A stretch of DNA of 64,000 bases, taken from contig OX337236.1 of assembly GCA_946965045.2 (NCBI GenBank), positions 2,480,001-2,544,000 on the forward strand, in the 5' to 3' direction. Shown here in pieces: positions 1 through 64,000 of this stretch. Positions within the stretch are counted from its first letter, which is position 1; every line of letters starts with the position of its first letter. A model generated the notes under the pieces. That model saw only the letters and a list, made by a program, of their open reading frames with translations. It made no database searches and was not told where the DNA came from. The stretch comes from Epithemia pelagica. Lineage: Eukaryota; Protista; Bacillariophyta. Made by a program: the position numbers and the translations under genes.

Positions 1-1534
1 CGACAACGCCACACTGGTATGGTCTACAACAAGACTTTTGGTCTGCGATAGACGAGTTCAGAGCCTATGATATCCATTGCTATGATACACCAAGTGACTC
101 TACCGAATTTTGGAGCGATTCAAGTTATAGAAGGGTGTCTTTGCTCCATGTCCATGGAAATTTGTTACAACGACAACGCCAGACCGGTATGGTCTACAAC
201 AAGACTTTTGGTCCGCGTTACACGAGTTCAGAGCCTATGATATCCATGCCTATGATACCCCAAGTGACTCTACCAATATTTGGAGCGATTCAAGTTATAG
301 AAGGGTGTCTTTGCTCCATGTCCATGGAAGTTTGGGACATCGACAACGCGACACCAGTATGGTTTACAACAAGACTTTTGGTCTGCAATAGACGAGTTCA
401 GAGCCTATGATATCCATGCCTATGATACCCCAAGTGTCTCTACCATTATTTGGAGCGATTCAAGTTATAGAAGGGTGTCTTTGCACCATGTCGATGGTAA
501 TTTGGTACAACGACAACGCCACACCGATATGGTCTACAACAAGACTTTTGGTCCGCGATAGACGAGTTCAGAGGCTATTATATCCATACCTATGATACCC
601 CAAGTGTCTCTACCAATATTTGGAGCGATTCAAGTTATAGAAGGGTGTCTTTGCTCCATGTCCATGGAAGTTTGGGACATCGACAACGCCACACTGGTAT
701 GGTCTACAACAAGACTTTTGGTCTGCGATACACGAGTTTAGAGCCTATGACGTCCATTGCTATGATACACCAAATGACTCTACCGAAAGTTGGAGCGATT
801 CAAGTTATAGAAGGGTGTCTTTGCTCCATGTCCATTGAAGTTCGGTACAACGACAACGCCAGACTGGTATGGTCTACAACAAGACTTTTGGTCCGCGATA
901 GACGAGTTCAGAGCCTATGACATCCATGCCTATGATATCCCAAGTGTCTCTATTGAAATTTGGAGCGATTCAAGTTATAGAAGGATGTCTTTGTTCCATG
1001 TCCATGAAAGTTTGGGACATCGACGACGCCAGACTGGTATGGCCTACAATAAGACTTTTGGTCCGCGATAGACGAGTTCAGAGCCTATGACATTCATGCC
1101 TATGATACTCCAAGTGACTCTACTGAAATTTGGAGCGATTCAAGATATAGAAGGGTGTCTTTGCTCCATGTCCATGGAAGTTTGGGACATTGACAACGCG
1201 ACATTGGTAAAGTCTATAACAAGACTTTTGGTCCATGTTAAACGAGTTCAGAGCATATGACGTCCATTCCTGTGATACCCCAAATGTCTCTACCAAAATT
1301 TGGAGTGATTCAAGTTATAGAAGGGTGTCTTTGCTCCATGTCCATGGAAGTTTGGGACATCGACAACACGACACCGGTATGGTCTACAACAAGACTTTTG
1401 GTCTGCGATACACGAGTAACGAGTCTATGACGTCCATTCCTACGATACCCCAAGTGACTCTACCGAAATTTAGAGCAATTCAAGTTATAGAAGGGTGTCT
1501 TTGCTCCATGTCCATGGAATTTTGGGTCATCGAC
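1..1534. repeat. 170-bp tandem satellite, 9 full monomers, runs off the left edge of the window
   Basis: CGACAACGC-like monomer start recurs at 1, 171, 341, 511, 681, 851, 1021, 1191, 1361 and 1531: exact 170-bp period, substitutions only, no indels. Confidence 0.97.
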
Positions 1535-1545
1535 GTCTGTTTAAT

Positions 1546-2819
1546 TTAAGTCGCGGTATTCTCTTTGAGGTTCATGATGGCTTGGAAACAGTATCGGAAT
1601 AACACCATGTAATTGAAAAAGGGACCGAAGCAGGTTGATACCAACCATTTTGTCCACTCGACCTCTGTTCCCATGTGTATGAAGGGGCTAGAGAATTGTG
1701 ATGATTCATTGGGGTACCGGAGGTCCTTGTACATCTGTTGAACTGCTTTGACTATGACTACCTGTGTGTATCGGGGTATCCCTCCTACCCCAGAAGTCAA
1801 GTCAGGCCTGTATTGATTCAAGAGTAAGGCTCTTTGAACGATCATACAGAAACGCCACATATGAAATATTTATTGTTGGACTTCCAACAGACCCGAATAC
1901 TGACACATTCTCCATTTGAATTGCATGGTCGGAGGCAACCCTTACATACGATTGGAATATAAGTACATGTGCGATCCACAAGTTTATCATGGAGTTTCCC
2001 ATCGTGGTCGAAAATGCATTGTCGGCATTTGTATTCATTGCCACCTGTTTCGCATACATCACAATGTACCCCACAACCGTAACAATGGTCACGGCACCGG
2101 TGAGTAGTACCAAAAGGATGCCAGAATTTTCCTGTTAAATACCGATCGGTTGTTGGGTTATCTTGAAACAAACAAACTGGACAAATGGCATCTGCTATAT
2201 TCTCTGTAGAACCCAATACCTCGTTGGCAAGTCTGGTGAACTTAACCACTTCAGGGTGAAAGTCTGCATCTCGTTCACCAACTCGATCAGAATAACTCGG
2301 TGATTCCGGAGCCAATGGTATTGTCTTAAATTTCGCAGTGAACACAGAGGGGTCAATGATACGACTTTTGACCGCATATGGATTGCGAATGACCGTTTTC
2401 TTGGGATTAGTATGAGGAACGATAGTTGTATCGGGAATGGATGGTGGTACAACAACGTTACCAGGAGTCTCTGTTTTCTTTGGAGGCTCTGTTTTCTCGT
2501 GATGCCCTTCGACGGATATACCTGGTTCAGGAGAGCTGTCATCTACTACTCGTGGTACCAATTCGCCGACGTGGTTGCTGTTGTTATTTTTGTGATGTCC
2601 TTTATTCTCTTTCTGGAATTTCTCTTCTCTCAATTGAAATAAATCCTCGAGAAATGTGATGTCGCCGTCATTTTGGAACTGGGTTTCTTCTGGATGAAGA
2701 TTGTTTCCACGGCTTTCACTAAGTACCCCCTTGTTTTGTGGTTTGGTACTTTGTGGTTTTCGGCGTTTGTTGTATGGGTTCGTCATGGTGCGTGGTTTTT
2801 TGTATGGATTGCTCAACAT
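1546..2819 (-). pseudogene. Cys/His-rich hypothetical protein, probably a transposon accessory gene, with one frameshift near 1860
   Basis: ORF 1842-2819 has NPY repeats then many CxxC/His motifs (CPVC, CYGC, CDVC, CRQC, CKGC). ORF 1546-1860 overlaps it; adding one T in TATTTCATATG gives ...NKYFHMWRFC... and joins them. Confidence 0.5.
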
Positions 2820-3213
2820 TGCGTAAGCCAGAGAGTATTATCTCACCTCTTGTGTAAAAATGATTACTTGATGATCAAACAGAATAAACCTATCACATTC
2901 AAGAAAAAGAAGAGACGAGACATCTACTAAGATGTCTTTGTTTTTTTGTGAAGAATAATGGGTCGGCTGCCGTTTGTGGATACCACATGGACATCTATCT
3001 CATACTATCCCTCATCACGTGTCACTCTTTTTAATAAACGGAGTACCACTCCGACATGTTGGGGAGTATATTATTGGGACCACTTCTCTGAAATAAATAT
3101 TACGGATACCACTCGGACATCCCCCATGACCTTTGTTGGTGGTTGGAAACACACCCCCCCCCACCCCCACCCCCCCCCCTATTGGTTATACAGAACAACT
3201 TTCACTGACACCT

Positions 3214-6200
3214 TCATGATCCAGCAGTGTTACGATCTGTTGTTGTTGTTTGTGAAGGATCTGATGATGATGTATATCTTGCTCTCAACGAATCACTTGC
3301 TGAGTCATTGAACTCATTGGCCCATTTACTGGCAGGAAGTACCTCCCATACAATATCGGAATAGTTCCTGTGATTCCGAGTATATTCAAGCAATATTTCT
3401 CTTTCTGCATCAGAATGCAGGTATTCCGGTACCTTATCTCGGTGTTGGATCATTTCCGGGTTTTCATCAATCACTCCTACCAATTCAACTATATTGGTGA
3501 TAGGAACCAATACAAGATCGGGAACACGGGAATTCCGTGTAAAGGCCTTGCTCCATCGAATGAAAAGGACGGAGGACTTCTCTTTATCCTTGTCACTACG
3601 ACGATAAGTGGTTCGTAGTAAAGCATGTGTGACATCTCTCGGTTTTTCTTGGTGGATTCTTGATGTACGAGCATCATTTCCCTGTTCTTGCATGTGACCA
3701 GCACTTTCCCGTTGTTCCCATGGTCTGCCTATGAAGCATAAAACCTGACAGAGTACCAAGATATTGTCTGTTCCCTGATTACCTGTTGCAGTGTCAGTGA
3801 ATGGTGTTCGCTGGTGTCGTGGGATCCATGCTTTCACCCAGTCTCTCCAAGGACCCTCACTTTGGTAATTAGGATGACATCGGATACCACCTATGTTTTC
3901 GTCCCTGAATTTGACCTCTGTACACCCATGGATCATGATGTAATCACTTGTGTCATTCTGTTGTATAATATTCATTTGTGTGAAGAGTGCACTTGCATGT
4001 TTCACCAGAAAGTCAAGGATTACTTTTGGGAGGATCATACCGGTATTTGTTTTCGAAATATACTTGTAAGTACACTTGACCACGGGGCTCTCTGTCCGTC
4101 CAGATCTGACCAATTGGATTTGTATTGTTGTCCCTCGCCCCTTGAATTTACATCTATCTTCTTCATCGTCCTCGTCATCATTCTCATGACTATGATACAC
4201 TTGACTTCTTTTTTTCCTTGCCACAATGGTTGGAGATTGACCATTTTTTAGTAGCTCCACGTCATCTTGTTTGATCCCTGATGCTTTACAGAGCAGATCC
4301 CATGCCTGCATCTGCCATATGTTATCACCAAGTTGACTGTCGAAGACACCCTTACCCCGCTTTTGTACTGTTTTGGCATTCAGTTTGACAATTTCTTTGT
4401 GGTTACTCTCCTCTGATTCAGTGTCGGATATTTTAACTGGGCCGAAATTGGACACCTGTCGAACTATATGTACCAAGTTGTGGTATTTTGGGATCATCCA
4501 ACCATTGCACATCAGTTTCCCTTTTTTATCCAATCGTGGTGCATACCGCCGTATACCATCCATCATTATCTTGACAGATTCAACTGATCGTCGCGCTGTT
4601 TCCTTCGCGGCAGGAGAACGTGGGTCGCTATCCCAAAATCTATCCATCCTTGTCCAGCTGTTGAAACAGAGTATTGTCTCAAACAGGAAGAGGAAATCCA
4701 GATATGGTTCCCGCTCACCTTCATCCCAGATCGATGCATATGCCACAGGGTCATCGTCGAATACTGTTTCGCTCGTAACCTGTACCTCAATGTCAGGTTC
4801 ACAATATTGGTAATCTTCATTTTCCTGTACATGACCGGACAGATTGTCGTTGATATTTGTGGTTATTTCTTCGTTACTATCATCCACAGGTGAGTCATTC
4901 TCATCCGAATCGGATGAAGCATCAGCGATACTGTGGTGTACAATCGGTTTTTTTTTTATTGTCGTTGACGTTTATTGTTGGTAGAGGATACGTTGTTTTG
5001 TCCAGCGCCCATTCGTTGCCGTTTTTTCTTTTTTTTTCTAATTCATTTTTCTTTCTCTTCCGTTCTTTCTCTTCTTCCTTTTTTCTTTCGTCTCTCTTCT
5101 TCTTCTTTGCACCATTGTTTCCACTCTGCAACTACTTTTTTCCATTTCTCCGCCATAGTCGAAGCGAAAATAAGATGACCACGAACAGAAACACACAAAG
5201 CGGCTGAGACAAACATAATACCAACCCATTCATTGGCTGTTACCTTTGTAACATTACTGATACCTGCAGAGAAGGATGTTCTGGGGTACCCCCAACTAGA
5301 AGAATAAGAGAATACCGACTGTCGGTTGGCTCGGAAGAAAGAGCTGTACAAGAAATCAAACATGGCTTTTTCTCTCATTGTCATCAGAGCAAAGAAATCA
5401 GTCATGATATATTTCATGATCCCCGATTTCAAAGTATGTAATACATCACAACATGCCGCGGTAAAAATCCCATGTGTTTTATTAACACCCTCACCCAAAT
5501 ACAAATGGTTGTAGATGTTGTTCACTGGGTATTGTCCAATCTGATGTAAAATTTTCTTGGAATTGTTCACAGGTTCTCTCCAAGGATCCTCTCTCAGATC
5601 ATCTATACCGGGTTGTCCAGAATCGATAACTATTGGGTTTCCTGATGGTTTATCTAAACCAAGCACACGGAGGCTTCTGAAATGGATAGGGTTTTTGAAG
5701 AGGTAGTTGCATGTGGACCATGGGTATCTAGACTCCCGAGGTGTGCAATCACACTGCCAAACAAGCCGGCCAACACTTTGATGATGAGATGCATATCTTC
5801 CTGCGATGTTATCTTGTGACTTCGCATCTCCCTTTATCATGATCACGGGTAATACTAATCTCACCACCTTCTCAATCCCATGGATCCGTAATCGCATCCA
5901 CAATCCACCTCGATTCTGTATCTTCAAAAGAGCTTGGTGTATTCGCGAGAGCTGTGCATGATAATTCCGACAGGGGGACCCCCTATCCAAGATGTATTTG
6001 GCCGCAGATGACTTCCGTTCCATATCTGTGATCAACCCTAATATGATTTGTCTATTCGGTTTTCGCATTTCAGACATCGTCAAAAATGAAGGTACCATAA
6101 CAACTGGTTCCGCATTAAAGCGACCATCCCCTGTCGCGTGTGTCTTATCCATATAAGACAATAAACCAACAACGAAAGTATCGTTGTCATGTCTGTATTT

Positions 6201-7343
6201 CCGTACGGTACGTTGGAAAACATGGCCATCTTGTATGTTTTCGAGACATTTATTCGGTATATAAGGGCGATACGGGTCGTCATCACATAATATTGTTTTA
6301 TCCTTGGAAGTGGCTTCAGGATCTTGCAAGACACGTCGAAGTTGATGCACAAAATCAAATATAACGGTATCAACGGACTTCTCACTGTCTGGAACGATTA
6401 TATCCTTTTTGGTTGTAACTTCCATTGGGACGGTGACAATCTTTGGTTTGGGGAAATCGAAACCTCTTTTTTCGAATTTTGCCATGAATCCCTTTCGCCG
6501 TGGATGTTTTTTATTGAAAAAACGTGAGCCACAACACTCGTTAGTATAATCAATCCATGCCAAAATGGCATCGAACATGAACTTCGGACACCCAGCATTC
6601 CGGAGGAGTATGGCCAACCTCAATAAAGCCTTGTCATCTTCGGAAAATCGGAGACCATTTTGTTCAAGATACACTGGAAATTCCAAAGGATTGTCTTTTG
6701 AGTTTTCATCGATAACATGGTCATCACTGGATGAACCTTTGCCTTGGACATCCTCATTGTCATCGACAGTTTGTTGGAGCCCATCATCATGATCTGCTGG
6801 TGGTCCCTCTTCTTGGTCCTCATCTGATTCTTCCTCATTCTCAGATGACAGCAAGGAATGAGCAATATTTGTACTATTCCAACATGGCTGTCTCACGATG
6901 GGTTGTTTTTGTGTAGTGGGTTGCAGATCCTCTCTTTCCTCATCTTCTCGATCGTCCGCCCAGGGTATCCCTACAGCACCATCATCGGTTCCTCCATTTT
7001 CTGAAATCCCTACAGCACTATCATCGGTTCCTCCATTTTCTAAATGATTTCCCTGATCTTTATCATAAGAGGTATTGTTCTCGACTCCAGCAGTTTCGTG
7101 GCATATCATGGACGATTCGTGCTCCAATGCATGTGAGACCAAAGTGCCGTTTTCTCTTTTGGTGCTACAAACCCTTTCATGTTGGAAGATCCCGGAGACG
7201 TGGAATAATACATGACAATTTCTACATTTACGACATGGAAGAATGGAACCACCTGTACTCGCATTTGGATCTTCGCCTACCCATTGATCTTTGATGATGG
7301 AAGGTTTATTTCTTAAATACCTTGGTTTACAAGGACGGCCCAT
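3214..7343 (-). pseudogene. Plavaka-family transposase split by two frameshifts
   Basis: Motifs: N-terminal CxxC...HxxxC finger, DKTHATGDGRFNAEPV, KGDAKSQD, CDVLHTLKSG, PKYHNLVHIVRQVSNFG...TESEESNHK, RCHPNYQSEGPWRDWV. ORFs 5043-7343, 4922-5131 and 3214-4887 join if one A is removed in each of two A-runs (~5080, ~4950). Confidence 0.8.
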
Positions 7344-7773
7344 GGTATTGGTTTTGTGGTCCTTAGTCTTTGTGGAATGAGAATCATTGCTAATGTGACG
7401 ACTGACACGAATGGTTTCGATTTTATGGTCGCCCGGCTCGCTTTTTCATTGGTTGTGGATGGATATGGTTTACCCCCCCCCTCCCACCCACCCATACTAT
7501 TCTACATAAACTATGAGTCTATCAGTACATGGGATCGGAACGAACACAAATGCCCATGTGGCATTGGACGTTTGAATGTATAATTGTCGCCTGTCGATTT
7601 GGTTCAATTCAAAAAAAACCGGGTGTACTCGGAACAAACGGCTCGACTTTTGAAAGTTGATAGTCGGAAGGTAAGACCTCAATGAAAACGGATTGGCATA
7701 ACATTCTCCTCTTGTTGCACCCAAAACTCATTGCATTGTCAACACTTCTTATATCAGGTATACTCTTCTTGTC

Positions 7774-10104
7774 ATGTTGCCCCCTTCTGAAACAAACCAG
7801 GGGACCAAGAATAGAAAACAAGGAAGCCAACGCTGTGGTGATCCAAAGCAAGATAAAAAGGACAACCAAAACAGTAAGAATTCAGCGTTCCATGGTTTAT
7901 CTGGTGGCAAAGATGCTGGAGAAAGCAGTACCGATGATGAAACAGACGACGAAGAAATAACGATCAGAGATGTCAACAACAAGAATAGCAATGATGACCG
8001 TAACCAAGAGGATTCAGGATCCGTATCTGAAAAGAGTCAGGTAATATTTCAGGAAAGAGGAGGACGGGGAGCTTCATCCAACGAATCCCAGGACCAAGGT
8101 AGTACCATGAGCTGTACAGGAACCCGTGGTGTTACTAATACAGGAGCACCTATGGAATCCGAACACAATACTGCTGTTATGAATGGAGTCGACCATGGTC
8201 AGCGAGTTCCTTATAATGCGAATGGAGTTGCTCCATATCCGAATCATACCCATCCTTATCCTCACCAGCAACCAAATCAATCGGTGTTGTCATTTCTTCC
8301 TCAAGGGCAACAACAACATCAGGTCCATACACAGTTCAATTATTCCCAAGCTCCTCTTGGGGGGCAACAACATCATCATTTCCCGGCGGCCTCATCATCT
8401 ACGATTTATCCACAACAAGGAACTGGTATTATGGTGCATCAGGGATACCCACAACAGCAGATGATGTCTGTCCCATACCCACCCAATGGGGGTGTTCTGA
8501 TGCAAGGAGGCGCTGGTGTTCACCAACCACAGCAAACACAGATGCACCATATGGATACAAATAATATTGAGTGCGCAGCTAATGACAATGGTGGTGTGAC
8601 TGTAATGTCGCACCAAGATGTTGAAAATATTATGGAAGAGGTTATGGGTGGTGGTGGTGGTGGTGGCGGAGGAGTCAGTCGCGTTTGTAAGTTGGGTGTA
8701 CTTCCTTTGTTTTGTTTGTGCCCTATCGGTATTGACTGGTTAGAGTGGAACTCTAATCTGGGTTGATGTGGGTTTGGAAATGTACAATCGAAAAAGATGT
8801 GGACTTCTGGATGGATGATGTTTCCTCACTTTCTGATCTCTCTTGGTCGTCATCATCTCTTGTAGCCATGGAAGTCGGAGGCGATAGCTCAATGGTTGCA
8901 TCATCTATCTATGGTACTAGTGATGGTCAGAGTTCTGGGGCTAATGCAACGTCTGGTGAGAGGGAAAGAAGGAGAGAAGACAAGAGGGAAAGAAAGAGAG
9001 AACAGCAAAGAAAGAGCAGGAGCAAATACAAGGATCTACCCTTAGCTTGTCGTACGGATGAGTTCCAGACTTTTGTGCCTGATGTTGCTTGGAGGTACGT
9101 GAAGTATTTCTCACTTGCCGATGATTGTGATGCAGATGATAATGGATTATGGCATTTGGGGAAGGATCACTTCAAGGCGTATTTCGAACGAGAAAAGATT
9201 ATTGGTGATGTGGCTAAGGCAAAGTGGTGGGAAAGGTATTCCCCCCATTTGAGGAAAGAATTCAGACGCAAGAGATCAAATGTTCTACAATCGCTAAGGT
9301 TCAGGTTCATGAGTAAGTTGGTACTGTCTTGGTGCTATCTTGTTCTCATTCTTGTGGAAAGTTTTGCTCTAACATGAGCCTTCCTGCCTGGCAGAACATT
9401 TCTCGTTAAATCTATGGAGAACACATGGTGGTGGAATTGTTCAGCGACAATTCCCTAAGTTATTGGTTGACGATGAAAATCTAGGTCCTATGCCAAGTCT
9501 TGAAGAGATGATGCAAATGAGAGGAGTGAATGGAGACAATGATGCTTATGTTTTCATGTTTGAAGTATTTGGGGGGTCGGTTTATGGAGATGGAATGGTG
9601 AGAGATATCATTAATCAAGATATTACAGCTAATACACCAGAAGCACAAAAGCAAGCAATATGGAAGGAAGCGATGAGTAAGTTTACTACAAGTGATGAAG
9701 CTTTCATTCTCTTGGCTCTTGAAGATTCATGGGATGCATGGGCTCTGAGGAGCAGACAAGAGTTCAAACAAAAGTTGTACAAAGAAGACCCTGCTTGGTG
9801 TCAAGCGCACCAAATTAATGAGGACATTGATACAGATGGAGTAGAACAATACAAGTATTCAGGTTGTGCAAACAAAAAGGGACGTGGTATGAGTGATATT
9901 GGCCTTGATCGTCTTGATGAATTGCAGCAGAAGGTGAGGGATGATCGAGAATATGTATCAGTTGATGGACTGTTTCGGAGACAAAATGTGTTCATGGAGA
10001 ATCTTCTTAAGAAACATCGGGAGAGGATGGGATATGTGGACAGTGCTGATCAAGATCAACCGCAGCAGAAAAAGCGGAGGAAGCACGGACTCTGGTTTTT
10101 TTAA
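7774..10104 (+). CDS. Spliced transposon accessory protein (about 712 aa), divergent from the Plavaka transposase
   Basis: Intron 9313-9394 (GTAAGT, CTCTAAC branch, GCAG) joins ORFs 8763 and 9463 in frame. Intron 8687-8796 (GTAAGT...AAG) would join ORF 7774 in frame but is less certain. C-terminal motifs WWERY...KRSNV, TTSDEAFILLALEDSWDAW and GLDRLDELQQKVRDDR. Confidence 0.6.
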
Positions 10105-10189
10105 ATAGTATCTCTTCATTAGCTTCTGTGCATGTTTTCACATTCTTCTGTGGATGGTATCGATTGTGTTGTGAAATGAGTTACCATAA

Positions 10190-10402
10190 GTGTGTGGCTT
10201 CTGCTGGTGCTTTTGGAGTCTGAGATGCAAAAGGTGGGTGGCTTCTGCCGGTGCTTTCGGTGCCTGAGATGCAAAAGGTGGGTGGCTTCTGCCAGTGCTT
10301 TCGGAGCATGGGATGCTAATGGTGTGTGGCTTCCGCTGGTGCTTTCGGAGCATGGGATGCAAAAGGTGAGTGGCTTCCGCTGGTGTCATTGGAGAATGGG
10401 AT
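10190..10402. repeat. 44-bp minisatellite, about 4.5-5 copies
   Basis: TGGCTT(C)..GGTGCTTT..GAGATGCAAAAG unit recurs at 10195, 10239, 10283, 10327 and 10371. Confidence 0.92.
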
Positions 10403-10737
10403 AGGAGAGATTGGGGGTTTGCCCTTGTGTTATTGCACCTGTGGAGAGGGTGTATAGATGCCTTGTTCCGATGAGGTTGGTACTTTGTGTTCAGAGTGTT
10501 TTGGACGTGGAGGGCAAGGTCAGTGTGCTTAGAAGGTAGGTTCTCTGTGCGTGGAAGATGGGAGTGTGCGTGCGTGGAAGCTAGGGTCGCCGTGAATGTG
10601 TATGATGTTGTATGTGCGTGATGGTGGGGGGGATTAGTCAAAATGGTGTAAATCCGTATAAAAAAACCGGGTACGAAAAATGGCGCATGCCGACGGCGCG
10701 TATGGGGTGTGCGTTTTGGGGGCGCGTGACGCTGCCC

Positions 10738-12234
10738 TTAGACGTTTTGAGTTTCCTTACATTGTTCAACACAGTCTTCAAGAGTTGTAGGTAAGCGGTA
10801 AGAGCACCCAAAGCGCGTCTCATGAGCAATCCCCGATGCAAAGGAACGTTTCAGTTTGTGTTCAGATATCAATTTGAGTAAAATGTTCTTTTTGCGACGG
10901 AGGTCAGCAAGTTCTTGTACATAAGCAATGTGTCTTGGCTTCTTGATACACTTGTTAGCTGCTACTTTGCCTGCGCGTTGAAAATCAGCATCAAGTTGTT
11001 CTATCGTTTCTGGCGACCAATTCGTCTCAAGTTCTTCCAGTCGATGCGCGAAGTTGTGATCTTGTAGATATTTGTGTTTGTTCAAAAGATAAATCCGTAC
11101 CGCTGAGCGGTCTTTAGCAGAGAACTCTCGCGTGGAGATCGGACCAAGAGCCTGAGTCAGATTTCCAAACAAGATCCTTGTATCGAAGTCTAGTAACATA
11201 TTGCGATGGTCTCCCTTGCCTCTTTGTCCAAAGGGTTCATAGCATCCGCGCATTGCACTTTGTGCCACCAATTCTGTACACAGCGCATAGTCAATGCGTT
11301 GCCGGCCTCTTACATGTGTCCCAAAATCCGTTTCGGTGCCAGTCACTTGGGCCATCAGATCACAGAGTTGTAAATTCGAACAGAGCTGAGTCATTCCATC
11401 CATGTCGCCGTTCAATGGTTCGTTAAAGTCGCCCAAGACTAGCAATTCCGAGTCCTCATCAAGTCGCTGCTGTAGAAACTGTTGCAGGTCTTTCACGAAT
11501 GCTTGCCTCGGATTTTCTTGACGTCCCTGTTGTCGTAGTAAGCTTGTCTGCTGCGCAGCGGCGGTACTAGATTTGACCCGGTTGTTGACGACGATTTGTT
11601 GTTGACAAACTTGATAAGCCGAGACAATAGTAAGAGTTCGTCTGTCTTTACAGGAGAGAATTTGATAGCTCCATCTTCCCAGTTTGTCATTGCCTTGGTG
11701 AATTACTCGTCCACACGTGTGTCCCTGTGTAGCGATTAATGTTCCTCCTGGTTTAAAGTTACTTCGGCGATTCAGAGATATTGAAGATGTGCTTGTTTTC
11801 ATTTTCGAGTGATCAAAATGCTTCCGAATAGTATTTTGCATGATTTCACGGACTCGGGGCTTCAAGGTATCTAGATTCAATTCGAAGTTGCACCACGTGT
11901 CTACTTCTAGCTGTCTCATTTCTTCACAAAATTCGGAGAAGTCAGCTCCGTCTTTTCCAATATTAAACCCGTTGATGTTTGCTCCATACACTCTATATAT
12001 GTAGTCTTCTTTTTCTTCTTGTGGTTCGATTCCAATGTAGGGGTTCGATGCGTAGTTGCGTTGCTGTTGTGTTTGATCGGATAGGTCTTGTAGTAGGTCT
12101 TCGCTTGTATTGTCTGTTGTTTCGTCTTGTGTATCATTGTCGATATTGTTAGGAGAAAAGTCATGCATGTAGTCGTTAAGAGGATATTCTATGTAATCGC
12201 TTACATAGTTCGCTCTATCCTGTGACCGAGTCAT
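10738..12234 (-). pseudogene. LINE ORF2 fragment: APE-type endonuclease only, RT missing
   Basis: Motifs GANING...FELN, FKPGGTL, DKLGRWS, IVSAYQ, LGDFN, RIDYAL, GDHR. The stop codon derives from unrelated flanking DNA. Confidence 0.88.
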
Positions 12235-14100
12235 GGCTAAACATGCTTGATTGCATCAGAGATTCGTCCGCCTGAAAGGACAAATTTGCCTGTGCCATGC
12301 TAGCGTCAAGTGCAGACGCAGCTCCTTCGTTTGAATCGTTACTGGCGTGCTCCTGTGCATCTGCCCGATTTCCTTTGCTATTATTGTTTGGATAGGTGGT
12401 GTTTGTTGAGGTCGAAGTAAGTTCTTCACGTATTTCCGCCATCGCAGCCTTGAGAAGAGCTTTGAAATCCATTTGCTCTTGTACGGAGACGGTGGGATTG
12501 CGAGCCTTCTTTTGCTCTTCAATGAATTGCTTAAACTGATCCTTCAGCTCGCGAATTTCGCGGGTGAGTTTATCGTTTTCAAGTTTAAGCTTGTCGTAGT
12601 CGTCCTGTGTAATTTGGCTCTGGGCCTCTTCTGTCTTCTGTCCAGCCACGACAGTTTTAATTTGGATAGGGCAAACCCAGGCTTGAGCCACCGGTGCCGA
12701 ATCAGACGGGGGGTTCATGCAGTCGTCATCATCTGCGTTATATAGGGAACTGCAAGCAGACATATATGTTTGAAAGGAGCTAGCCCGTGATTCATCATCA
12801 TCATCGTCCTCATCAAATTTGTTTTTCTTGAAAGCCAACCTGGGAAGAAATGTGTAGCCGGTCTGGATTGTGTTTGCTTCACAAACTTCGTCACTCCATT
12901 TGGTCAAATTCTCTTTGATCTCTGTAACGACTTGACTGAAGTGGAGCATGTCGGTGTGAATACTCCACCTGCCTTTTTCAGCTGTGTTTCTGTGTTTAGT
13001 AACTCCGCAAACTCCTGCAATGCTAGTAATGCGCGAGCGCATTCCGTACCAGAGCATACTGACGAGAGGCCTTCAATAGGAACTATTCGGCATTTCTTGA
13101 GGTAAGAGTTTTGTCGGAGAATGGCGCGTCTGTATGTGTCAGGATTCGAGTGTCGAACTCGATGGAACATGAAGGGTGGATTCTCATTGAACGTCGTGGA
13201 GAGTAGCTCGATCATTTCTCTAGCCTCTTGTTGACGGCATTGGAGATCGAAGGTCTTGGTTGAGAAGCGATTATCATCTTCATCCACGAGGAATGGAGAA
13301 GAGAAACCACAACGGAACTTAGGTATTTTCTTCAAGGAAGTACCGGTATTTTCGAAAATCTGTTTCCTGACCCATTCTTCCATGTCTTCGTGTAAGATAT
13401 TGCTAGGGTCGAAGCCCACAAAGAAACCAATGTTAGAGATGCGAATTTCATCTTCGCTCCAACCATGCACTGTCATTTTGGCACGGCCTTGTGAGAGGAT
13501 ATGAAAGATAGTGTTATGGCGCCTGATATGGCTCACAGGGATGCGAGATCGGATGCGGTGAACAACAATGTAGATCGGAGAACGGTTCTTGTCAGCATTG
13601 CCCTTGGAAAAATGTAGGTTAAAGTTGCGTAAGTAATCGTTGTAGTTCAGGATGGTCTTGATTTTCTTGGGATTGAGGACTTCACCGTGGTTGTTGTACA
13701 GGGTGTACAGGATGATCTCTGGAAACACTTGAAGCATTGCTTGGAGAATAGCGTAGTGGTTCTTGGCGACGTTGGTGTTTTTACTTGCCTTGGGGCGGAA
13801 AAGAAACTTGAGGGTGTATTCCTTCTCTTCTCCTTCATAAGGAATCGCCTGATTGTCGATAGTCTGAGTGTTAGTGCTTGCATCGTCCTCCATGTTGTCA
13901 GTAGAGGTTGCCGTCGTCGTAGAAGGTTCCGTCATTGTCACCGTGGACAGAGGTGCTTTCGCACGTAGAGTTCAGTACTGAAGCTACTGAAATTTCAAAA
14001 ACCAATGCGCGAAGGGGTCCTTTCACTTTCGCCTGATCTTGAAATTATACTACACTATCTACAAGTTTGAACTGTACGGGTGAAAGTTATTCGCTTATGA
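10745..14100 (-). mobile_element. Non-LTR retrotransposon (LINE) with ORF1 and APE endonuclease, truncated at its 3' end; 5' limit approximate
   Basis: ORF1 followed by ORF2 overlapping it by 20 nt. ORF2 stops before any RT motif. Confidence 0.85.
12215..13935 (-). pseudogene. LINE ORF1 with a frameshift near 13060
   Basis: ORFs 12904-13941 and 12215-13057 overlap at ...IVPIEGLSS/MLWYG... and one missing base joins them. Coiled-coil segment near the C-terminus; lies directly upstream of ORF2. Confidence 0.7.
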
Positions 14101-14562
14101 GTCGTTGATGGTGTAGCTCCATATACCTTCTTATGCTCCAGCTCCAACTCCAACTCAATCTCGTGAGCAAAAACCGCATCGTCCTCTACATCTCTATCGG
14201 AGTCGGAGTAATAGGAAAGAGATCATTATCATCTTCTATCGTTGTCTTGAGAGGATGCCTAAAAGACCACTGGCCACTGGGTGCAATGTAGTCTGAGGTC
14301 TGTGAGTTCTGAGGCCTGCTCCATTGTCGATTGTCGTAGATATTTGTCGGGGACAACAAGAATTCAGAACTTCAAGAACGAGTTTCTGTGCGCGCGTGGC
14401 GTTACTTCTAGAACGCACCAGCACCATCACTGCATACGCGCCATATGCTCGCGAGCCTGTCGCATGATTTGGCGCGACGGAAGCACCTCGTCGGTCGTCG
14501 GCTTCATTTCCATCCAACATTCTTTCGAAGACGAAAATCAAGCCACCCTTGCCCATTGTCCC

Positions 14563-17500
14563 ATGAGCCACATGAGCCGTACCCCTGGCTCATGCAAAGA
14601 GGCACAGCCGAGAAAAGCGGCATCTTCCTCCACAGCAACGTTTTATGAGGAAATTTACCCCAAACTTCGTCCCTTTCAACGGGAAGCAGTTGAATTTGCC
14701 ACCAAAGGAACGCCCTATCGACGATTTGGCAACAAGAAAACCACGGAGGAAAACAACAGCAACAGTAGTAGGCGGAACAGCCGGAAAAAGTCTGTAACCA
14801 AGGAGCGTGAATCTCAACAAGATGAGCTGGAAAACTCCTCGGTGCACGACACGCAGCTGTCTCATCAGGACCGTTCAGTGCTTGGAACGGGCCGCATTTT
14901 GTTGAGCGATGAAATGGGTTTGGGCAAAACCGTGACCGCCTTGGCCATTGCCTCGTATTATTACGCACAAGATGTTACAGAATGGCCCTTGTTGATCCTG
15001 TGTCCGGCCAGTTTACGCTTCACGTGGCCGTCGGAAATGGAAACCTTTTGGCCTCGTTCGTTGAACCCATCCCATGTTCATGTCGTGGCTGGATTTTCCG
15101 ATGTTTCGTGGATGGACCGTCTGGCGCCCCGGGGACCCATTAAGATTGTCATTTTGACCTATTCCCTGATGCAACAACGATCGGCTGTGGCACAGTGTTT
15201 GTTACAACACGCACAAGAACGCAATCGACGAAAAGAACAACTCCTCAAGAACAAGAAGCAACCGAAACAGAAACGAACTATCAACAACAATGATGAAATG
15301 ACAACGCAGCAACAAAACGTCTACTTTCCCACCATTATTGCGGATGAATCGCACAACTTGAAACAACGCGATTCGCAACGCACTCAACTGATCGTGCCCC
15401 TGTTGCGGGCCAGTCAACGACTGTTGCTCTTGTCCGGAACGCCAGCCTTGGCCCGTCCGGTAGAATTGTTTCCCCAACTCCACGCCCTGGCTCCCAATCT
15501 GTTTGGTCCCACCTTTAAAGACTTTGCCGACCGGTATTGTGCTCCTCAGAAAACATGGATTCATGCACGAGGACGAAAATTTCCCAAATGGGATTATACC
15601 GGTGCTTCTCACTTGGAGGAATTACATACAAAGCTTCAAATGGTCATGGTGCGGCGACTCAAACAAGACGTGTTGGCTGAGTTGCCACCGAAACAACGAT
15701 CCGTTGTTCGCGTGACAATGTCCAGTGGCGAAGAAGCCAAGGAGTGTCGGCAAGCCATGAAGCAAGTGCGTGAGAGTAAGCAACAAGTTCGATTTGGAGA
15801 TGCTTCCTCTTGGGAATCCAAGCAAGCTTTGATGCAAGCCTATCAAACCACGGGGATTGGCAAGGCAGCGGCCGTAAAGGACTATTTATTGGATTGGCTC
15901 GATGGAAGCACGGGAAAAATTGTTGTCTTTGCCCATCACACCAAAGTGTTGGACCACATTGAATCGGCCTTGTATCGACGACAAGGAGGAGCTGGTAGCC
16001 GTCCGAGCACTAGTAGTACCAGCCGCAAAGGAGGATCGACGCAACAACCACCAAAATCACGGGTAACCTACCACATTCGCATTGATGGTACGGTTCCCAG
16101 CAACGAACGACATGCGTTGGTGCGGCAATTCCAGACGCAACCGCAAACGCGAGTGGCGCTCTTGTCCATGACAGCCGCCGGGGTAGGCTTGACCTTGACA
16201 GCAGCATCCACTGTCTTGTTTGCCGAGTTGCATTGGACACCAGGAGTCTTGGCCCAGGCCGAAGATCGAGTTCATCGATTGGGACAAAGGCAAACCTCGC
16301 AAATCGTCTATTGCCTTTGTCAAGATGCGGAACTCAGTTTGGATCCTTTCCTTTGTGACATGCTGGGACGCAAAATGGATACTTTACAAAAAGTGGTAGA
16401 TGGTGGTGGTAGCTCCGCTGTCCCAAGCCAAGAAAGGAGGACCAAGACATCGTTTCTTTCGCACGAAGCCAACCATGTGGCTGAATCAGTGGACAGCGAA
16501 AAACAGTTGGAATCAGATTGCCCTCAAAGTGGACAAGAAGAGGTGACGCATTTCTTTGCCAATCTCAATAACCAATCTAAAGGGCGAAATGAAGGCAAAA
16601 AACGTGTTGTGCGAGGATCGATTGAAAGTTTCTTCCTCTCGTCCTCTAAACAACAAGGAACAAAAACACCGACCACAAACGTTGGTAAGAACAGCCCGAC
16701 GAATTCATCATCAGCAGGTGAAAAACTTTCCCTGAACCAGGAAGCTCCTGATGGTAACTCGACGTCACAACTCAGTGACACCCAGCCATTACATCCCATG
16801 TGGATATGTGAAAAATGCACTTTTGCGGAAAATTCTCCGCAGGACAGTAAATGTGGTATTTGCAACGAGCCGCGTTCACTGCAAAAGAAAAGCCAAATGG
16901 GTCTCTCCAACAAGGATATCCCTTCACCTAAGATTGTTGAATGGAGTTGTGCATCCTGCACCTTTGTCAATCGTGCATCTCGTTCTACAGAGGATATTTA
17001 CCAATGCGAAATGTGCGGGGAAGCTTATTCGTTGTGGCAAGACAAACCTGACGAAACCAACCAGCCAGAATCGGTGCCTACTCTGCCGTCTACCTCCTTT
17101 GTAACTCCCACACCTAGGGGCAGAAAGAGACCATGTCCGCAATCTACCGTTTCGAAGGCTGGAACTAGCAATCAAGTCATAAGTCTACTTGAGAGTGATG
17201 ATGATAATGAAGAGAGCGAAAATGAGTTCATCGAAGTGAAAGGCTCTCCTGATGTGATTGTGATTGAAGACAGTCCTCCACCGGCGGCGAAACGGGCTCG
17301 GCCAAGCCAAGGTGCGAGTAGAATAGCAACACCGAGAGACTACGCCTGGGTCTTTGCTGTTTCCAAGAACACTGGACGCATCTCCATATACCATCGAGAA
17401 CCAGAGATATCTACAAACGTTAACTTTGATGTCCACGATGTCTTGTCGAGCGAATCTGGCGAAGATTTGGATTCGCGGCAATCGCGAAACTTGGGGCAAA

Positions 17501-18477
17501 AACGAAACCTTCAGGTTTCCTTTTCAGACAAGGGTGTAAATAAGATTTGCGATTCGGTCCAGGACGACAATCAGGGTACCGCTGCACGATCGTTGACGGA
17601 AAGGACTCAGCTAGTGTCGGATATAAAATCCTTTGTGACTGGTTATTTGCGGTTACGAGCGGTGGAGCAACAAACCATCAAGGCCGTTGGAACACCCTTC
17701 CCTCCGCACGGCTTGTCCCAGGCTGTGGCTGCTGCAACAGTGCGGAACAAATCCTCTTCTATGCACGATTCCCAGCAGCAGGCGGGCACCTCCACCACAG
17801 AGCGTTACACGGGAGGTGTCAAAGAGCGAGCGTACGAAAAACAAGAAAAGGGACTCCCGCTTTCGGAAGAAGAACATAATGTCCTGGATGGAACGGCCTG
17901 CGCTTGGTGTGGAAGGCGTCTTTCCAGGGCACACCAAAAGGCAGAAGCCACCTATTGTAGTCAAGAGTGCGCCCAAGAGGGCCGTTTGCGACGGGGTGGC
18001 AAGTTTGCCTCCAATCATTTGCGCACTGCCATGTTTGCCTTGGAAGGCGGAGTCTGTACAGTTTGTGGCATTGATGCCCATGCGCTTTACGAACAAATTC
18101 TGTGTTTGCAGCCGGCCGAACGACTCAATCGATTGTTGGATGCCAATTGGCGGCTCCCGCGTAGTTGCAAGGCACGGGACAACTTGTTTCAAAATCCCAA
18201 GGAAGGCGATTTTTGGCAAGTCGATCACATTCAGGCGGTTGCGGAGGGTGGAGGAAGTTGTGGATTGGACAATCTGCGAACCCTGTGCGTGCCTTGTCAT
18301 GCCAAGGAGACGGAGAAACTACGGTCCCGAATGAAGCTGCAAGGACCTCCACCGAATCCTGGGGGCGGTACATTGTCACAGTCGACGGGTACGAGTGACA
18401 GCAGCAGCAGCAGCGGTAAGAAACGAAAGCAGATCGACATTCGATCGGCATTCTTTGCTTCGAAAAAGTATGGTTAA
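14563..18477 (+). CDS. ZRANB3: ZRANB3-like SNF2 translocase with RanBP2 zinc fingers and C-terminal HNH endonuclease
   Basis: LSDEMGLGKT, IIADESH, LLLSGTP, RIDG, QAEDRVHRLGQ; two WxCxxCT zinc fingers; WQVDHIQAVAEGGGSCGLDNLRTLCVPCH; PIP-like motifs (SIESFF, IRSAFF). First ATG in frame taken as start. Confidence 0.92.
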   Translation: MSHMSRTPGSCKEAQPRKAASSSTATFYEEIYPKLRPFQREAVEFATKGTPYRRFGNKKTTEENNSNSSRRNSRKKSVTKERESQQDELENSSVHDTQLSHQDRSVLGTGRILLSDEMGLGKTVTALAIASYYYAQDVTEWPLLILCPASLRFTWPSEMETFWPRSLNPSHVHVVAGFSDVSWMDRLAPRGPIKIVILTYSLMQQRSAVAQCLLQHAQERNRRKEQLLKNKKQPKQKRTINNNDEMTTQQQNVYFPTIIADESHNLKQRDSQRTQLIVPLLRASQRLLLLSGTPALARPVELFPQLHALAPNLFGPTFKDFADRYCAPQKTWIHARGRKFPKWDYTGASHLEELHTKLQMVMVRRLKQDVLAELPPKQRSVVRVTMSSGEEAKECRQAMKQVRESKQQVRFGDASSWESKQALMQAYQTTGIGKAAAVKDYLLDWLDGSTGKIVVFAHHTKVLDHIESALYRRQGGAGSRPSTSSTSRKGGSTQQPPKSRVTYHIRIDGTVPSNERHALVRQFQTQPQTRVALLSMTAAGVGLTLTAASTVLFAELHWTPGVLAQAEDRVHRLGQRQTSQIVYCLCQDAELSLDPFLCDMLGRKMDTLQKVVDGGGSSAVPSQERRTKTSFLSHEANHVAESVDSEKQLESDCPQSGQEEVTHFFANLNNQSKGRNEGKKRVVRGSIESFFLSSSKQQGTKTPTTNVGKNSPTNSSSAGEKLSLNQEAPDGNSTSQLSDTQPLHPMWICEKCTFAENSPQDSKCGICNEPRSLQKKSQMGLSNKDIPSPKIVEWSCASCTFVNRASRSTEDIYQCEMCGEAYSLWQDKPDETNQPESVPTLPSTSFVTPTPRGRKRPCPQSTVSKAGTSNQVISLLESDDDNEESENEFIEVKGSPDVIVIEDSPPPAAKRARPSQGASRIATPRDYAWVFAVSKNTGRISIYHREPEISTNVNFDVHDVLSSESGEDLDSRQSRNLGQKRNLQVSFSDKGVNKICDSVQDDNQGTAARSLTERTQLVSDIKSFVTGYLRLRAVEQQTIKAVGTPFPPHGLSQAVAAATVRNKSSSMHDSQQQAGTSTTERYTGGVKERAYEKQEKGLPLSEEEHNVLDGTACAWCGRRLSRAHQKAEATYCSQECAQEGRLRRGGKFASNHLRTAMFALEGGVCTVCGIDAHALYEQILCLQPAERLNRLLDANWRLPRSCKARDNLFQNPKEGDFWQVDHIQAVAEGGGSCGLDNLRTLCVPCHAKETEKLRSRMKLQGPPPNPGGGTLSQSTGTSDSSSSSGKKRKQIDIRSAFFASKKYG

Positions 18478-18868
18478 CTATAGCTTTTGATGAAGTACCC
18501 CATTCCTTGTTTAAGGAGTACCTGAGTCCCTACGGATGAAAGGAGCTTGGAGCCTCTCTTGTACTTCCAACTAGGTAGAGAGCATGGGGTCGACTACCTA
18601 CCCTGGTCTAGCTATGGCTTCTTGGGGCATTGGGCAGGTAGCAAAAATGCGTCATTGTCGCCGTTTCTCATTTAAACCTACTCGAGCGTTGCGAGTTTTT
18701 TAGGGCCTGCGTGCTTGGACGTTGTCCTGGATGGCGTTTTTTGAATGAATCTCCAAAGAGTCAACCATCGATTGAATCGGTATCCTCCTTGTTGTCTCTG
18801 TGGCGTGAAGGCTGGTTTCTGGGATATCGCAAACTGAACTTGTTGGTGCCATCCTTCAAGACGATATC

Positions 18869-21151
18869 ATGTCGGCAGCAGACGTTATTGTGCCTCTCAA
18901 TGACAACAATCAAGCAAGTTTGAACCCTGCTGTTACCACCGAAAACGCCGAGACCGAAACCAACGACTTGTTGGCAGTGGAAGAAAAAAAGACCCATTAC
19001 GATACAAGTCCTACCATTACCAAGAGTAGTATGAAGACGGCAGCTACCAAGAACTCTGAGGGATCGCTTTCCTCCCTTGCTGCATCCACAACCACATCTT
19101 CGGGAGACAATGATGGTCTCAAGACCATTTTTCAAAAGGAATTGTCCATGATGTCTGTGGATCGATACTATCAAACCTTTTGGGCGGACGACTCTGTTTC
19201 CTTTTTGGAATCGTGGCTAGTGGGTGATGGGAAGAAGGAGGTCGTGGTGGGTTCCTGGACGACATCATCATCATCACAAGATGATCCCATTGTGAATCCG
19301 TACGATCAGGAAGCATACGATCAGGTCCGCACAGTCACGTATTCTTACCATCGATCTACGACGTCCTTGTCTCCCGTGTCGGTGACTATGACTCAATATT
19401 GTCGTCGCATGGGTCGTTCGTCGTGTATGGTGGCATCGACCACTCAATTTGCGGGCGGCATGCCCTATGCCAAAGCCTTGACAGTGCACACTCGTTGGGT
19501 TGCGAGTCGACAAGAGCGGGTGAGTCTTCGAATTCAAGTAGGATTGAACGTCATGGTTTCCGAATCGGTTTTGGCGGCTGGTCCAATCAAGGCGTCGACC
19601 GTGCAGGAAATGACACAAGCGCAATTGAGTCTCTTTCGAACCATGAAGAAAGCGACCGCGGCGGCTGCCGAGGCAAGTCCTTCCGATACTGCTGTTGCGG
19701 CTCCTACTACGACTTCGGTTCCAGCCACCACCATTTTGACCAGCCGAAAGCCCAAAGTGACGAACCCTCTACTTCAACGAGGAATTGGGATATGTTTTCC
19801 ATTTGCACCTGCGGCACTGTCGAGCCAGACCGAAGCGCAACTGCAGCTGAACGAAGCCCGAACCAAGTTGGAACGAGTTCGTGAATTACCCCTCAAGACA
19901 AGTTCTGGTCAAGAACTTGACCAACAACGCCAGTACCTCGAGGCCGAATTGGAGACTGTGCATCAAGCCCTTGATGCAATTTTGCTGCGCAAGTACAAGA
20001 CGGAGCACAAGAGGAATCTAGAACAGGAATCCATCGCCGATGACGAGGAAGAGGCGTCTGCCAATGAGTTGATGGTGGTCAAAGTCTTGTCTCAAATGGG
20101 GAAAGGAATTCAGTCCTCATGGGATATGGCTATGCGCAAGATGAACCATGGTCGTGTCCAGGTTCGAGATCCGTCTCAGTTTGTCCAACCGAATGGCGCC
20201 GACACGCAAAACACATTCGAAAGGGACATGCCCTTGGATCAAATGGACCTGATTGTTTCGAGTTCTTTGTCTGGTGTTGATCTCCAAGACTTTTGCAACC
20301 TATTTTTGGAGGATAACACGCTTTACACCAATTGGCTCAGTCAAACGGGTCGTGACAACATTGAAATGAGTGTGTGGAAAAAACTGGACAGTGTCGACAC
20401 GTTTTCCGGGGAAACCTTTTCCTTTCGTCGATCTATTGCAGCAACCTTTGACAAGGCCCAGTTTTCGCAGGAAAAGGAGTCTTCTTCTTTGTCGGTGAAG
20501 TCAACTCAAACGCAAGAGCAACTGTACAAGATGCAGCAACAAAGCAAGAGGTTGGTCTGTACCACGTGCACCACCGTCTCCAACATTCCCTTTGCCGACT
20601 CCTTTGCGGTTCATACACGATGGGTTGTATCCCAAACAGGCCCATTCGAGCTCACCGTCAAGGTTGGTCTGGCCGTAGTGTTTGACAATGCCAGCAAGAA
20701 CACAGTTTTGTTGGAGTCCAAGATTCGCGCAGGAACCAAGAGAGAAGCACAGCGATGGCAAGTTGGTCTTTGGCTCAAGATTCGATCTGCTCTAGGTAAG
20801 GTCCATGCGGCACGAACATTGGCGCAAGAGATTCGTCTTGCCGAGTCCTTGACGGAAACTCCACGAGTCACAGATTTCATTGAGCTGCATTGGAAGGATT
20901 GCACACCTCGAGCCTTGGGTGACTTACTGGAGGCCGACGGAACGTTGCACGAGCAGTTTGAAAATGCCAAACTCAAATTGCGATCCGTCCAACGCCATGT
21001 CCATGATTGTCAAGACAATCAAGATGTGGAAGGATTGAAATTTGCCAAGAATGAATTGGCAGTGTTGATGGATGCCTTGGACAACATTTTGGAATGGCAC
21101 GGAGATTCGACGGATGGATCAAATGCACTGGTGGAAGCGGGCTTGTTTTAA
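18869..21151 (+). CDS. Protein with two VASt (StART-like lipid-transfer) domains
   Basis: Two repeats of the pattern ..W..(D/T)..R.V.Y/F..., GMPYAKALTVHTRWV and NIPFADSFAVHTRWV, each followed by a short coiled coil. Confidence 0.75.
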   Translation: MSAADVIVPLNDNNQASLNPAVTTENAETETNDLLAVEEKKTHYDTSPTITKSSMKTAATKNSEGSLSSLAASTTTSSGDNDGLKTIFQKELSMMSVDRYYQTFWADDSVSFLESWLVGDGKKEVVVGSWTTSSSSQDDPIVNPYDQEAYDQVRTVTYSYHRSTTSLSPVSVTMTQYCRRMGRSSCMVASTTQFAGGMPYAKALTVHTRWVASRQERVSLRIQVGLNVMVSESVLAAGPIKASTVQEMTQAQLSLFRTMKKATAAAAEASPSDTAVAAPTTTSVPATTILTSRKPKVTNPLLQRGIGICFPFAPAALSSQTEAQLQLNEARTKLERVRELPLKTSSGQELDQQRQYLEAELETVHQALDAILLRKYKTEHKRNLEQESIADDEEEASANELMVVKVLSQMGKGIQSSWDMAMRKMNHGRVQVRDPSQFVQPNGADTQNTFERDMPLDQMDLIVSSSLSGVDLQDFCNLFLEDNTLYTNWLSQTGRDNIEMSVWKKLDSVDTFSGETFSFRRSIAATFDKAQFSQEKESSSLSVKSTQTQEQLYKMQQQSKRLVCTTCTTVSNIPFADSFAVHTRWVVSQTGPFELTVKVGLAVVFDNASKNTVLLESKIRAGTKREAQRWQVGLWLKIRSALGKVHAARTLAQEIRLAESLTETPRVTDFIELHWKDCTPRALGDLLEADGTLHEQFENAKLKLRSVQRHVHDCQDNQDVEGLKFAKNELAVLMDALDNILEWHGDSTDGSNALVEAGLF

Positions 21152-22297
21152 TAAAATCCAAGTAGTAGGAGTAGTTGTTGTTGTTCCAAGAAGATAATAG
21201 AGTGTCGTTTCGCGTAGTCACACTCAAAACCACAATCTATTCTTAGTCAACGGGAATGCCTACCTTGGCGCAAAAGTTGGTATGGAAGACTCTATTCCTA
21301 GGAATAAGTGATTGATTCGTGGCGCGGAAATCTCTCCAACCATCCTGTTTCAGTAGCACCTTGCGCTTTTCTCAATAGACTCTCTTTCATACTATTGGTA
21401 GAATTGGTTTTGCTGATCATGCAGTCTTCGTGTCGAACTGGTCAAGTCATCACAGTTTGGTCTGTTCTGGTTTTGGACGGTCGATCCGGGGGGTTGAACC
21501 ATAGGAGCCTCGATACACACCTCCCTCCATCTACATGGCAGACTGATGATTACGGTATAAAGGAATAATAGTTGCACCCAGCCCTTTTCACCATGGTAAT
21601 TGGAAATTGGAAATACAAAATTGTGACGGTCGAGTGAGTATTTACACCCTAGATGGGATTAGGGTATAAAGTGAGCCCCTCCTGTTGCAAATATTTCGTT
21701 AAAACGTCGAGAATTCGAACCAGTTTCTGTATGACATCTGTTCCAAAAGTCTGACACAGATCTTTCCGCGACGGGTGTCTGACGCCAAGAGTGTCAACTC
21801 TTGCAAAAACGACGATGGTGCCATGCGGTGTGAAGGAAACGAACGTGTAGTACACAAACGACCACAAGAGGACAAGTGAAGTCGAGACACCCAAATTTCC
21901 ACGAAAGACACGAGGCCATCAACTGCCACTCTAGAATTTCGAATTCATCAAAACAATTGCTGTTTTTTTGTTCTATCATCAGGTGTCTTCTTCTTTTTCA
22001 TTGCTGAAGACACCAAGACAACCCAAAGAGGCAATCGCTGTGGCACAGCTTTGCGATTTTTGGGTGTCCTTGCGATTTCTCTTGCTCACCCTTAATTACT
22101 TCAAGATCATAGCGGCGTACCGGGTTTTAACAGAAATAGCAGGAAGGCGAAATCTAGAATCAAGTGTGGGTGTGGTTGTGACGATCCTGGGTGGCATCTT
22201 TGCAACAAAGCAGCTTTAGTTGTATTGGCCGGTTTGGAGTGAATTCTTAGTGTTTGGTGTTCTCTCCAGTTTCATCGGTGAAATCGACGAGAGCAAG

Positions 22298-25200
22298 ATG
22301 TCTAGACCGGAAAGATGCACCACGATTCACATCATGGAAAGAAAAGGAAGAAGAAGAGTTATATCGCTTGGAGCCACAAGAACAAACACAGAACCATGTC
22401 GTCGACTCTGTTCACGTGTCGCTCGACGAACCATTGGTCTGTCGTTGTTTTTATTGCTGTTACTCTGCACCGACACTGGTGCTGGTAAGGGTGTCAAGTT
22501 TTTGGCTCATGCCTTCTCTCCTTTTCCAACAACAACGATGAAACGGTTGCCTCGAACGCGTCATTGGATGGTATTGCGTCCACCTCCTCCTCCGTTCGCC
22601 TCGTCTCGCTCCGAACAAGAAGGCGGACGACGAAACAAGAATACTAGAAAGAAAAAGAGAAGGAACGAGGACCAGGCAACTTCAAATGATCAAGAGGAGA
22701 TCTCTGCAGCTCTTGATCCAGAGAATCTAACTTCTCTCCCCGGCGAAGAACAGCTCCAATTGTCTTCTCCCATTCGTGGTGACACTGGAGACAGCGAAAG
22801 AAGGAGGAGAGACGGGGATAACAAAAATGACAGGTCTGCTGATCAACCGTCGTCTGTGGATGGCACAACTATTCCTCCAGACACTGACAATGACGAACAC
22901 GATTTCATGATATGGAAGGTCAATGCTTCGGATGCCTTTGGTTCCATGTTGTTGCAAATGCAATCGACGTTTCAACCATCACAAGAACAAGAGAACAAGG
23001 GACAGTCTCCCATAGTGGGAGACCCTCAACAAATACTTTTGGACAAAAATGATCCTCGCGCCAGTGAATTCCTATTACAAGATGATGACCTGGAAAATGC
23101 CAAAGTGGTCGATGGGGATGAAGACTGGGTGACGACGGCCACCGCCAAAAATCCCCTGAATGATGAATTGCTGGAGAACGATCCACAAGCAACCATTGAT
23201 AGTGTTTCGGAAGACGACGGGGATGATCCCACTCTTGATAGCATGACAAAATCGGTTGTTACGGACTGCAAACATCGGTCCTTGACCACCATGACTGTAG
23301 AAATGGCCAAGGAGTTGGACGAAGCAGTGCTAGAAATTCCCCCCTTGCCCCAGACTGGTGCCGACAATACCAATGTCCTAGAAGAAGTTGATGTGCCTCC
23401 CATTTACCAAGATTCTGGCGACAAGGATTCTCTCGAACCAACGACTTCTACCCGAACGCCTCCTCCTTCTGTGACGGAAGATTATGTCGCCAATGACGAG
23501 TTGCGTCACGTAGCCTTGGGGGTAGCCAGTCGGACCGATTCTGTGGAAACCTGGTGCGAAACGGTAGCACCACAAATTGGGGGCATTTATCCATTGTTGG
23601 TGTCGATTCGCAAGGGTGCGGAGGCCCATCAACAAGAACTCGCCGCTGTGGCAGCAGTGGCAACAACGACGGGCACGGCTTCGTCGTCTATGACGACTGC
23701 TTTGGAGGAAGCCAGTCAGGCGTGTCGAGTTTTGCGTGATTTGTGTGGGTTGTCGTCTGATTTGGCCACTGTAGTCGTAGACTCGATAGTACGAGCCATT
23801 ACGACAGACCAAAGGTTAGCCAGCAAACGAGAGAATGAGGAAAGCAACCATCAACCGTTACACCAAGCCCTCTGGGATAGGCTTCACGGACCACGCCAGG
23901 AACCGGACTTGTTGCGGGATTTTGCAACCTTGTTGCAAAATGACGCCGATCCTGTTATACGGTTGCCCCAACCTCCATCCGGTGCGCATGTAGCAAATGA
24001 CGCCCAACGAAAATTATATGTATTGCAATTGCTATTGGCCATGTGTGTGGCAAGTGACTACGCCGTTCAAGCAATTCGTAACTATTCGGATTTAAAGAAT
24101 GAAATCATCGCATGTTCCTCTTATGCGTCCACAACTCCATATGCGAACAAGAAGAAGATTCGTCGGAATGGATACCAACTAAAAGCTGGACCCGTCCGTT
24201 GGGTGGAAGGACTGCAGCAACAATGGAGAAAACGCACTCGGAAACCAGAGGATGGAGAAGAGGCGGCCAAAGCTCTCACTGACGACAAGCCACAGTCTCC
24301 TCGTCACCAAACCTGGAAAAGTTCCGATTGGAAGAACTTAAATGGAGAAATACGCAAAACAGCGAATCAAGTTTTGGCGGCAATCGGGTAAGTGGGACTT
24401 TAGGGGTTGGCTGTTCTTGAACGTTGCTTTCTTGCTCACTCGATGGCCATCCTTTGATCATTTTCCTAGGTATAATAAGTGGGTTCCCAAACTTCCTGGA
24501 CAGCGTGGTTTGCGCATTCTATCTCTGGATGGAGGTGGATCTCGAGGAATGTCCGCGGTGACAGCTTTGCGTTGTCTCGTGGAACAGGTTGAAGGTAATC
24601 CAGAAGTTTGTGATGCCTTTGATTTTATTTGTGGAACATCCACAGGTGGTATTATCGCTTTCTTGACAGGCCTACGGCAAGAATCCAGTGCCAAGGCTAT
24701 GGAACGGTACAATGAATTGATTCAACAAATCTTTGTCAAGTCTGCCCTCAGTAAACCACTCATGCTGTTCACCACTGCCTCGTATGATGAATCGCACTTT
24801 ATGGGAATTTTATGCGATATTCTGAAGGATGACATTATGTTGGATAGTCGATCTGACCCCTCTGTTCCTTACGTCTTTGCGGTCTCCTCCAAAATGTCCT
24901 CGACTCCCACTCATGTGGCTCTCTTCCGAAATTACAATTATGCTTCGGGTGAATTGGCGGATCCCTTTGCGATAAGCCCAACTACGGCCCGTGAAGAGCT
25001 GAACCTACCTCTGGAAATGGAGCATCCGTCCATTCGGACGGGAGATTACGATACGACACTGATGGCTGCACCAGTCAACCCTCGAACCAACCCGAGAGGA
25101 GGGTCCCGACACCCGGGTTCGTTCCGTGTGTTGCAACGGTACGCCCTGCGAGCTTCGACGGCAGCCCCCACCTTTTTCAAACCTGTCATGATGGGCGGTG

Positions 25201-25733
25201 AAATGTACTGTGATGGAGGAATTGTGGCCAGCAACCCGACAGCTGTAGCCATTCATGAAGCCAAGACGTTATTTCCAGACGTTCCGATTGAAATGGTAGT
25301 AAGTATAGGAACGGGCACTTTTCATGAAATCAAAAGTGCTCCACGAGTTGGATGGGACGGAATTATTGGCCAGATAGTGAACAGTGCCACCGATGCTGAG
25401 CAAGTGCACCACATATTGCAAGACTTATTGGGAGAAAATGAAGAGGACGATGACGTGACGGGTGTCAGATCAGGAGCTGAGCGAAACTTTTGGGGCCGAC
25501 TACGTCGTCGGTTGACTCCACCCGCGTCACCGTGGTCGTCGTCCACTTCTTCATCGCTCAAGACACGATATTTTCGATTCAATCCACTGATTGGATGGCC
25601 GGACGAGTATCCCATTGATGTCACGGAACCCGACAAATTGGAGCGTTTGAAGCGAATCACAAGGAAATACATGAGTCAACCTGAACAGTTGGCCGATTTG
25701 AAAGAAATTTCCAATATTTTGGCAGGACAATAA
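22298..25733 (+). CDS. Patatin-like phospholipase (iPLA2-gamma type) with long N-terminal extension; one intron
   Basis: Intron 24388-24469 (GTAAGT...CCTAG) gives ...AIG|YNKW... in frame. Motifs ILSLDGGGSRG, GTSTG, DGGIVASNP and YFRFNP. Start codon uncertain (22298 or 22334). Confidence 0.9.
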
Positions 25734-26749
25734 GCACGCCCAAAGCAAATACGTGCGCCATCAACACAGGAATTGGCCTTTCCAGGAAACTCAGAGATCA
25801 TTCGAAAGCGCTTGCAGAACAGTTCACTGACCAAAAGATGTAAGCACGGCCGTGATTCCGTCTATCTTGAGGTTGGTAGCGATGTGATGTTCTAACAGTT
25901 TTCTTGTTCGTGAACTGAATCGCCACGGACTGTCCTTTGCACCAGAATGAATCCAGTTGTGGAAAAGGAGGAAGATACACAAATTGCACTCGAAGCAACT
26001 AACGGAAATGACAACTAGCGGACGAAGATGACGTGCAAACAATAACAACATACCGTCTTTGCCTTTCCGTACACCGGACGCAAAAAATTCACCCGGACGA
26101 ATAAAAAAGGCAATAAGAGACAACGGACACGCTTTATCACACTAGGACTCAGACGCGCTGACATGACAACACGAAGGAAAATGATAACTACAAAGGATAT
26201 GTACATAGTCAAGACTTGTTTGGCCCTTTCGGAGGTACCAGACCGGATTGCAAAGAGCAATGACAAGAACTGCCCATGAGGATTGTGCAATCAATCATAC
26301 GAAGGTGAACCAGGATTCAGAATATTCATACTAGTACCATCAATAGCAATGTAAGATATGTATACTCGTCTTGTTGTATCTCCAATCATGACGTCGTTAT
26401 CCGTGGTGAACGTTGTTTAGAGTCGAACCACGTACTCTCTGTTGGAAGACTTTTCCTGCGCATGGAAAAGAACGGAATTTTCAGAGTTCAGCCTCCACTG
26501 GAAAAATAATGGCAGAAACCAGAACATGCTGTATGCCCATTGCATTCCAACCTTCTGGGTCCAGTCTCTTCTATAGTGTTGATGTTACATTTCGTGGTCG
26601 GATTTCCCCCGACAAGCCGATTGGGGAGACTGTTCGAAACAAGCGTGACAAAAATGCTTCCGGATTGATCTTTGTAAGAGCGATACAATAGCGACCACCA
26701 TATCTTAAAAGAAAAATGCGCGGTATCTTTCTTTTTGGCTGGGAGGACC

Positions 26750-27880
26750 ATGATGAAGATACCTTTCTACCTCTTGTTGGTCGTGTTGCTGCCTTTGAGG
26801 TATCTTACGCCTCCCGTGCTTTCGTTTACTCCAGCACATTTCCATCCTCATGAAAGGCAAACAACGAAAACACAACAACAACAACAAGGACGACGAGGAG
26901 GTGGCTGGACTTGCACCGCACCAGCAAGATCGAAACTTGCTCCTTCTTTCGTTCCAAAATACCAAAGGCAACCGCTTCAGAGTATCGCCAGCCACGGGGA
27001 TCAGCCGTATGATGCCTTTGATCTCTTTACCAAGATGCGTCTGGGGGTCGGAGAAGGACCAGGATCGAGCAATGTCGTGTTTTGGGTAGGCCAAGGCAGT
27101 GTATACCAGGTTTACAGTGGCAAGATATTGGCACATTTTGAGGGATTTGATGTAGGTCGAGGGGTCCGAATGAAATTGCCACGGGATGACACTTCATCCA
27201 CATCTGATATTGTTGCGACACCTTCGTCCACTGAGGGGAAGGAGGTGGTGCGACAACTTTCTCGCAAAATCTTTTGGTTTCGTCATGCGGAAACCAACCA
27301 ACTCTTGACCGAATACAACGGCGATCCGGTGCGACCCATTCAGTACGATTGCCAAGTGTTTGACTATCAACGAGGTGGTAGTGACGGAGTAATTATTCCA
27401 AGTGTCGTAAATTCACAACGACAAGTCCCCGTCATGCCCATTACATCCTTATTTATTCAGCCAAAGAATGACACCACCAGTTCAGGAGAAGGAGCATCGT
27501 CTCCTACATGTATATTTCAAGCTCCTGTCTTTGTCGATTTGACCTTCACTAGAAACACCAGTGATGGAAGCAACGTAACATCATCCTACAAGGCATGGGA
27601 GTTTTATGATTACACCGTAGACTGTTCCTTTTCACCACAACGGCCCTTGACAGCGACGTGGTGTCGACAGGGGCCCACACCACCGTTTGGGGATCCAGTG
27701 GTGATGAAATTTGTCGGACATCGAGTGGACCGCTTCACAGACCTTCCCCCGCATATGCAAACACTGGTTCGAGAAACCTATCCACTCTATTCGGTCCCTC
27801 CGACAGACATGGCCGAAGTGGACCGGCTAACCAGCACTGTCCAACCAAACGCATCGCTGCCAACCGCCAAAAAGCCATGA
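26750..27880 (+). CDS. Probable plastid-targeted protein, DUF1838-like
   Basis: Hydrophobic signal peptide then VLS|FTP and a basic/hydroxylated transit-like region. Core VFWVGQGSVY...ILAHFEGFDVGR...LSRKIFWFRHAETNQLL resembles DUF1838 from memory. Confidence 0.55.
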   Translation: MMKIPFYLLLVVLLPLRYLTPPVLSFTPAHFHPHERQTTKTQQQQQGRRGGGWTCTAPARSKLAPSFVPKYQRQPLQSIASHGDQPYDAFDLFTKMRLGVGEGPGSSNVVFWVGQGSVYQVYSGKILAHFEGFDVGRGVRMKLPRDDTSSTSDIVATPSSTEGKEVVRQLSRKIFWFRHAETNQLLTEYNGDPVRPIQYDCQVFDYQRGGSDGVIIPSVVNSQRQVPVMPITSLFIQPKNDTTSSGEGASSPTCIFQAPVFVDLTFTRNTSDGSNVTSSYKAWEFYDYTVDCSFSPQRPLTATWCRQGPTPPFGDPVVMKFVGHRVDRFTDLPPHMQTLVRETYPLYSVPPTDMAEVDRLTSTVQPNASLPTAKKP

Positions 27881-28857
27881 CATAAATCAGGTGAGCAGCC
27901 AAGTTTCCAGAAATCTTTTCGAGAACTCAATGTACATAACAAGAGCAGCAGGGGCTGAAACCGTTTCAGCCTCAATGTCACAAAACCATTTGCAAATACG
28001 CATGGGGTGGTTTGTGACGGATTCTTACACACTCGCTACCAGAAACGGAATAGACATAGTTAAGTGTCATTATACGAAACACACAATGCTTTACCTCATT
28101 TCTTGAGGTTGCATGTTTTCTGTACTTTGTCCTAACGAACGAACGATTGCAAAGAAAAACAGATTGAATAGAGGGATAGGCACTCGTACATCACGGACAC
28201 AAACTCGTGTTGTTTTTCCATGTTGGTTGAATATTGACACGAAGTCTTGAATTTGCAGAATTCGCCAGGCTAGTTGGGTATCGAACCCACCAGGATGCAG
28301 ACACGCGTGTTCGTAGACACGATGGGTATGGCTTTCCAAGGACGTTGCACTGATCCTCCAGAAATTGGATTGCAAGATGCATTCTCTCCACCATAGCAAC
28401 CATTTGTTTGTCTCAGAAGCGCATAACATGGAGGTGGAGGTCTTTCAAGTAGTTTGAGATATCGACGCTTTGTGTTGCATTGTGTCTTAAAAAATGCGAT
28501 AAATGGGGGCTATTGTAAATATTGTACTGAATATATGACATTTTTTATTTAACACGCAGCTTTTTGCCATATCTTCAGACATATGCCCTTCGCGAATCAT
28601 CGCATCATACTGCTTCCGAATGCTCATTTCTTTTGTTAAGCCCTATCGCAGAGAACCGATCTGCGATTGGAATCAGTCGCTGTTATTATTAGCGAGCTCA
28701 CAAAACACGCCAAAACAGAATCGCCATTCGCCATTTGCGCGTTCTTGCGATGAGGGACAAGCAAGCAACCAATTATCAAGCAGACCAAGTGTAAACATCA
28801 AACCAATGCATTGAAAGACCATTTTGTCCATCTAGAAGAAAATATTGTGCCGTCAAG

Positions 28858-31800
28858 ATGGTGCTGTCTCCTCGAAAGATGCATCAACGTTCTCCCATGG
28901 CCGCCGCCAAGACGAAAACGAACGAAGCTGTTACCTGGAAAATAAAGAAGGTTTCGCGACTATCCTCAGGAGAGCTTTCCGGTGATTCCAAGGCTAAAGC
29001 TGCCGCCGATCAACTGGGACGTGACCTTGAAGCAATGGGATACAAGCTGGATTGCGAATCTTTCATCACCAAAGGTACCCAAAGCACGGACAATACATCC
29101 GTCGAGAGATATGCGACTCCCACCGATCAAGACGCCAAAACAAAGAAGAAGAAAGAAAAACAGCCACAGCAAAAGGCAAAGTCACCACCGCCAGAAGACA
29201 AATACGCCACCAAACTGTCACAGTCTGACGAAGATGACGACGACTCCAGTGATGCCAGCGACGATGAATCAACAGATGACTCTTCTGATGATTCCGACGA
29301 TTCCGATAGTTCGGACGACTCATCGTCTTCGTCAGACTCGGAGGATAATGAGAACGAAGATCCCTCTGGAATGAAAAAGAAGAAGCAAGAAGTCAAAAAG
29401 AAGGACGCTGTATACGAAAACGGAGCATTCTTTCCTGAGAAAGACACGGTGAAGATGAAGAAAAAGATCGCAGCTCAAGCCTTACAGGCCGCACCCACTG
29501 AAGTCTCCTCAGTCGCATCCAAACCATCCGTTGTTGAGATAAAGAAAGTTCCTATGAAGAAAGACAAAAAGAAATCGAGCAAAGGATCCAAGACTTCATA
29601 TTCCACTATTACACAAACTTCATCGACCAGACCTCCTCGGAGCAGGAACAATGCCACTGAAAGACAAGCTGCATCGGCATCATTGACAGATCAACCTAAG
29701 AAAGAATACCGTTCAGAGCGTGGTCAAAGTGAAATCACAGAACCAAAGACAAAACTGTTGGATGATCATGAACGCGACGAAGCTCAGTTCGCGAAGAATC
29801 GACAACTCTTATCTGCAACAGACAGGAACAGGAGCTTGCTTGATGAGACCACCAATGTCGATTCCCTTTGGAGTCGTGGAACAAGCTACAAAGAAACGAA
29901 CGACCTAGAAACTGCTGAGGATGTGCCGTCCCATGAAAGGCAAGGTCGAAGCATCACGCATTCTTCTTGGGAAGGCGAACAGCCAGATCCCAACTCCATA
30001 AGCAGGGAGTCTCGTTGGAGGTCAAATTTAGATGAGAGACAAACCGCTCAACAACAACAGGCGAGATCTAAATCTCCTGATAAACGAGGGGCAACACAGT
30101 CAAGTGATCCTGATAAACGAGGGGCAACACAGTCAAGTGAATCCGAAGCCACAGATCTCGATTATGGCATGACCAACCGCAGGGCAAAGAATAGTTCTGT
30201 CCAGAGCCCGAAGGATAAACGATCCATTTCGAAAAGTGCCAAGGAAAAGATTGATCCCTCTTCAAAACCACAGAGTTTATCAAATGGACCGACTGATACG
30301 GCTGTTACTGTGGCAACGGGCCCAGCCGCACCGCATGATCATCCCGAGAGCTCAAAAATGCGAATTGTGGGCACCAACATCATTCAAACGGACCCAAACA
30401 TGCAAAATGGAGAAGGCAACGGCCTACCTGGTCCCGTGGCGAATGCGTACGCGAGTTTGAGCACCGATGCATTGACACAGGAAGAAGCGGACCATGTTGT
30501 TATAGATGGAATGAGTGTCTTAGGTACGCCTCTGTCAGTCAAGGCCACAGATGCTCCTCAACCGAAGCGCAGGATGAGATTCTGGCTTCGAAAGCCCAAA
30601 CCGACACAACAGCAAGCACAGCCAACGGAACATGAACAACATAAACCATCCACACAAAAAACCAATTTTCCGGACAAGCACGGAGCCGGCCTCATGCTCG
30701 AAGAGTCAGTAATTGCGCGAAAGCGAAATATTTTTGGCAAACTGTTCCACAAGAAAGATGTTGAGGTGATCAAGCATGTGGTACCTCCTTCTCCGGTGCG
30801 TGTGATCGAGATTGAAAACGAGGATGGGTTTCAAGTGGAACTAATTGCCGATGACGGTTTGTCACCGGAAAGCTGGCTGGAGGAACAGACATTGATCGAT
30901 CTTTTGGGTCCAAATGCTCTTGAACATATATCAAACAATGATTTTACTGAAGAAGAGGAAATAATTAGAACAACCAACAACAGAATGATAACATCAATTG
31001 ACGACAACCAGCCTTCAAGCCCATTTCTTCAAGAAAAGTACGAGAAGGAGAGCCTCGCAAAGACACATGAACTTGTAGATTCAGCAACAAAAGAGGTTGT
31101 GGAGGATTTCGCCAGAGAGTTCGCCAAGAAGAATATGGAGATTAGTACGATACAACCATTCGAAGACACGAAACCATCATCTTCTAGCTCAGATCCAAAA
31201 ATGGCCATATCGCCGGTGCATCGACAAGGATCGACACAACTTGCCACGTCCTTCGGAGATCTTTTCGCGGTGCTCAGAGGAACTCACCAGGCGTCTCCCG
31301 CTCCCAGGAGTAACTTCAAAGAGTCTTCTGGTAATTCGAATACCAACTCTAAACAGCACAGAGGACCTGTTGAAATGCAAGCTCGGTCAAATAGCTCTTA
31401 TCAAGAGGACTGTTGCAAGAACCAAGCATGTAGTGGTTTCGATCGGTTTTGCCAATCAAAGGCTCTTCATTCAGATGATGGGAACTTTCGAGAACAACGC
31501 TCAACTGGAAGACGTCCAAGTGGTTCTCATAAAGCTTCGTACAACGGCAAAGGTTCCAACAAAAGCAATGACAAGCGGAGTAAGCCTAGGCAGGGCTCAA
31601 AACCAGAGGTTTCGAAGAAGAATACAGTAACGTCAGGGAGTGAGAAGAACTCGGGACAGGCGACAAATCCATCGGCCAATTCGCCTTCACGAAAGGCTCC
31701 AACACAGTCCCAGGTGCACAGCAAAAATAAGAAATCACTGATGAATCGATTTGCGAGCCCGACCGCAATGCTCTCTCCAGAGGAAGAGGAGTTCACCTTT

Positions 31801-32730
31801 GCGCTCTCAGGAGAGGAGGAGCAACAAGTCCGCTCATTCGATTGGCACAACGGCTATGGAAATGGGACACAGGCTCGAAGCAAGGTGGAGGCTGCAACAT
31901 CGAAGCCTCAAGCCCGATCTCCCACCTCGCCTAATCAAAACCGGCACATTCGCAGGGCGGCCAGTCCAGGACCACAAAGTCCACGTACAGAACATACTTC
32001 ACTAAAAGCAGTTTCAGACCCAAGTAGAAGAGGAATAATACCCAAGGAAATGGTCACGTCATATCCAAGTGATGATGAGGAGGATTTTGACCCCGCACCT
32101 AGCATGGACAAGCAGCAGTCTCTATTTTCAGCTATGGTGATTGAAGTTCCTCAGAAAAAGAAGAAACCAAGTAGAAGGGGAAGTCCAAAACGAAATGAGT
32201 CGAGCACACCAAGAGCAAGAGGAGGTAGAGGAACAACACACACACATCATAATTCTCGAGATCGAAACAGGAGGAATTCGACAGGTCCAGAGTACATCAG
32301 ACCGAAACATAGCAACAGAAATCCAGTCGTTGTAAATAAGACACGGTCGAGGAAACAGTCCCCGACGAGGCATCGAAAGGCACCACTGAGCAAAGAAGCT
32401 GTTCGACAGTTCGCAAAAGATTGGGCTCGGCTCGGTGACGCGACACACGTCCTCGAACAAGTCATGAGCAACATGGAAGAAAACCAGTCTACTGGTACAT
32501 TGGACGAAGCGGAAATGCTTCTTGCCGCTGGAGGAGATTCTCACCTAGGCGATGTCGAGAAGGCTCTTTCGACGTTGAAGAAGCATGCTAAGAAAATGGG
32601 AGTGAAGGAAACAGACTTACTCATTGCCACGGCTAAGAGCTATGATTCTGGTGCCTTCAGCGATATTTCGTTCACCATGGGGGAAGAATTCATGAACGTA
32701 CTTAGTTCATACTTGCGGTTCCAAAAATAA
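28858..32730 (+). CDS. Large low-complexity, probably disordered hypothetical protein (1290 aa)
   Basis: Uninterrupted 3.87-kb ORF rich in K/S/D/E/Q. No recognisable domain apart from a short ordered C-terminal segment. Confidence 0.75.
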   Translation: MVLSPRKMHQRSPMAAAKTKTNEAVTWKIKKVSRLSSGELSGDSKAKAAADQLGRDLEAMGYKLDCESFITKGTQSTDNTSVERYATPTDQDAKTKKKKEKQPQQKAKSPPPEDKYATKLSQSDEDDDDSSDASDDESTDDSSDDSDDSDSSDDSSSSSDSEDNENEDPSGMKKKKQEVKKKDAVYENGAFFPEKDTVKMKKKIAAQALQAAPTEVSSVASKPSVVEIKKVPMKKDKKKSSKGSKTSYSTITQTSSTRPPRSRNNATERQAASASLTDQPKKEYRSERGQSEITEPKTKLLDDHERDEAQFAKNRQLLSATDRNRSLLDETTNVDSLWSRGTSYKETNDLETAEDVPSHERQGRSITHSSWEGEQPDPNSISRESRWRSNLDERQTAQQQQARSKSPDKRGATQSSDPDKRGATQSSESEATDLDYGMTNRRAKNSSVQSPKDKRSISKSAKEKIDPSSKPQSLSNGPTDTAVTVATGPAAPHDHPESSKMRIVGTNIIQTDPNMQNGEGNGLPGPVANAYASLSTDALTQEEADHVVIDGMSVLGTPLSVKATDAPQPKRRMRFWLRKPKPTQQQAQPTEHEQHKPSTQKTNFPDKHGAGLMLEESVIARKRNIFGKLFHKKDVEVIKHVVPPSPVRVIEIENEDGFQVELIADDGLSPESWLEEQTLIDLLGPNALEHISNNDFTEEEEIIRTTNNRMITSIDDNQPSSPFLQEKYEKESLAKTHELVDSATKEVVEDFAREFAKKNMEISTIQPFEDTKPSSSSSDPKMAISPVHRQGSTQLATSFGDLFAVLRGTHQASPAPRSNFKESSGNSNTNSKQHRGPVEMQARSNSSYQEDCCKNQACSGFDRFCQSKALHSDDGNFREQRSTGRRPSGSHKASYNGKGSNKSNDKRSKPRQGSKPEVSKKNTVTSGSEKNSGQATNPSANSPSRKAPTQSQVHSKNKKSLMNRFASPTAMLSPEEEEFTFALSGEEEQQVRSFDWHNGYGNGTQARSKVEAATSKPQARSPTSPNQNRHIRRAASPGPQSPRTEHTSLKAVSDPSRRGIIPKEMVTSYPSDDEEDFDPAPSMDKQQSLFSAMVIEVPQKKKKPSRRGSPKRNESSTPRARGGRGTTHTHHNSRDRNRRNSTGPEYIRPKHSNRNPVVVNKTRSRKQSPTRHRKAPLSKEAVRQFAKDWARLGDATHVLEQVMSNMEENQSTGTLDEAEMLLAAGGDSHLGDVEKALSTLKKHAKKMGVKETDLLIATAKSYDSGAFSDISFTMGEEFMNVLSSYLRFQK
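30075..30140 (+). repeat. Perfect 33-bp tandem duplication within CDS (PDKRGATQSS x2)
   Basis: TCCTGATAAACGAGGGGCAACACAGTCAAGTGA at 30075 and 30108. Confidence 0.95.
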
Positions 32731-33198
32731 CTTGCTCACGTTGGCCAATGGAATAAGTTACAGAAAAGTTCCAGGAGGAATTATGTCCTTTGATAATGAT
32801 GATTGGTGTAATATTTATCACTTTTGAACTCGTTTTGCTTTTGGTGTATGGATAGATATCTATATGAATCTGAAGGAAGGCAAGCCCGAGAAGTGAGGGT
32901 GGGATGGGACGTACAACCGATGATATGATGAAGAAGAAAGACAACGATGGAGAAGAAGACCAAAGGATGATGACATTTGGCAATGAGTGCTCTCCGTCGG
33001 CTTCAGCGGTTTCCAGTCATGTCACCCTTCCCAACATAGATACTGCATGCAGCTCCGTTTACAGCCTACACCTCCTAACGATATGGCATCTTCCAGCTCA
33101 TTCACTTCATATGTCTATAATCATGAAAACAGTAACATAATAATAATCCACATTTGTCTTTGACGAGCATTGTGCATTGCAAGCTACCTCCCCTTCTA

Positions 33199-35377
33199 CT
33201 AATTTGTGGCATTGAGCTCATCGCTGCTGCCGCTTTCACTTTCGCCACTGCTGTTTCCACTATCTGATATACGAATGGCCGAACTCCCATTGTTCACCGC
33301 AGCAGCAGCAGCCGCCACTGCAGCAGCCTTTTCATTCTCCACTGGTCCGCTGGAAGAAAGAACCCCCGTGGCTAACGGTGCCGTGGAGGCCACCGACTTG
33401 GCGGTCGAATTGTTGGTGGAACTGAAATCACTCACCAACATGCCCGGACGAGTGGGTGGCATCATCCCCTCCGGATCTTCTTCGGCCGCCATTACGGCTT
33501 CCCGTGCCAGTTCCGGACCGCCTTCTCGCGAGGTAGTGGATCTGGATGAAATGGACGACGCCGTATCTTTCGGCCGTATGCAACATACACATTCCGGCCG
33601 TTCCCCCGCAAAATGAACCACCCCATTAAGAGTTACTGAAACGAAGCTTCCATCCTTGTCGGCCAAGCGCAAATCCCATAGGCCATCTCCCAGAGGAACC
33701 GTGTCTGTATGACTCTCTCGAGCGGCCAAGGAATCCATAAAGGCCGCCTTGAGAAGACGAACACTTTCCGGACACAATCTGTCCCAAAATGACTTGCCTT
33801 CTAGTTCATGGGACTTGTACCCTACAAATCGCGATATGGACTGGGAAACAAACCAAAGCTTTCCAGTCGAGTCAAATACCACTACCAAATCAGGAATGGA
33901 CTTCAGAATTTGTTCCTTCCTTCGCAAATCATCATTTTCGTCTTTCAGTTCTTCAATGAACTGTTTCTTACGCTTTCTACTAAGCTGGGCGGATCTTCTA
34001 TTGGCGGCCCTTTTCTGTTCTTTCTTGTCGTCGGCATGAGACGAGTCACATTCGCCATCATCGTCACTTTCTCGATGTCCACCTCCGCCACCGCCTCCAC
34101 TACTGTGTGTCGTAGAAGAGGATCCCTGAGGAGGTGGATTTGGAGCCAGAACGGTTCGAGGAAAGGCAGGAGGAGGTCCTCCTCCACTACCTGCTCGAGC
34201 CACCGCCAAGGGGGCTGGTGCCGCAATCGGTGACGATGGAGCCGCAGGTGGAGGCATAGCGGCTGCCGCTAGTGTCGCAGGTGCCGAAGTTGCGGCTGGT
34301 GCCGACGCGGTTTTGTTCGATCCGTACAGTAACTGCTGTGTTGCATGTTTGGGAACTTGCTGTTGCTGTGATGGAGTCAAGTGATGTTGTTGAGCAATTC
34401 GATGTTGTTGTGGCATGGATTTCGGGGCTGTCGCAGTCGTATTTGGGGTCGGATCTGAAAAAGGGGGGAAGAACAAAAGTGAGTGAGTCAGCCGAACCGA
34501 AGCAGCTGGTCGACGACAGAAGACACAAACAGTTTCTGAAATTTCAGAAGCATATGCATGACGTCACCTCCAAGCATATGACAAAATCGGAAGCCATATG
34601 ACGGTGACATGTTCAACAACTCGCGCCCCGGCGTCGATGCCCGGGAGACAGCTTCTCTCCAAGAAAACCCAAAGTATCATCGAGCAATAGCACGCGAAAC
34701 ACCGAGGCAGCCCCATAAAGGGTGAAACAACAAAGCATTGAAAACACTTGATAATAATAACACATACCTGGCTGTGGCGCAACGGGGACATGCATGGCGT
34801 GGTGATTCGCTGCGGTTGCTGGAACCGTTCCATTAGGATTCAGTGTAAGTAGACTAGCCAACGCGGCTGGTACATTTTGTGCCTGCTGCTGCTGTTGGCT
34901 TTGTAGGAGAAGCTGATAGTAGGCAATATTTTGAAGGACCATGGCAATAGAAGGATCGGTGGAAGTCCTTTGTAGTTGTTGTAGCATTGCCAAATCCGGT
35001 GCTCCAGCGGAACTCGGAGCCAGAGCGGATGCGGCAGCCACAGCAGCGTTGTTAAATTGCGCTTGCCCCAGAGCCATTGTTGGATGTGCGGCATGCTGCA
35101 ACGTGGGAGTTACGGATGTTGCTGTAGTGGTATGTGCAGATTGTGTTGCCTGTGGTGGTGTCGCCTGTTTCTGTTGCAAGGATGCTACAAGCTGTGCGGC
35201 TGCGGAAAGATTCGCGGTGGAGCCCTCCAATGGCCCGGTGCCAGAGCCCGCAGTATCACTTGGCGCCGCTGCTGTAGTCTTAGAGTCCCCATTTTCGCTC
35301 CGGCTGGTCGTTGTGGTTGTAGAAGCTGGTGCCGCCGATGCAAGAGCTGCCAAGGCTTCAAGTCCTTGATTGTTCAT
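33199..35377 (-). CDS. bZIP-PAS transcription factor (621 aa, two exons)
   Basis: Exons 35377-34768 and 34454-33199; intron GTATGT...TTTCAG gives QP|DPTP in frame. Basic region KRAANRRSAQLSRKRKK plus zipper, then PAS (SIPDLVVVFDSTGKLWFVSQS...ELEGKSFWD). Confidence 0.9.
34559..34566. promoter_or_regulatory. CRE/ATF-type palindrome TGACGTCA in the bZIP-PAS intron
   Basis: Exact 8-bp palindrome; function inferred only. Confidence 0.3.
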
Positions 35378-35789
35378 GGTGATGATCGCAAGAGATCAAG
35401 ATGAATGATACGGATGTGAGAGAAGAGAAAACTTTTGATTGCTCTATAATTTTTTCTATCTCAACCACAACCACCGTACATTCATTTCTCAAGTCTCTCT
35501 AAAGAAAAACTCTTTCGCTGCGCATATGCGGTGGTGGTTGTCAGATAGAACGGCCTCCTGCCTCTTGGCGGAGACATCTGATCTGGAGCGAACAGTGCTG
35601 CAGCTGCTCACCTCTGTTCTCCGAAGGATGGAGCGAAGAGGACTGCAACTCCCGCTCGTGACGAGCTGCTTGGAAAGAAATGATTGGGTCAAAGCTGATC
35701 TGCGTGGGTCACATAATATATCTGATTGGTTGAAAACAGTTGACCACAAGGAACAGCTGCTGACACCTAAGTTAAGACAGATGTTTTGT

Positions 35790-35797
35790 TGACGTCA
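35790..35797. promoter_or_regulatory. CRE/ATF-type palindrome TGACGTCA about 410 bp upstream of the bZIP-PAS start
   Basis: Exact 8-bp palindrome; CCAATCA boxes also occur on the minus strand between it and the ATG. Function inferred only. Confidence 0.3.
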
Positions 35798-36200
35798 TAT
35801 GACGGTCCCAGCTGGGGATTCGATTCATCGGGCGGATTCCATGTGGTTTTGTGGGGTGGGAATCTGGCTCAGTCCCCACTTATTTCAGAATACGGCAACG
35901 GCAACAGCTTGTGGTCATTGCCGGAGTTCGTGTTCGTAGTTCGTACCGCATGACAGAAGTATAATTACTTCCCGGTGTCGAGTCCTTTCAAGGAGGGACC
36001 GCCCGGCGCGAAGGGTAGAATGACGAGGAGGGCAATGGTCGAGGAGGGCGCTGTGGTCTGTGCATTGTGCATCCTTCGGCTTACCCGACATGTTCATTTT
36101 CTCTGAGTCCCGGTAGATCCTACGTGTGATTCGTGGATTGAGTACTCCTACTCTCCAGAGTAACCTTAGGAATAGTACGCGTTTTCTAGCTCGTAGACCT

Positions 36201-36466
36201 CTAGTGCCTCGTAGCTGGAAGTGCCCAGGACGCCTAGTTTGTGCCCCATGGGCACAAACTTTAGCCACCTGTATCTTCATCAAAAAAGGTCGTATGACCA
36301 CATGCTGGGGCTCAATCTTGAGCCCGAAAGTGTCTTCTTTCGAGCGCCAACCACCCCATGGCACCAATCCTAGTAGGTATTGATCTAGAAATCGTTTTGC
36401 AAAAACTATTTTTGGTGTTGGGCACAACTTGGCACAGTTGGGCACAGTTGGGCACAGTTGGGCACA
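36201..36466 (+). repeat. Left TIR of piggyBac-like element, with inner 10-bp GGCACAGTTG repeats
   Basis: Matches the reverse complement of 42596-42850 apart from a few substitutions, one homopolymer length difference and 5 versus 4 inner repeats. Confidence 0.95.
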
Positions 36467-36956
36467 AGTTTCTTCTAGCTAGTTTCTGCTCCACCATCCA
36501 CCACCGCGACCAATCATGTCTGTTGTTATCTTCCTAAGACTAAGAGGACGTAGGTGCCATGATCCATGTTGCTGTTGTTGTCCGTTGGACTTGAATCGCC
36601 ATCCGTTATTGCACTCGTGAGCTCGTCTGCGCGCGCATCGGTTCATTTTTTGGCACGCACACCATTCGGAAGCATGAAGATACGCGGATCCGAGACGCAA
36701 CTCCTACGAGGGCTACGGACGAACGACGATGTTCATGATACAAACATTCCCTTTAGTGACTTTGACCATGCGATTTGATTCAAACAGAGTTTTCGTTCCC
36801 GGTAGCCGGCAGGCATCGTTGCTGAAGGAGGAGGAACAACACACAGCAGGACGATAATGTCACAATAAACCGGAGAGCGATATTGAGATCGTTCAGTGAG
36901 ATTTGTGGTTTGTTGTTCAGAGCAATCGAGAGAAAGAAAGTAAGTTATCGAGCATC

Positions 36957-39900
36957 ATGGCACCTAGTACGAAGCGTCTCGTCACTGGGTCGAAGGTGTT
37001 TGTGAAGAAGGGAAGTGTGCCTGCGGTCATCATCGGCCCAACGGCAAAGCATCAATGGGAGATCGAGTACGTCGATAAACTGACAGGATGCAACAACGGA
37101 AAGCGAGATACCAAATCGTCGCAGCAACTTCGTTGGCCCTATGTCAGTGAAGACTTCCCTGGTGGTGCTGGAGGCGGAACGATGACAGGATGTGGAACGA
37201 CGACAACGACGACGACAGGAGGTGGAACGACGACGACGACGACAGGAGGTGGAACGACGATGACGATGACAGGAGGTGGAACGACGACGACGACAACGAC
37301 AGGAGGTGGAACGACGACGACGATGACAGGAGGAGGCGGAACGACGACGACAGGAGGAACGACGACGAGGATGATGACAGGAGGAGGTGGAACGACGACG
37401 ACGATGACAGGAGGAGGCGGAACGACGACTACAGGAGGAACGACGACGAGGATGATGACAGGAGGAGGCGGAACGACGACGAGGATGACAGGAGGAGGCG
37501 GAACGACGACGACCGGAGGAACGACGACGATGACGACGACAGGAGGAGGCGGAACGACGACGACCGGAGGAACGACGACGATGACGACGACAGGAGGAGG
37601 CGGAACGACGACGACCGGAGGAACGACGACGACGATGACGACGACAGGAGGAGGCGGAACGACGACGACAGGAGGAACGACGACGACGATGACGACGACA
37701 GGAGGAACGACGACGACGATGCCTGGAGGAATGACGACGACGGCAGGAGGCGGAACTACAACTGCTGGAGGAACGACGACGATGACAGCAAGCGCAACGA
37801 TCGTGACAGGAGGAACGACGACAGCGACATTACAACGAACGACGACTGGAGGAATGTCGACAGGAGGAACGATGACAGGAGGCGAAACGACACCAGTGAT
37901 AGGAGGAACGACGACGATGACAGGAGGAACGACGACGACTGGAGGAATCATGGAGACAGGTGGAACGACGACGATGACAGGAGGAACGACGACGACAGGA
38001 GGCGGAACGACGACGACAACAACAACAACAGGAGGAGGAACGACAACAACGACGACGACAGGAGGAGGAACGACGACGGTGACTGGGGACCTGGTCGATG
38101 AGGAAAGTGTTGGTGCCGATCCTGATCCAACTTGGTACCAGGACACCAATCATGACGAAGTTGAGGATGGAATCCAAGAACAAGTGGTTCCTCATCATCA
38201 TGTTGATGATTCCGAGGATGAAGGCTTGCAGTTTGGGCATGAACTTGTTGAAGAAGACCATGGTGATACAATCAACATTGTTGAAGAGACGGAAGATATT
38301 GTGAACAATTTTGCTCTCCCTGAGGATGACAACGTGTTGGATCCAAACGGAGCAGCCCTTGCATGTGCCATCGAGATGGAACGTCAGAACGGATATCAAG
38401 AGAGGAAGGAGCGATACGAGCAACGACGAGAGGAGTTGATTGAGAATGGATGGACTGTGGAAGTCCAATCCGCACGGATGGGCATATCGATTGGTGATCG
38501 TGTTCGGGAAAATAAACGCAATCCGCAATTTGGAACTATGGTGGGGCAAATCCTTCCGGGTGAAGAGGGCAATGACACCCGTCGCAAACTCTGGACTGTC
38601 CTCTTCGACGGTAAACAATTCGCCGAACCAGGAATCTCCGGGACAAATCTTCGGAAGATCCATGACGACCGTGTCTTCACATGGAAGATCATGGAGGATT
38701 CCGAGCCCGACAACCCGGTGCCCCCAAAGGATTCAACAGGGATCATCGGTTACGATTTTGCCGGTGCATTCGAGGCCGACAATCTTTCGGCACCTCCAGA
38801 ATCATATAACTTTCCGTACATGAGATTGCTCATGCACATGTGGCCCGGTAGGTCCTGGTTGATTGATTTGATCCATGGGTTAGACGACGCAGTGACACTC
38901 ATCTTTGTTTGATTGTTGTGTATTACAGGGAGTTGGAAAAAACAACTCAACAACCTCAACGTTTACATCGACAAGAAGAACAACGAGAATCGGAAGAAGC
39001 GAAAGATGCGTCTCGTTTCTGAGAGCAAGTGGTGGAAAGTTTGGGGTGTGATGATTGGTGCATGCCCTGCGAACCACAGTGGAAAAAGTCTTTTCGAGAA
39101 GACACCTTCTCCCCGCAGGTTTGCACCAAAAATCAACCTAGGAAGCACCGGAGAAAATGCAATGGGAGTGATCTCCCAAGATCGCTTTGAGCAAATCAAA
39201 GCCAATCTGCATCACGCGTTTTCGGGGAATAAGGATGCTGACGACAAATGGATTGCCATCCGCCCTTTGATAGAGGGATTCAACGAAAACCGTCGTTGAA
39301 CTGTGGCATCTTCCAACAGAAAAGTTGCTGATGAGTGTATGAGCGCATTCCAGCCTCGTACAACTCCGGTTTCGAGCCTTCCCCATCTCACATTTGTCCT
39401 TCGGAAGCCGAAACCGCTCGGCACAGAACTCAAGGTATGGTCCTTCCTCTCTCTCCTGTCATGTTGCTTCTTGAAATAGCACACTCACCATCACTTCTTT
39501 CTCGCGTCTCACAGGCAATGGCAGATGCAGAGATTGGCTGCCTTACCTTTCTTGAGATCCAAGAAGGTAAGGAGTCCATGCGTAAACTCAAGTTTACGTC
39601 AGAAGCCGGCTCAGTCACGGCAGCCACCACACTCCGGTTGATTGAAGGGTCGGAGCAAATGACACAGGCTGGAGGAGATGAGCCTGATCGACACATCGTC
39701 TGTGCTGACTCATGGTTTGGGTCTGTCTGCATGGTGGAAGCACTGAAGTGCACATGGCAGAAGCCCAAGATCGCAACACCATCTGATCCCCGCAACTACT
39801 CACTGGAGGTGGACAAGCAAATGGGTAACAACCCCAATTCACCCGAGATTGTTTGCGCCGTCAAAACCAACACCAGTTTCTATCCGTACAACGAGCTTCT

Positions 39901-40933
39901 CGATGAAATGAAGGACTATCCTTCAGGCTCTTATTTGGTTTTGGGTTGTACGGCACCGGGCACCAACGTCAATTTACGCGCCATTGGGTACAAGTACAAC
40001 TCGACCAAGGTACTTCTGTTTCTCATGTCTCACAATGCGGGGACGACAGTGCCTGGTCGTCCATATGTCGCCCGTTTCCCCGACAGTCATGGAAATGTCC
40101 GCGAGCGTTCTGTGTTGCGTCCGAGCTGCCTTTCGAAGTATTTTGCTTGCTCGAATGTTGTGGACGTACACAATCAGTACAGGCAGAATCTCCTGGCTCT
40201 TGAGGAGATGTGGAAAACGCCCAACCCTTGGTTTTGTTTGATGACGACTGTGATTGGCATGACCGTTGTGGATTGCTTTCTTGCTGCCAAGCACCACAGG
40301 GGACAACTTCTCCCAACACAAACACTAAAACAATATGCCGATGCCCTCGCGTGGGATCTAACCAACAATACACTCCGCGACGACGCACACACCCCATCCA
40401 TTCAGACTCGCTCAAATATTGCTCCGGCCTCACTTGATGGACAGCCTGCTGGTGGATTGCTGGGTGCTCAGAGAGGACAAATGTCACCGACAGAATTGTC
40501 GAACTTACTGAGACAATGGGCATTGTTGTCGGTGTCTCCAACGGACTCCTCGGTTGGGGATGAGGAATCCTTGTTCTGTTTCCCCTGTCCTGGAGGGGAA
40601 GACAAGGAGAACAGCAACAGCAGAATCAACAGTGGTCCCGAGGACCACCATTATCATTATGTTGTTCCCTTCGATGAAACAACAACGGACAGTGACGGGA
40701 GGGTGCGTTCTTGCAATCGTCGTTGCGTCATTTGTGGAACGACAACGCGCATGATGTGTGCACACCCGAAATGTCGTGCTGTGACAAAGTTTCGTAAGGT
40801 CTCGGGAAAAGACGAAATAAAGGAGATTCGAGGAGTGGGCTTGTGTGGAGGAAATAGAGTCCGTCCAGGTCAGCGGCATCCGTGTATTGAGGTGCACCGT
40901 CAAGCCTGTGCTGCTGCTGAACAAGAATCGTAA
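36957..40933 (+). pseudogene. piggyBac-type DDD transposase, three exons, one in-frame stop
   Basis: Introns 38848-38928 and 39435-39514 give a 1272-codon frame with one TGA at 39297. Motifs ADECMSAFQPRT, RKPKPLGTELK, CADSWFGS, VDVHNQYRQ and a C-terminal Cys-rich domain. Confidence 0.9.
37185..38085 (+). repeat. Mosaic (ACG)n/(GGA)n trinucleotide repeat encoding about 300 aa of Thr/Gly/Met
   Basis: Direct reading of the sequence. The frame stays open through the whole tract. Confidence 0.95.
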
Positions 40934-41139
40934 GCCGCATACATGTATTGAGACAACAAGGCTGCTCTATTCTCAACAGCAGCTCATTCTAGAAACTAAT
41001 ACTTATGAAAATAGTATACTCGTTGCTCCAACACACTGCTAATTGTTCAACTCGCTATCCTATTCTCAACAGTAGCTCAATCTTACATCATAGAAGTCGT
41101 GCTGGTGTGAAGCGGCTACTATATATGTCGTGTTAGCTG

Positions 41140-41643
41140 CTACTCCTTGTTTGTCCAGGTTTTCAATGCATGATCAATTGACTGAATTAATGCAACTGAG
41201 CTGACCACGCGCATTTTGATGGTGATGGTCATGGGCTCCATTGAAATCAAGGTGTTCAGAGAATGGCTGGTTTTGATGACAATTTTGCCTTTCACCGTCG
41301 ATCCACTGGGTGAAGACACAAGGGTTGATTTTAGCGTGTTTGTAACAGAGGCTATGGGAATGACAAGATCCGGGAGATGATCGTCCTCCTTTCCGCGAGC
41401 GTATCCCCGGATGGAGATTGCGTTTTTGTTCTTGTCGCATGAGAAGGACCGCTGGACAAGAACAACACCACGATCAACAATCAAACGGCCATCATATCCA
41501 TCATCACTGTGCCCAGGCTTCAAGTAGATATTCACACCTGAGTCTCCAAAGATGGAAACAGCAAAACCCTGACATTGGAGTGTTTGCCCATCATCACGTC
41601 GCGTTGTGAAGTGTTTGGGTAGGTGATGAATATCCTCCTGCAT
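41140..41643 (-). CDS. Small beta-rich hypothetical protein, passenger of the piggyBac element; homolog of 46487-47059
   Basis: 167-aa ORF collinear with the 46487-47059 product (IVDRGVVLVQR / IVDRGHLLVQR; MEPMTITIKM / MEPQVVTIYM). A GTAAGT...CAG intron (41721-41650) lies just upstream. Confidence 0.75.
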   Translation of the reverse strand: MQEDIHHLPKHFTTRRDDGQTLQCQGFAVSIFGDSGVNIYLKPGHSDDGYDGRLIVDRGVVLVQRSFSCDKNKNAISIRGYARGKEDDHLPDLVIPIASVTNTLKSTLVSSPSGSTVKGKIVIKTSHSLNTLISMEPMTITIKMRVVSSVALIQSIDHALKTWTNKE

Positions 41644-41960
41644 TTTGAACTGAAGCAAATTTGTGAGTTGCAGTCATCAGCATATTCCAAGGGTTCCAGA
41701 GAATCAATAGAAGTGACTTACCAGAGAAAGCAGAATTGTTCGAGTTGAGATGTGATCGTTCAAGGTTTTGTGTCGGATTGTTGTATCACCTTGTGTCTTG
41801 TGTGTGATTTGCTATGGTGCGCCATAATCTGCATCCAACAAGAGCGCGGTGCGCGTTCATGTGTCACACTTCTTTTGCACTCGTGACTGTTTTCCCTCGT
41901 CCTCTCGATCACAAAACAAGAAATCAGAGAACAAAGGAGACCATCACCAATTACCTCACC

Positions 41961-42491
41961 ATGTCTGAAATTGTCAATGGCCGTCGTGTGAGCTTGCGCA
42001 ACAAGAACAAGCGCATCCATCTGCCTGACCAGTATGGTGATGCCTTGTCAGCCCAACGCAACTCTGCACCCATCTTTACGAAACCAAGGAAGAACACGGC
42101 GACAAAGAGCAAGACAACAAAGAACAAGACCTTGACGCTGAAGAAGGCATCACAGAAGACCGCAGCTCGATCCAACAGAGAAGGGGCTGTGGAAGTGAAG
42201 AAGGAGAAGAAAGCGGAAGTTGCTTCCTGCGGACGAGTCTCATTTGGCAAAGCGGATGTGGAAGTTCTGTTTCAAGGTGACGACGACAATGAATCGATGG
42301 CAAGCAAACCAGCCATTGCAGGAAGCAGCAACAAAGAAAACAACAACTCCTATATGGAGATTGAAGACATGGAGCAAGGTCACAATCGAAAGAGTTTTGC
42401 CAGCTCTGTTGGTGTCGAAAGCAACCTCTCGTTTGAATTTGCTGAGACACAACAAGACGCTCCGGAGTTGTACTTCAACATCATTGAGTAG
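41961..42491 (+). CDS. Basic, Lys-rich hypothetical passenger protein, divergent from 41140-41643
   Basis: 176-aa ORF from ATG 41961; basic N-terminal half, acidic tail, RVSF motif. Confidence 0.6.
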   Translation: MSEIVNGRRVSLRNKNKRIHLPDQYGDALSAQRNSAPIFTKPRKNTATKSKTTKNKTLTLKKASQKTAARSNREGAVEVKKEKKAEVASCGRVSFGKADVEVLFQGDDDNESMASKPAIAGSSNKENNNSYMEIEDMEQGHNRKSFASSVGVESNLSFEFAETQQDAPELYFNIIE

Positions 42492-42595
42492 AGCCCTTAA
42501 CCAAATCTCTAGCTCTCTATTCACTTTGACATTGTTCTCTATCTAGTTGCTCATTAAATGGATGTCTTCTGGAGCCATAATGCGATGAAACTGTT

Positions 42596-42850
42596 TGTGC
42601 CCAAGTGTGCCCAACTGTGCCAAGTTGTGCCCAACACCAAAAATAGTTTTTGCAAAACGATTTCTAGATGAATACCTACTAGGATTGGTGCCATGGGGTG
42701 GTTGGCGCTCGAAAGAAGACACTTTCGGGCTCAAGATTGAGCCCCAGCATGTGGTCATACGACCTTTTTGATGAAGATACAGGTGGCTAAAGTTTGTGCC
42801 CATGGGGCACAAACTAGGCGTCCTGGGCACTTCCAGCTACGAGGCACTAG
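42596..42850 (-). repeat. Right TIR of piggyBac-like element
   Basis: Reverse complement of 36201-36466. Confidence 0.95.
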
Positions 42851-43552
42851 ACTCTAGAGGGAGGTAGCTCCTCTAGAGAGGGGTACTTTCTGCGTTCGAC
42901 TACCTAGCTAGAGTGGACCAAAGAGAACTCAGAGACTAGGTAGTGGTCCAATCTGAACTCAGTCGAACATACGAGTAGATCTCCTAATTGATAGAACAAA
43001 AGATAAGCACCACATCGATCAAAAAGAACTCCTATCGGAACTATGGATAGAACGACTGCATGTAAACCCAATGACGGATGTGTCATGGAGAGGCAATGTC
43101 ACCGCATTACAGAAAAACTGTTGCAAGAAAAGAGATCACGATTCTTTTGCATGTTCCAAGATTCCAACGAAAACCTCGGCACTGGTTTTGTCCACTACAA
43201 CGTCGCCGTCGCTTTCCGGGACAAGCAATGGCATGAATCGGCCCTGAGCCAAAGCAGTAAAATAAAGCACCAACTGAACAAAAATTGCATGCTGGCTCGC
43301 TCCTCCGTTCACTCACCCATTGTGAAAATCTTCGTAACTGACTGTTCGTCCTTTTGTCAAAATTTGGGCAGGAAAGAGTGTACACAGACACTCTTCCAAG
43401 CCATGAGTTGTGCTCTTCTACAAACTTTTCTACACAACAAACGTATTGCAGTGCGGAGTCCTCAATCTGTAAGATTTCATCTCGTTTGACCAAGGACAGG
43501 TTCAATTCCATCTGTTTTCATTAGGGACAACGCTCATGTTGCTGAGTGACCA

Positions 43553-45406
43553 TCAGTCTTGTTCCGTTTTACTTTTTTCCTCGATTTCGAGTGTGAGGAC
43601 GAACTGTCGCATCGAAGATCGAACTCGTTCCTTTTCCTGTGCACTGATTTGAGGGACAGGCTTCACGGTGCCACTCCCCTGCACTCTCCGCCGTTTTCGG
43701 TTGATCGAGGCAGCGTCGTCACCAGACCAGCTGAAACTTTGAACGTAGAACCAGTCTCTATCAAATCGATCAGGTGGGACGCAAAAAACATGCGCGAAGT
43801 CATCACCCGGAGAAAGACCGTACACCCCACGCTGACGGATATACTCTCGTCCGGAGACGGAATGATTCGCCTGCAGTGTTGCGTTGAAACCAAGATCACT
43901 CCCAGCCATCCCATCAAAATTGCTGTAACCATCAGGAGGCAGCAAAAGAATCTTGTTTGAAGTCAGCACATTGTTGTTAAATGACATACCCTTCCCGCAT
44001 TCAGCAACTTTGGCCTCAAAAGCTTCGTTGCTTGGGGCTTCCTCGATTTTGTCGCTTCTCCCACGAAAGACGCACGTTACAGGTGGTGAAACAGCTTGTT
44101 GCGAAGATCCTTGTGCCTCTTTTGCGCGCGGGCGACTTACTAGCTGTTTGCAGCGAATTTTAATACCGAGTCTCTTCATTCCTTCGGTGCCTTGCGCCAA
44201 GTACACTAGAACAACTCGTTCAAAAGCTAGACCGATATCCGACGCATCATTTGAACCTCTCCAGCGAACATCTTTGTGTATTTTATTCAGGAGAATTTTC
44301 CCAATAGCTCTGACTGCTCCTGGCGAGACAAAGTCTAGCGTCGCGTACCGTCGGGTTGGATTGTAACCATTCTCGTCCTCTCCCGCGCGTATTGTGAAGA
44401 ACCGGGTCACGACTTTCTCGGTGCTGGCATCGTTAAAATCCTTTCCCTCCGCCAAGGCACGCAGCAATACCTGGCTATATTTGTCAGCATTTTCAGCTGT
44501 GATCTCGTCCATGCGATCGTTGACTTTGCCCGCGGAGAGGTAGCGAGGTAGCCCGCCGACAACATAATAGTTATCCATCATTGCCGTCATTGTGGCCACA
44601 TACAGATCATTGTCTTGTTCGTAAACACGGCCCGGGTTTCTGTATAGCATATACGGGAATGCTACTTGTAGTTGCTTCAAAGACCAGGGTCCAAGGACCA
44701 GCTGACAGTACACGGATGACGTCTTGTGGGTACCACCAAGGTGGCGATCATCGGGAGAAACAGGAATGAAACAATGACCTTTCGACGCAGAAACCAATAC
44801 CAATGGCGACGGCTGTGTGTCCTTAGAAAACTGCGCTGGATCGACGACGATATCAATGATTCCACATTCCACCCAATCATCGGGGACCTCGTTGAGTTTT
44901 AATTTGAAGACGGCCCACTGCTCGTTTGAAGACGAAGGCGGCATAATGAGCAAGGTCTTGCGTTTATTTGGGGATTGGCCGAATTCAAAAATAATTGGCC
45001 TTCGCTGCTCCGATTGATGCATGAGCTTTCGAATGTAAAGCAACAATGACCAGCTCTTTCCGATTCCAGGAGACCCTCGGACGGAAACGGTCACGCCACG
45101 CTTCGACAGGTTCTCCCGAGATACCTTGAAGGCGTAGTCAACCACGTCTCGCTGCTCTTTACGAGTAACAAGGTGAGGGGAGGCATTGCTATCGTCTAGA
45201 AAATTGCTTTTCAGAGGAATAACCTCAATCCCCTCAGACAATGCTTGTGGCTCTGCGGTAGCGAGCCCTTTGAATTTAGCCGTCAAGGCCGCATCTGCTG
45301 TCCACACCGTCTCGTCCACAATAGGTACTTCCTCCTCCGCTGCCTCTTCAAATTCTGCCAGATCAAGAAAGGGGAGACCTACGTGTAGATTCGGGTCCGC
45401 TGCCAT
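43553..45406 (-). CDS. Crinkler/RHS-like P-loop NTPase with C-terminal restriction-endonuclease-like region
   Basis: Walker A VRGSPGIGKS; LGPWSLKQL; YYVVGGLPRYL; C-terminal GLAFE...PDGYSNFDGM...FNATL pattern. Intronless, 617 aa. Confidence 0.7.
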   Translation of the reverse strand: MAADPNLHVGLPFLDLAEFEEAAEEEVPIVDETVWTADAALTAKFKGLATAEPQALSEGIEVIPLKSNFLDDSNASPHLVTRKEQRDVVDYAFKVSRENLSKRGVTVSVRGSPGIGKSWSLLLYIRKLMHQSEQRRPIIFEFGQSPNKRKTLLIMPPSSSNEQWAVFKLKLNEVPDDWVECGIIDIVVDPAQFSKDTQPSPLVLVSASKGHCFIPVSPDDRHLGGTHKTSSVYCQLVLGPWSLKQLQVAFPYMLYRNPGRVYEQDNDLYVATMTAMMDNYYVVGGLPRYLSAGKVNDRMDEITAENADKYSQVLLRALAEGKDFNDASTEKVVTRFFTIRAGEDENGYNPTRRYATLDFVSPGAVRAIGKILLNKIHKDVRWRGSNDASDIGLAFERVVLVYLAQGTEGMKRLGIKIRCKQLVSRPRAKEAQGSSQQAVSPPVTCVFRGRSDKIEEAPSNEAFEAKVAECGKGMSFNNNVLTSNKILLLPPDGYSNFDGMAGSDLGFNATLQANHSVSGREYIRQRGVYGLSPGDDFAHVFCVPPDRFDRDWFYVQSFSWSGDDAASINRKRRRVQGSGTVKPVPQISAQEKERVRSSMRQFVLTLEIEEKSKTEQD

Positions 45407-46486
45407 AGTTGTCTTTGATTGTTAAGATTCGGTACAACACAACGTTCGACGACCCTTGTCTCACCCTGCATTAGGCTATCTCCACCCGAGCGCCGCTATG
45501 CTGACGTATCGGGGCTTTATGATTGGCCTCACTATCCGGATAGCGGCTTAGCGCTTAGCGGTGCAAAAGGAAAATGAACTCCAACCAGGGACACCTATGA
45601 AATTTGTAGCCAAGGAACAATTTTGTTGTTGACCCTAATAGGCAACAATGCCTTTCGACGATAGGTTCAAGCGGTTAAGTTGACGACTAGAGGCATCGTC
45701 CTTACGATAGGTAACCTAGCAAAATGGTTTTATTAAATAAAAACTACTATGGACAAAATAATAGAAGCTACGACATAATTTTCGTGTCGCAAGTTCTTTT
45801 TTTATGTCCGAAGAATGTATCGATACACTGATCCCTCCGACTAGGTGTCCGCTTCTTACAAGCTGAGTTCAGACAGAATGTTCCTGACGTAGCGCTCCAG
45901 TAGGAAATCTACGTAATCCGCGCGAGCCATCCCCTTAATATAGCCCTTCTATTTATGCCTCTACCGTTCTACCAAAAATTGACCATGGTGAACGGTCCTT
46001 TTGACCGATCTCTTGCCAAATAGGAGACGGCTCCATGATCCCATGCTCTGAACCTCTTCTCCATTCATGGGTTGAGCATGGAGAACGATGTCGGCGCTGC
46101 ATTCGTTTTGTAGGTGTCGTTTTATCTAGTTGAAGGTGGTCGCCGCGCGATTTACTACGGCGACTCACGGCAAAACTTGGTGCAACCAATGCACCTCTAT
46201 TGTAGAATCGAATGATAGAAGATAGAAGAAAGACTATGAACACTTGTAGCGTTGTTCACGTCAAAAATTGATATTCTTCTCGTTAGATATATGGAACTTA
46301 GACTAGAAGTTGCGTCGTTCACAACAAAGATTGATGTTCTTTTCTTTGTTGTGACTCACACAGCCGTACCTGAACGCAATGTATTGTACGGTAAACGTAA
46401 CACAACTATAGAATTAGATCGTATTCATAGAGAATGAAGATCCTACTCAAATGATAATCATAAAACGCTGCTACATTGTTCACTAT

Positions 46487-47059
46487 CTAGGCTTGTTGAT
46501 GATTAAAGAAGAGATTTTGAAGCGGGTGCTTGAGCATCATCGCACCAAGCGAAATGTTGAAGCGATCCATATCCTTGCTGCCCATGTAGATTGTAACGAC
46601 CTGGGGTTCCATGCAGGCTTTAGGGTTGATGGAGCAGCGTGTGTAGAGGCGGATGCGTCCCATGGGAGGTCCGTTCTTGCTCGTCTTTCCAGAGACCTGG
46701 TCCAGGTGCGACAGAGCAATGAACCCAACTGGAACAACCAACGCTGGTTCCTCATGCTCGCTTGTTGCATCCCGGTCAAAGACTGCAATCCGTAGGTAGT
46801 CGGTCGCAAGCTCCCGCTGCACAAGCAGATGGCCACGGTCGACGATGTTGTGGCCAGTGTCCTTGTTTCTCGACATGGGCCCGATGAGCGCGCAAACATC
46901 GCTGGCATAAAAGCACGACTTGAACGGGAGACCAGCACCACCCTCACGGCCATCCTCTTCGTTGAACTCGAACTTCGTCCTCATGTTGGTCATCTTGTTT
47001 CTTCTTCCTTGCCTCTTCCTGTCGTCTCTGTTTGATTGTTCCATTGCACGGCGGGTCAT
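46487..47059 (-). CDS. Small beta-rich hypothetical protein; homolog of 41140-41643
   Basis: Collinear motif conservation with the piggyBac passenger. Start could be any of four ATGs. Confidence 0.75.
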   Translation of the reverse strand: MTRRAMEQSNRDDRKRQGRRNKMTNMRTKFEFNEEDGREGGAGLPFKSCFYASDVCALIGPMSRNKDTGHNIVDRGHLLVQRELATDYLRIAVFDRDATSEHEEPALVVPVGFIALSHLDQVSGKTSKNGPPMGRIRLYTRCSINPKACMEPQVVTIYMGSKDMDRFNISLGAMMLKHPLQNLFFNHQQA

Positions 47060-47230
47060 TCGGAAGTTGCTTCATGCTGCAAGTTGATTTTGTGGCGCGC
47101 GCCGATATTGTTCACGAATGAGCGCGGGGGGATTCCCTAGATGACACAAGAACGGAGAGCGGGCAACAATCAAACAAACAAACACAACAATCAAACGAAC
47201 GAATCCCTATTGTGTTCTCACTTTCCAACG

Positions 47231-48128
47231 ATGCGCCAGACGCGTAGTGCTACCAAACGAGCTGAGTCTGCGAAGAAGGAGCAGGAGGACTCCGCCGCAG
47301 CTCCCTCCACAACCGCATTTCCCTCCGACAAGGGAAACAAGGCAAACAAGAAAATGAAGACAAAGACGGCCGTGGACAACAAAACGTCGAAGAAGAAGAA
47401 GACGACGACGACGAAGTCTCCCGCTTCGACAAAGAAGCATGTGACCTTCAACCTTGAGGGTCCTTCGTCGTGGCACGAGCGCGCAAAACAGTGGCAACTC
47501 ACCATTGGGGATGAAGATGGTATCCCAGTGTTCTTCGTCAGCAACAAGGACGTCGAATGCGCTAACCTGTTGGATATCGCGGCAGAGCTCCTTGCGATCG
47601 AGGCTGTCGGCAAAGAAGGTAAGTTTGATTGTTCATTGTTGGTTTTGAGTCTCCCTTTCTCACGACGCGCCCTCTGCTGCCACAGACACCAAACCCAACA
47701 GCAAGCCCGACAACAAGCCCGACAGCAAGCCCGAGAAGGAGATCAAGAAGGAGGACGACGTCGAGAACAAGACTCCAGAGTCTTATGTGACCCCGAAGAA
47801 AGTAACTTCTTCCCCGAAGGTGGCGTCTCGAGCTTTCGCACTGACCCCCTCACAGAAGCATGCTTTCCAGCGTCGGATTGCTGAGGAACAGGTGAAGGAA
47901 AGTGGAGCGACAGACCCTCGCCAGACTTTGAATGAGTCGCTGGCATTGGGAGAAAACATCCCGTCGTCTCCTCCTTTGTTCTTTAGCAATCCTTCCCGTG
48001 CATACCGGACATCCATTGATTCGTATGCCGATGATGGATTTCTCGAGACCCAAGAAGACTTCATCGGTACGCAGCAAAACGGGCTTTTTGGTCCCGATTA
48101 CTTGGATCATGAGGACGAGGCGTACTAG
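47231..48128 (+). CDS. Basic, Lys/Thr-rich hypothetical protein (276 aa, two exons), divergent from 46487-47059
   Basis: Intron 47619-47685 (GTAAGT...CACAG) joins ORFs 47141 and 47787 in frame. KHVTF motif. Confidence 0.7.
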
Positions 48129-48654
48129 ATATCTACTGATGGACGTTTTAGGTATCCTTAATCACTAAATATGAATCGATTTGTCATCATGGTACTTGTA
48201 GTGCTTCTACAGTCGTTCTTGTTGTGATTATCATTATTGTCGTCGTCCAAGTCCTCGTCATTGTCGTGGCTATCATTGTCGTCGTTGTATTGTAGTCGTC
48301 CTTGTTGTAGCTATCATCGCTCATCCCGTTTGTCCTCTTCATCATCGTTATGGTCGTGATTGTCATGGTCATCATCATCGTCGTCGTCGTCATCCAGCTT
48401 CCCAGTGTCGGTAGTTGGGTCCCGGTTTGCGGGCGCGTCTCGTATGGATGTACGAGGGAGTTCGTGATTGGTCCCAGACGAGCTATGATTCTTATCTCAT
48501 ATTTTGCGTTTTCGACACTTCATGGAAACAAACACGACAATGTACTAAAGTATAATATGAAGGAATAAACTAATAAATCTTAATGTCATACTGCAACTCA
48601 ACGTACCATGGTATTCTTTTTCAACAATAACACACTTTCACCACGAGGAAAGAT

Positions 48655-51513
48655 CTAAGTTTGATCGGCTTCTTTGCTCGCGATCTTCTTACCAGGTTTA
48701 TAATTCGCGGCCACAAGCACCTTACGAGGATTGTCACTTAGGACGCAAACACGCTTGTCCCCGACCCAAAGCTTAACCCCAACGAGCCCACTTCGGCGAA
48801 CACCAGGGATGTCTTTGTCATGGAAGTAGTAGTCGGAAAGCCTGCTTTCTCCAGAAGGAAGGTTGTAGGTGTTCTTTGGCATGGGATCGTGAACGGTCCC
48901 ATCTTTTCCTTGGTACACGTAGAAATGTGCACGTGGATTCCCCATCTCCCCAGTCTTAAAGCCACCAGCATGGACAGTATCTCCTCGAACGAGGAGAAAC
49001 GTGCCATATGGGATATGTACCACTTTACCCAGCTCGTTCATATAATCCTTGTGCTTCTCACCGCGGAAACTCCACAATTCAACGGACATACCCTCCTCCG
49101 CCAGGGGCATGAAAACAATAAAAGGCATGCGTTCCCGGAGTGGCAGATCTGCATTTGCTCTCCGAGTCTTTTTGATTGGTTGCTTCCCGGAGGGCGTTTT
49201 GGGACCTTCGGACATGTTCCCTGTTACGCTCTGGAACAAGAAGTCGATGTGAGGTTCTTGAACTTTTGCCTCTGTGGTCTTCATGAACGAAAGGTGAATG
49301 TTGATTTGGTCCGCAAATGAATCATCTTTTGCGTAGTTCATCCCATAGAGAGCTGAGGCAAGCAGCTGCTTGAAATTGGCCGTGACCTTTGCAGCATGTT
49401 TGGGGTTAACGTGGCCGAAGTACCGAATGTTGGACACCATTCCCTCATGTTCCATCATTGCCATCAACAAATTTGGTGTGTAGTCTTGAACAGATTTGAA
49501 AAATTTGCCCTTTCCTTTCTGGTCCAAGCCTGTGCTGTGCCACGCATTCTCCAACATTTCGAGGAGATCTGGCGGAGTTGTCAAAAAATATCCTCGATAC
49601 ATTTTGTTTTCAATATCGTACAGCCATTTGAAATACTTCGAGCGCAATTCTCTATGTAACAACTTCATTTCCTCGAAACGCTCATTCTCCTTCGCTTTCG
49701 CATCGATCGCTTCCATCTCCTCAAAAATACTATCCGTGTCATCTTCTGCCATTACCACTGGTACGAACATTCCAGTACTAGGGCTGGGATTGGCTTGAGT
49801 GGCGGGTTGAGCTTGTGCTGCAGGTAGGACGGGACTGCTGGGAAGGAGCACGGGTTGAGCTTGTGCTGCAGGTGGGATGGGATTGCTCGGAAGGAGGTGG
49901 GGTGAGCCTTCGACCGGCTGGGTCGTGCGTTGTTGTTGCTGCTGATGATGGAGCGATGAAGGTAGAGTCCCCCCGTAACCTCCATAGTTGGGTTGATTGT
50001 AGGACGGAGGATGTCCATGGTACTGCGGCGGAGGATGACTCGTCGGAGGATGAGGATAATGCGGCGGAGGATAAGGATAATGCGGCGGAGGATGATGATT
50101 GTACTGCGGCGGAGGGTAATTGTACTGCGGCGGAGGATAATTGTACTGCGGCGGAGGATGGTGATAATATTGCGGAGGATAATGCGGCGGCAGCTGAGGG
50201 GGCGAATTGTAGTGCTCAGAAACGTCTTGCGGAGGAGGCGGAGAAGGAAGAGCAGGAGGACGAGCAACAGCAGCAACTGGGCGGAAAACAGTAGTAGAAG
50301 AGGTAGCGAAAGCCTTCTTTGTTTTTTTCCCGTCGTCTTCATTTTCATCACTGGGTCGACCGCGTTTCTTTCCCTCGTCTTCGTCGTCGTCACCTTTCGT
50401 CGACGGTCGGATAACCTGTTCGGAGGACGTCGGCGATTCGTCCGAAAGGTTATAAAACAAAGACAGCTCGTCGCCCTTTTCGATCCGCTTGATTGCCTTG
50501 ACTAGAAGATTCGGCATGATTCTCACGTTGTAATGATCATCCGATTCATCCGGTGGATTGTCTGTACCGTACCGATGGTGTAGGTGGTCGTTGATTAAGT
50601 GCAGCCCCATGCCGAAGTGATCGTCGTTGTCTGCTTGAAGCCTTCGATTGTCACGTCCGAACTGAATCGCGTACTCGTTGGGTACAACTGTCCGAGACGT
50701 GACGTCGTTTCCCGTGTACGCACCAATCACTTCACCATCTTTGATTGTCCGAGCTGCAAAAACACCAAACCCGGCGCCTGGGAGTTTTGACTCCTTCACC
50801 TCAAACAGAAGCACTTTTCCAAGGTAGATCTTGACTACCGGATTGTTCGCAAATGTGTAACCGACATGCTTGCCGATCGGGAAGGTATGTTTTCTGTTCT
50901 TCTTGACAGGGAGACCCATTCCACTCGAAAGTGGCACAATCTTCCCCTTTTGCATGCCAGAACCGGGCTTCCGAATTGGAGCTTCTTGGACCGAAAAAGT
51001 GGCCGAAATCTTCCGTGAGACATACTCTCCCATAGCACAGGCAAGTACAGCACTGTCTTTGATCTTGGAGAGCGTCTTGAGGCCTTCGGTGAATTTCCTG
51101 ATTGGATCCCGTCCAGAACGAGAAGGGAGTTTCTCCACTTCCTCGATGCCTTTCTTGTAGTCCTCTGTGCGCGTATCGATGAGGAGCTGCCGCATTTGAG
51201 TTTCCGAATACTGTTTGCTGTGGTCCTTCTCTGGATGGCCACGCCAAACATCTGCAAGCTTTTTATCCTTCACTTCGGCAAAGTCTTGATCCGAAAGAAA
51301 CCGATGGTGCTTTGTTGTTGTCGCTTCGTCTGTTGCTGCTGCTTCGGGTGCTGCGGCTGCTGCTGCTTCGGGCGCCGCTGCTGCTTTGGCTGACTGCTCT
51401 TCCGCTGCATCTATTGCAAGTATAAGAGCGTCAAGATTTCCTTTGTCACTCATGCTGTCTCGTTTTTGAGCGCCTGCTTTTGAATACTGTTTCTTAGGGC
51501 TTGGTTTCCCCAT
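48655..51513 (-). CDS. SET domain + Pro/Tyr/His linker + 2OG-Fe(II) dioxygenase-like fusion protein
   Basis: SET (~50450-50810): EVKESKLPGAGFGVFAARTIKDGEVIGAYTG...LHLINDH...AIKRIEKGDELSLFY. Dioxygenase (~48900-49330): QEPHID, DTVHAGG, NPRAHFYVY. Intact intronless ORF. Confidence 0.8.
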   Translation of the reverse strand: MGKPSPKKQYSKAGAQKRDSMSDKGNLDALILAIDAAEEQSAKAAAAPEAAAAAAPEAAATDEATTTKHHRFLSDQDFAEVKDKKLADVWRGHPEKDHSKQYSETQMRQLLIDTRTEDYKKGIEEVEKLPSRSGRDPIRKFTEGLKTLSKIKDSAVLACAMGEYVSRKISATFSVQEAPIRKPGSGMQKGKIVPLSSGMGLPVKKNRKHTFPIGKHVGYTFANNPVVKIYLGKVLLFEVKESKLPGAGFGVFAARTIKDGEVIGAYTGNDVTSRTVVPNEYAIQFGRDNRRLQADNDDHFGMGLHLINDHLHHRYGTDNPPDESDDHYNVRIMPNLLVKAIKRIEKGDELSLFYNLSDESPTSSEQVIRPSTKGDDDEDEGKKRGRPSDENEDDGKKTKKAFATSSTTVFRPVAAVARPPALPSPPPPQDVSEHYNSPPQLPPHYPPQYYHHPPPQYNYPPPQYNYPPPQYNHHPPPHYPYPPPHYPHPPTSHPPPQYHGHPPSYNQPNYGGYGGTLPSSLHHQQQQQRTTQPVEGSPHLLPSNPIPPAAQAQPVLLPSSPVLPAAQAQPATQANPSPSTGMFVPVVMAEDDTDSIFEEMEAIDAKAKENERFEEMKLLHRELRSKYFKWLYDIENKMYRGYFLTTPPDLLEMLENAWHSTGLDQKGKGKFFKSVQDYTPNLLMAMMEHEGMVSNIRYFGHVNPKHAAKVTANFKQLLASALYGMNYAKDDSFADQINIHLSFMKTTEAKVQEPHIDFLFQSVTGNMSEGPKTPSGKQPIKKTRRANADLPLRERMPFIVFMPLAEEGMSVELWSFRGEKHKDYMNELGKVVHIPYGTFLLVRGDTVHAGGFKTGEMGNPRAHFYVYQGKDGTVHDPMPKNTYNLPSGESRLSDYYFHDKDIPGVRRSGLVGVKLWVGDKRVCVLSDNPRKVLVAANYKPGKKIASKEADQT

Positions 51514-51924
51514 GGTCGAAACGCAAAAACTCGAAACACGAAACACAAGAAACACGAAACGCAGCATTCTCCTCAGCCCTCAGCTCACATTCCAAAAAAA
51601 AATCTTGAGCTCACATACTAAAAAACGGTGAAGTTTTGGTATGTGGGCTGAGTTACTTAAGGATTTGCGTGCCAGTTTTGCGATGCGTGCGCGTTTTCGG
51701 AGAGGGAGGCGTGTTTCGCGCGAGGTCTGCTCCGAAAATCGTCCATTTTCTCGCTCTCTCACATTTTCGAGGTACTTACAAACTGATAATCCAACACGCA
51801 ACACGAGCACGCAACACGGAAGTGATCATTGATACCAATAACTGACAAGAAATACATTCAATAAAATGGATTGCTGTTATAAATAGTTAAGTTACATGCA
51901 TTTTGATGATAAATGGAGATTAGA

Positions 51925-54900
51925 TCAGGTTTCTACTGCACCAGATCCTTGCGTTTCTCTCCAGAGACGTGAGATGAAGCCATGATCTTGGTCGAAGGCG
52001 GATCGGTGACACTTGATTGCTTTTGACATCTTTTCAATTTTGGCATACGAGAGGCCCGCAGCTGCATAGTCTCTGTTGTTGGAATTTTGATCGTATAACA
52101 AGTACGCGAGCATATAGCGACGTGCCTTTGCTGACATTTTCCGCATGATTTCGGGTGTTGTTTTCTTCAGGCTCGCTGTCAAACATCGTAAAAAGGCAGC
52201 TTTGTCTTTCTTCTCATTCAGTGAGAAAGCACGAAAGACTTTTTTTGAGTAACCCCAGCCATACTCGATCCCCTCACCGGCCATTTCACAGTGATACTTG
52301 GTCGATACGAGAATCTCGATCCTGCAACGATGTCGTTCAGACAAGTCTTCCGCCAGCTTCTCCATTGCAGATTTTTCGTTCTTGAAATCGGAGCATTCGC
52401 TCATCAGATGAACCATAGAGTACTTTTTGTAGTCCGCCTGATAGGCTTCTTTCACAGTCTTCTTATCCGCTTCCAACCATGCATCTCTGGTTGTCTTGAC
52501 GTACTTGATCATGTTGTTAGGGTCTATCCACCCCCGCTCCCATAACACTTGAAAGAGCCCTTTTGCAGCATTCATCCAGCCTTCCTCGATCACGTCATCT
52601 TCAATCACCGTTGCAATGTTGGAGCGTTTACAAAGGTCCTGTAGTTCACCAGCATTTTTCGATTGAAATGAACGTTGCATTCCAGGTCCCATGACCCGGA
52701 CAAGTTTTGCCATGAGCTCCTTCTTTGTGAGGTTGCGCTTTTTCTTTCTACCAGTTCGGTGTGTATTCTTCGATGCGACACGCTGCGCGTCATTGAGACG
52801 ATGGCCTTTTTTAGCAACTGGACCACGATCGTTCTCCTGATAGACGAGGTGTTGTACGTCACCAACTCGTAGTTTGTCGTCATGGTTGTACGGGCCAAGG
52901 CAAGCTTGATCAATAATTTGTGTGTCCCGCATGCTGGGAACAGCTCCTCCCCAGTCGTTATTCATGTTCAGAGCATTTAACCCATCGGATTGTTGTTTTC
53001 CATGACCACTGCTTTGGTCGAACAAAAAGACAAAGTCATGGGCGGGGAACATGACCACGAGGCAATCGACAATATCCTCCAACTGCAAGGCCATGTATTC
53101 ATAATTCCAATATCCCTCTTTATCTGCTCCGTATTCAAAAAAGCGAGTGAACGGTTGGGCATTGGTAATTGGAGTCTTGGCAGTGTGACCATTGAGGTTC
53201 ACTGCAGCCTCGGTAGAGACGTATTTGTTGTGTGTCGCATGTAGACGGAGTTCATTAATCCGAAATAGACTCGCAGCAAGCAACGGGTTTCCGTTCATAA
53301 GGAAGCCCCATGATCGGCTTACAAAAGCGCTGATCATCATCCCATGTCCATCATCCTTTGGCAGCATTTTAGTTGCGCCATCTTTAGTGTACCATGCCTT
53401 AGACGAGAAGGAAAACTGCTTGTAGATCGATTCGTCCTGGCCGATGAGGATGACAGGTTTGCGGTCGGAGGGAAACCTGTGTGACAAGTTTCCATTGTGA
53501 ATTGTGTTTTCTGGTTTGATGTACCGTTCAAATTCGCTTGGGAAGGCATCAACATGGTACTCCCGCATCTGCTTGCCTGTTGTTACATCAGTGTACTCAA
53601 ATACAAAGCTGTTTGGCAAGAGCTTCTCCTTGCCCGCATTCCCTTCGTTTTCAAGTTTGATTGCATCCTCGGTAGGGAGCTGCACCCACCGATACGACAG
53701 CTCTTCCCACTTAAAGTACTTCTTGACAAAAGCAGCTCTGTGGGCAACATTCTCAGCATTTTCGTGTCGATCAGTGAAGTATGTTTTCGTGTGTTCCTTG
53801 AACACGAGCCCTGCAGCAGCAATACATCGCCACGCTGTGCTTTGCGAAATGGTGGAAAGCTTCATCGATGCCAAGAAGGCCTCGTACGATACTGGCGTTG
53901 CATTCGTATCCATGCACTCTTGTACGATCATGGTATGCATATCCGGAAGCAATGTTGTCCTCAGGTACATTAGAGCAGACTCTGTTGTAAGAGTGCTCAG
54001 GTTTTCCTTTGCCCAGCATTCAAACTTTACCTTTGCTTCAGGTATGTGAACGAATAAGACGGGCGATGGCTCTTTCCCAATATGAACGTGGTAGTTGGGA
54101 TGAGGGAAACTGTCGTTTTCCCGAAAGTACCTGTGAAAACGAGCAATGGTCTTGGGATGTTTTTTTACTTTTTCACCATAAATCTGTTCCATTTTGCTAA
54201 TGGCTTCGCTTATGCAGTTCAGCCATGTACGACCGTGTGGCATATCAAGCAACGCTATCTTATAAGAAAGTTGTAAATACGTTGCCTTGAGCAGTACCCT
54301 CTGTTGCTGTTCCTGGTTGAGGGGGAAGATGTCTCCCTTGTTAACCACATTCGGAAGTGCCTCCACGTTGGAAATGGCCCTTTCAAGGGTTTCTATCCAT
54401 CGCTCAAGATTTCGTTTTGACGATCCTGGAGAATCGCATTTGCCGGCAAAGAGCCTACGGTTCCTTGGCTCATCAAAATAGGCGCTTTCCATTTGTTGCG
54501 ATAGACCTTGGATCATCTCACTCTCGAAAAGTGAAAAACCAATCGGCAAACTCTGTGGATGGTCATGGCCGATTTCGTCTGTGGCCAATTCAGGATGTTG
54601 GATTGCTCCAACAAGCACCTGATTTGTGTTGTCGTGAGGTGGTGACGTTTGCATTTCGGTAGGGCTGTCTCCAATTTGTGGCGGTTGACCATGTTGCTGC
54701 GTTGCAGTGCTCTTGATTGCTGGTGGAGTTGAAGTGTTTCTTGCTTGCTTGGATGTATTTAGCGTGCCTTCACGCAACCCTGGTGACTCTTCGTTCCTTC
54801 GCTTCGTTGGCTTCGCTCGTCCCGACCGCCGAATCACATTCTCGGCTGCAGCCTCCAGCCATTCTTGATGATCGTCCAACATCACTGGCCCTGTTGTTGT

Positions 54901-55269
54901 GTCGGAGCTTACATAAAAGAATGTGTATCTTTTCTTTTGGATTGTGACTTTGTGGCGGTACCAGCCAAACTTGTTTGATTCCGACACCTTAGTTTCGAAA
55001 CAGAGTTTAAGAACAACATCTTTAGTCAAAACAAGATTCAGTCTGAATGGCGACAGTCCTGGCAGCCAAGTGTGCATGAAGTTCACAATCTGGGTGTCTT
55101 GGATCCACTTGTTGCAGAACCCAAACGAGGATGGGGAGCATTGCGTCTTAAAGACGTCAAGAATCTCTTGTGCCGATAAACTTCGTTCCATCCGAGACTG
55201 TGTTGCGTGGGATGAGTCGGATGATCGCGTCATTGAGTATGATGCCAACCCCGTACCTTGTTGCCCCAT
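51925..55269 (-). CDS. Large DDE transposase, IS630/Tc1-mariner-like
   Basis: Motifs IGQDESIY, FLFDQSSGH, KGLFQVLWERG, SDFKNEKS and STKYHCEMAGEGIEYGWGYSK. Intact 1114-aa ORF. Confidence 0.85.
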   Translation of the reverse strand: MGQQGTGLASYSMTRSSDSSHATQSRMERSLSAQEILDVFKTQCSPSSFGFCNKWIQDTQIVNFMHTWLPGLSPFRLNLVLTKDVVLKLCFETKVSESNKFGWYRHKVTIQKKRYTFFYVSSDTTTGPVMLDDHQEWLEAAAENVIRRSGRAKPTKRRNEESPGLREGTLNTSKQARNTSTPPAIKSTATQQHGQPPQIGDSPTEMQTSPPHDNTNQVLVGAIQHPELATDEIGHDHPQSLPIGFSLFESEMIQGLSQQMESAYFDEPRNRRLFAGKCDSPGSSKRNLERWIETLERAISNVEALPNVVNKGDIFPLNQEQQQRVLLKATYLQLSYKIALLDMPHGRTWLNCISEAISKMEQIYGEKVKKHPKTIARFHRYFRENDSFPHPNYHVHIGKEPSPVLFVHIPEAKVKFECWAKENLSTLTTESALMYLRTTLLPDMHTMIVQECMDTNATPVSYEAFLASMKLSTISQSTAWRCIAAAGLVFKEHTKTYFTDRHENAENVAHRAAFVKKYFKWEELSYRWVQLPTEDAIKLENEGNAGKEKLLPNSFVFEYTDVTTGKQMREYHVDAFPSEFERYIKPENTIHNGNLSHRFPSDRKPVILIGQDESIYKQFSFSSKAWYTKDGATKMLPKDDGHGMMISAFVSRSWGFLMNGNPLLAASLFRINELRLHATHNKYVSTEAAVNLNGHTAKTPITNAQPFTRFFEYGADKEGYWNYEYMALQLEDIVDCLVVMFPAHDFVFLFDQSSGHGKQQSDGLNALNMNNDWGGAVPSMRDTQIIDQACLGPYNHDDKLRVGDVQHLVYQENDRGPVAKKGHRLNDAQRVASKNTHRTGRKKKRNLTKKELMAKLVRVMGPGMQRSFQSKNAGELQDLCKRSNIATVIEDDVIEEGWMNAAKGLFQVLWERGWIDPNNMIKYVKTTRDAWLEADKKTVKEAYQADYKKYSMVHLMSECSDFKNEKSAMEKLAEDLSERHRCRIEILVSTKYHCEMAGEGIEYGWGYSKKVFRAFSLNEKKDKAAFLRCLTASLKKTTPEIMRKMSAKARRYMLAYLLYDQNSNNRDYAAAGLSYAKIEKMSKAIKCHRSAFDQDHGFISRLWRETQGSGAVET

Positions 55270-55578
55270 TGAGGGTGGTTCAAGTAAACCCTAAAGCGTC
55301 CGGATGCAGCTCGGCAACAAGGTACGCGGTTGGGATGGCCCTCCACCATGGTCGTTAGACAACAACCGTTTTTTCATCATTTTCGACGGAATTCTAGCGT
55401 TCGGAAGCTGTCACACATCACGGTACGAATAAAAAAATTTATTATTCAGACACTGGGTTGTCACGAGTCGGACACTTTCATTCACTAGTCAGGCCAAACG
55501 CTATTGAGGATTATATTTTATGGTACTAAATCTACGAGGGGTCTACGTCAGGAACATACTCCCTGAACTCAGCTTGTA

Positions 55579-56657
55579 GCCCCCCAGCCGCTCTCCGCGA
55601 CCAACCATTTTTATTTTGGTTTTTTTGCGTTTTAGAAGAAAATTTCGGGTCAAAATGAAAAAGACCACGCCGGCCTTCTGGATCACACTTTCAAGATTCC
55701 GTGAGCAGGCGTGCGCACTTTGACCGTTGGTCTTCCCCATTCTTGATTGTCCCACATTATTTTCACCACGCACCTTTTGACATGGACAATGGACATGCAC
55801 CATCACAATGCATTCTCCATCATCTGCACACCATGGACATTTGACAGATAGACCATAGATATTGTTTTGCTCTACCTCCATCCTTTCTTTGTTTTTCTAG
55901 GAGAAGTGTGGTTGTTTCTAGTGTTAGTGTCCGTTTAAAAGTGAACCCTCCTCCACAACACCGTGCCGTTGCCGTAGGCTTGTCTCTTTGCAACCACTTG
56001 ACTTACTACAGTCCTATTTTAGAATACGTTTCTTTCGAGTTCCGTTATGGAGTATGTTGAGTGTAGAGTCCCCTGCACTGCTGGGAAAAACATGTCATGC
56101 TCATGGCAATAAAAAAAGAATAAGAGGAGCAGGTCGACATCACAATCGACTAGAGACGACAGAGGAAAAATGGATGGCTTCCTCCACTTATCCTATCTAC
56201 TCCTAATTGAGTTCTATAGCTCTATTTTGTCCTATAAGAATCCTACAAATGATGCCAGCAGCATCGACCAAAATGGATGTTATTAGGCACAAACAAATGA
56301 CACACTATGGCAACGTAGTGAGAGCCTAAAACTAAACATTGTCCATTCCAATGCAACTATAAGTCATTCCAGAACTTACCATGCTGGATGTGCAGTGACA
56401 AAGATGAGATGAGATGCCCAGGGACGAAGCATGCCGTTTTTGGTGTTGGTTTGGTCATTGCCTCGTTTTGTTGCCTGCATCGATTTTGTGGCCTGTGAAC
56501 TGTGAACCCACCGAGAACACTATTTTGAGTCTTGTTGAGCAGAACGCCTGCCATCTTCCAACTGTCACAGCACGCCAGCCTTTCCAACGATGGATGTGAA
56601 ATTTCCATTCATTTTTTTGTCTGTGAGATTGGGTTTGTCTTGCCCGAACAGACGAGC
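55579..56657. mobile_element. 1079-bp insertion into the right TIR, flanked by a duplicated TA
   Basis: Removing it plus one TA restores AGCTTGTAAGAAGCGGACA, the exact reverse complement of left-TIR 45846-45864. The insert has no TIR of its own. Confidence 0.7.
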
Positions 56658-56682
56658 TAAGAAGCGGACATCTAGTCGGAGG

Positions 56683-56825
56683 GATCGATACACGTATCGA
56701 TACATAAAGAATGTATCGATACACTAAAGAATGTATCGATACACTAAGGAATGTATCGATACATGTATCGATACATAAAGAATGTATCGATACGTGTATC
56801 GATACATTCTTTATGTACCGATACA
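56683..56825. repeat. Array of palindrome TGTATCGATACA (8 exact ATCGAT cores), ending in a perfect hairpin
   Basis: ATCGAT at 56684, 56696, 56715, 56735, 56755, 56767, 56786 and 56798. Arms 56772-56793 and 56796-56817 are exact reverse complements. Confidence 0.95.
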
Positions 56826-57141
56826 AAATCCTATATATCGCAAAGAGCATACATCCACCCGTCCGCTTCGCTTGTTAACACGAATGGCGATGAACTCTCC
56901 GGCCAAGCGATGCCCCTTCACCTTCATGGAGTGTTTGATGTGACAACGGCCCTCGTCCGGAAAGACACAACAATCAATCTGAAATTGTAAAAAGACCCTG
57001 CCCCCATCGAAACTACGAGACAACAGCATGCCGAAAACAGTTCCTGCGGAAGTGAAAGGAGCTCGAGCTTTGCACTTCCTCCAATCAATCCATCCTGCTT
57101 TTTTGGGCGCCATTGTCACTTTTTGTTTGATTGTTCACTTA

Positions 57142-57309
57142 CATGTATCGATACATGTATCGATACACAAAGAATGTATCGATACACGTATCGATACACA
57201 AAGAATGTATCGATACACTGAAGAATGTATCGATACACTGAAGAATGTATCGATACTAATATCGATACATAAAGAATGTATCGATACACTGAAGAATGTA
57301 TCGATACAT
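57142..57309. repeat. Second TGTATCGATACA array (10 ATCGAT cores, ~20-bp unit AAGAATGTATCGATACACTG)
   Basis: ATCGAT at 57147, 57159, 57178, 57190, 57209, 57229, 57249, 57261, 57280 and 57300. Confidence 0.95.
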
Positions 57310-57668
57310 TTACTATTGTGTTTTAAGTACCTGAGACATTTTCCCGGACCTTTGAATTCTTCTATTATACTGTACCCCATGAAATGTTTCTGTACTATTT
57401 TGCTAGGTAACCAAAACTACGATACCTAGTATACGAGTAGACCTTAACCTCCTATGATACCTTTGTCATCGAAAATCGAAAAGGTCCAAGACGATGTTGC
57501 CTACTAGGGTCGACAACAAAATTGTTCCTTGGCTACAAATATCATAGGTGTCCCAGAGACTTCAGACGCGCGACAGAAACATATTATGGGGTAGTTCAGT
57601 CCTGAAACGATTGTTCATCACTCTACCATCTACCCTCTAAGGTTAGCCGAGGAAAAGTTCGAAAGGGA

Positions 57669-57872
57669 TGCGGTACCCGGACTCTGTCCCGCCACGACTC
57701 CACGTAAACATGACTCGATAGGTCCCTAGTTGAATCTTTGACACCGACGTTCTCAGAATTCAGTCCGTCCTTGTCCCGTGTGCAGATGGCTTCTCTGGCC
57801 ATCGCTCACTTTCCTAGCCTAATTCCTAAAGATCATAATTTTTACGTCCTACCATTATGCATGGGTATGGCA
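57669..57872 (+). repeat. 5' LTR
   Basis: No differences seen from 62106-62309 on base-by-base reading. Confidence 0.97.
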
Positions 57873-58009
57873 CTCTGATAAGATTCCTCAACGCCCTTGT
57901 TTTTCCTTCTTCACCATAACACGCCTCAGGCGGCCGACGTTTGTGCAATTCCTTTTGCCCGTCCTTTGATTCCTTTCCTTTCATTTTCTCACCATTGCAT
58001 ATCTCCATC

Positions 58010-61000
58010 ATGGCAGACAACACCAATGGGTTCATTACCCTTGTCGATGCACTCCGCTTCCAACGTCGCGTTGATGAGGCTCTGTCCTCCGATTCCTTTT
58101 CCGCTCTCAAGCTCAAAGATGACGACGACAAGTATTACGCCAACCTCCTCCCATTTCGGGAGTCGACGGATGAAGATCCTCGCAATCTCTTTCTTTGGGT
58201 CCTCCACTTCGTGGACAAGATCCGCATCTCCGGTCATCCGGATCCCTTCGCCGCTTGTTGCGAGTATTTCCCTCGCTCGGTCACCAGCGCTATCGCCGAT
58301 CCTTTTCTCGAAGCCTACAACGGTTTGCCTCCAGGCACCAATCTCGATGAAGCCTGCTTCCAAGGTTTGATTGCTGCGGTCTTCGCCCCCCTTGTCCTTG
58401 TCAGTGAAGTTAGTGCTTTCCGCACCTTCCTTCTTTCTGGGCCTCGGAAGCCCTCAGACATGACAGTGGACTCGCATCTGCAGTCCCTTCGCAAGTTTTC
58501 AAACGGTCTCAAATACCTCAGCTCCGACGCTGCAATCGTCCCCCTCACGGAAGACAAACTCAAACAAGCCTTTTACCAAGGCTCGCCAACAACATGGCGC
58601 ACGGAATTTCAACAAGCCAATCCCTTGGTGCCGGACATTGTCAATCACTTTGACACGGCTGCTCTCTTGCAAGCCATGCGCGGATACCAGCGCGCCTCCA
58701 AGCAAAAGGCCCTACAACGTGAGCAACAGCAAAATCGTTCGCAGTCTCGCCAAGACCGCTCTCGTCCTCGCGACTCCAACAACAGCGGCAATCGCGATCG
58801 TCGCGTGCGCTCTCGCCAATCTCGTGGTGGACTCCGCGGTGGCAATCGTGATTCCTCACGTGGCGGAAATCGCCGTGGCTCCTCCGACCGTAACGACTCC
58901 TCCGGAGACAATCGTGGCGCCTCCGATGGCAACTCCGATCCCTGTCCGTATCGGACCACGATGGAATCCCATCGCAACCATTCTTGGGCTGATTGCATTT
59001 ATAATCCTACGGGTCGCAATTTCAATCAAAGCCTTTTTGACGTCATGGTTCAACGTTCTAACCGTTCTACCAGTGGCGGCAACGCCGGAAACAATCCTCC
59101 TCAAGGTGGTGGTTCCAATGGCAATAACAACCCGCGTGGTGGCTCTTCCGCTCCTCTGCGTGCCACTTGGGGCTCTCGTCCTTCTGCCCCAGGTCGTGGC
59201 AGTGATCAAGACGCCTCTGACTCTGCTGGTGCCGGCAATGGATGGAATGCCGTTCCTGCCAATCCTCCTGCCGTAGCTCCTCCTCCAGGATGCGTTCCTA
59301 CCATTCCTGTCGATGCCGAGGGAATCCAGCAGTGGAGCGATCTTCGCAATCCTGAAAAGACAGTCCCCGGTACGTCTCACCTTTCATCTTCCTTTTCCTT
59401 GTCTCCTGACGATCAGACTCATCACCTGGACATTTTGTTCTCGCAGCAATGTCAGATCCAAACTGGCCCGCCAACGGCTATGCCGGCAGCGCAATCCATC
59501 CCGATGCACCCATCAACGAGGTCATCGACCAGCTCAATAAAATCTATGGGCGCGGAATGGACATTTCCCACATCTACAACCTGTCCACCCAAGGAGGTCT
59601 CGCTGCTTACACCCGCGTCTCTATGTCGTGATGACGCTTTTATAAGCGAGGTGATTGATCCTAATAACGGTTACTTGGATAACCTAGAGTCTTATGATGA
59701 GTTCTACTCCCAATTTCCTTCATCTAGTGATGTTCATTCGTTAGATTCGCCTTCTCGGCCTGAATGCATTCCACTCACCATCGTCATGGCTCGCCATATT
59801 GGCGGTGTTGAGAATACGCTTCCCTTGCGTGCCCTGCTCGATTCAGGCGCTGACAAGACGATTCTTCATTCACGTTGCCTTCAACCAGGCATGATACCGC
59901 GGTCTACCGACCGTTCCGTGAACACGACCATGGGAACTCGTTCTGGTGTGTCCGAAATTCTCCTGGAAGACATTGTTCTCCCAGAGTTCTCACGAACCAA
60001 ACACGTAACCTATCCCTTATGGGTCGACATCTATGATGCTCCCAACAGTCGCTATGATATCATCATCGGTCGCAATTTGCTTCGCCGTCTGGGCGTCCTT
60101 CTTGATTTCGATCGTGGGATCTCCTCGTGGGACTCCATTGAAGTCGCTATGCGCGACCGCGATTCATTCGCGACTGAACATGAGTTCGTCTCGCATTTCA
60201 TCGATCTCTTCGCAGATGATGACGTCCTCGGTGACGATTACCTGCTTGATTCAAATTACAAACAGGCAGATCTCGATGAGCTTCTTGCTCAACAGACTCA
60301 TCTGACGCCCTCACAACAACAAGATCTTCTTGGTGTGTGGCTGAAATGCGGGCGCATCTTTGATGGCGTCCTGCGTGCCTATCCGGACAAAGAGTTGCAT
60401 CTCGATCTCATGCCCGATGCCAAACCGGCTCATCATCGTCATTATGCGGTCCCTCGCAATATCCATGACACCTTTAAAAAGGAATTGTTTCGGTTTGTCG
60501 ATATCGGCATTCTCGAACGAGTTGGTTCCACTGAGTGGGCCGCTCCTCATTTCGCCATTCCTAAAAAGGATGGACGAATCCGAATGATCTCGGACTTTCA
60601 TTCGCTTAATGCGCAAATGTACCGCCGCATCTATCCCTTTCCAAGGATCGAAGATATCCTTCGACGACGCAAAGGCTACAAGTATTTCACAAAACTTGAC
60701 ATCTCTACGTGTTTTCACACTTTCAAACTCGACGAGTTTTCCAGCAATCTTTGCGTTATCACTACGCCTTTTGGCAAATTTCGCTATCGACGTCTCCCTA
60801 TGGGAGTTAAGCAATCCCCAGACTTCTGTCAGGAGCTCATGGAAGAAGTCCTCGCTGACTTTCGCAATCACGTCGAGGTCTACATCGACGATATCGGCGT
60901 CTTTTCCGACAGTTGGGAAGAACATGTCGAGATTCTCAACAAAGTCCTTCAACGTCTTCAAGACAAGAACTTTTCTATCACTCCTCACAAATGTGAATGG

Positions 61001-61213
61001 GCCGTGCAGGAAACCAACTTCCTTGGCCATTGGCTCACGCCTACAGGTCTACGACCATGGAAGAAAAAGATTTCCGCGACTCCGCGATACTATCGCCATG
61101 CACATGACGCATCCCCAATTGGGACTCTACTGCGATCAAGCTGTTTCCAGCTGTCCGACCTGTCAACGGTCGAAGGTCGTTCATCGACATTACGGAAAAT
61201 TGCCTCCTCGTGA
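58010..61213 (+). pseudogene. gag-protease-RT polyprotein, truncated after RT (RNase H deleted)
   Basis: Gag CPY...H..H.W..C..NP knuckle; protease ALLDSGA; RT WAAPHFAIPKKDGRIR, KLDIS and YIDDIGVFS. Reading becomes junk after PWKKKISA (~61078). Confidence 0.92.
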
Positions 61214-62018
61214 GGTCCGTGGTAATCCCTGGTCCGACATTGCCGTCGATCTTATCGGCCCCTGGACAGTCAAAGTCCATGGCATGGCCCTGACCTTTCA
61301 GGCTCTGACGGTCATTGACACTGTCACCAATTTTTGCGAGATTATCCGCATATACGATAAAACCGCTCGACATGTTGGTCTCCAACTCGAGAATTCATGG
61401 CTTTCACGCTATCATCGCCCTGTTCGTTGCCTTTTCGATCAAGGCGGCGAGTTCATCGGCCATGCGTTTACGCAAGTGCTTCGCAATCATGGCATCAAGC
61501 CAGTGCCCCTAACGGTCAAAAATCCACAATCCAATGCCCTATGTGAACGTCTTCATTTGACGATTGGCAATTCATTACGCGCTATCGTTAACTACGAGCC
61601 GCCGCAAAACATTGATCAGGCCGCTCTTATGGTCGACACTGCTCTGCAAACCGCTGCATACTCTGCACGCACTGCCATCCACGGCAGCCTCAAACATTCT
61701 CCCGGCAGTCTTGCGTTCCACCGCGACATGCTGTTCGACATTCCCATCCTTGCGGACATGGAATTGATTCGTCAAAAACGCCAAATCATCGTTGACGAAC
61801 GAGCTCGACTCGCAAATCGCTCTCGCGTCTTTCATGACTACAAGATTGGAGATCGCGTGCTCATCCGCGCTACCAATCCGGACAAATTGGCACCTCGTAC
61901 CAGTCCCAATCCTTTCACTATCACGCGTGTCCATTCCAATGGCACCGTGACCATTCAACGTGGTCCCCACGTTACCGAGCGCATCAATATCCGGCGTCTC
62001 ATCCCTTACCGTGTGTGA
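61075..62018 (+). pseudogene. Integrase, N-terminally truncated and out of frame with pol
   Basis: RLRDTIAMH...CPTCQ, PWSDIAVDLIGPW, FDQGGEF, NPQSNALCERLH, C-terminal GPY/F-like module ending INIRRLIPY. Confidence 0.92.
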
Positions 62019-62105
62019 CATGGGTTTTACTGCCGTTGGCCTCTGGCCATCAAGCTTTCCCATGGCCCGCTCGAACTTCCTAGGTCCGACCAGGGAGAGG
62101 TAGAG

Positions 62106-62309
62106 TGCGGTACCCGGACTCTGTCCCGCCACGACTCCACGTAAACATGACTCGATAGGTCCCTAGTTGAATCTTTGACACCGACGTTCTCAGAATTCAG
62201 TCCGTCCTTGTCCCGTGTGCAGATGGCTTCTCTGGCCATCGCTCACTTTCCTAGCCTAATTCCTAAAGATCATAATTTTTACGTCCTACCATTATGCATG
62301 GGTATGGCA
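62106..62309 (+). repeat. 3' LTR
   Basis: No differences seen from 57669-57872. Confidence 0.97.
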
Positions 62310-62778
62310 AGGGAAGTGTACATTACAGAAGATGTTTTTGGGCGTATAGGTATGATCTGGCTATCTAAATCGTTCTAATCACTACTCCTAATAATCTACC
62401 TCTAGCTAGAACTAGAGTAGTAGTAGAGATGAACTCTACCTGTGGTAGCAATGATTTTTTTCATTCCCGGGTAGTAGTATTGAATATGCGTTCTCGCTAA
62501 GGCGTAAATCTCTGATTTCTCTACGACTCCGCGTCTATTTCCAGGTATGAATTTTAGCTAATGGCGTAGTGAGTCATATCCTTTCAGTCACGGAATTCAT
62601 ATCGCGCTGAGAGTTAATCAAGAAGTTTTGGCCGGGAATCCAACTCCTTGCGGGGGTGAGGCTAAACACAATTACACAGTCGTAGCTTCCCCCGATAGGG
62701 CGTGTCAGGGAGACGTGCCAAAACGGCGCCCTGAGTCACTTTTCTTAGAAACCGGAAGTGCGAACACAAAGAAAAAAA

Positions 62779-64000
62779 ATGAAGGCAAAGATATCTTACA
62801 TTACAATCTCATTTGTCTTTACCCGCCAGGCAACATCGTTCTTGAGGACGTTCCCATTGAGACAACAAGGTGCACATTCACGTGGCTTTTCGATCGCAAC
62901 AGCCGCCGAATCATCACCATATAAGAATTTCCAACGTTCTCGTTCAGGTTTTGTCAATCGCAACAAGCTTACCCGAAAAATGAGTGCCACCGCCGAGGAA
63001 ACGAAGCAGGCCACTGAAACCAAGCCATCCCTCGAAGATGTGTCCGACGCCTACAAGTCTCTGGTTTCCAAGCTCACGACCCTTGGTCTGTTGCAACGTG
63101 TGAGTGGTTTGTTGAATTACGATCAAATGGTATTCATGCCGGCCAAGGCTGCCCCCGAACGTGGAGCGCAAATGTCGGCCATGGCCGGTTTGGTGCACGA
63201 AAAGTCTACCGATCCAGAACTACTGACATTGATGGAAAAGGCCCAAAGTGACCTTTCTGCGACAGGGAATGACAAGGACTTTAAGGACGAAGCTCGACTC
63301 TTGGAATTGGAACACAAGGACTTTATCCAGAATGCGCGAGTGTCCAAAGAATTGGCCTCGGAAAAGGCGGCACTCAAGGCATCCGCCCATGCCGCCTGGG
63401 CCAAGGCACGCGAACAAAAAGATTTCAGTGTGTTTGAGCCATTGCTCAAAAAATGCTTCGATCTAGTCAAGCAAGAAGCCGAGGCCAAGCTGGGAGATAA
63501 CCCTGACAACATTTCTCACTACACACACATGTTGGATCAATACGAAATGGGCATGGCCCCTGAAAGATTGGACGACATCTTTGATCAAATCCAACAGGCG
63601 TTGGTTCCCTTGATTGCCAAAGTGTGGGGTGAGACTGCCACCCCACCTTCGACGGATCCCATCAAATCCAAGCAGCCCTTTGATGAAGAAAAGCAAAAGG
63701 AACTGAGTCGCAAGATCGTGACACAGTTGGGCTACAATGTGGATTGTGGTCGCATTGATAAGGCTGTACATCCATTCACCATGTCTGTCTCACCCAGTGA
63801 TGTGCGCATTACGAGTCGATACTTGCCCGACAACTGGTACAATGGATTGGCGGCGAGTATTCACGAATCGGGTCATGCCATGTACGAACAGAATCTTCCC
63901 TCTCAAGCCAACGGAGGTGCCAAGAATGGCCCGCTCCAAGTCGATGCGGCCCTGTCACTGGGAATGCATGAATCGCAATCTCTCTTTTGGGAACGTCACA
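62779..64000 (+). CDS. M32 (carboxypeptidase Taq-like) metallocarboxypeptidase, 5' part; continues beyond the window
   Basis: Open frame from ATG 62779 (second ATG 62980): LLNYDQMVFMP, RIDKAVHPFT, DVRITSRY, HESGH at 63862-63876, SLGMHESQSLFWE. Absent from the ORF track because it has no stop in the window. Confidence 0.93.
   Translation, partial: MKAKISYITISFVFTRQATSFLRTFPLRQQGAHSRGFSIATAAESSPYKNFQRSRSGFVNRNKLTRKMSATAEETKQATETKPSLEDVSDAYKSLVSKLTTLGLLQRVSGLLNYDQMVFMPAKAAPERGAQMSAMAGLVHEKSTDPELLTLMEKAQSDLSATGNDKDFKDEARLLELEHKDFIQNARVSKELASEKAALKASAHAAWAKAREQKDFSVFEPLLKKCFDLVKQEAEAKLGDNPDNISHYTHMLDQYEMGMAPERLDDIFDQIQQALVPLIAKVWGETATPPSTDPIKSKQPFDEEKQKELSRKIVTQLGYNVDCGRIDKAVHPFTMSVSPSDVRITSRYLPDNWYNGLAASIHESGHAMYEQNLPSQANGGAKNGPLQVDAALSLGMHESQSLFWERH

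Follow-up and report, generated by a model that had tools for sequence, protein, structure and literature searches.

PIF/Harbinger elements stably carry a Myb-like second open reading frame (ORF) beside their transposase, and fungal KDZ-type elements carry TET/JBP genes. To our knowledge, few accessory genes have been described from eukaryotic DNA transposons, each of them bound to a single superfamily. Extra ORFs are also found in the Tc1/mariner-type TBE elements of Oxytricha (PMC12242761). The VANDAL elements of Arabidopsis (Mutator) encode VANC, an accessory protein thought to shield its element from host silencing (PMC10398659).

The stretch of Epithemia pelagica DNA analysed here (64,000 nucleotides, referred to as the window) contains two transposons, elements A and B, that carry a conserved accessory module. 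This module consists of a PH-like gene and a Lys-rich gene in divergent orientation, often together with a SET/2OG-oxygenase gene, and is common to a CTAG-flanked piggyBac lineage and a TA-flanked Tc1/mariner/IS630 lineage. As in PIF/Harbinger and TBE, cut-and-paste transposons here stably carry additional protein-coding genes, but the accessory genes of those elements (Myb/SANT and zinc finger/kinase, respectively) are restricted to a single superfamily each and encode domains unlike those of the diatom module. KDZ elements share with the diatom elements a gene for a chromatin-modifying enzyme inside a DNA transposon (here SET and 2OG oxygenase), yet in the diatom elements the enzyme is accompanied by the PH-like/Lys-rich pair, and two superfamilies carry the complete set. 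The likeness to VANC is that both are accessory genes, unneeded for the chemistry of transposition, and core genes of a lineage that co-evolve with their element. VANC, however, binds DNA motifs of its own element sequence-specifically and is found in one superfamily only, whereas the diatom module has a different fold, no sequence similarity to VANC, consists of a gene pair present in two superfamilies, and has an anti-silencing role only by hypothesis. The link across superfamilies is new.

Elements A and B and their transposases

Element A is a divergent piggyBac-type transposon of 6.65 kb with 257-bp inverted ends and CTAG on both flanks (Table 1). Its transposase (TnpA) is encoded in three open pieces (36903–38912, 38913–39299 and 39335–40933) which are probably joined by introns. 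A Pfam scan of the transposase ORF gave no direct match, but a six-frame family search found PF13843 at 39168–39386 (28.9 bits, above the threshold of 22.4), and the transposase homologs in L033, L034 and L041 match the same family with 29.5 bits. As only positions ≈75–160 of the model for this catalytic domain (DDE_Tnp_1_7) could be aligned, element A is regarded as a divergent member of piggyBac; there are also weak matches to canonical piggyBac loci in the same genome. The C-terminal part of the protein (the ORF ending at 40933) is Cys-rich, as read by eye without a model score. Element A meets the piggyBac criteria of catalytic domain, terminal inverted repeats and, by eye, Cys-rich C-terminus, but not that of a TTAA target-site duplication, since the flanks of the one copy inspected are CTAG. 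CTAG and TTAA are both palindromes of 4 bp but differ in sequence.

Element B is 9.7 kb long, with ends at 45857 and 55578, and is present in at least 24 recent, near-identical copies. The TA-CAAGCTGAG boundary is identical in 24 copies with unrelated flanks, and the TA target-site criterion of Tc1/mariner/IS630 elements is met at both ends. Its transposase (TnpB) has no direct match in Pfam, and a PDB sequence search did not give any match either. BLASTP linked it to the protein P0159 (E 3e-17 and 6e-9), whose aligned C-terminal block matches PF13358 (DDE_3) with 39 bits. The best matches of the predicted structure (pLDDT 90) were Mos1 (Z 13.3), SETMAR (13.1) and Sleeping Beauty (12.4), with integrases (10.7 or lower) and Hermes (6.2) further down. 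Three alignment columns, D612, D751 and E995, are invariant and were inferred to be the catalytic triad. The protein can be taken to contain a DDE_3/mariner-type catalytic domain, on evidence that is indirect but consistent.

That the two elements belong to two unrelated DNA-transposon superfamilies had been claimed in the original prediction, and is supported by the PF13843 match for element A (piggyBac) and by the TA flanks, the PF13358 link and the Mos1, SETMAR and Sleeping Beauty matches for element B (Tc1/mariner). Two further claims on the arrangement proved right for both elements: the PH-like gene is head-to-head with the Lys-rich gene, and the cassette is placed at the element end far from the transposase start (cassette 41140–42491 with the start near 36.9 kb in element A; cassette 46487–48128 with the start at 55269 in element B). 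The account has to be corrected with respect to orientation, as the cassette points the opposite way in elements A and B when the transposase is taken as reference. The region 41644–41960 is presumed to be a promoter shared by passA and lysA, its function being inferred. A further correction is that lysB contains a conserved 67-nt intron, with its signals retained in subfamilies B2 and B3. The 617-aa ORF at 43553–45406 was excluded from both elements. A third, hAT-like superfamily beside a clade-X member of the PH-like family (locus L037) could not be established, as it is suggested only by a weak language-model lead and by motifs read by eye; a PDB sequence search with the L037 ORF gave no match.

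Table 1. Features of elements A and B, with positions in the window.
Feature	Position	Strand	Remarks
Left terminal inverted repeat, element A	36200–36456		Arms I1 and I2, 99–100% complementary; CTAG at 36201–36204 just outside the TGCC... terminus
Transposase gene, element A (divergent piggyBac)	36903–40933	+	PF13843 match; homologs in L033, L034 and L041
passA, PH-like accessory gene, clade A	41140–41643	-	167 aa; convergent with transposase
Divergent intergenic region, passA/lysA	41644–41960		Bounded by the two start-codon positions
lysA, Lys-rich partner	41961–42491	+	176 aa; RRVSLRN N-terminal, FAETQQD C-terminal; homologs in L034 (44% identity) and L033 (29%)
Right terminal inverted repeat, element A	42596–42851		Inverted repeat pairing; CTAG at 42847–42850
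Left end, element B	45857–45903		Begins TA then CAAGCTGAG...; inverted repeat pairs with 55532–55578
passB, PH-like accessory gene, clade B	46487–47059	-	190 aa; same strand as transposase
Divergent intergenic region, passB/lysB	47060–47230		Promoter function inferred
lysB, Lys-rich partner	47231–48128	+	Exon 1 47231–47618; intron 47619–47685 (GTAAGT...CACAG); exon 2 47686–48128
SET/2OG-oxygenase fusion gene, third accessory gene of element B	48655–51567	-	PF00856 SET match
Transposase, element B, Tc1/mariner/IS630-type	51925–55269	-	1114 aa; start at 55269
Right end, element B	55532–55578		Terminates ...CTCAGCTTG then TA

The PH-like family is confined to cut-and-paste transposons in this genome

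Both passenger ORFs were verified (passA, 41140–41643, minus strand, 167 aa from the first ATG in a frame open to 41658; passB, 46487–47059, minus strand, 190 aa). BLASTP aligned their products with 34% identity over 98 residues (E 6e-10), and the Smith-Waterman score of 98 is significant against 2000 shuffles (28.3 ± 4.5, maximum 51; z 15.4). At the DNA level, blastn found only chance matches of at most 18 nt between the two cassettes. Both the homology of the two products and the lack of an evident DNA repeat between their genes had been proposed beforehand, and on these alignments passA and passB are confirmed as true homologs.

The AlphaFold model of the PH-like protein (pLDDT 79, pTM 0.73) contains strands at residues 46–61, 70–83, 89–94, 107–110, 114–122, 133–140 and 153–160 and a C-terminal helix at 161–177, which meets the definition of the PH-like superfold (a seven-stranded antiparallel β sandwich with a C-terminal α helix). 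All top PDB matches of the model are PH-like (RanBD, EVH1, TFIIH p62 PH, Dcp1, pICln and Vps36 GLUE; Z 10–11), with an rmsd of ≈3 Å over 100–120 residues and an identity of only 7–15%. The suggestion of a PH-like fold in the original prediction is thus borne out by the predicted structure. Ran-binding domains were the top matches in Foldseek, but membership of this subfamily could not be upheld, as the Z score of 11.0 ties with EVH1 (11.1) and p62 PH (10.8) and there was no Ran_BP1 match in Pfam. The superfold is common to the transposon family and to RanBD, EVH1/WH1, TFIIH p62/Tfb1 PH, Dcp1 and Vps36 GLUE, but there is no match to the peptide-binding PH-like domains at the sequence level, and no single subfamily stands out. 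Pfam at E ≤ 1 gave only a marginal PH_10 match in 2 of 11 family members, and neither the Pfam scans of both passenger proteins and both partners nor a PDB sequence search with the passenger profile gave a match. As far as we can judge, neither RanBD nor EVH1 has the invariant motifs of the family (V-D-R-G..L.Q-R, P.L.IP and M-E-P..T). passA and passB represent a single small family, unnamed until now, whose members are single-domain proteins (≈120–270 aa) with a PH-like fold. The fold alone is no indication of a particular ligand.

About 90 members of the family are found in the genome (85 and 96 genome hits), and the ORFs are intact at nearly all of these loci. Only 45 representative protein clusters were found out of 1.84 billion, all of them small single-domain proteins. 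A tnpA homolog is located within 2.5 kb, in convergent orientation, at 33 of ≈40 clade-A loci (a context based on coordinates only), whereas subfamily A8, with three copies, is without a transposase. In clade B, a tnpB homolog accompanies the gene in every subfamily with a scored transposase candidate; it is on the same strand and usually 3–8 kb off. The reverse pairing (clade A with tnpB or clade B with tnpA) does not occur at any locus in the genome. Nor was any unlinked host copy of the gene found in it, and the finding that would have refuted the original prediction, homologs that are mostly host genes unlinked to transposons, was not seen.

Clades A and B are each monophyletic (support 92/97 and 99/100, respectively), and the divergence of the passenger follows that of the transposase with a rho of 0.99 in lineage B and 0.61 in lineage A. 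Between subfamilies dN/dS is 0.05–0.40, with synonymous sites near saturation, in line with the earlier view that the gene is maintained by selection. The module is co-inherited with the transposase in each lineage, down to ≈40–50% protein identity, under purifying selection, and behaves as a core gene of the element and not as a recent capture. The same architectures are present in other assemblies, and metagenome scans for further contexts found none.

The idea that a two-gene cassette has been exchanged between transposon families is supported, with caveats. The PH-like gene is present in both, and from the single monophyletic clade per superfamily we infer that the module crossed between superfamilies, or had its transposase swapped, once and long ago. 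The exchange itself remains an inference, as the data are explained just as well if the module stayed in place and the transposase next to it was replaced, and homology of the two Lys-rich genes is based on shared short motifs only.

The Lys-rich partner and the SET/oxygenase gene

The partner proteins are rich in Lys, with both Lys and Arg abundant, and look largely disordered. No significant global similarity was found between lysA and lysB, and a comparison of A-type and B-type partner profiles with hhalign was not significant (E 0.14), its top alignment being the same C-terminal motif that is seen in the individual sequences. This motif, F-x-(E/D)-T-Q-(E/Q/D), was found in all 8 partners compared, which represent clades A, B and X (shuffle probability ≈1e-3 or less), and reads DDGFLETQED in lysB, which was searched exon by exon and not as a joined protein. 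A second motif, RR[STV]x(1-2)R[LNSI], occurs within the first 30 residues of 6 of 10 partners (shuffle probability ≤1e-3 each), with a variable spacing of the third Arg; the RRxSxR motif is lacking in the lysB of the window, in subfamilies B1 and B3, and in L033 and L037. As the motifs were defined after inspection of the sequences, these probabilities are optimistic. We know of no counterpart to the F-x-E-T-Q-E/Q-D tail.

HMGN, tardigrade Dsup and yeast Dot5 are likewise small, Lys-rich and apparently disordered, and the C-terminal tail of HMGN is acidic like that of the partners. The N-terminal motifs of many partners (such as RRVSARL, RRSNRL and RRSSRN) are close to the acidic-patch anchors RRSARLSA, RRSSRLTS and RRSARIAT of HMGN, Dsup and Dot5, and overexpression of Dot5 disrupts silencing via its Arg motif (PMC12487698; PMC13347269). 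Globally, however, the proteins are not homologous, the third Arg is variably spaced, and nucleosome binding of the partners is only inferred.

Neither lysA nor lysB is similar to the transposase of its own element, and no similarity was found between the PH-like proteins of the window and the transposases. The ORF that faces the passenger in subfamilies A2 and A3 resembles the Cys-rich C-terminal region of the transposase, a hint that the role may concern the DNA ends of the element itself and not host chromatin. The L037 partner has a stretch in common with the N-terminus of the adjoining large ORF.

A SET/2OG-oxygenase fusion gene joins the PH-like/Lys-rich pair in many subfamilies. Homologs of this gene (41–46% identity) adjoin elements of clades A6, A7 and A4, so that it is found with both superfamilies.

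Proposed function of the module

As one module serves two chemically unrelated transposases, its most likely target is the host and not the transposition reaction. Our main reading is that the elements share a module acting on host chromatin through the PH-like protein and a nucleosome-bound partner. We give this a probability of roughly 0.6; the function is inferred, there are no functional data, and expression has not been shown. The partner would have an HMGN-like design, with the N-terminal RR(S/V/T)x(1-2)R(L/N) of many members, a Lys-rich middle part and an acidic tail with the F-x-(E/D)-T-Q-(E/Q/D) motif, and might by inference be bound to nucleosomes. Peptide binding is proposed for the PH-like protein because the folds it resembles (RanBD, EVH1 and p62-PH) all bind peptides; it may recognise a short linear motif, for which the conserved C-terminal motif of the partner would be the likeliest target, although binding data are lacking. 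The pair, together with the SET/oxygenase enzyme where present, could then maintain permissive chromatin at the element or in its neighbourhood, or could alternatively tether the element to chromatin. The first of these outcomes, anti-silencing, is a hypothesis by analogy and is supported only indirectly, by the HMGN-like motif of the partner and the co-carried SET/oxygenase gene.

A rather unlikely alternative is that the pair is a strict transposition cofactor, comparable to the second (Myb-like) protein of PIF/Harbinger and involved in nuclear import of the transposase or in assembly on the element ends. A RanBD-like fold and an NLS-like Lys-rich partner would serve nuclear transport, and the partners are indeed rich in Lys and Arg; the RanBD match, top-ranked by Foldseek, is nevertheless no better than those to EVH1, p62 PH and Dcp1. 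The A2/A3 ORFs resembling the transposase C-terminus and the shared stretch of the L037 partner could point the same way, but lysA and lysB have no such similarity to their own transposases. Presence of the module in all members of both lineages is what an essential gene would show, yet with two transposases whose DNA-binding and catalytic domains are unrelated, a specific protein-protein or end-binding role would have needed to re-evolve.

It is even less probable that the pair regulates its own element by controlling copy number or repressing transposition, as truncated repressors do in other DNA transposons. The tight and stable linkage of module and transposase would suit such a role, and so would the transposase-derived Cys-rich ORFs at the partner position in A2 and A3, although the PH-like protein and the partners of the window lack similarity to the transposase. 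A repressor is not expected to be common to superfamilies, and element B reached its at least 24 near-identical copies with the module aboard. Finally, DNA transposons do capture host fragments and the PH-like family has no domain recognised by sequence, but the view that the genes are neutral hitch-hikers of this kind, or that their similarity reflects chance or low complexity, is already contradicted by the alignment z score, the dN/dS values at near-saturated synonymous sites, the intact ORFs, the confident PH-like model, the conservation in other assemblies and the absence of an unlinked host copy in this genome.

That selection maintains one module in two superfamilies whose transposases are unrelated speaks for a function at the transposon-host interface. 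A more specific form of the chromatin reading, which we hold only tentatively, is that of a portable, transposase-independent chromatin-interface module, made up of a PH-like adaptor and an HMGN-like nucleosome binder, often with the SET/2OG-oxygenase enzyme. In diatoms it would have changed from one transposase superfamily to another, or exchanged its transposase, and would act as a counter-defence against host silencing. If true, no earlier anti-silencing system would be common to several DNA-transposon superfamilies, and none would have been described before in stramenopiles. The presence of the module in two superfamilies is a natural experiment in which a function at the host interface is separable from the chemistry of transposition, and the PH-like family and the tail motif of the partner are new handles on protein interactions. 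The control of transposons in diatoms is poorly understood, and as these elements are recently active, compact and found in a diatom-like alga, the pair is directly testable for effects on silencing.

Homology, selection and fold of the passenger genes

The passenger genes passA and passB, carried by the piggyBac-type element A and the Tc1/mariner-type element B, respectively, encode products that align collinearly, as the original prediction had it, with 34% identity across 98 residues (BLASTP, E 6e-10). Their Smith-Waterman score is 98, against 28.3 ± 4.5 for 2000 shuffles (maximum 51; z 15.4). No DNA-level repeat had been noticed between the genes, and blastn of the two regions likewise gave only chance matches of ≤18 nt. 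Judged from these comparisons, the likeness is real, confined to the protein level and ancient.

Coordinates of the features described (window positions; C-numbers are contigs of the same genome)
Feature	Position	Strand	Details
Element A inverted repeats	36200-36456 and 42596-42851		~257 bp, 99-100% complementary
Element A transposase gene	36903-40933	plus	three open pieces
passA	41140-41643	minus	167 aa from first ATG
lysA (Lys-rich partner gene, element A)	41961-42491	plus	
Element B	45857-55578		47-nt inverted ends
passB	46487-47059	minus	190 aa
lysB (Lys-rich partner gene, element B) intron	47619-47685		67 nt, GTAAGT...CACAG
SET/2OG-oxygenase fusion gene of element B	48655-51567		
Element B transposase	51925-55269	minus	1114 aa
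A2/A3 loci with transposase-like facing ORF	C1:3942369-3942731, C2:3418740-3419102, C4:1655993-1656358 and similar		
A8, clade-A-like, three copies	C9:2404689-2405132, C13:2988667-2989110, C4:1072306-1072749		~45% identity, one in-frame TAG

Between passenger subfamilies, dN/dS (Nei-Gojobori) was 0.40 for B1 vs. B2, 0.23 for B1 vs. B3 and 0.28 for B2 vs. B3. Comparisons including contigs from other assemblies gave 0.20 (B1 vs. L031), 0.05 (A1 vs. L034) and 0.13 (L034 vs. L033). Synonymous sites are at or near saturation in the deeper pairs. The passenger gene has been under purifying selection along the active lineages, in agreement with the earlier claim that it is kept under selection.

The AlphaFold model of the passenger, built from an 11-sequence alignment (pLDDT 79, pTM 0.73), has seven strands and then a C-terminal helix. 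A PH-like fold had been proposed, and both Foldseek and an exhaustive aligner matched the model to PH-like domains only: Ran-binding, EVH1/WH1, TFIIH p62 PH, Dcp1, pICln and Vps36 GLUE (Z 10–11, rmsd ~3 Å, 7–15% identity). No single PH-like subfamily stood out structurally among these matches, and there was no sequence-level match. The predicted structure supports a PH-like fold, but not membership of a named PH family.

A PH-like gene family in two unrelated transposon lineages

Both termini of element A abut CTAG, in a TCTAGA context (36196-36209 and 42842-42855; one copy seen), and not the TTAA expected at piggyBac flanks. In a six-frame search, PF13843 (piggyBac DDE_Tnp_1_7) matched 39168-39386 at 28.9 bits (cut-off 22.4 bits), spanning only part of the Pfam model; transposase homologs in other assemblies match at 29.5 bits. 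The C-terminal piece of the transposase also shows a weak match to canonical piggyBac loci in the same genome. Element A is a divergent piggyBac lineage, given the partial PF13843 match and the CTAG flanks. The N-terminal piece of its transposase contains a Gly/Thr-rich low-complexity coding repeat of ~900 bp with several frames open (37190-38100).

For element B, similarity among 24 genomic copies (L001-L024) starts at an identical base, TA followed by CAAGCTGAG, while the flanks are unrelated. The window copy closes with the mirror of the CAAGCTGAG end and then TA, the duplication typical of Tc1/mariner elements. The transposase matches nothing directly among Pfam families or PDB sequences; of its 111 relatives in the databases, those furthest removed carry PF13358 (DDE_3). 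Both catalytic blocks align with one of these PF13358 carriers, P0159 (E 3e-17 and 6e-9), the second at the position of its DDE_3 match (39 bits), and across 39 aligned relatives the D, D and E columns are invariant. For residues 540–1060, the AlphaFold model (pLDDT 90) best matches the Mos1 catalytic domain (Z 13.3, rmsd 2.5 Å, 162 residues), followed by SETMAR (catalytic domain, Z 13.1) and Sleeping Beauty (12.4). Z is at most 10.7 for retroviral integrases and 6.2 for Hermes. Since element A has PF13843 and element B the TA duplication, the DDE_3 chain and a Mos1-type model, the two belong to different superfamilies, as originally proposed.

Nucleotide diversity among the 24 copies of element B is ~0.004–0.005 at the left end and passB vs. 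0.04–0.09 in lysB and downstream (equivalents of 45857-48559). This suggests sub-lineages with a homogenised or recombined left end in common, though a few divergent copies may inflate the figures. An intact 617-aa ORF on the minus strand between the elements (43553-45406) has no Pfam match and no further copy in the 24 element B flanks; it belongs to neither transposon.

The gene order of element A is transposase (+), passA (−), lysA (+) and right end. Read in the orientation of its transposase, element B has transposase, SET/oxygenase gene, lysB (opposite sense), passB (same sense) and end. In both, the PH-like and Lys-rich genes are head-to-head with a gap of 171–317 bp at the element end distal to the transposase start, an arrangement correctly foreseen, and the whole pair is flipped relative to the transposase in element A vs. 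element B.

In the genome (60.5 Mb, 23 contigs) the two proteins matched 85 and 96 loci, nearly all with intact frames, forming ~16 subfamilies, many of which have several identical copies. An element A transposase homolog lies within 2.5 kb of 33 of the ~40 clade-A loci, convergent in every case. Every clade-B subfamily with a scored transposase candidate has a same-strand element B transposase homolog, usually 3–8 kb away (13–19 kb in a few copies). The opposite pairing did not occur among the genome loci. Passenger identity to the window copy rises with that of the neighbouring transposase (rho 0.99 in lineage B, 0.61 in lineage A). The exceptions without a detected transposase are some fragments and the three-copy subfamily A8, which may be a non-autonomous element or have a different carrier. 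An unlinked single-copy host version was not found in this genome.

Word-based searches with the two proteins recovered no more than 5 and 4 proteins. When a profile was run exhaustively against 1.84 billion representatives, 45 clusters scored E ≤ 1e-3, all small single-domain proteins from ENA, JGI or Logan assemblies. Both architectures recur on long contigs of other assemblies: L032 repeats the element B set (transposase 60%, SET/oxygenase 70–84%, lysB 38% and passB 59% identity), and partner, passenger and piggyBac-type transposase occur together on L033, L034, L040 and L041. In a maximum-likelihood tree of 41 members, clades A (support 92/97) and B (99/100) are separate groups; several additional clades come from short metagenome contigs. 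Both transposon lineages, although unrelated, carry the new PH-like family as a stable component under selection.

On L037 (2-2808; 5073-7420), a passenger of the further clade X and its partner lie 3.3 kb from a 755-aa ORF, whose likeness to hAT was judged by eye and has only weak language-model backing; the N-terminus of this ORF has a stretch of ~35 residues in common with the partner. This may be a third superfamily with the gene pair, but is only a lead. On L031 (9831-10738; P0003, P0010, P0026), a clade-B PH-like domain has an 80-residue Lys-rich N-terminal extension including TRSSRLLS, immediately downstream of a fragment like element B transposase residues 36–77; it may be a fusion or deletion derivative.

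The Lys-rich partner

The PH-like gene is always divergently paired with a fast-evolving Lys-rich gene that keeps a conserved tail motif. Partners diverge faster than passengers (e.g., 50–56% identity where the passenger has 79–80%), and global similarity between lysA and lysB is not significant. The lysB intron puts a conserved second exon back in frame, and its splice signals are kept in B2 and B3 with a variable interior length; similarity searches used single exons, not the spliced protein.

All eight readable partners (clades A, B and X) have an acidic, serine-rich C-terminal stretch with [F/I]-x-x-T-Q-[Q/E/D], e.g., FAETQQD, FLETQED, FEDTQD, FMATQE and IAETQDF (shuffle probability 1e-4 to 6e-3 each). 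The best hhalign alignment of A-type and B-type partner profiles is exactly this stretch, without being significant (E 0.14). Within 30 residues of the start, 6 of 10 partners have RR[S/T/V]x(1-2)R[L/N/S/I] (RRVSLRN, RRVSARL, RRTSKRL, RRSNRL, RRSSRN and RRVLRS; shuffle probability ≤1e-3 each); it is absent from the window lysB. Both motifs were defined post hoc, which makes the shuffle probabilities optimistic. The N-terminal one is similar to the motifs that anchor HMGN (RRSARLSA), Dsup (RRSSRLTS) and yeast Dot5 (RRSARIAT) to the acidic patch of the nucleosome; overexpression of Dot5 disrupts heterochromatic silencing via its motif (PMC12487698, PMC13347269).

Past the Lys-rich region, the A1, B1 and B3 partners have [R/H]-V-[S/T]-F (lysA GRVSF, 42372-42386; lysB KHVTF, 47438-47452), resembling PP1-docking RVxF sites by sequence alone. 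A KEN tripeptide is kept in A-type partners (lysA NKEN near 42470).

A shared module and its possible role

In A4, A6 and A7, SET/oxygenase homologs (41–46% identity) are found at most a few kb from clade-A passengers and piggyBac-type transposases, and B4 also has one; the window element A has none. Up to three genes are therefore shared between the two superfamilies as a module. The data fit a jump of the module between superfamilies and a replacement of the transposase beside a fixed module equally well.

We infer host chromatin to be the most likely target of the module, because it is common to two unrelated transposases and a chromatin-type enzyme often comes with it. The partner would bind nucleosomes and the PH-like protein would read a short motif, probably the partner tail, resulting in silencing relief or chromatin tethering. 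The main rival is that the gene pair is a transposition or nuclear-import cofactor. Its one supporting observation comes from A2/A3, where the ORF that stands head-to-head with the passenger matches the cysteine-rich C-terminus of the transposase (residues 396–523, 47–48% identity); in these subfamilies a transposase-derived domain appears to take up the partner position or to be fused to it.

We found no description of this module in the literature on diatom transposon cargo, PH-domain accessory proteins or anti-silencing accessory genes. Its genes belong to a known category, transposon accessory genes, but the protein family is unnamed. To our knowledge, the sharing of such an accessory module across transposon superfamilies has not been reported.

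Follow-up and report, generated by a model that had tools for sequence, protein, structure and literature searches.

The window analysed here, a stretch of 64,000 nucleotides of Epithemia pelagica DNA, contains a complete and recently active Tc1/mariner-like cut-and-paste transposon of 9.7 kb, which targets TA dinucleotides and carries four genes, one of which encodes a SET domain and an Fe(II)/2-oxoglutarate (2OG) oxygenase domain in a single polypeptide. Transposons equipped with their own modifiers of chromatin or DNA are rare, and they show directly the fight of mobile DNA against silencing by the host. We explain the gene as a transposon accessory gene that is maintained by the element, in which a captured oxygenase has been fused to a SET domain and whose product would modify chromatin proteins in the nucleus; to this explanation, taken as a whole, we give about an even chance of being correct.

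The transposon, its ends and its copies

The boundaries of the element are defined by its other copies. Nine of them (L001-L009) align with it over its full length, with a BLAST identity of 98.2-99.4%, and are embedded in unrelated flanks. When all ten are compared, the ends are identical and the flanks differ, and eight of the copies are mutually 99.94-99.99% identical. The element and its genes are located as follows:

45857..55578, reverse strand: complete DNA transposon, 9,722 bp including the flanking TA dinucleotides; nine other copies end at identical bases
55532..55578: terminal inverted repeat (TIR) on the transposase side, ending ...CTGAACTCAGCTTG and then TA (55577-55578); identical in ten copies
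45857..45903: TIR at the far end, TA (45857-45858) and then CAAGCTGAGTTCAG...; identical in ten copies
51925..55269, reverse strand: transposase, 1114 aa, with a fold match to Tc1-like DDE clusters
48655..51567, reverse strand: SET-linker-2OG oxygenase open reading frame (ORF), 970 aa, single and intact
47141..47884, forward strand: ORF247, accessory ORF on the opposite strand, a gene call of 247-250 aa in all copies
46487..47059, reverse strand: ORF190, conserved accessory ORF with homologues in related families

The TIR arms form an inverted repeat of 47 nt that is 83% complementary, and TA is present at both sides in 10/10 copies, with a duplication that extends no further. An outer inverted repeat (45588-45654 and 57488-57554) was considered as the ends of the element and rejected: since the homology of the nine other copies is confined to 45857-55578, the inner pair (45857-45903 and 55532-55578) represents the true ends, and the outer pair is part of a second element, which the 9.7-kb element has entered by insertion. 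A second copy of this outer element, which could serve as an empty site for the TA duplication, was looked for and not found in the DNA searched. Three runs that contain the sequence exhibit contigs of hundreds of kb and an even coverage of intergenic DNA, and were therefore taken as genomic DNA.

Two claims of the earlier note, made from the sequence of the window, are thereby confirmed, namely that the SET-2OG ORF lies inside TIRs and is co-oriented with an adjoining transposase (the inner TIR pair and the upstream ORF on the same strand), and that the fusion is transposon cargo (a multi-copy, recently active element with ten copies that have identical ends). As for the remaining two genes, ORF247 has a homologue (36%) in the related family L017, and ORF190 has homologues in L017 (60%) and in another related family, L016 (43%); a Pfam search with either ORF returned no match. 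An assignment of ORF190 as C2-like was not adopted, as the atlas lead was weak and recognition low.

A probable Tc1-like transposase

The transposase ORF is located 357 bp upstream of the SET-2OG ORF, with which it shares the strand, and its predicted structure points to a divergent Tc1-like DDE enzyme. The model of its core (pLDDT 86) matched clusters of the AlphaFold DB named 'Tc1-like transposase DDE domain' with E-values from 1e-23 to 1e-13 and a probability of 1.00, and the atlas features of the protein point to DDE_3. The candidate catalytic motifs are GQDES (610-614), FDQSSGH (750-756) and KYHCEMAGEGIEYGW (991-1005); among 19 homologues D612, E613, D751 and H756 are invariant and E995 is at least 90% conserved. 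With E995 taken as the third acidic residue, about 244 residues would separate it from the second D, far more than in DD34E.

Searches of Pfam (including DDE_3) and of the PDB, by phmmer and with a profile, found no match to the transposase sequence, and in a Foldseek search of the PDB the matches of the model to Mos1 and Sleeping Beauty were insignificant. Among the sequence and structure searches tried, the AlphaFold DB cluster search was the only one by which the transposase was recognised.

One polypeptide with two enzyme-like domains

The ORF had been noted as intact and about 950 aa long. It is indeed a single ORF, of 970 aa, and its second ATG, at 51513 (MGKPSPKK), which lies in an ACCATGG context and gives a protein of 952 aa, is on sequence grounds the likely start. 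The protein belongs to a 90% cluster of 14 distinct sequences, with at least 14 placements of at least 948 aa on contigs of one assembly. Word-index searches with the full-length protein and with the SET region retrieved nothing beyond the 90% cluster of the element itself, from which uniqueness of the fusion does not follow; the full-length search scored the best 8000 word-sharing candidates, and these may have been filled by the proline-rich linker. The following features were assigned, all on the reverse strand:

50449..50772: SET domain, residues 266-373, Pfam PF00856
50314..50370: basic stretch KKRGRPSDENEDDGKKTKK, residues 400-418, from sequence only
49999..50190: linker of Pro/Tyr repeats, residues 460-523, nine PPxY motifs
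48796..49641: Fe(II)/2OG oxygenase domain of the double-stranded beta-helix (DSBH) type, approximately residues 643-924
49243..49251: HxD of the facial triad, H773 and D775 (H154 and D156 in domain numbering)
48970..48972: distal iron-binding His, H866 in VHAGG (H247 in domain numbering)
48931..48933: candidate Arg for binding of the 2OG C5 carboxylate, R879 (R260 in domain numbering)

The linker, which had been described as a PPPQYNY repeat, is a Pro/Tyr repeat with nine PPxY motifs, and its length differs among the copies, by a four-codon gap in one comparison and a 9-base indel in another. The basic stretch that precedes it resembles a nuclear localisation signal of the bipartite class, to judge from the classical pattern.

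The SET domain

Sequence comparison identifies in the N-terminal part a genuine, if divergent, SET domain of the lysine-methyltransferase-like type. The match to PF00856, which agrees with the initial assignment, has an E-value of 2e-6 and scores 28.6-30.7 bits versus a cut-off of 22.4. The GxG motif (GAGFGVFA, residues 264-271) and the ELSLFY motif with Y372 are both present, and in an alignment with Chaetomium EZH2 the segment GDELSLFY falls on GEELFFNY, which places Y372 at the catalytic Tyr motif; Y372 is also kept in L016 and L017. Among solved chains, a profile of the SET family matched EZH2, PRDM2, MECOM, KMT2C and SETD7 weakly (best E-value 4e-4).

The NH(S/C) motif of the SAM pocket, in contrast, is not preserved. 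As the earlier note had pointed out, the sequence reads LINDH (L-I-N326-D327-H328), in which N is kept and D replaces H, and N326-D327 is invariant among four diverged copies. Since ND stands in place of NH in every copy, the methyltransferase activity is uncertain, and one may suppose that the SET domain has lost it and serves in binding or targeting of lysine-containing tails, leaving the oxygenase as the sole enzyme. Apart from the invariant ND, such a loss would agree with the absence of the post-SET cysteines, with the acidic tail that follows the domain in place of the post-SET motif, and with the PR domains (PRDM2, MECOM, PRDM12, PRDM16) found among the nearest solved sequences, several PR domains having weak or no activity. 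We nevertheless regard it as unlikely: the GxG motif of the SAM pocket, the conserved Tyr residues and Tyr372 of ELxxxY have been kept, and the SET segment is under the strongest constraint that we measured (dN/dS 0.11), although constraint is no proof of catalysis.

The oxygenase domain

The model of the C-terminal domain, fold searches and conserved metal and 2OG residues agree in identifying it as a DSBH Fe(II)/2OG oxygenase, as had been proposed from its motifs. The codons lie exactly where they had been placed, with His of QEPHID at 49249-49251, His of VHAGG at 48970-48972 and Arg of NPRAHFY at 48931-48933. In an alignment of 69 homologues H773, D775 and H866 are invariant and R879 is at least 90% conserved, so that the HxD...H...R pattern is not due to chance; every transposon copy retains the three metal ligands, and a host-type homologue also retains H773 and D775. 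The profile of the oxygenase family aligned its 'VvHAGG ... npR' to 'VVHAGG ... KPR' of FtmOx1, a weak match and the only one to the sequence of a solved protein, in which the His is the distal iron-binding His of FtmOx1. R879 lies 13 residues past the distal His, and the Arg of FtmOx1 aligns with it at identical spacing. A basic insertion at residues 787-799 was modelled with low pLDDT.

In structure searches the nearest folds were those of PhyH-like enzymes and prolyl hydroxylases, with a shallow gradient of Z-scores. There was no Pfam match to JmjC in the query or the 69 family members, and no JmjC chain among the best 50 of three structure searches; nor was there a Pfam Tet_JBP match in the same sequences, and TET/JBP proteins were absent from the top structural neighbours. 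The earlier description of the protein as a candidate chromatin writer and eraser thus holds as far as the presence of a SET and a 2OG oxygenase domain is concerned, but the nearest folds are not those of JmjC or TET enzymes, and the SET domain reads ND.

The same comparisons bear on the idea that the oxygenase acts on bases of DNA or RNA, like AlkB or TET, and removes DNA methylation from the element. It appears quite improbable, since the query and the 69 family members lack a match to Pfam 2OG-FeII_Oxy_2 as well as to Tet_JBP, higher scores went to PhyH-like enzymes and prolyl hydroxylases, FtmOx1 is the one solved protein to which the sequence has a match, a weak one, and no nucleic-acid-binding domain was found.

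The oxygenase belongs to a family that lacks annotation and comprises at least 241 members at 50% clustering, from marine protists. Standalone homologues, which are devoid of PPxY-rich linkers, occur among ordinary or housekeeping genes in other diatoms and marine protists; a few come from MMETSP transcriptomes, and one is from Epithemia clementina. Because standalone oxygenases are found among host genes, it is most likely that the lineage of the transposon took up the module from a host and fused it behind a SET gene that it already carried.

Sister families and selection

Two related families were identified in the same assembly, of which L016 carries a gene with SET only and L017 a SET-2OG gene, in each case directly downstream of the transposase. 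The transposases of the three families are 38-56% identical, and the TIRs of L016 and L017 are related (CAAGCTGG... and CTAGCTGG...). Against L011, dN/dS was 0.11 for the SET domain and 0.32 for the 2OG domain (p<=1e-4), and in comparisons with or between L010 and L017 it was 0.40-0.43 for the 2OG domain (p<=1e-4); in the same analysis the transposase gave 0.33 and ORF190 0.26-0.28. Both domains are therefore under purifying selection in the deeper comparisons, at a level similar to that of the transposase.

These values also bear on whether the gene is a neutral passenger, i.e. as pieces of host genes that bring no benefit and are intact merely because the copies are young. Most intact copies are indeed too young for their intactness to be informative about selection, those of the subfamily being 99.94-99.99% identical, and the close comparisons gave a pN/pS of 0.64 (window versus subfamily A, on 38 changes) and a dN/dS of 0.67 (window versus L017), the latter marginally significant (p 0.03-0.05). 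Neutral evolution of the domains, which the earlier note had considered, is however at odds with the dN/dS values of 0.11-0.43 in the deeper comparisons, with the retention of the catalytic residues in all copies, and with the retention of SET as the next gene downstream of the transposase in three families, between which the transposase has diverged so far. We therefore consider a neutral passenger very unlikely.

The synonymous divergence is far lower for the cargo than for the transposase, which fits trading of the cargo by recombination between transposon families.

Proposed function

In the reading that we prefer, the SET-2OG ORF is an accessory gene maintained by a recently active Tc1/mariner-like element, and its SET and oxygenase modules are joined by a presumably disordered linker that contains nine PPxY motifs and the basic patch resembling an NLS. 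The protein would enter the nucleus and modify chromatin-associated proteins by methylation and oxidation, the candidates being histones or silencing factors and possibly the transposition machinery, with the outcome that copies of the element would stay expressed or transposable. Transposon-borne SET genes and 2OG oxygenases have been interpreted as anti-silencing cargo (PMC12730594; 10.1101/2025.02.11.637652). It counts against a chromatin role that the nearest folds of the oxygenase are small-molecule oxygenases and prolyl hydroxylases, and not histone or DNA demethylases.

The least probable alternative, a prolyl or lysyl hydroxylase that acts on the element's own PPxY-rich linker or transposase and regulates transposition instead of chromatin, has a structural basis with a shallow Z gradient, and it is disfavoured by the lack of such linkers in standalone family members and by L016, which has SET without the oxygenase. 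A bolder extension of the preferred reading is that the SET-oxygenase protein constitutes a self-contained mobile counter-silencing cassette, which writes one protein mark and oxidises another on the chromatin of the element's own copies and is traded between families; we find this conceivable and rather doubtful. If true, no transposon before it would have used a 'writer plus oxygenase' in a single polypeptide, here one based on a family of uncharacterised oxygenases and possibly with a new protein or nucleic-acid substrate.

The element is young, intact and multi-copy, and the same genome supplies natural material to compare it with, namely broken and mosaic copies, one sister family that has only SET and another that has the fusion. 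The element in addition provides a functional context for an unannotated family of Fe(II)/2OG oxygenases. If both domains act on chromatin, it would become a tractable system for transposon silencing in diatoms and possibly a compact chromatin tool with two activities; should the cargo prove inert, the element would still document well a highly divergent Tc1-like lineage whose transposase is of giant size.

Comparison with known systems

The closest parallels are accessory genes of other DNA transposons. In the red alga Bostrychia moritziana, Plavaka elements (and also Zisupton and Mutator) carry the accessory genes PAG2, which combines an N6-adenine methylase with SET, and PAG3, which combines a ParB-like domain with an oxygenase; these genes move between transposon lineages, and a role in modifying the chromatin or DNA of the element itself was proposed for them (preprint, bioRxiv 10.1101/2025.02.11.637652). 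PAG2 and PAG3 are two separate proteins, whereas here there is one polypeptide, without a methylase or ParB domain; the carriers there are CACTA-type (Plavaka) and other non-Tc1 elements, and here a TA-targeting Tc1-like element. The oxygenase of PAG3 and that described here are set side by side by description only.

A SET histone methyltransferase is encoded by HarbingerS and MuDR elements of Phytophthora (Kojima and Jurka 2014, Repbase Reports, cited in PMC12730594), which, as described in the citing passage, parallel the present case in that the carriers are DNA transposons of stramenopiles and the accessory gene has a SET domain; they differ, by the same description, in belonging to the PIF/Harbinger and Mutator superfamilies, and that passage reports no fusion to an oxygenase. 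In fungi, TET/JBP genes are carried by Kyakuja, Zisupton, Plavaka, EnSpm, IS3EU, Harbinger and Helitron elements and have been exchanged among DNA transposon lineages, which was read as escape from silencing (PMC12730594). They share with our element a transposon-carried Fe(II)/2OG dioxygenase with the HxD/E...H triad, but the domain described here has no Pfam match, has PhyH-like and prolyl hydroxylase folds as its nearest neighbours, and is fused to SET.

Among enzymes outside transposons, the PhyH-like FtmOx1, AsqJ, OkaE, AndA and KanJ and the prolyl 4-hydroxylases PHD2 and P4H are only 8-14% identical to the oxygenase domain, which has no match to Pfam PhyH or 2OG-FeII_Oxy. Each of them is a standalone enzyme, with small molecules or HIF, EF-Tu or collagen as the substrate, whereas the oxygenase described here is fused to SET and has a basic insertion. 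In SETMAR of primates, where a SET domain is joined to a mariner transposase, SET is likewise linked to an element of the Tc1/mariner type; SETMAR is, however, a host gene that captured a transposase, whereas here the transposon is active and the SET gene is separate from the transposase.

The impression of the earlier note that this fusion had not been described as transposon cargo can thus be retained in part: separate SET and 2OG cargo genes have already been published, and what looks new is the fusion of the two in a single polypeptide and its Tc1-like carrier.

The cargo gene and its product

The cargo gene encodes a protein in which a SET domain and a predicted oxygenase domain are joined by a repeat linker, with the following layout:

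48655..51567, minus strand: single uninterrupted SET-linker-oxygenase ORF, 970 aa
Residues 266-373: SET domain (Pfam, E 2e-6, exceeding the gathering score)
Just N-terminal of the linker: bipartite-NLS-like sequence KKRGRPSDENEDDGKKTKK
Residues 460-523: Pro/Tyr repeat linker with nine PPxY motifs

The intact ORF of about 950 aa described in the earlier note corresponds to the second ATG at 51513 (ACCATGG context, 952 aa), and gene callers in other copies mostly chose the equivalent of this ATG or the first ATG. Both the SET domain and the proline/tyrosine linker that it had described were recovered, the catalytic codons H773 (QEPHID, 49249-49251), H866 (VHAGG, 48970-48972) and R879 (NPRAHFY, 48931-48933) lie precisely where it had placed them, and the transposase gene indeed adjoins the cargo gene (1114-aa ORF, 357 bp upstream on the same strand).

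Boundaries and copies of the transposon

The cargo gene is enclosed by two nested inverted-repeat pairs. Nine further copies, located by the same protein cluster and all found in one assembly (ENA ERZ21939226), align with the window over 45857-55578 only (9/9), are flanked by unrelated host genes or repeats, and have identical ends, CAAGCTGAGTTCAG...CTGAACTCAGCTTG, abutted by TA on both sides. These ends give the element a length of 9,722 bp, with the cargo gene within its TIRs as had been claimed, and TA is regarded as the target duplication because there is no duplication outside it. By the same alignments the outer pair (45588/57554) was rejected as the element ends; it belongs to a different element, into which the 9,722-bp transposon jumped. 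This outer element (45588-45856 and 55579-57554), split by the 9.7-kb insertion, is apparently non-autonomous, with 67-nt TIRs (91% complementary, starting GGGACACCTATGA). It contains the palindrome TGTATCGATACA, arrayed at 56684-56825 and 57143-57319 and present as a single unit at 45816-45830; a second copy of the element was not found in the loci examined. Just outside both elements lies an intact 617-aa ORF (43553-45406, minus strand), with no Pfam match and no homologue among the loci compared.

Eight copies form a subfamily with 99.94-99.99% mutual identity, while the window copy and L009, one of the nine further copies, form a second (99.76%), about 1.5% from the first. The differences between subfamilies cluster in the third of the element on the transposase side, a pattern suggestive of mosaic copies. 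In the 90% protein cluster, at least 14 placements encode products of 948 aa or more; there are also a few broken copies, among them L010. Between the window and L001, another of the nine, the transposase side (51925-55578) shows 2.6-3.9 substitutions per 100 bp and the far end 0-0.4 per 100 bp, and in L001 the transposase ORF (1114 aa) is heavily altered and has lost its frame over the first ~185 codons; the transposase may really start downstream, or the 51925-55578 segment may be mosaic.

A divergent transposase

Sequence searches with the transposase (51925..55269, minus strand) against Pfam and PDB gave no match, and its 18 homologues, sharing the invariant motifs GQDES, FDxSSGH and KYHCExAGEGIEYxWG, all lack annotation. 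In AlphaFold DB the model of its core (pLDDT 86) hits clusters that bear the name 'Tc1-like transposase DDE domain', with E values from 1e-23 to 1e-13 and probability 1.00; matches to PDB structures were insignificant only. Together with the TA duplication and the atlas features, the predicted fold places the element in a probable Tc1/mariner-like lineage that is very divergent and has a giant transposase; we hold back strict membership because the second and third acidic residues would be about 244 residues apart, if E995 is the third.

The SET and oxygenase domains

The SET domain retains GxG, the conserved Tyr residues and Tyr372 of ELxxxY, which aligns with the EELFFNY motif of Chaetomium EZH2, and is not followed by a cysteine-rich post-SET. 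The canonical NH reads N326-D327 in 4/4 diverged copies, so that the non-canonical motif already remarked upon is common to them all. The nearest solved sequences (EZH2, PRDM2, MECOM, PRDM16, KMT2C, SETD7) are all weak matches.

Residues 620-970 have no Pfam match, and an exhaustive HMMER scan with the C-terminal domain retrieved 241 relatives at E<=1e-3. Across a 69-sequence alignment, Q, H and D in QEPHID, the VHAGG His and two Gly never vary, and the NPRAHFY Arg is kept in at least 90%. Only 2/69 members have any Pfam match (E<=0.01; one Med26/TFIIS domain, one marginal CUB-type), which leaves the family without annotation. The AlphaFold model (pLDDT 84.9, pTM 0.83) matched Fe(II)/2OG oxygenases throughout among the Foldseek matches listed, and the family profile matches FtmOx1 weakly (E 0.04), precisely over 'VvHAGG ... 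npR'. As the earlier note had proposed, the C-terminal domain is thus a predicted DSBH Fe/2OG oxygenase whose active-site signature is intact; JmjC and TET are its least supported readings.

Standalone relatives occur amid ordinary genes: P0019 keeps its synteny across several metagenome contigs, where its neighbours are selenophosphate-synthetase-like, TPR, WD40 and PGK genes, and P0024, from the diatom Epithemia clementina, adjoins PP2C and DnaJ. Further members were found in MMETSP transcriptomes and are therefore expressed. The Pfam scan revealed a SET domain in 0/69 aligned members. On the simplest reading, an oxygenase of host type was probably captured by the transposon lineage.

Sister families, selection and probable exchange of cargo

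Sister families were found in the same assembly. L017 (about 9.8 kb, TIR CTAGCTGGTTTCAG preceded by TA, transposase 56% identical to that of the window) carries SET (84%), linker and oxygenase (73%) in the window order, with homologues of the accessory ORF247 (47141..47884, plus strand) and ORF190 (46487..47059, minus strand), in a copy broken by frameshifts. L016 (about 7 kb, TIR CAAGCTGGTTCACG preceded by TA, transposase 38% identical) has an ORF190 homologue and a gene of 408 aa with SET alone (30%). A further locus (L011:9227-10639) has a degraded SET (49%) and oxygenase (42%), only some 370 nt apart and with one stop codon; neither a transposase nor a TIR could be recognised within 10 kb of them. 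The pair may come from another family of carriers, as an old copy, or else be a copy of the fusion that decayed outside any transposon.

Table. dN/dS by Nei-Gojobori
SET, window vs L011: 0.11, p 3e-10
Oxygenase, window vs L011: 0.32, p 2e-10
Oxygenase, window vs L010: 0.40, p 4e-5
Oxygenase, L017 vs L010: 0.43, p 1e-4
SET and oxygenase, window vs L017: 0.67 each, p 0.03-0.05
Transposase, window vs L017 (benchmark): 0.33, p 1e-42
ORF190 vs L017 / L016 (benchmark): 0.28 / 0.26, p 3e-11 / 6e-9

Given these values and the catalytic residues kept in every copy, both domains have been under constraint comparable to that on the transposase, and the neutral evolution that the earlier note had weighed against its own reading does not hold.

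Between the window (48655-51567) and L017 (L017:13743-16736) the cargo has a dS of 0.12-0.23, as opposed to 0.91-0.95 for transposase and ORF190, and the broken copy L010 (L010:7825-10776) joins a SET region of 96% identity to an oxygenase of 74%, which points to probable transfer of cargo sequence among families by recombination or gene conversion. A distant ORF190 homologue in a neighbouring element (41140-41658, minus strand; 34% over 98 aa, E 2e-7), earlier labelled piggyBac-like and with no Pfam match on its ORFs, suggests that this accessory gene may be common to different transposon types.

Possible role and comparison with known systems

What the data show is that an active transposon encodes a protein of two modules under constraint. 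The protein would enter the nucleus, given its NLS-like patch, and might act on chromatin-associated proteins, as the SET domain and the published reading of analogous cargo suggest; its retention across families is consistent with a benefit to the element. The rival explanations are a neutral passenger, a dead SET serving as a reader, oxidation of nucleic acids by the oxygenase, and self-directed prolyl hydroxylation. Against a neutral passenger stands the constraint on SET and oxygenase, comparable to that on the transposase. The observation made in the earlier note is confirmed, and its interpretation supported in part only.

Transposon-borne chromatin or DNA modifiers, including the pairing of SET with an oxygenase, are already known. 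Phytophthora HarbingerS and MuDR transposons carry SET genes, and TET/JBP cargo occurs in many fungal DNA transposon lineages (reviewed in PMC12730594). Red-algal Plavaka, Zisupton and Mutator elements carry the mobile accessory genes PAG2 (N6-methylase plus SET) and PAG3 (ParB-like plus 2OG oxygenase), and Helitrons also captured SET and 2OG genes (Bostrychia preprint, bioRxiv 10.1101/2025.02.11.637652). A full-text literature search found no description of a SET-oxygenase fusion or of this diatom element. What looks new is the joining of both domains in a single polypeptide, the family to which the oxygenase belongs, and a Tc1-like element as carrier: in PAG2/PAG3 the two activities are on separate proteins, in the window element on one polypeptide.

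Follow-up and report, generated by a model that had tools for sequence, protein, structure and literature searches.

How retroelements with just one open reading frame (ORF) come to make Gag in excess of Pol is a question of long standing. It is raised by an LTR retrotransposon within a 64,000-nucleotide stretch of the diatom Epithemia pelagica genome (the window), for which an earlier note had proposed a short intron inside a continuous gag-pol ORF, retained to give Gag-Pol and spliced to give Gag alone. To our knowledge the only means on record by which Ty3/gypsy elements raise Gag over Pol are frameshifting, stop read-through and protein turnover.

Organization of the element

The element is bounded by a 5 bp target site duplication (TSD) and contains the following features.

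57664–57668, + strand: left TSD, AGGGA, 5 bp; the same pentamer occurs after the 3′ LTR
57669–57872, + strand: 5′ LTR, 204 bp, TG...CA ends, 100% identical to 62106–62309
58010–59369, + strand: gag exon 1, 453 codons and the first base of a split codon
59370–59446, + strand: putative facultative intron, 77 nt, phase 1, donor GTACGT at 59370–59375
59447–59634, + strand: dual-coded segment; alternative frame 59449–59628 codes for the predicted tail of 60 aa specific to Gag, then TGA TGA
59822–60103, + strand: aspartic protease domain (PF00077, RVP), residues 63–156 of 59636–61210, main frame
60557–61033, + strand: reverse transcriptase domain (PF00078, RVT_1, E 1.5e-30), main frame
61075–61082, + strand: breakpoint of a 1,075-bp deletion; element positions 3407–3414 are common to both flanks
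61296–61526, + strand: integrase core (PF00665, rve) in ORF 60609–62018, in another frame in the window copy
62092–62105, + strand: polypurine tract abutting the 3′ LTR, read from the sequence
62106–62309, + strand: 3′ LTR, 204 bp
62310–62314, + strand: right TSD, AGGGA, following the 3′ LTR

Its sequence places the element among the Ty3/gypsy LTR retrotransposons and outside Ty1/Copia. The LTRs are direct repeats with TG...CA ends and a short TSD, and LTR ends of the form TGCGG...GGCA with 5-bp target duplications were found in 15 copies. In full-length copies the pol motifs and domains run in the order LLDSGAD, YIDDIG, RT_RNaseH and rve, giving the arrangement protease, reverse transcriptase, RNase H and integrase (PR-RT-RNase H-IN), and the 98% identical protein P0059 matches Pfam families PF00078, PF17917/PF17919 and PF00665. 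Inspection of the sequence after 57872 revealed no evident TGG-type primer-binding site.

The ORF is open through the intron in seven intact copies of family A (1,719 codons) and about seven of family B (1,700–1,704 codons); counted from the ATG, the polyprotein of an intact copy is 1,689 aa long and comprises Gag-PR-RT-RH-IN. Relative to full-length copies, the deletion in the window copy removes the end of the reverse transcriptase, a stretch of pol that mimics the exon junction (see below) and the RNase H, and throws the integrase out of frame. The window copy is a recent non-autonomous deletion derivative without RNase H. The read-through to protease and reverse transcriptase described in the earlier note holds in this copy, whereas the rest of pol lies out of reach because of the deletion.

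Gag exon 1 encodes a conserved N-terminal capsid-like region and a knuckle-like motif, C-x-H-x-W-x2-C. It shares 54% amino acid identity with family B and has more distant Gag relatives, and no family in Pfam matched it. A word search with Gag gave matches in the assembly of the same species only. An exhaustive profile search gave short fragments for the most part; three contigs were examined, and these stop before the gag-pol boundary or lack pol.

A probable intron within the gag-pol ORF

The main ORF of the window copy (57941–61213) continues unbroken through the 77 nt in question. Counted from the ATG at 58010, exon 1 has as its last base 59369, the first of a codon, which makes the intron phase 1, and the GT at 59370–59371 lies in the context CCCCG/GTACGT. 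CCTGAC occupies 59405–59410, and the pyrimidine-rich 3′ end, TTTTGTTCTCGCAG, closes with the acceptor AG at 59445–59446. The composition, measured in a near-identical copy, is 36% T and 35% C. When retained, the intron encodes in the main frame a conserved HHLD motif (codons 59420–59431). When it is removed, a split codon G+CA (Ala) is joined to the ORF at 59449–59628, which reads MSDPNWPANGY...RVSMS and is followed by TGA TGA at 59629–59634, so that the predicted Gag of the spliced form has 453 + 1 + 60 = 514 aa. In the spliced mRNA the 3′ untranslated region would exceed 3.5 kb. The donor G/GTACGT at 59370, the CCTGAC, the pyrimidine-rich stretch, the acceptor at 59446 and the length of 77 nt given in the earlier note were all confirmed to the base, and the coordinates and frames of its predicted product (TVP-A-MSDPNWPANGY...RVSMS, TGA TGA, a 60-codon alternative ORF and a 514-aa Gag) agree with ours.

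The bare pattern is common: alternative-frame ORFs of at least 50 aa are frequent inside the main ORF, and strong donor-like hexamers occur 2–5 times per 5-kb ORF. The finding rises above chance because of its conservation and because two copies have lost the intron precisely. GT and AG are present in 16/16 of the aligned intron-bearing copies of family A. An apparent host intron within the window measures about 82 nt and has TTGAT about 16 nt before its AG, a feature that it shares with the introns of family B and of the Epithemia elements.

Conservation of the intron in related elements

Nine divergent relatives carry a phase-1 intron, marked by a strong donor, in the corresponding position; the lengths are 74, 77, 86, 89, 92 and 95 nt. 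These lengths are 2 modulo 3 in 9/9 elements, and the frame entered after the junction stops after 6–122 codons, at ends that are unrelated between the relatives. Both splice sites and both frames, whose conservation the earlier note named as a check, are kept in sister family B (approximately 67% nucleotide identity), where the intron is 74 nt long and reads G/GTATGT...CAG/CAATG, with both frames open. Introns of 77–95 nt were found in the Epithemia clementina elements L058 and L059, in the Logan contig L057 and in four metagenome scaffolds (L060, L063, L064 and L066).

A strong donor hexamer lies 41–65 nt upstream of the HHLD codons in 6/8 elements, and the probability of this donor position is about 1e-10 when the elements are treated as independent. 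Which residue comes next after Gly, whether T, M or E, follows from the donor variant (GTACGT, GTATGT or GTGAGT, respectively), which indicates a constraint on nucleotides and not on protein. That the intron lengths differ by multiples of three, and that the intron encodes HHLD, argues that the retained form is translated. The openness of the main frame is in itself only weakly improbable given the tail sequence and an intron poor in A and G (P 0.2–0.67 per lineage by resampling). In the NCBI gene model of an E. clementina copy (protein ACA910_021659) the homologous intron is removed, giving ...TVP-A-MSSPDWP.... Two odd family B copies (C18 and C3), in which the tail is in frame with the long ORF, proved to carry deletions of 1 and 7 nt inside the overlap.

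The predicted Gag-specific tail

The tail encoded after the junction is 60 aa long and aligns without gaps across four lineages. Over the same bases, amino acid identity is 40–72% in the alternative frame and 25–51% in the main frame. The invariant columns fall 25/32/11 on the three codon positions of the alternative frame (chi-square p = 0.006), a substitution pattern indicating that the segment is constrained as the alternative frame and not as the main frame. Comparison of families A and B gave a dN/dS of 0.36 for the alternative frame and 0.68 for the main frame. The dual coding proposed for this segment is borne out, with both frames open and the alternative one under constraint, and the intron, its effect on the frame and the predicted outcomes of Gag alone or Gag-Pol likewise hold well past the window copy. 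In the main frame 59447–59634 encodes an unconstrained or loosely constrained linker, rich in Ser, Thr and Pro, ahead of the protease.

The first Met of the tail, 2 nt past the acceptor, is invariant in five sequences. In the four metagenome scaffolds the frame after the junction contains no conserved ORF led by an ATG, and the intron is still present. The AlphaFold model of the tail had a pLDDT of 78.5 and contained two helices. The tail matched no family in Pfam and no fold in the PDB, and the ESM Atlas returned nothing useful.

Copies without the intron

A genome-wide pattern search for exon-exon junctions identified only two copies, C10 (L031) and C16 (L032). Both are full-length, lack exactly the 77 nt and are colinear elsewhere, and each carries a pair of LTRs and a 5-bp duplication not shared with the other, CCATA in one and GCGTT in the other. 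They look like retrocopies of a spliced RNA. The two copies are degraded and are sisters with 100/100 support, so they document one event of intron loss and not two. These integrated copies and the E. clementina gene model lend indirect support to splicing in vivo. A third candidate, L033 on C7, was rejected as an intronless copy, being a deletion from the end of gag to the junction-mimic in pol for which one template switch suffices. A junction match with two mismatches on C11 was unrelated sequence, and the match at C7:1701601 was a pol fragment. The ORF of an intronless copy as it occurs in the genome (L031:2530–2886) gave no match in a word search, and scans of JGI metagenomes for the exact spliced junction and for relatives of the tail were both empty; these blanks carry little weight. 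Nearly all genomic copies keep the intron, including those with identical LTRs, from which it follows that the packaged RNA is unspliced.

Alternative explanations

The pol of families A and B contains a contiguous stretch of 16–18 nt identical to the exon-exon junction, GGTCCCCGCAATGTCA(GA), which is present in every intact copy of both families and joins the end of exon 1 to the start of exon 2. This duplication makes intron loss without splicing possible via two template switches, in which case the GT...AG would be incidental and the alternative ORF conserved for another reason. L033 shows that the pol repeat does mediate a deletion, and the intronless copies go back to one event. However, two precise jumps on homologies of 10 and 8 nt would be needed, and the donor consensus is kept at the nucleotide level in relatives without the pol mimic, which is left unexplained. 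Nor would it account for the phase, the 2-modulo-3 rule, the Epithemia gene model or the codon-position signature of a tail that can be reached from gag only by removal of the intron, and we consider an account free of splicing very improbable.

The invariant Met and the protein-level constraint would also suit a separate small protein of 60 aa, translated from its own ATG at 59449 on a full-length or subgenomic RNA, with the intron signals irrelevant. It is unlikely, however, that translation would start some 1.4 kb down a eukaryotic mRNA, past many upstream ATGs, and the conserved phase-1 donor, the rule of intron lengths and the intronless retrocopies would go unexplained, as would the scaffolds L060, L063, L064 and L066, which keep the intron with no such ORF behind it; we give this idea little credence. 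It is equally hard to uphold that splicing is constitutive, with Pol made from the spliced RNA by +1 frameshifting near the TGA TGA and the unspliced ORF incidental. Although such an arrangement is known in some gypsy elements (PMC3735527), the presence of the intron in nearly all copies points to unspliced packaged RNA, the multiple-of-three length differences and HHLD point to translation of the retained form, and tails of 6–122 codons with unrelated ends leave no conserved shift site. The ribosome need not make the change of frame, because gag and pol share one frame on the unspliced RNA; the change would come from removal of the 77 nt. A short, optional spliceosomal intron at the gag-pol boundary, which when retained would give Gag-Pol and when spliced a Gag-only protein with a 60-aa tail, is the reading we favour, with a probability of roughly 0.8.

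Comparison with known systems

The majority of gypsy elements rely on +1 frameshifting, according to Chang et al. (2013, PMC3735527). The closest parallels to the present case are found in Ty1/Copia. BARE1 of barley has a facultative intron of 104 nt (Chang et al. 2013, PMC3735527) and resembles the present case in its single gag-pol ORF, the small intron, optional in use and placed where gag ends, the splice-shifted stop and a Gag-only RNA of nearly full length. It differs in superfamily (PR-IN-RT-RH) and in host kingdom, and its stop lies 3 codons past the junction, in contrast to the conserved overprinted tail of 60 aa; splicing of BARE1 has been shown on RNA, whereas here it is deduced from DNA. 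In EVD and other Arabidopsis Ty1/Copia elements shGAG RNAs arise from long introns that cover the protease, and their splicing is linked with premature polyadenylation (Oberlin et al. 2017, PMC5580714). Conserved splice sites, the need for retention to make Gag-Pol, and a frameshift and stop made by splicing to give a dedicated Gag mRNA are common to both, but the intron here is 74–95 nt long and lies upstream of the protease. The 2-kb Gag mRNA of Drosophila copia is a spliced subgenomic RNA (Yoshioka et al. 1990, as cited in PMC5580714 and PMC3735527); as described in those citing papers, spliced RNA supplies the Gag excess there too, but the splice takes out nearly all of pol (about 3 kb) and not 77 nt only. 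For Arabidopsis Ty3/Gypsy no such conserved splicing was reported (PMC5580714), and the earlier note's statement that spliced Gag mRNAs are better known from copia elements is right: a frameshift and stop made by splicing is documented in Ty1/Copia (PMC3735527, PMC5580714) and not in Ty3/gypsy. Our literature search for a Gag-only mRNA made by splicing in Ty3/gypsy elements or in diatoms found no description. The present element has one gag-pol ORF when unspliced, conserved splice sites near the end of gag and a stop reached by a splice-made change of frame. As far as DNA can tell, it works like copia, BARE1 and EVD but stands outside Ty1/Copia, to which all described cases belong. The solution of making Gag by splicing appears to have arisen independently of Ty1/Copia.

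In HIV-1, p6 of Gag and the transframe p6* of Gag-Pol are produced by a −1 ribosomal frameshift on one RNA. The likeness lies in about 200 nt used in two frames, for a small C-terminal domain of Gag and a loose Gag-Pol linker before the protease; the difference is that here removal of an intron would give two RNAs. In Ogre the intron reportedly separates pol domains and has to be removed to fuse the ORFs, whereas here removal would end the ORF. Ogre, a legume Ty3/gypsy element, is cited as one whose coding region contains a spliceosomal intron that is functional (Steinbauerova et al. 2008, cited in PMC12786077). Strategies for Gag-Pol in Ty3/gypsy include −1 frameshifting, read-through of an in-frame stop and the plain single ORF of Tf1/Tf2 (bioRxiv 10.1101/2022.12.06.519325). 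The unspliced form described here resembles a single-ORF gypsy element; for single-ORF elements such as Tf1 no RNA-level switch is described, in contrast to the one proposed for this clade.

Proposed mechanism and implications

The unspliced RNA would serve as genomic RNA and as mRNA for Gag-Pol, with the intron translated, including HHLD, and the 183 nt behind it read as a linker under loose constraint before the protease. Splicing would remove 77 nt (2 modulo 3) and place the ribosome in the other frame, where the tail would be added and translation would stop at TGA TGA, turning pol into untranslated 3′ sequence. The spliced fraction would set the excess of Gag over Pol and replace the frameshifting or stop read-through of other gypsy elements. 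The sequence data show the anatomy, its conservation, the constraint on the alternative frame and integrated copies that lack the intron. We infer that intron retention sets the Gag:Pol ratio, as we infer the splicing ratio, that both forms are translated and what the tail does. More broadly, and with odds that we put only a little better than even, a whole clade of Ty3/gypsy elements with one ORF, present in diatoms and marine metagenomes, may have replaced translational recoding by an ancient facultative intron and so converged on the shGAG strategy of Ty1/Copia; the tail of one subclade would be a conserved, folded Gag-only domain overprinted on the linker, and the pol mimic of families A and B would be a functional element or else a relic of recombination with spliced RNA packaged alongside.

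Gene callers either fuse elements of this kind into one ORF or splice them, as in the Epithemia annotation, and knowledge of the optional intron would improve the annotation of transposons in algal genomes. Presence of the intron with both frames open may serve as a marker for active copies. The segment after the junction would be a natural example of overprinting, with a Gag-only domain written over a Gag-Pol linker, and the intron is a candidate RNA-level switch by which the gypsy elements of diatoms may make more Gag than Pol.

The retrotransposon and its family

The element is an LTR retrotransposon whose two 204-bp LTRs are identical, have TG...CA ends and are flanked on both sides by the 5-bp duplication AGGGA.

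57669-62309: LTR retrotransposon, 4,641 bp, containing the proposed optional intron
57941-61213: open reading frame for gag, aspartic protease and reverse transcriptase (RT), ATG at 58010

The integrase of this copy lies downstream of the main open reading frame in a different frame, and no TGG-type primer-binding site was evident directly 3' of the 5' LTR (57873-57900). The genome (60.5 Mb, 23 contigs; the window is C9:2480001-2544000) contains at least 15 further copies of this family, family A, with 90-99% identity. Full-length copies are about 5.7 kb, and seven family-A copies have kept an open frame of 1,719 codons (1,689 aa from the ATG) that is uninterrupted across the intron and has the domain order Gag-PR-RT-RH-IN, the Ty3/gypsy order. 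The window copy has lost the end of RT and RNase H through a 1,075-bp internal deletion (breakpoint 61075-61082) and is therefore a young, non-autonomous derivative rather than the master element; LTRs that are 100% identical despite the deletion imply recent mobilisation in trans. A different internal deletion, from full-length coordinates 2361 to 3459, was seen in copy L034. Just upstream of the element (56684-57358) a unit containing ATCGATACA forms direct-repeat arrays with spacings of 20, 31 and 51 nt, in two blocks about 460 nt apart; they could be repeats from the subterminal region of a DNA transposon.

Structure and conservation of the intron

An earlier note had proposed that an intron hidden in the gag-pol frame switches the element from Gag-Pol to Gag only. 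Its anatomy proved base-exact: the donor G/GTACGT lies at 59370, the pyrimidine-rich body contains CCTGAC at 59405-59410 and the acceptor TTTTGTTCTCGCAG ends at 59446, giving a phase-1 intron of 77 nt. Its removal leads through one Ala codon into a 60-codon alternative-frame ORF (59449-59628) closed by TGA TGA, with a predicted Gag of 514 aa, and without removal the frame is continuous into protease and RT, both as had been claimed. An apparent host intron elsewhere in the window (near 24390-24470), as read from the sequence, is about 82 nt long, with TTGAT about 16 nt ahead of its AG, an arrangement shared with the introns of the family-B and Epithemia elements.

Conservation of the splice sites, which the note had named as a check, was borne out in the sister family of the same genome, family B, and in seven outside elements. 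Family B, which shares about 67% nucleotide and 54% Gag identity with family A, has a 74-nt intron, G/GTATGT...TTTTTGCTCAG/CAATG, with the main frame open all along; its tail in the alternative frame is exactly 60 aa long. The nearest relatives in pol came from the diatom Epithemia clementina (elements L058 and L059), from a Logan contig (L057, whose Gag is only 28% identical) and from four metagenome scaffolds (L060, L063, L064, L066); the Epithemia relatives make the host a probable diatom. At the homologous position each of the seven carries a phase-1 intron, with GTGAGT, GTACGT, GTATGT or GTATGA as donor and lengths of 77, 77, 89, 86, 95, 92 and 77 nt. Intron length is 2 modulo 3 in both families and all seven relatives (a further scaffold, L065, is ambiguous), and length differences among elements are always multiples of three.

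Translated in the main frame, the 3' portion of the intron gives the motif HHL(D/N) (window 59420-59431), which the Gag-Pol of many relatives has at the same position, between gag and protease (sites in L052, L057-L060 and L063-L066). Strong donor hexamers occur 2-5 times per 5-kb ORF, and in six of eight elements one lies upstream of the HHLD motif at a distance of 41-65 nt; under independence this placement would have a probability of about 1e-10, a value that overstates the case because the elements are homologous. The residue after the Gly codon is T, M or E and tracks the donor variant exactly, and the flanking residues differ; the constraint therefore acts on the RNA signal. The multiple-of-three lengths and the conserved HHL(D/N), a possible site of protease cleavage or docking, argue that the intron-retained form is also translated.

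The Gag tail and the dual-coded segment

The 60 residues of the tail align without gaps in family A, family B, Epithemia and L057, and 18 of them are invariant. Translated in the alternative frame, these 180 nt show 40-72% amino acid identity, against 25-51% for the main frame. The invariant nucleotide columns fall 25/32/11 on positions 1/2/3 of the alternative-frame codons (p = 0.006). Between families A and B, dN/dS is 0.36 in the alternative, 0.68 in the main and 2.7 in the third frame. These patterns indicate that the tail is real coding sequence. The less conserved main frame would thus be a spacer that needs only to stay open, and an open main frame alone is not very improbable. An AlphaFold model of the tail from a five-sequence alignment gave two helices with a pLDDT of 78.5, and no match to this model was found in the PDB. 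The p6/p6* region of HIV-1 has a similar layout, with a Gag-only tail placed over a Gag-Pol linker.

Conservation of the alternative frame, also named earlier as a check, held for the four groups that share the tail and did not extend to more distant relatives, where the post-splice frame reaches a stop after 6, 41, 59 or 122 unrelated codons. The frame shift and stop would therefore be ancient and the 60-aa tail a later addition. The predicted NCBI protein of Epithemia copy L059 (ACA910_021659, P0064) reads ...TVP-A-MSSPDWP..., and the public gene model therefore removes exactly the homologous 77-nt intron.

Two family-B copies, L049 (C18:124000-133000, near 4040) and L050 (C3:3257000-3266000, minus strand), have deletions of 1 and 7 nt inside the dual-coded segment that break the main frame and would let the spliced Gag tail read on into pol. 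A similar fusion, in which the stop of the tail is lost, was seen in L059.

Intronless copies and a junction mimic in pol

Copies L031 (contig C10) and L032 (C16) are full-length and colinear with the other copies save for the exact absence of the 77 nt, giving the junction CCCCG/CAATG. A pair of LTRs and a separate target duplication, CCATA for L031 and GCGTT for L032, mark each of them as a true integration. As sister copies with a support of 100/100, they go back to a single loss of the intron, after which at least two integrations took place. With LTR pairs 98.5% identical and many frame breaks, both copies are old and degraded. A whole-genome pattern search found no further junction of this type in family A or B; the intron is kept in about 20 family-A and 25 family-B copies, so the RNA that is reverse-transcribed would normally be unspliced. 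A word search with the natural intronless ORF of L031, the one contiguous form of the spliced sequence that was used, gave no hit, and neither did scans of JGI metagenomes for the exact spliced junction and for relatives of the tail; these negatives say little.

The pol region of every intact copy of both families contains a contiguous 16-18-mer, GGTCCCCGCAATGTCA(GA), equal to the end of exon 1 joined to the start of exon 2.

L038:3973-3990 (family A) and L052:5403-5418 (family B): pol mimic of the exon-exon junction, deleted in the window copy

The mimic lies 1.8 kb downstream, in the WSPQCQ motif of the RT-RNase H connection. None of the relatives from Epithemia and the metagenomes has it; at that place they encode WTPACQ or WTSECQ and differ in their bases. 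Compared with them, the pol site of families A and B has five changed bases, each of which brings it closer to the junction sequence. The likeliest origin, at roughly even odds, is that reverse transcription in the A/B ancestor copied a short patch of spliced RNA into this site, and the mimic would then be a relic of splicing. Alternatively, the mimic may be functional. It also explains the rearranged family-A copy L033 (G000:C7:1281000-1288500, minus strand), where the end of gag is joined directly to the mimic with about 1.75 kb deleted (junction near locus 4634-4651), as a single template switch of the reverse transcriptase on the 8-nt or 18-nt repeat could bring about. Given such a sequence in pol, the intronless copies could in principle have arisen without splicing, by two jumps via the mimic; this route is very improbable, because it explains none of the conservation. 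The optional-intron interpretation is supported.

Comparison with other elements and proposed mechanism

Among Ty1/Copia elements, a splice-induced frameshift and stop that yields a Gag-only RNA is known from copia, BARE1, EVD and others of Arabidopsis (PMC3735527, PMC5580714), and Oberlin et al. reported no such conserved splicing for Arabidopsis Ty3/Gypsy (PMC5580714). The Gag-Pol strategies listed for gypsy elements in surveys are a -1 frameshift, an in-frame stop or a single ORF (bioRxiv 10.1101/2022.12.06.519325). The paper on diatom retrotransposons in which the GyDi elements received their name does not mention an intron, and no prior description of a splicing switch in gypsy elements or diatoms was found in the full-text literature accessible outside subscription journals.

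Judging from the ORFs and the structure of the copies, unspliced RNA would serve both as the Gag-Pol message and as the genome of the element. Spliced RNA, to whose existence the retrocopies point, would by the logic of the frames give Gag with its tail and then stop. By analogy with BARE1 and EVD (PMC3735527, PMC5580714), the spliced fraction would set the Gag:Pol ratio. The observation is confirmed, and its interpretation as a Copia-style splicing switch, here in Ty3/gypsy elements whose Gag tail is overprinted, is supported.
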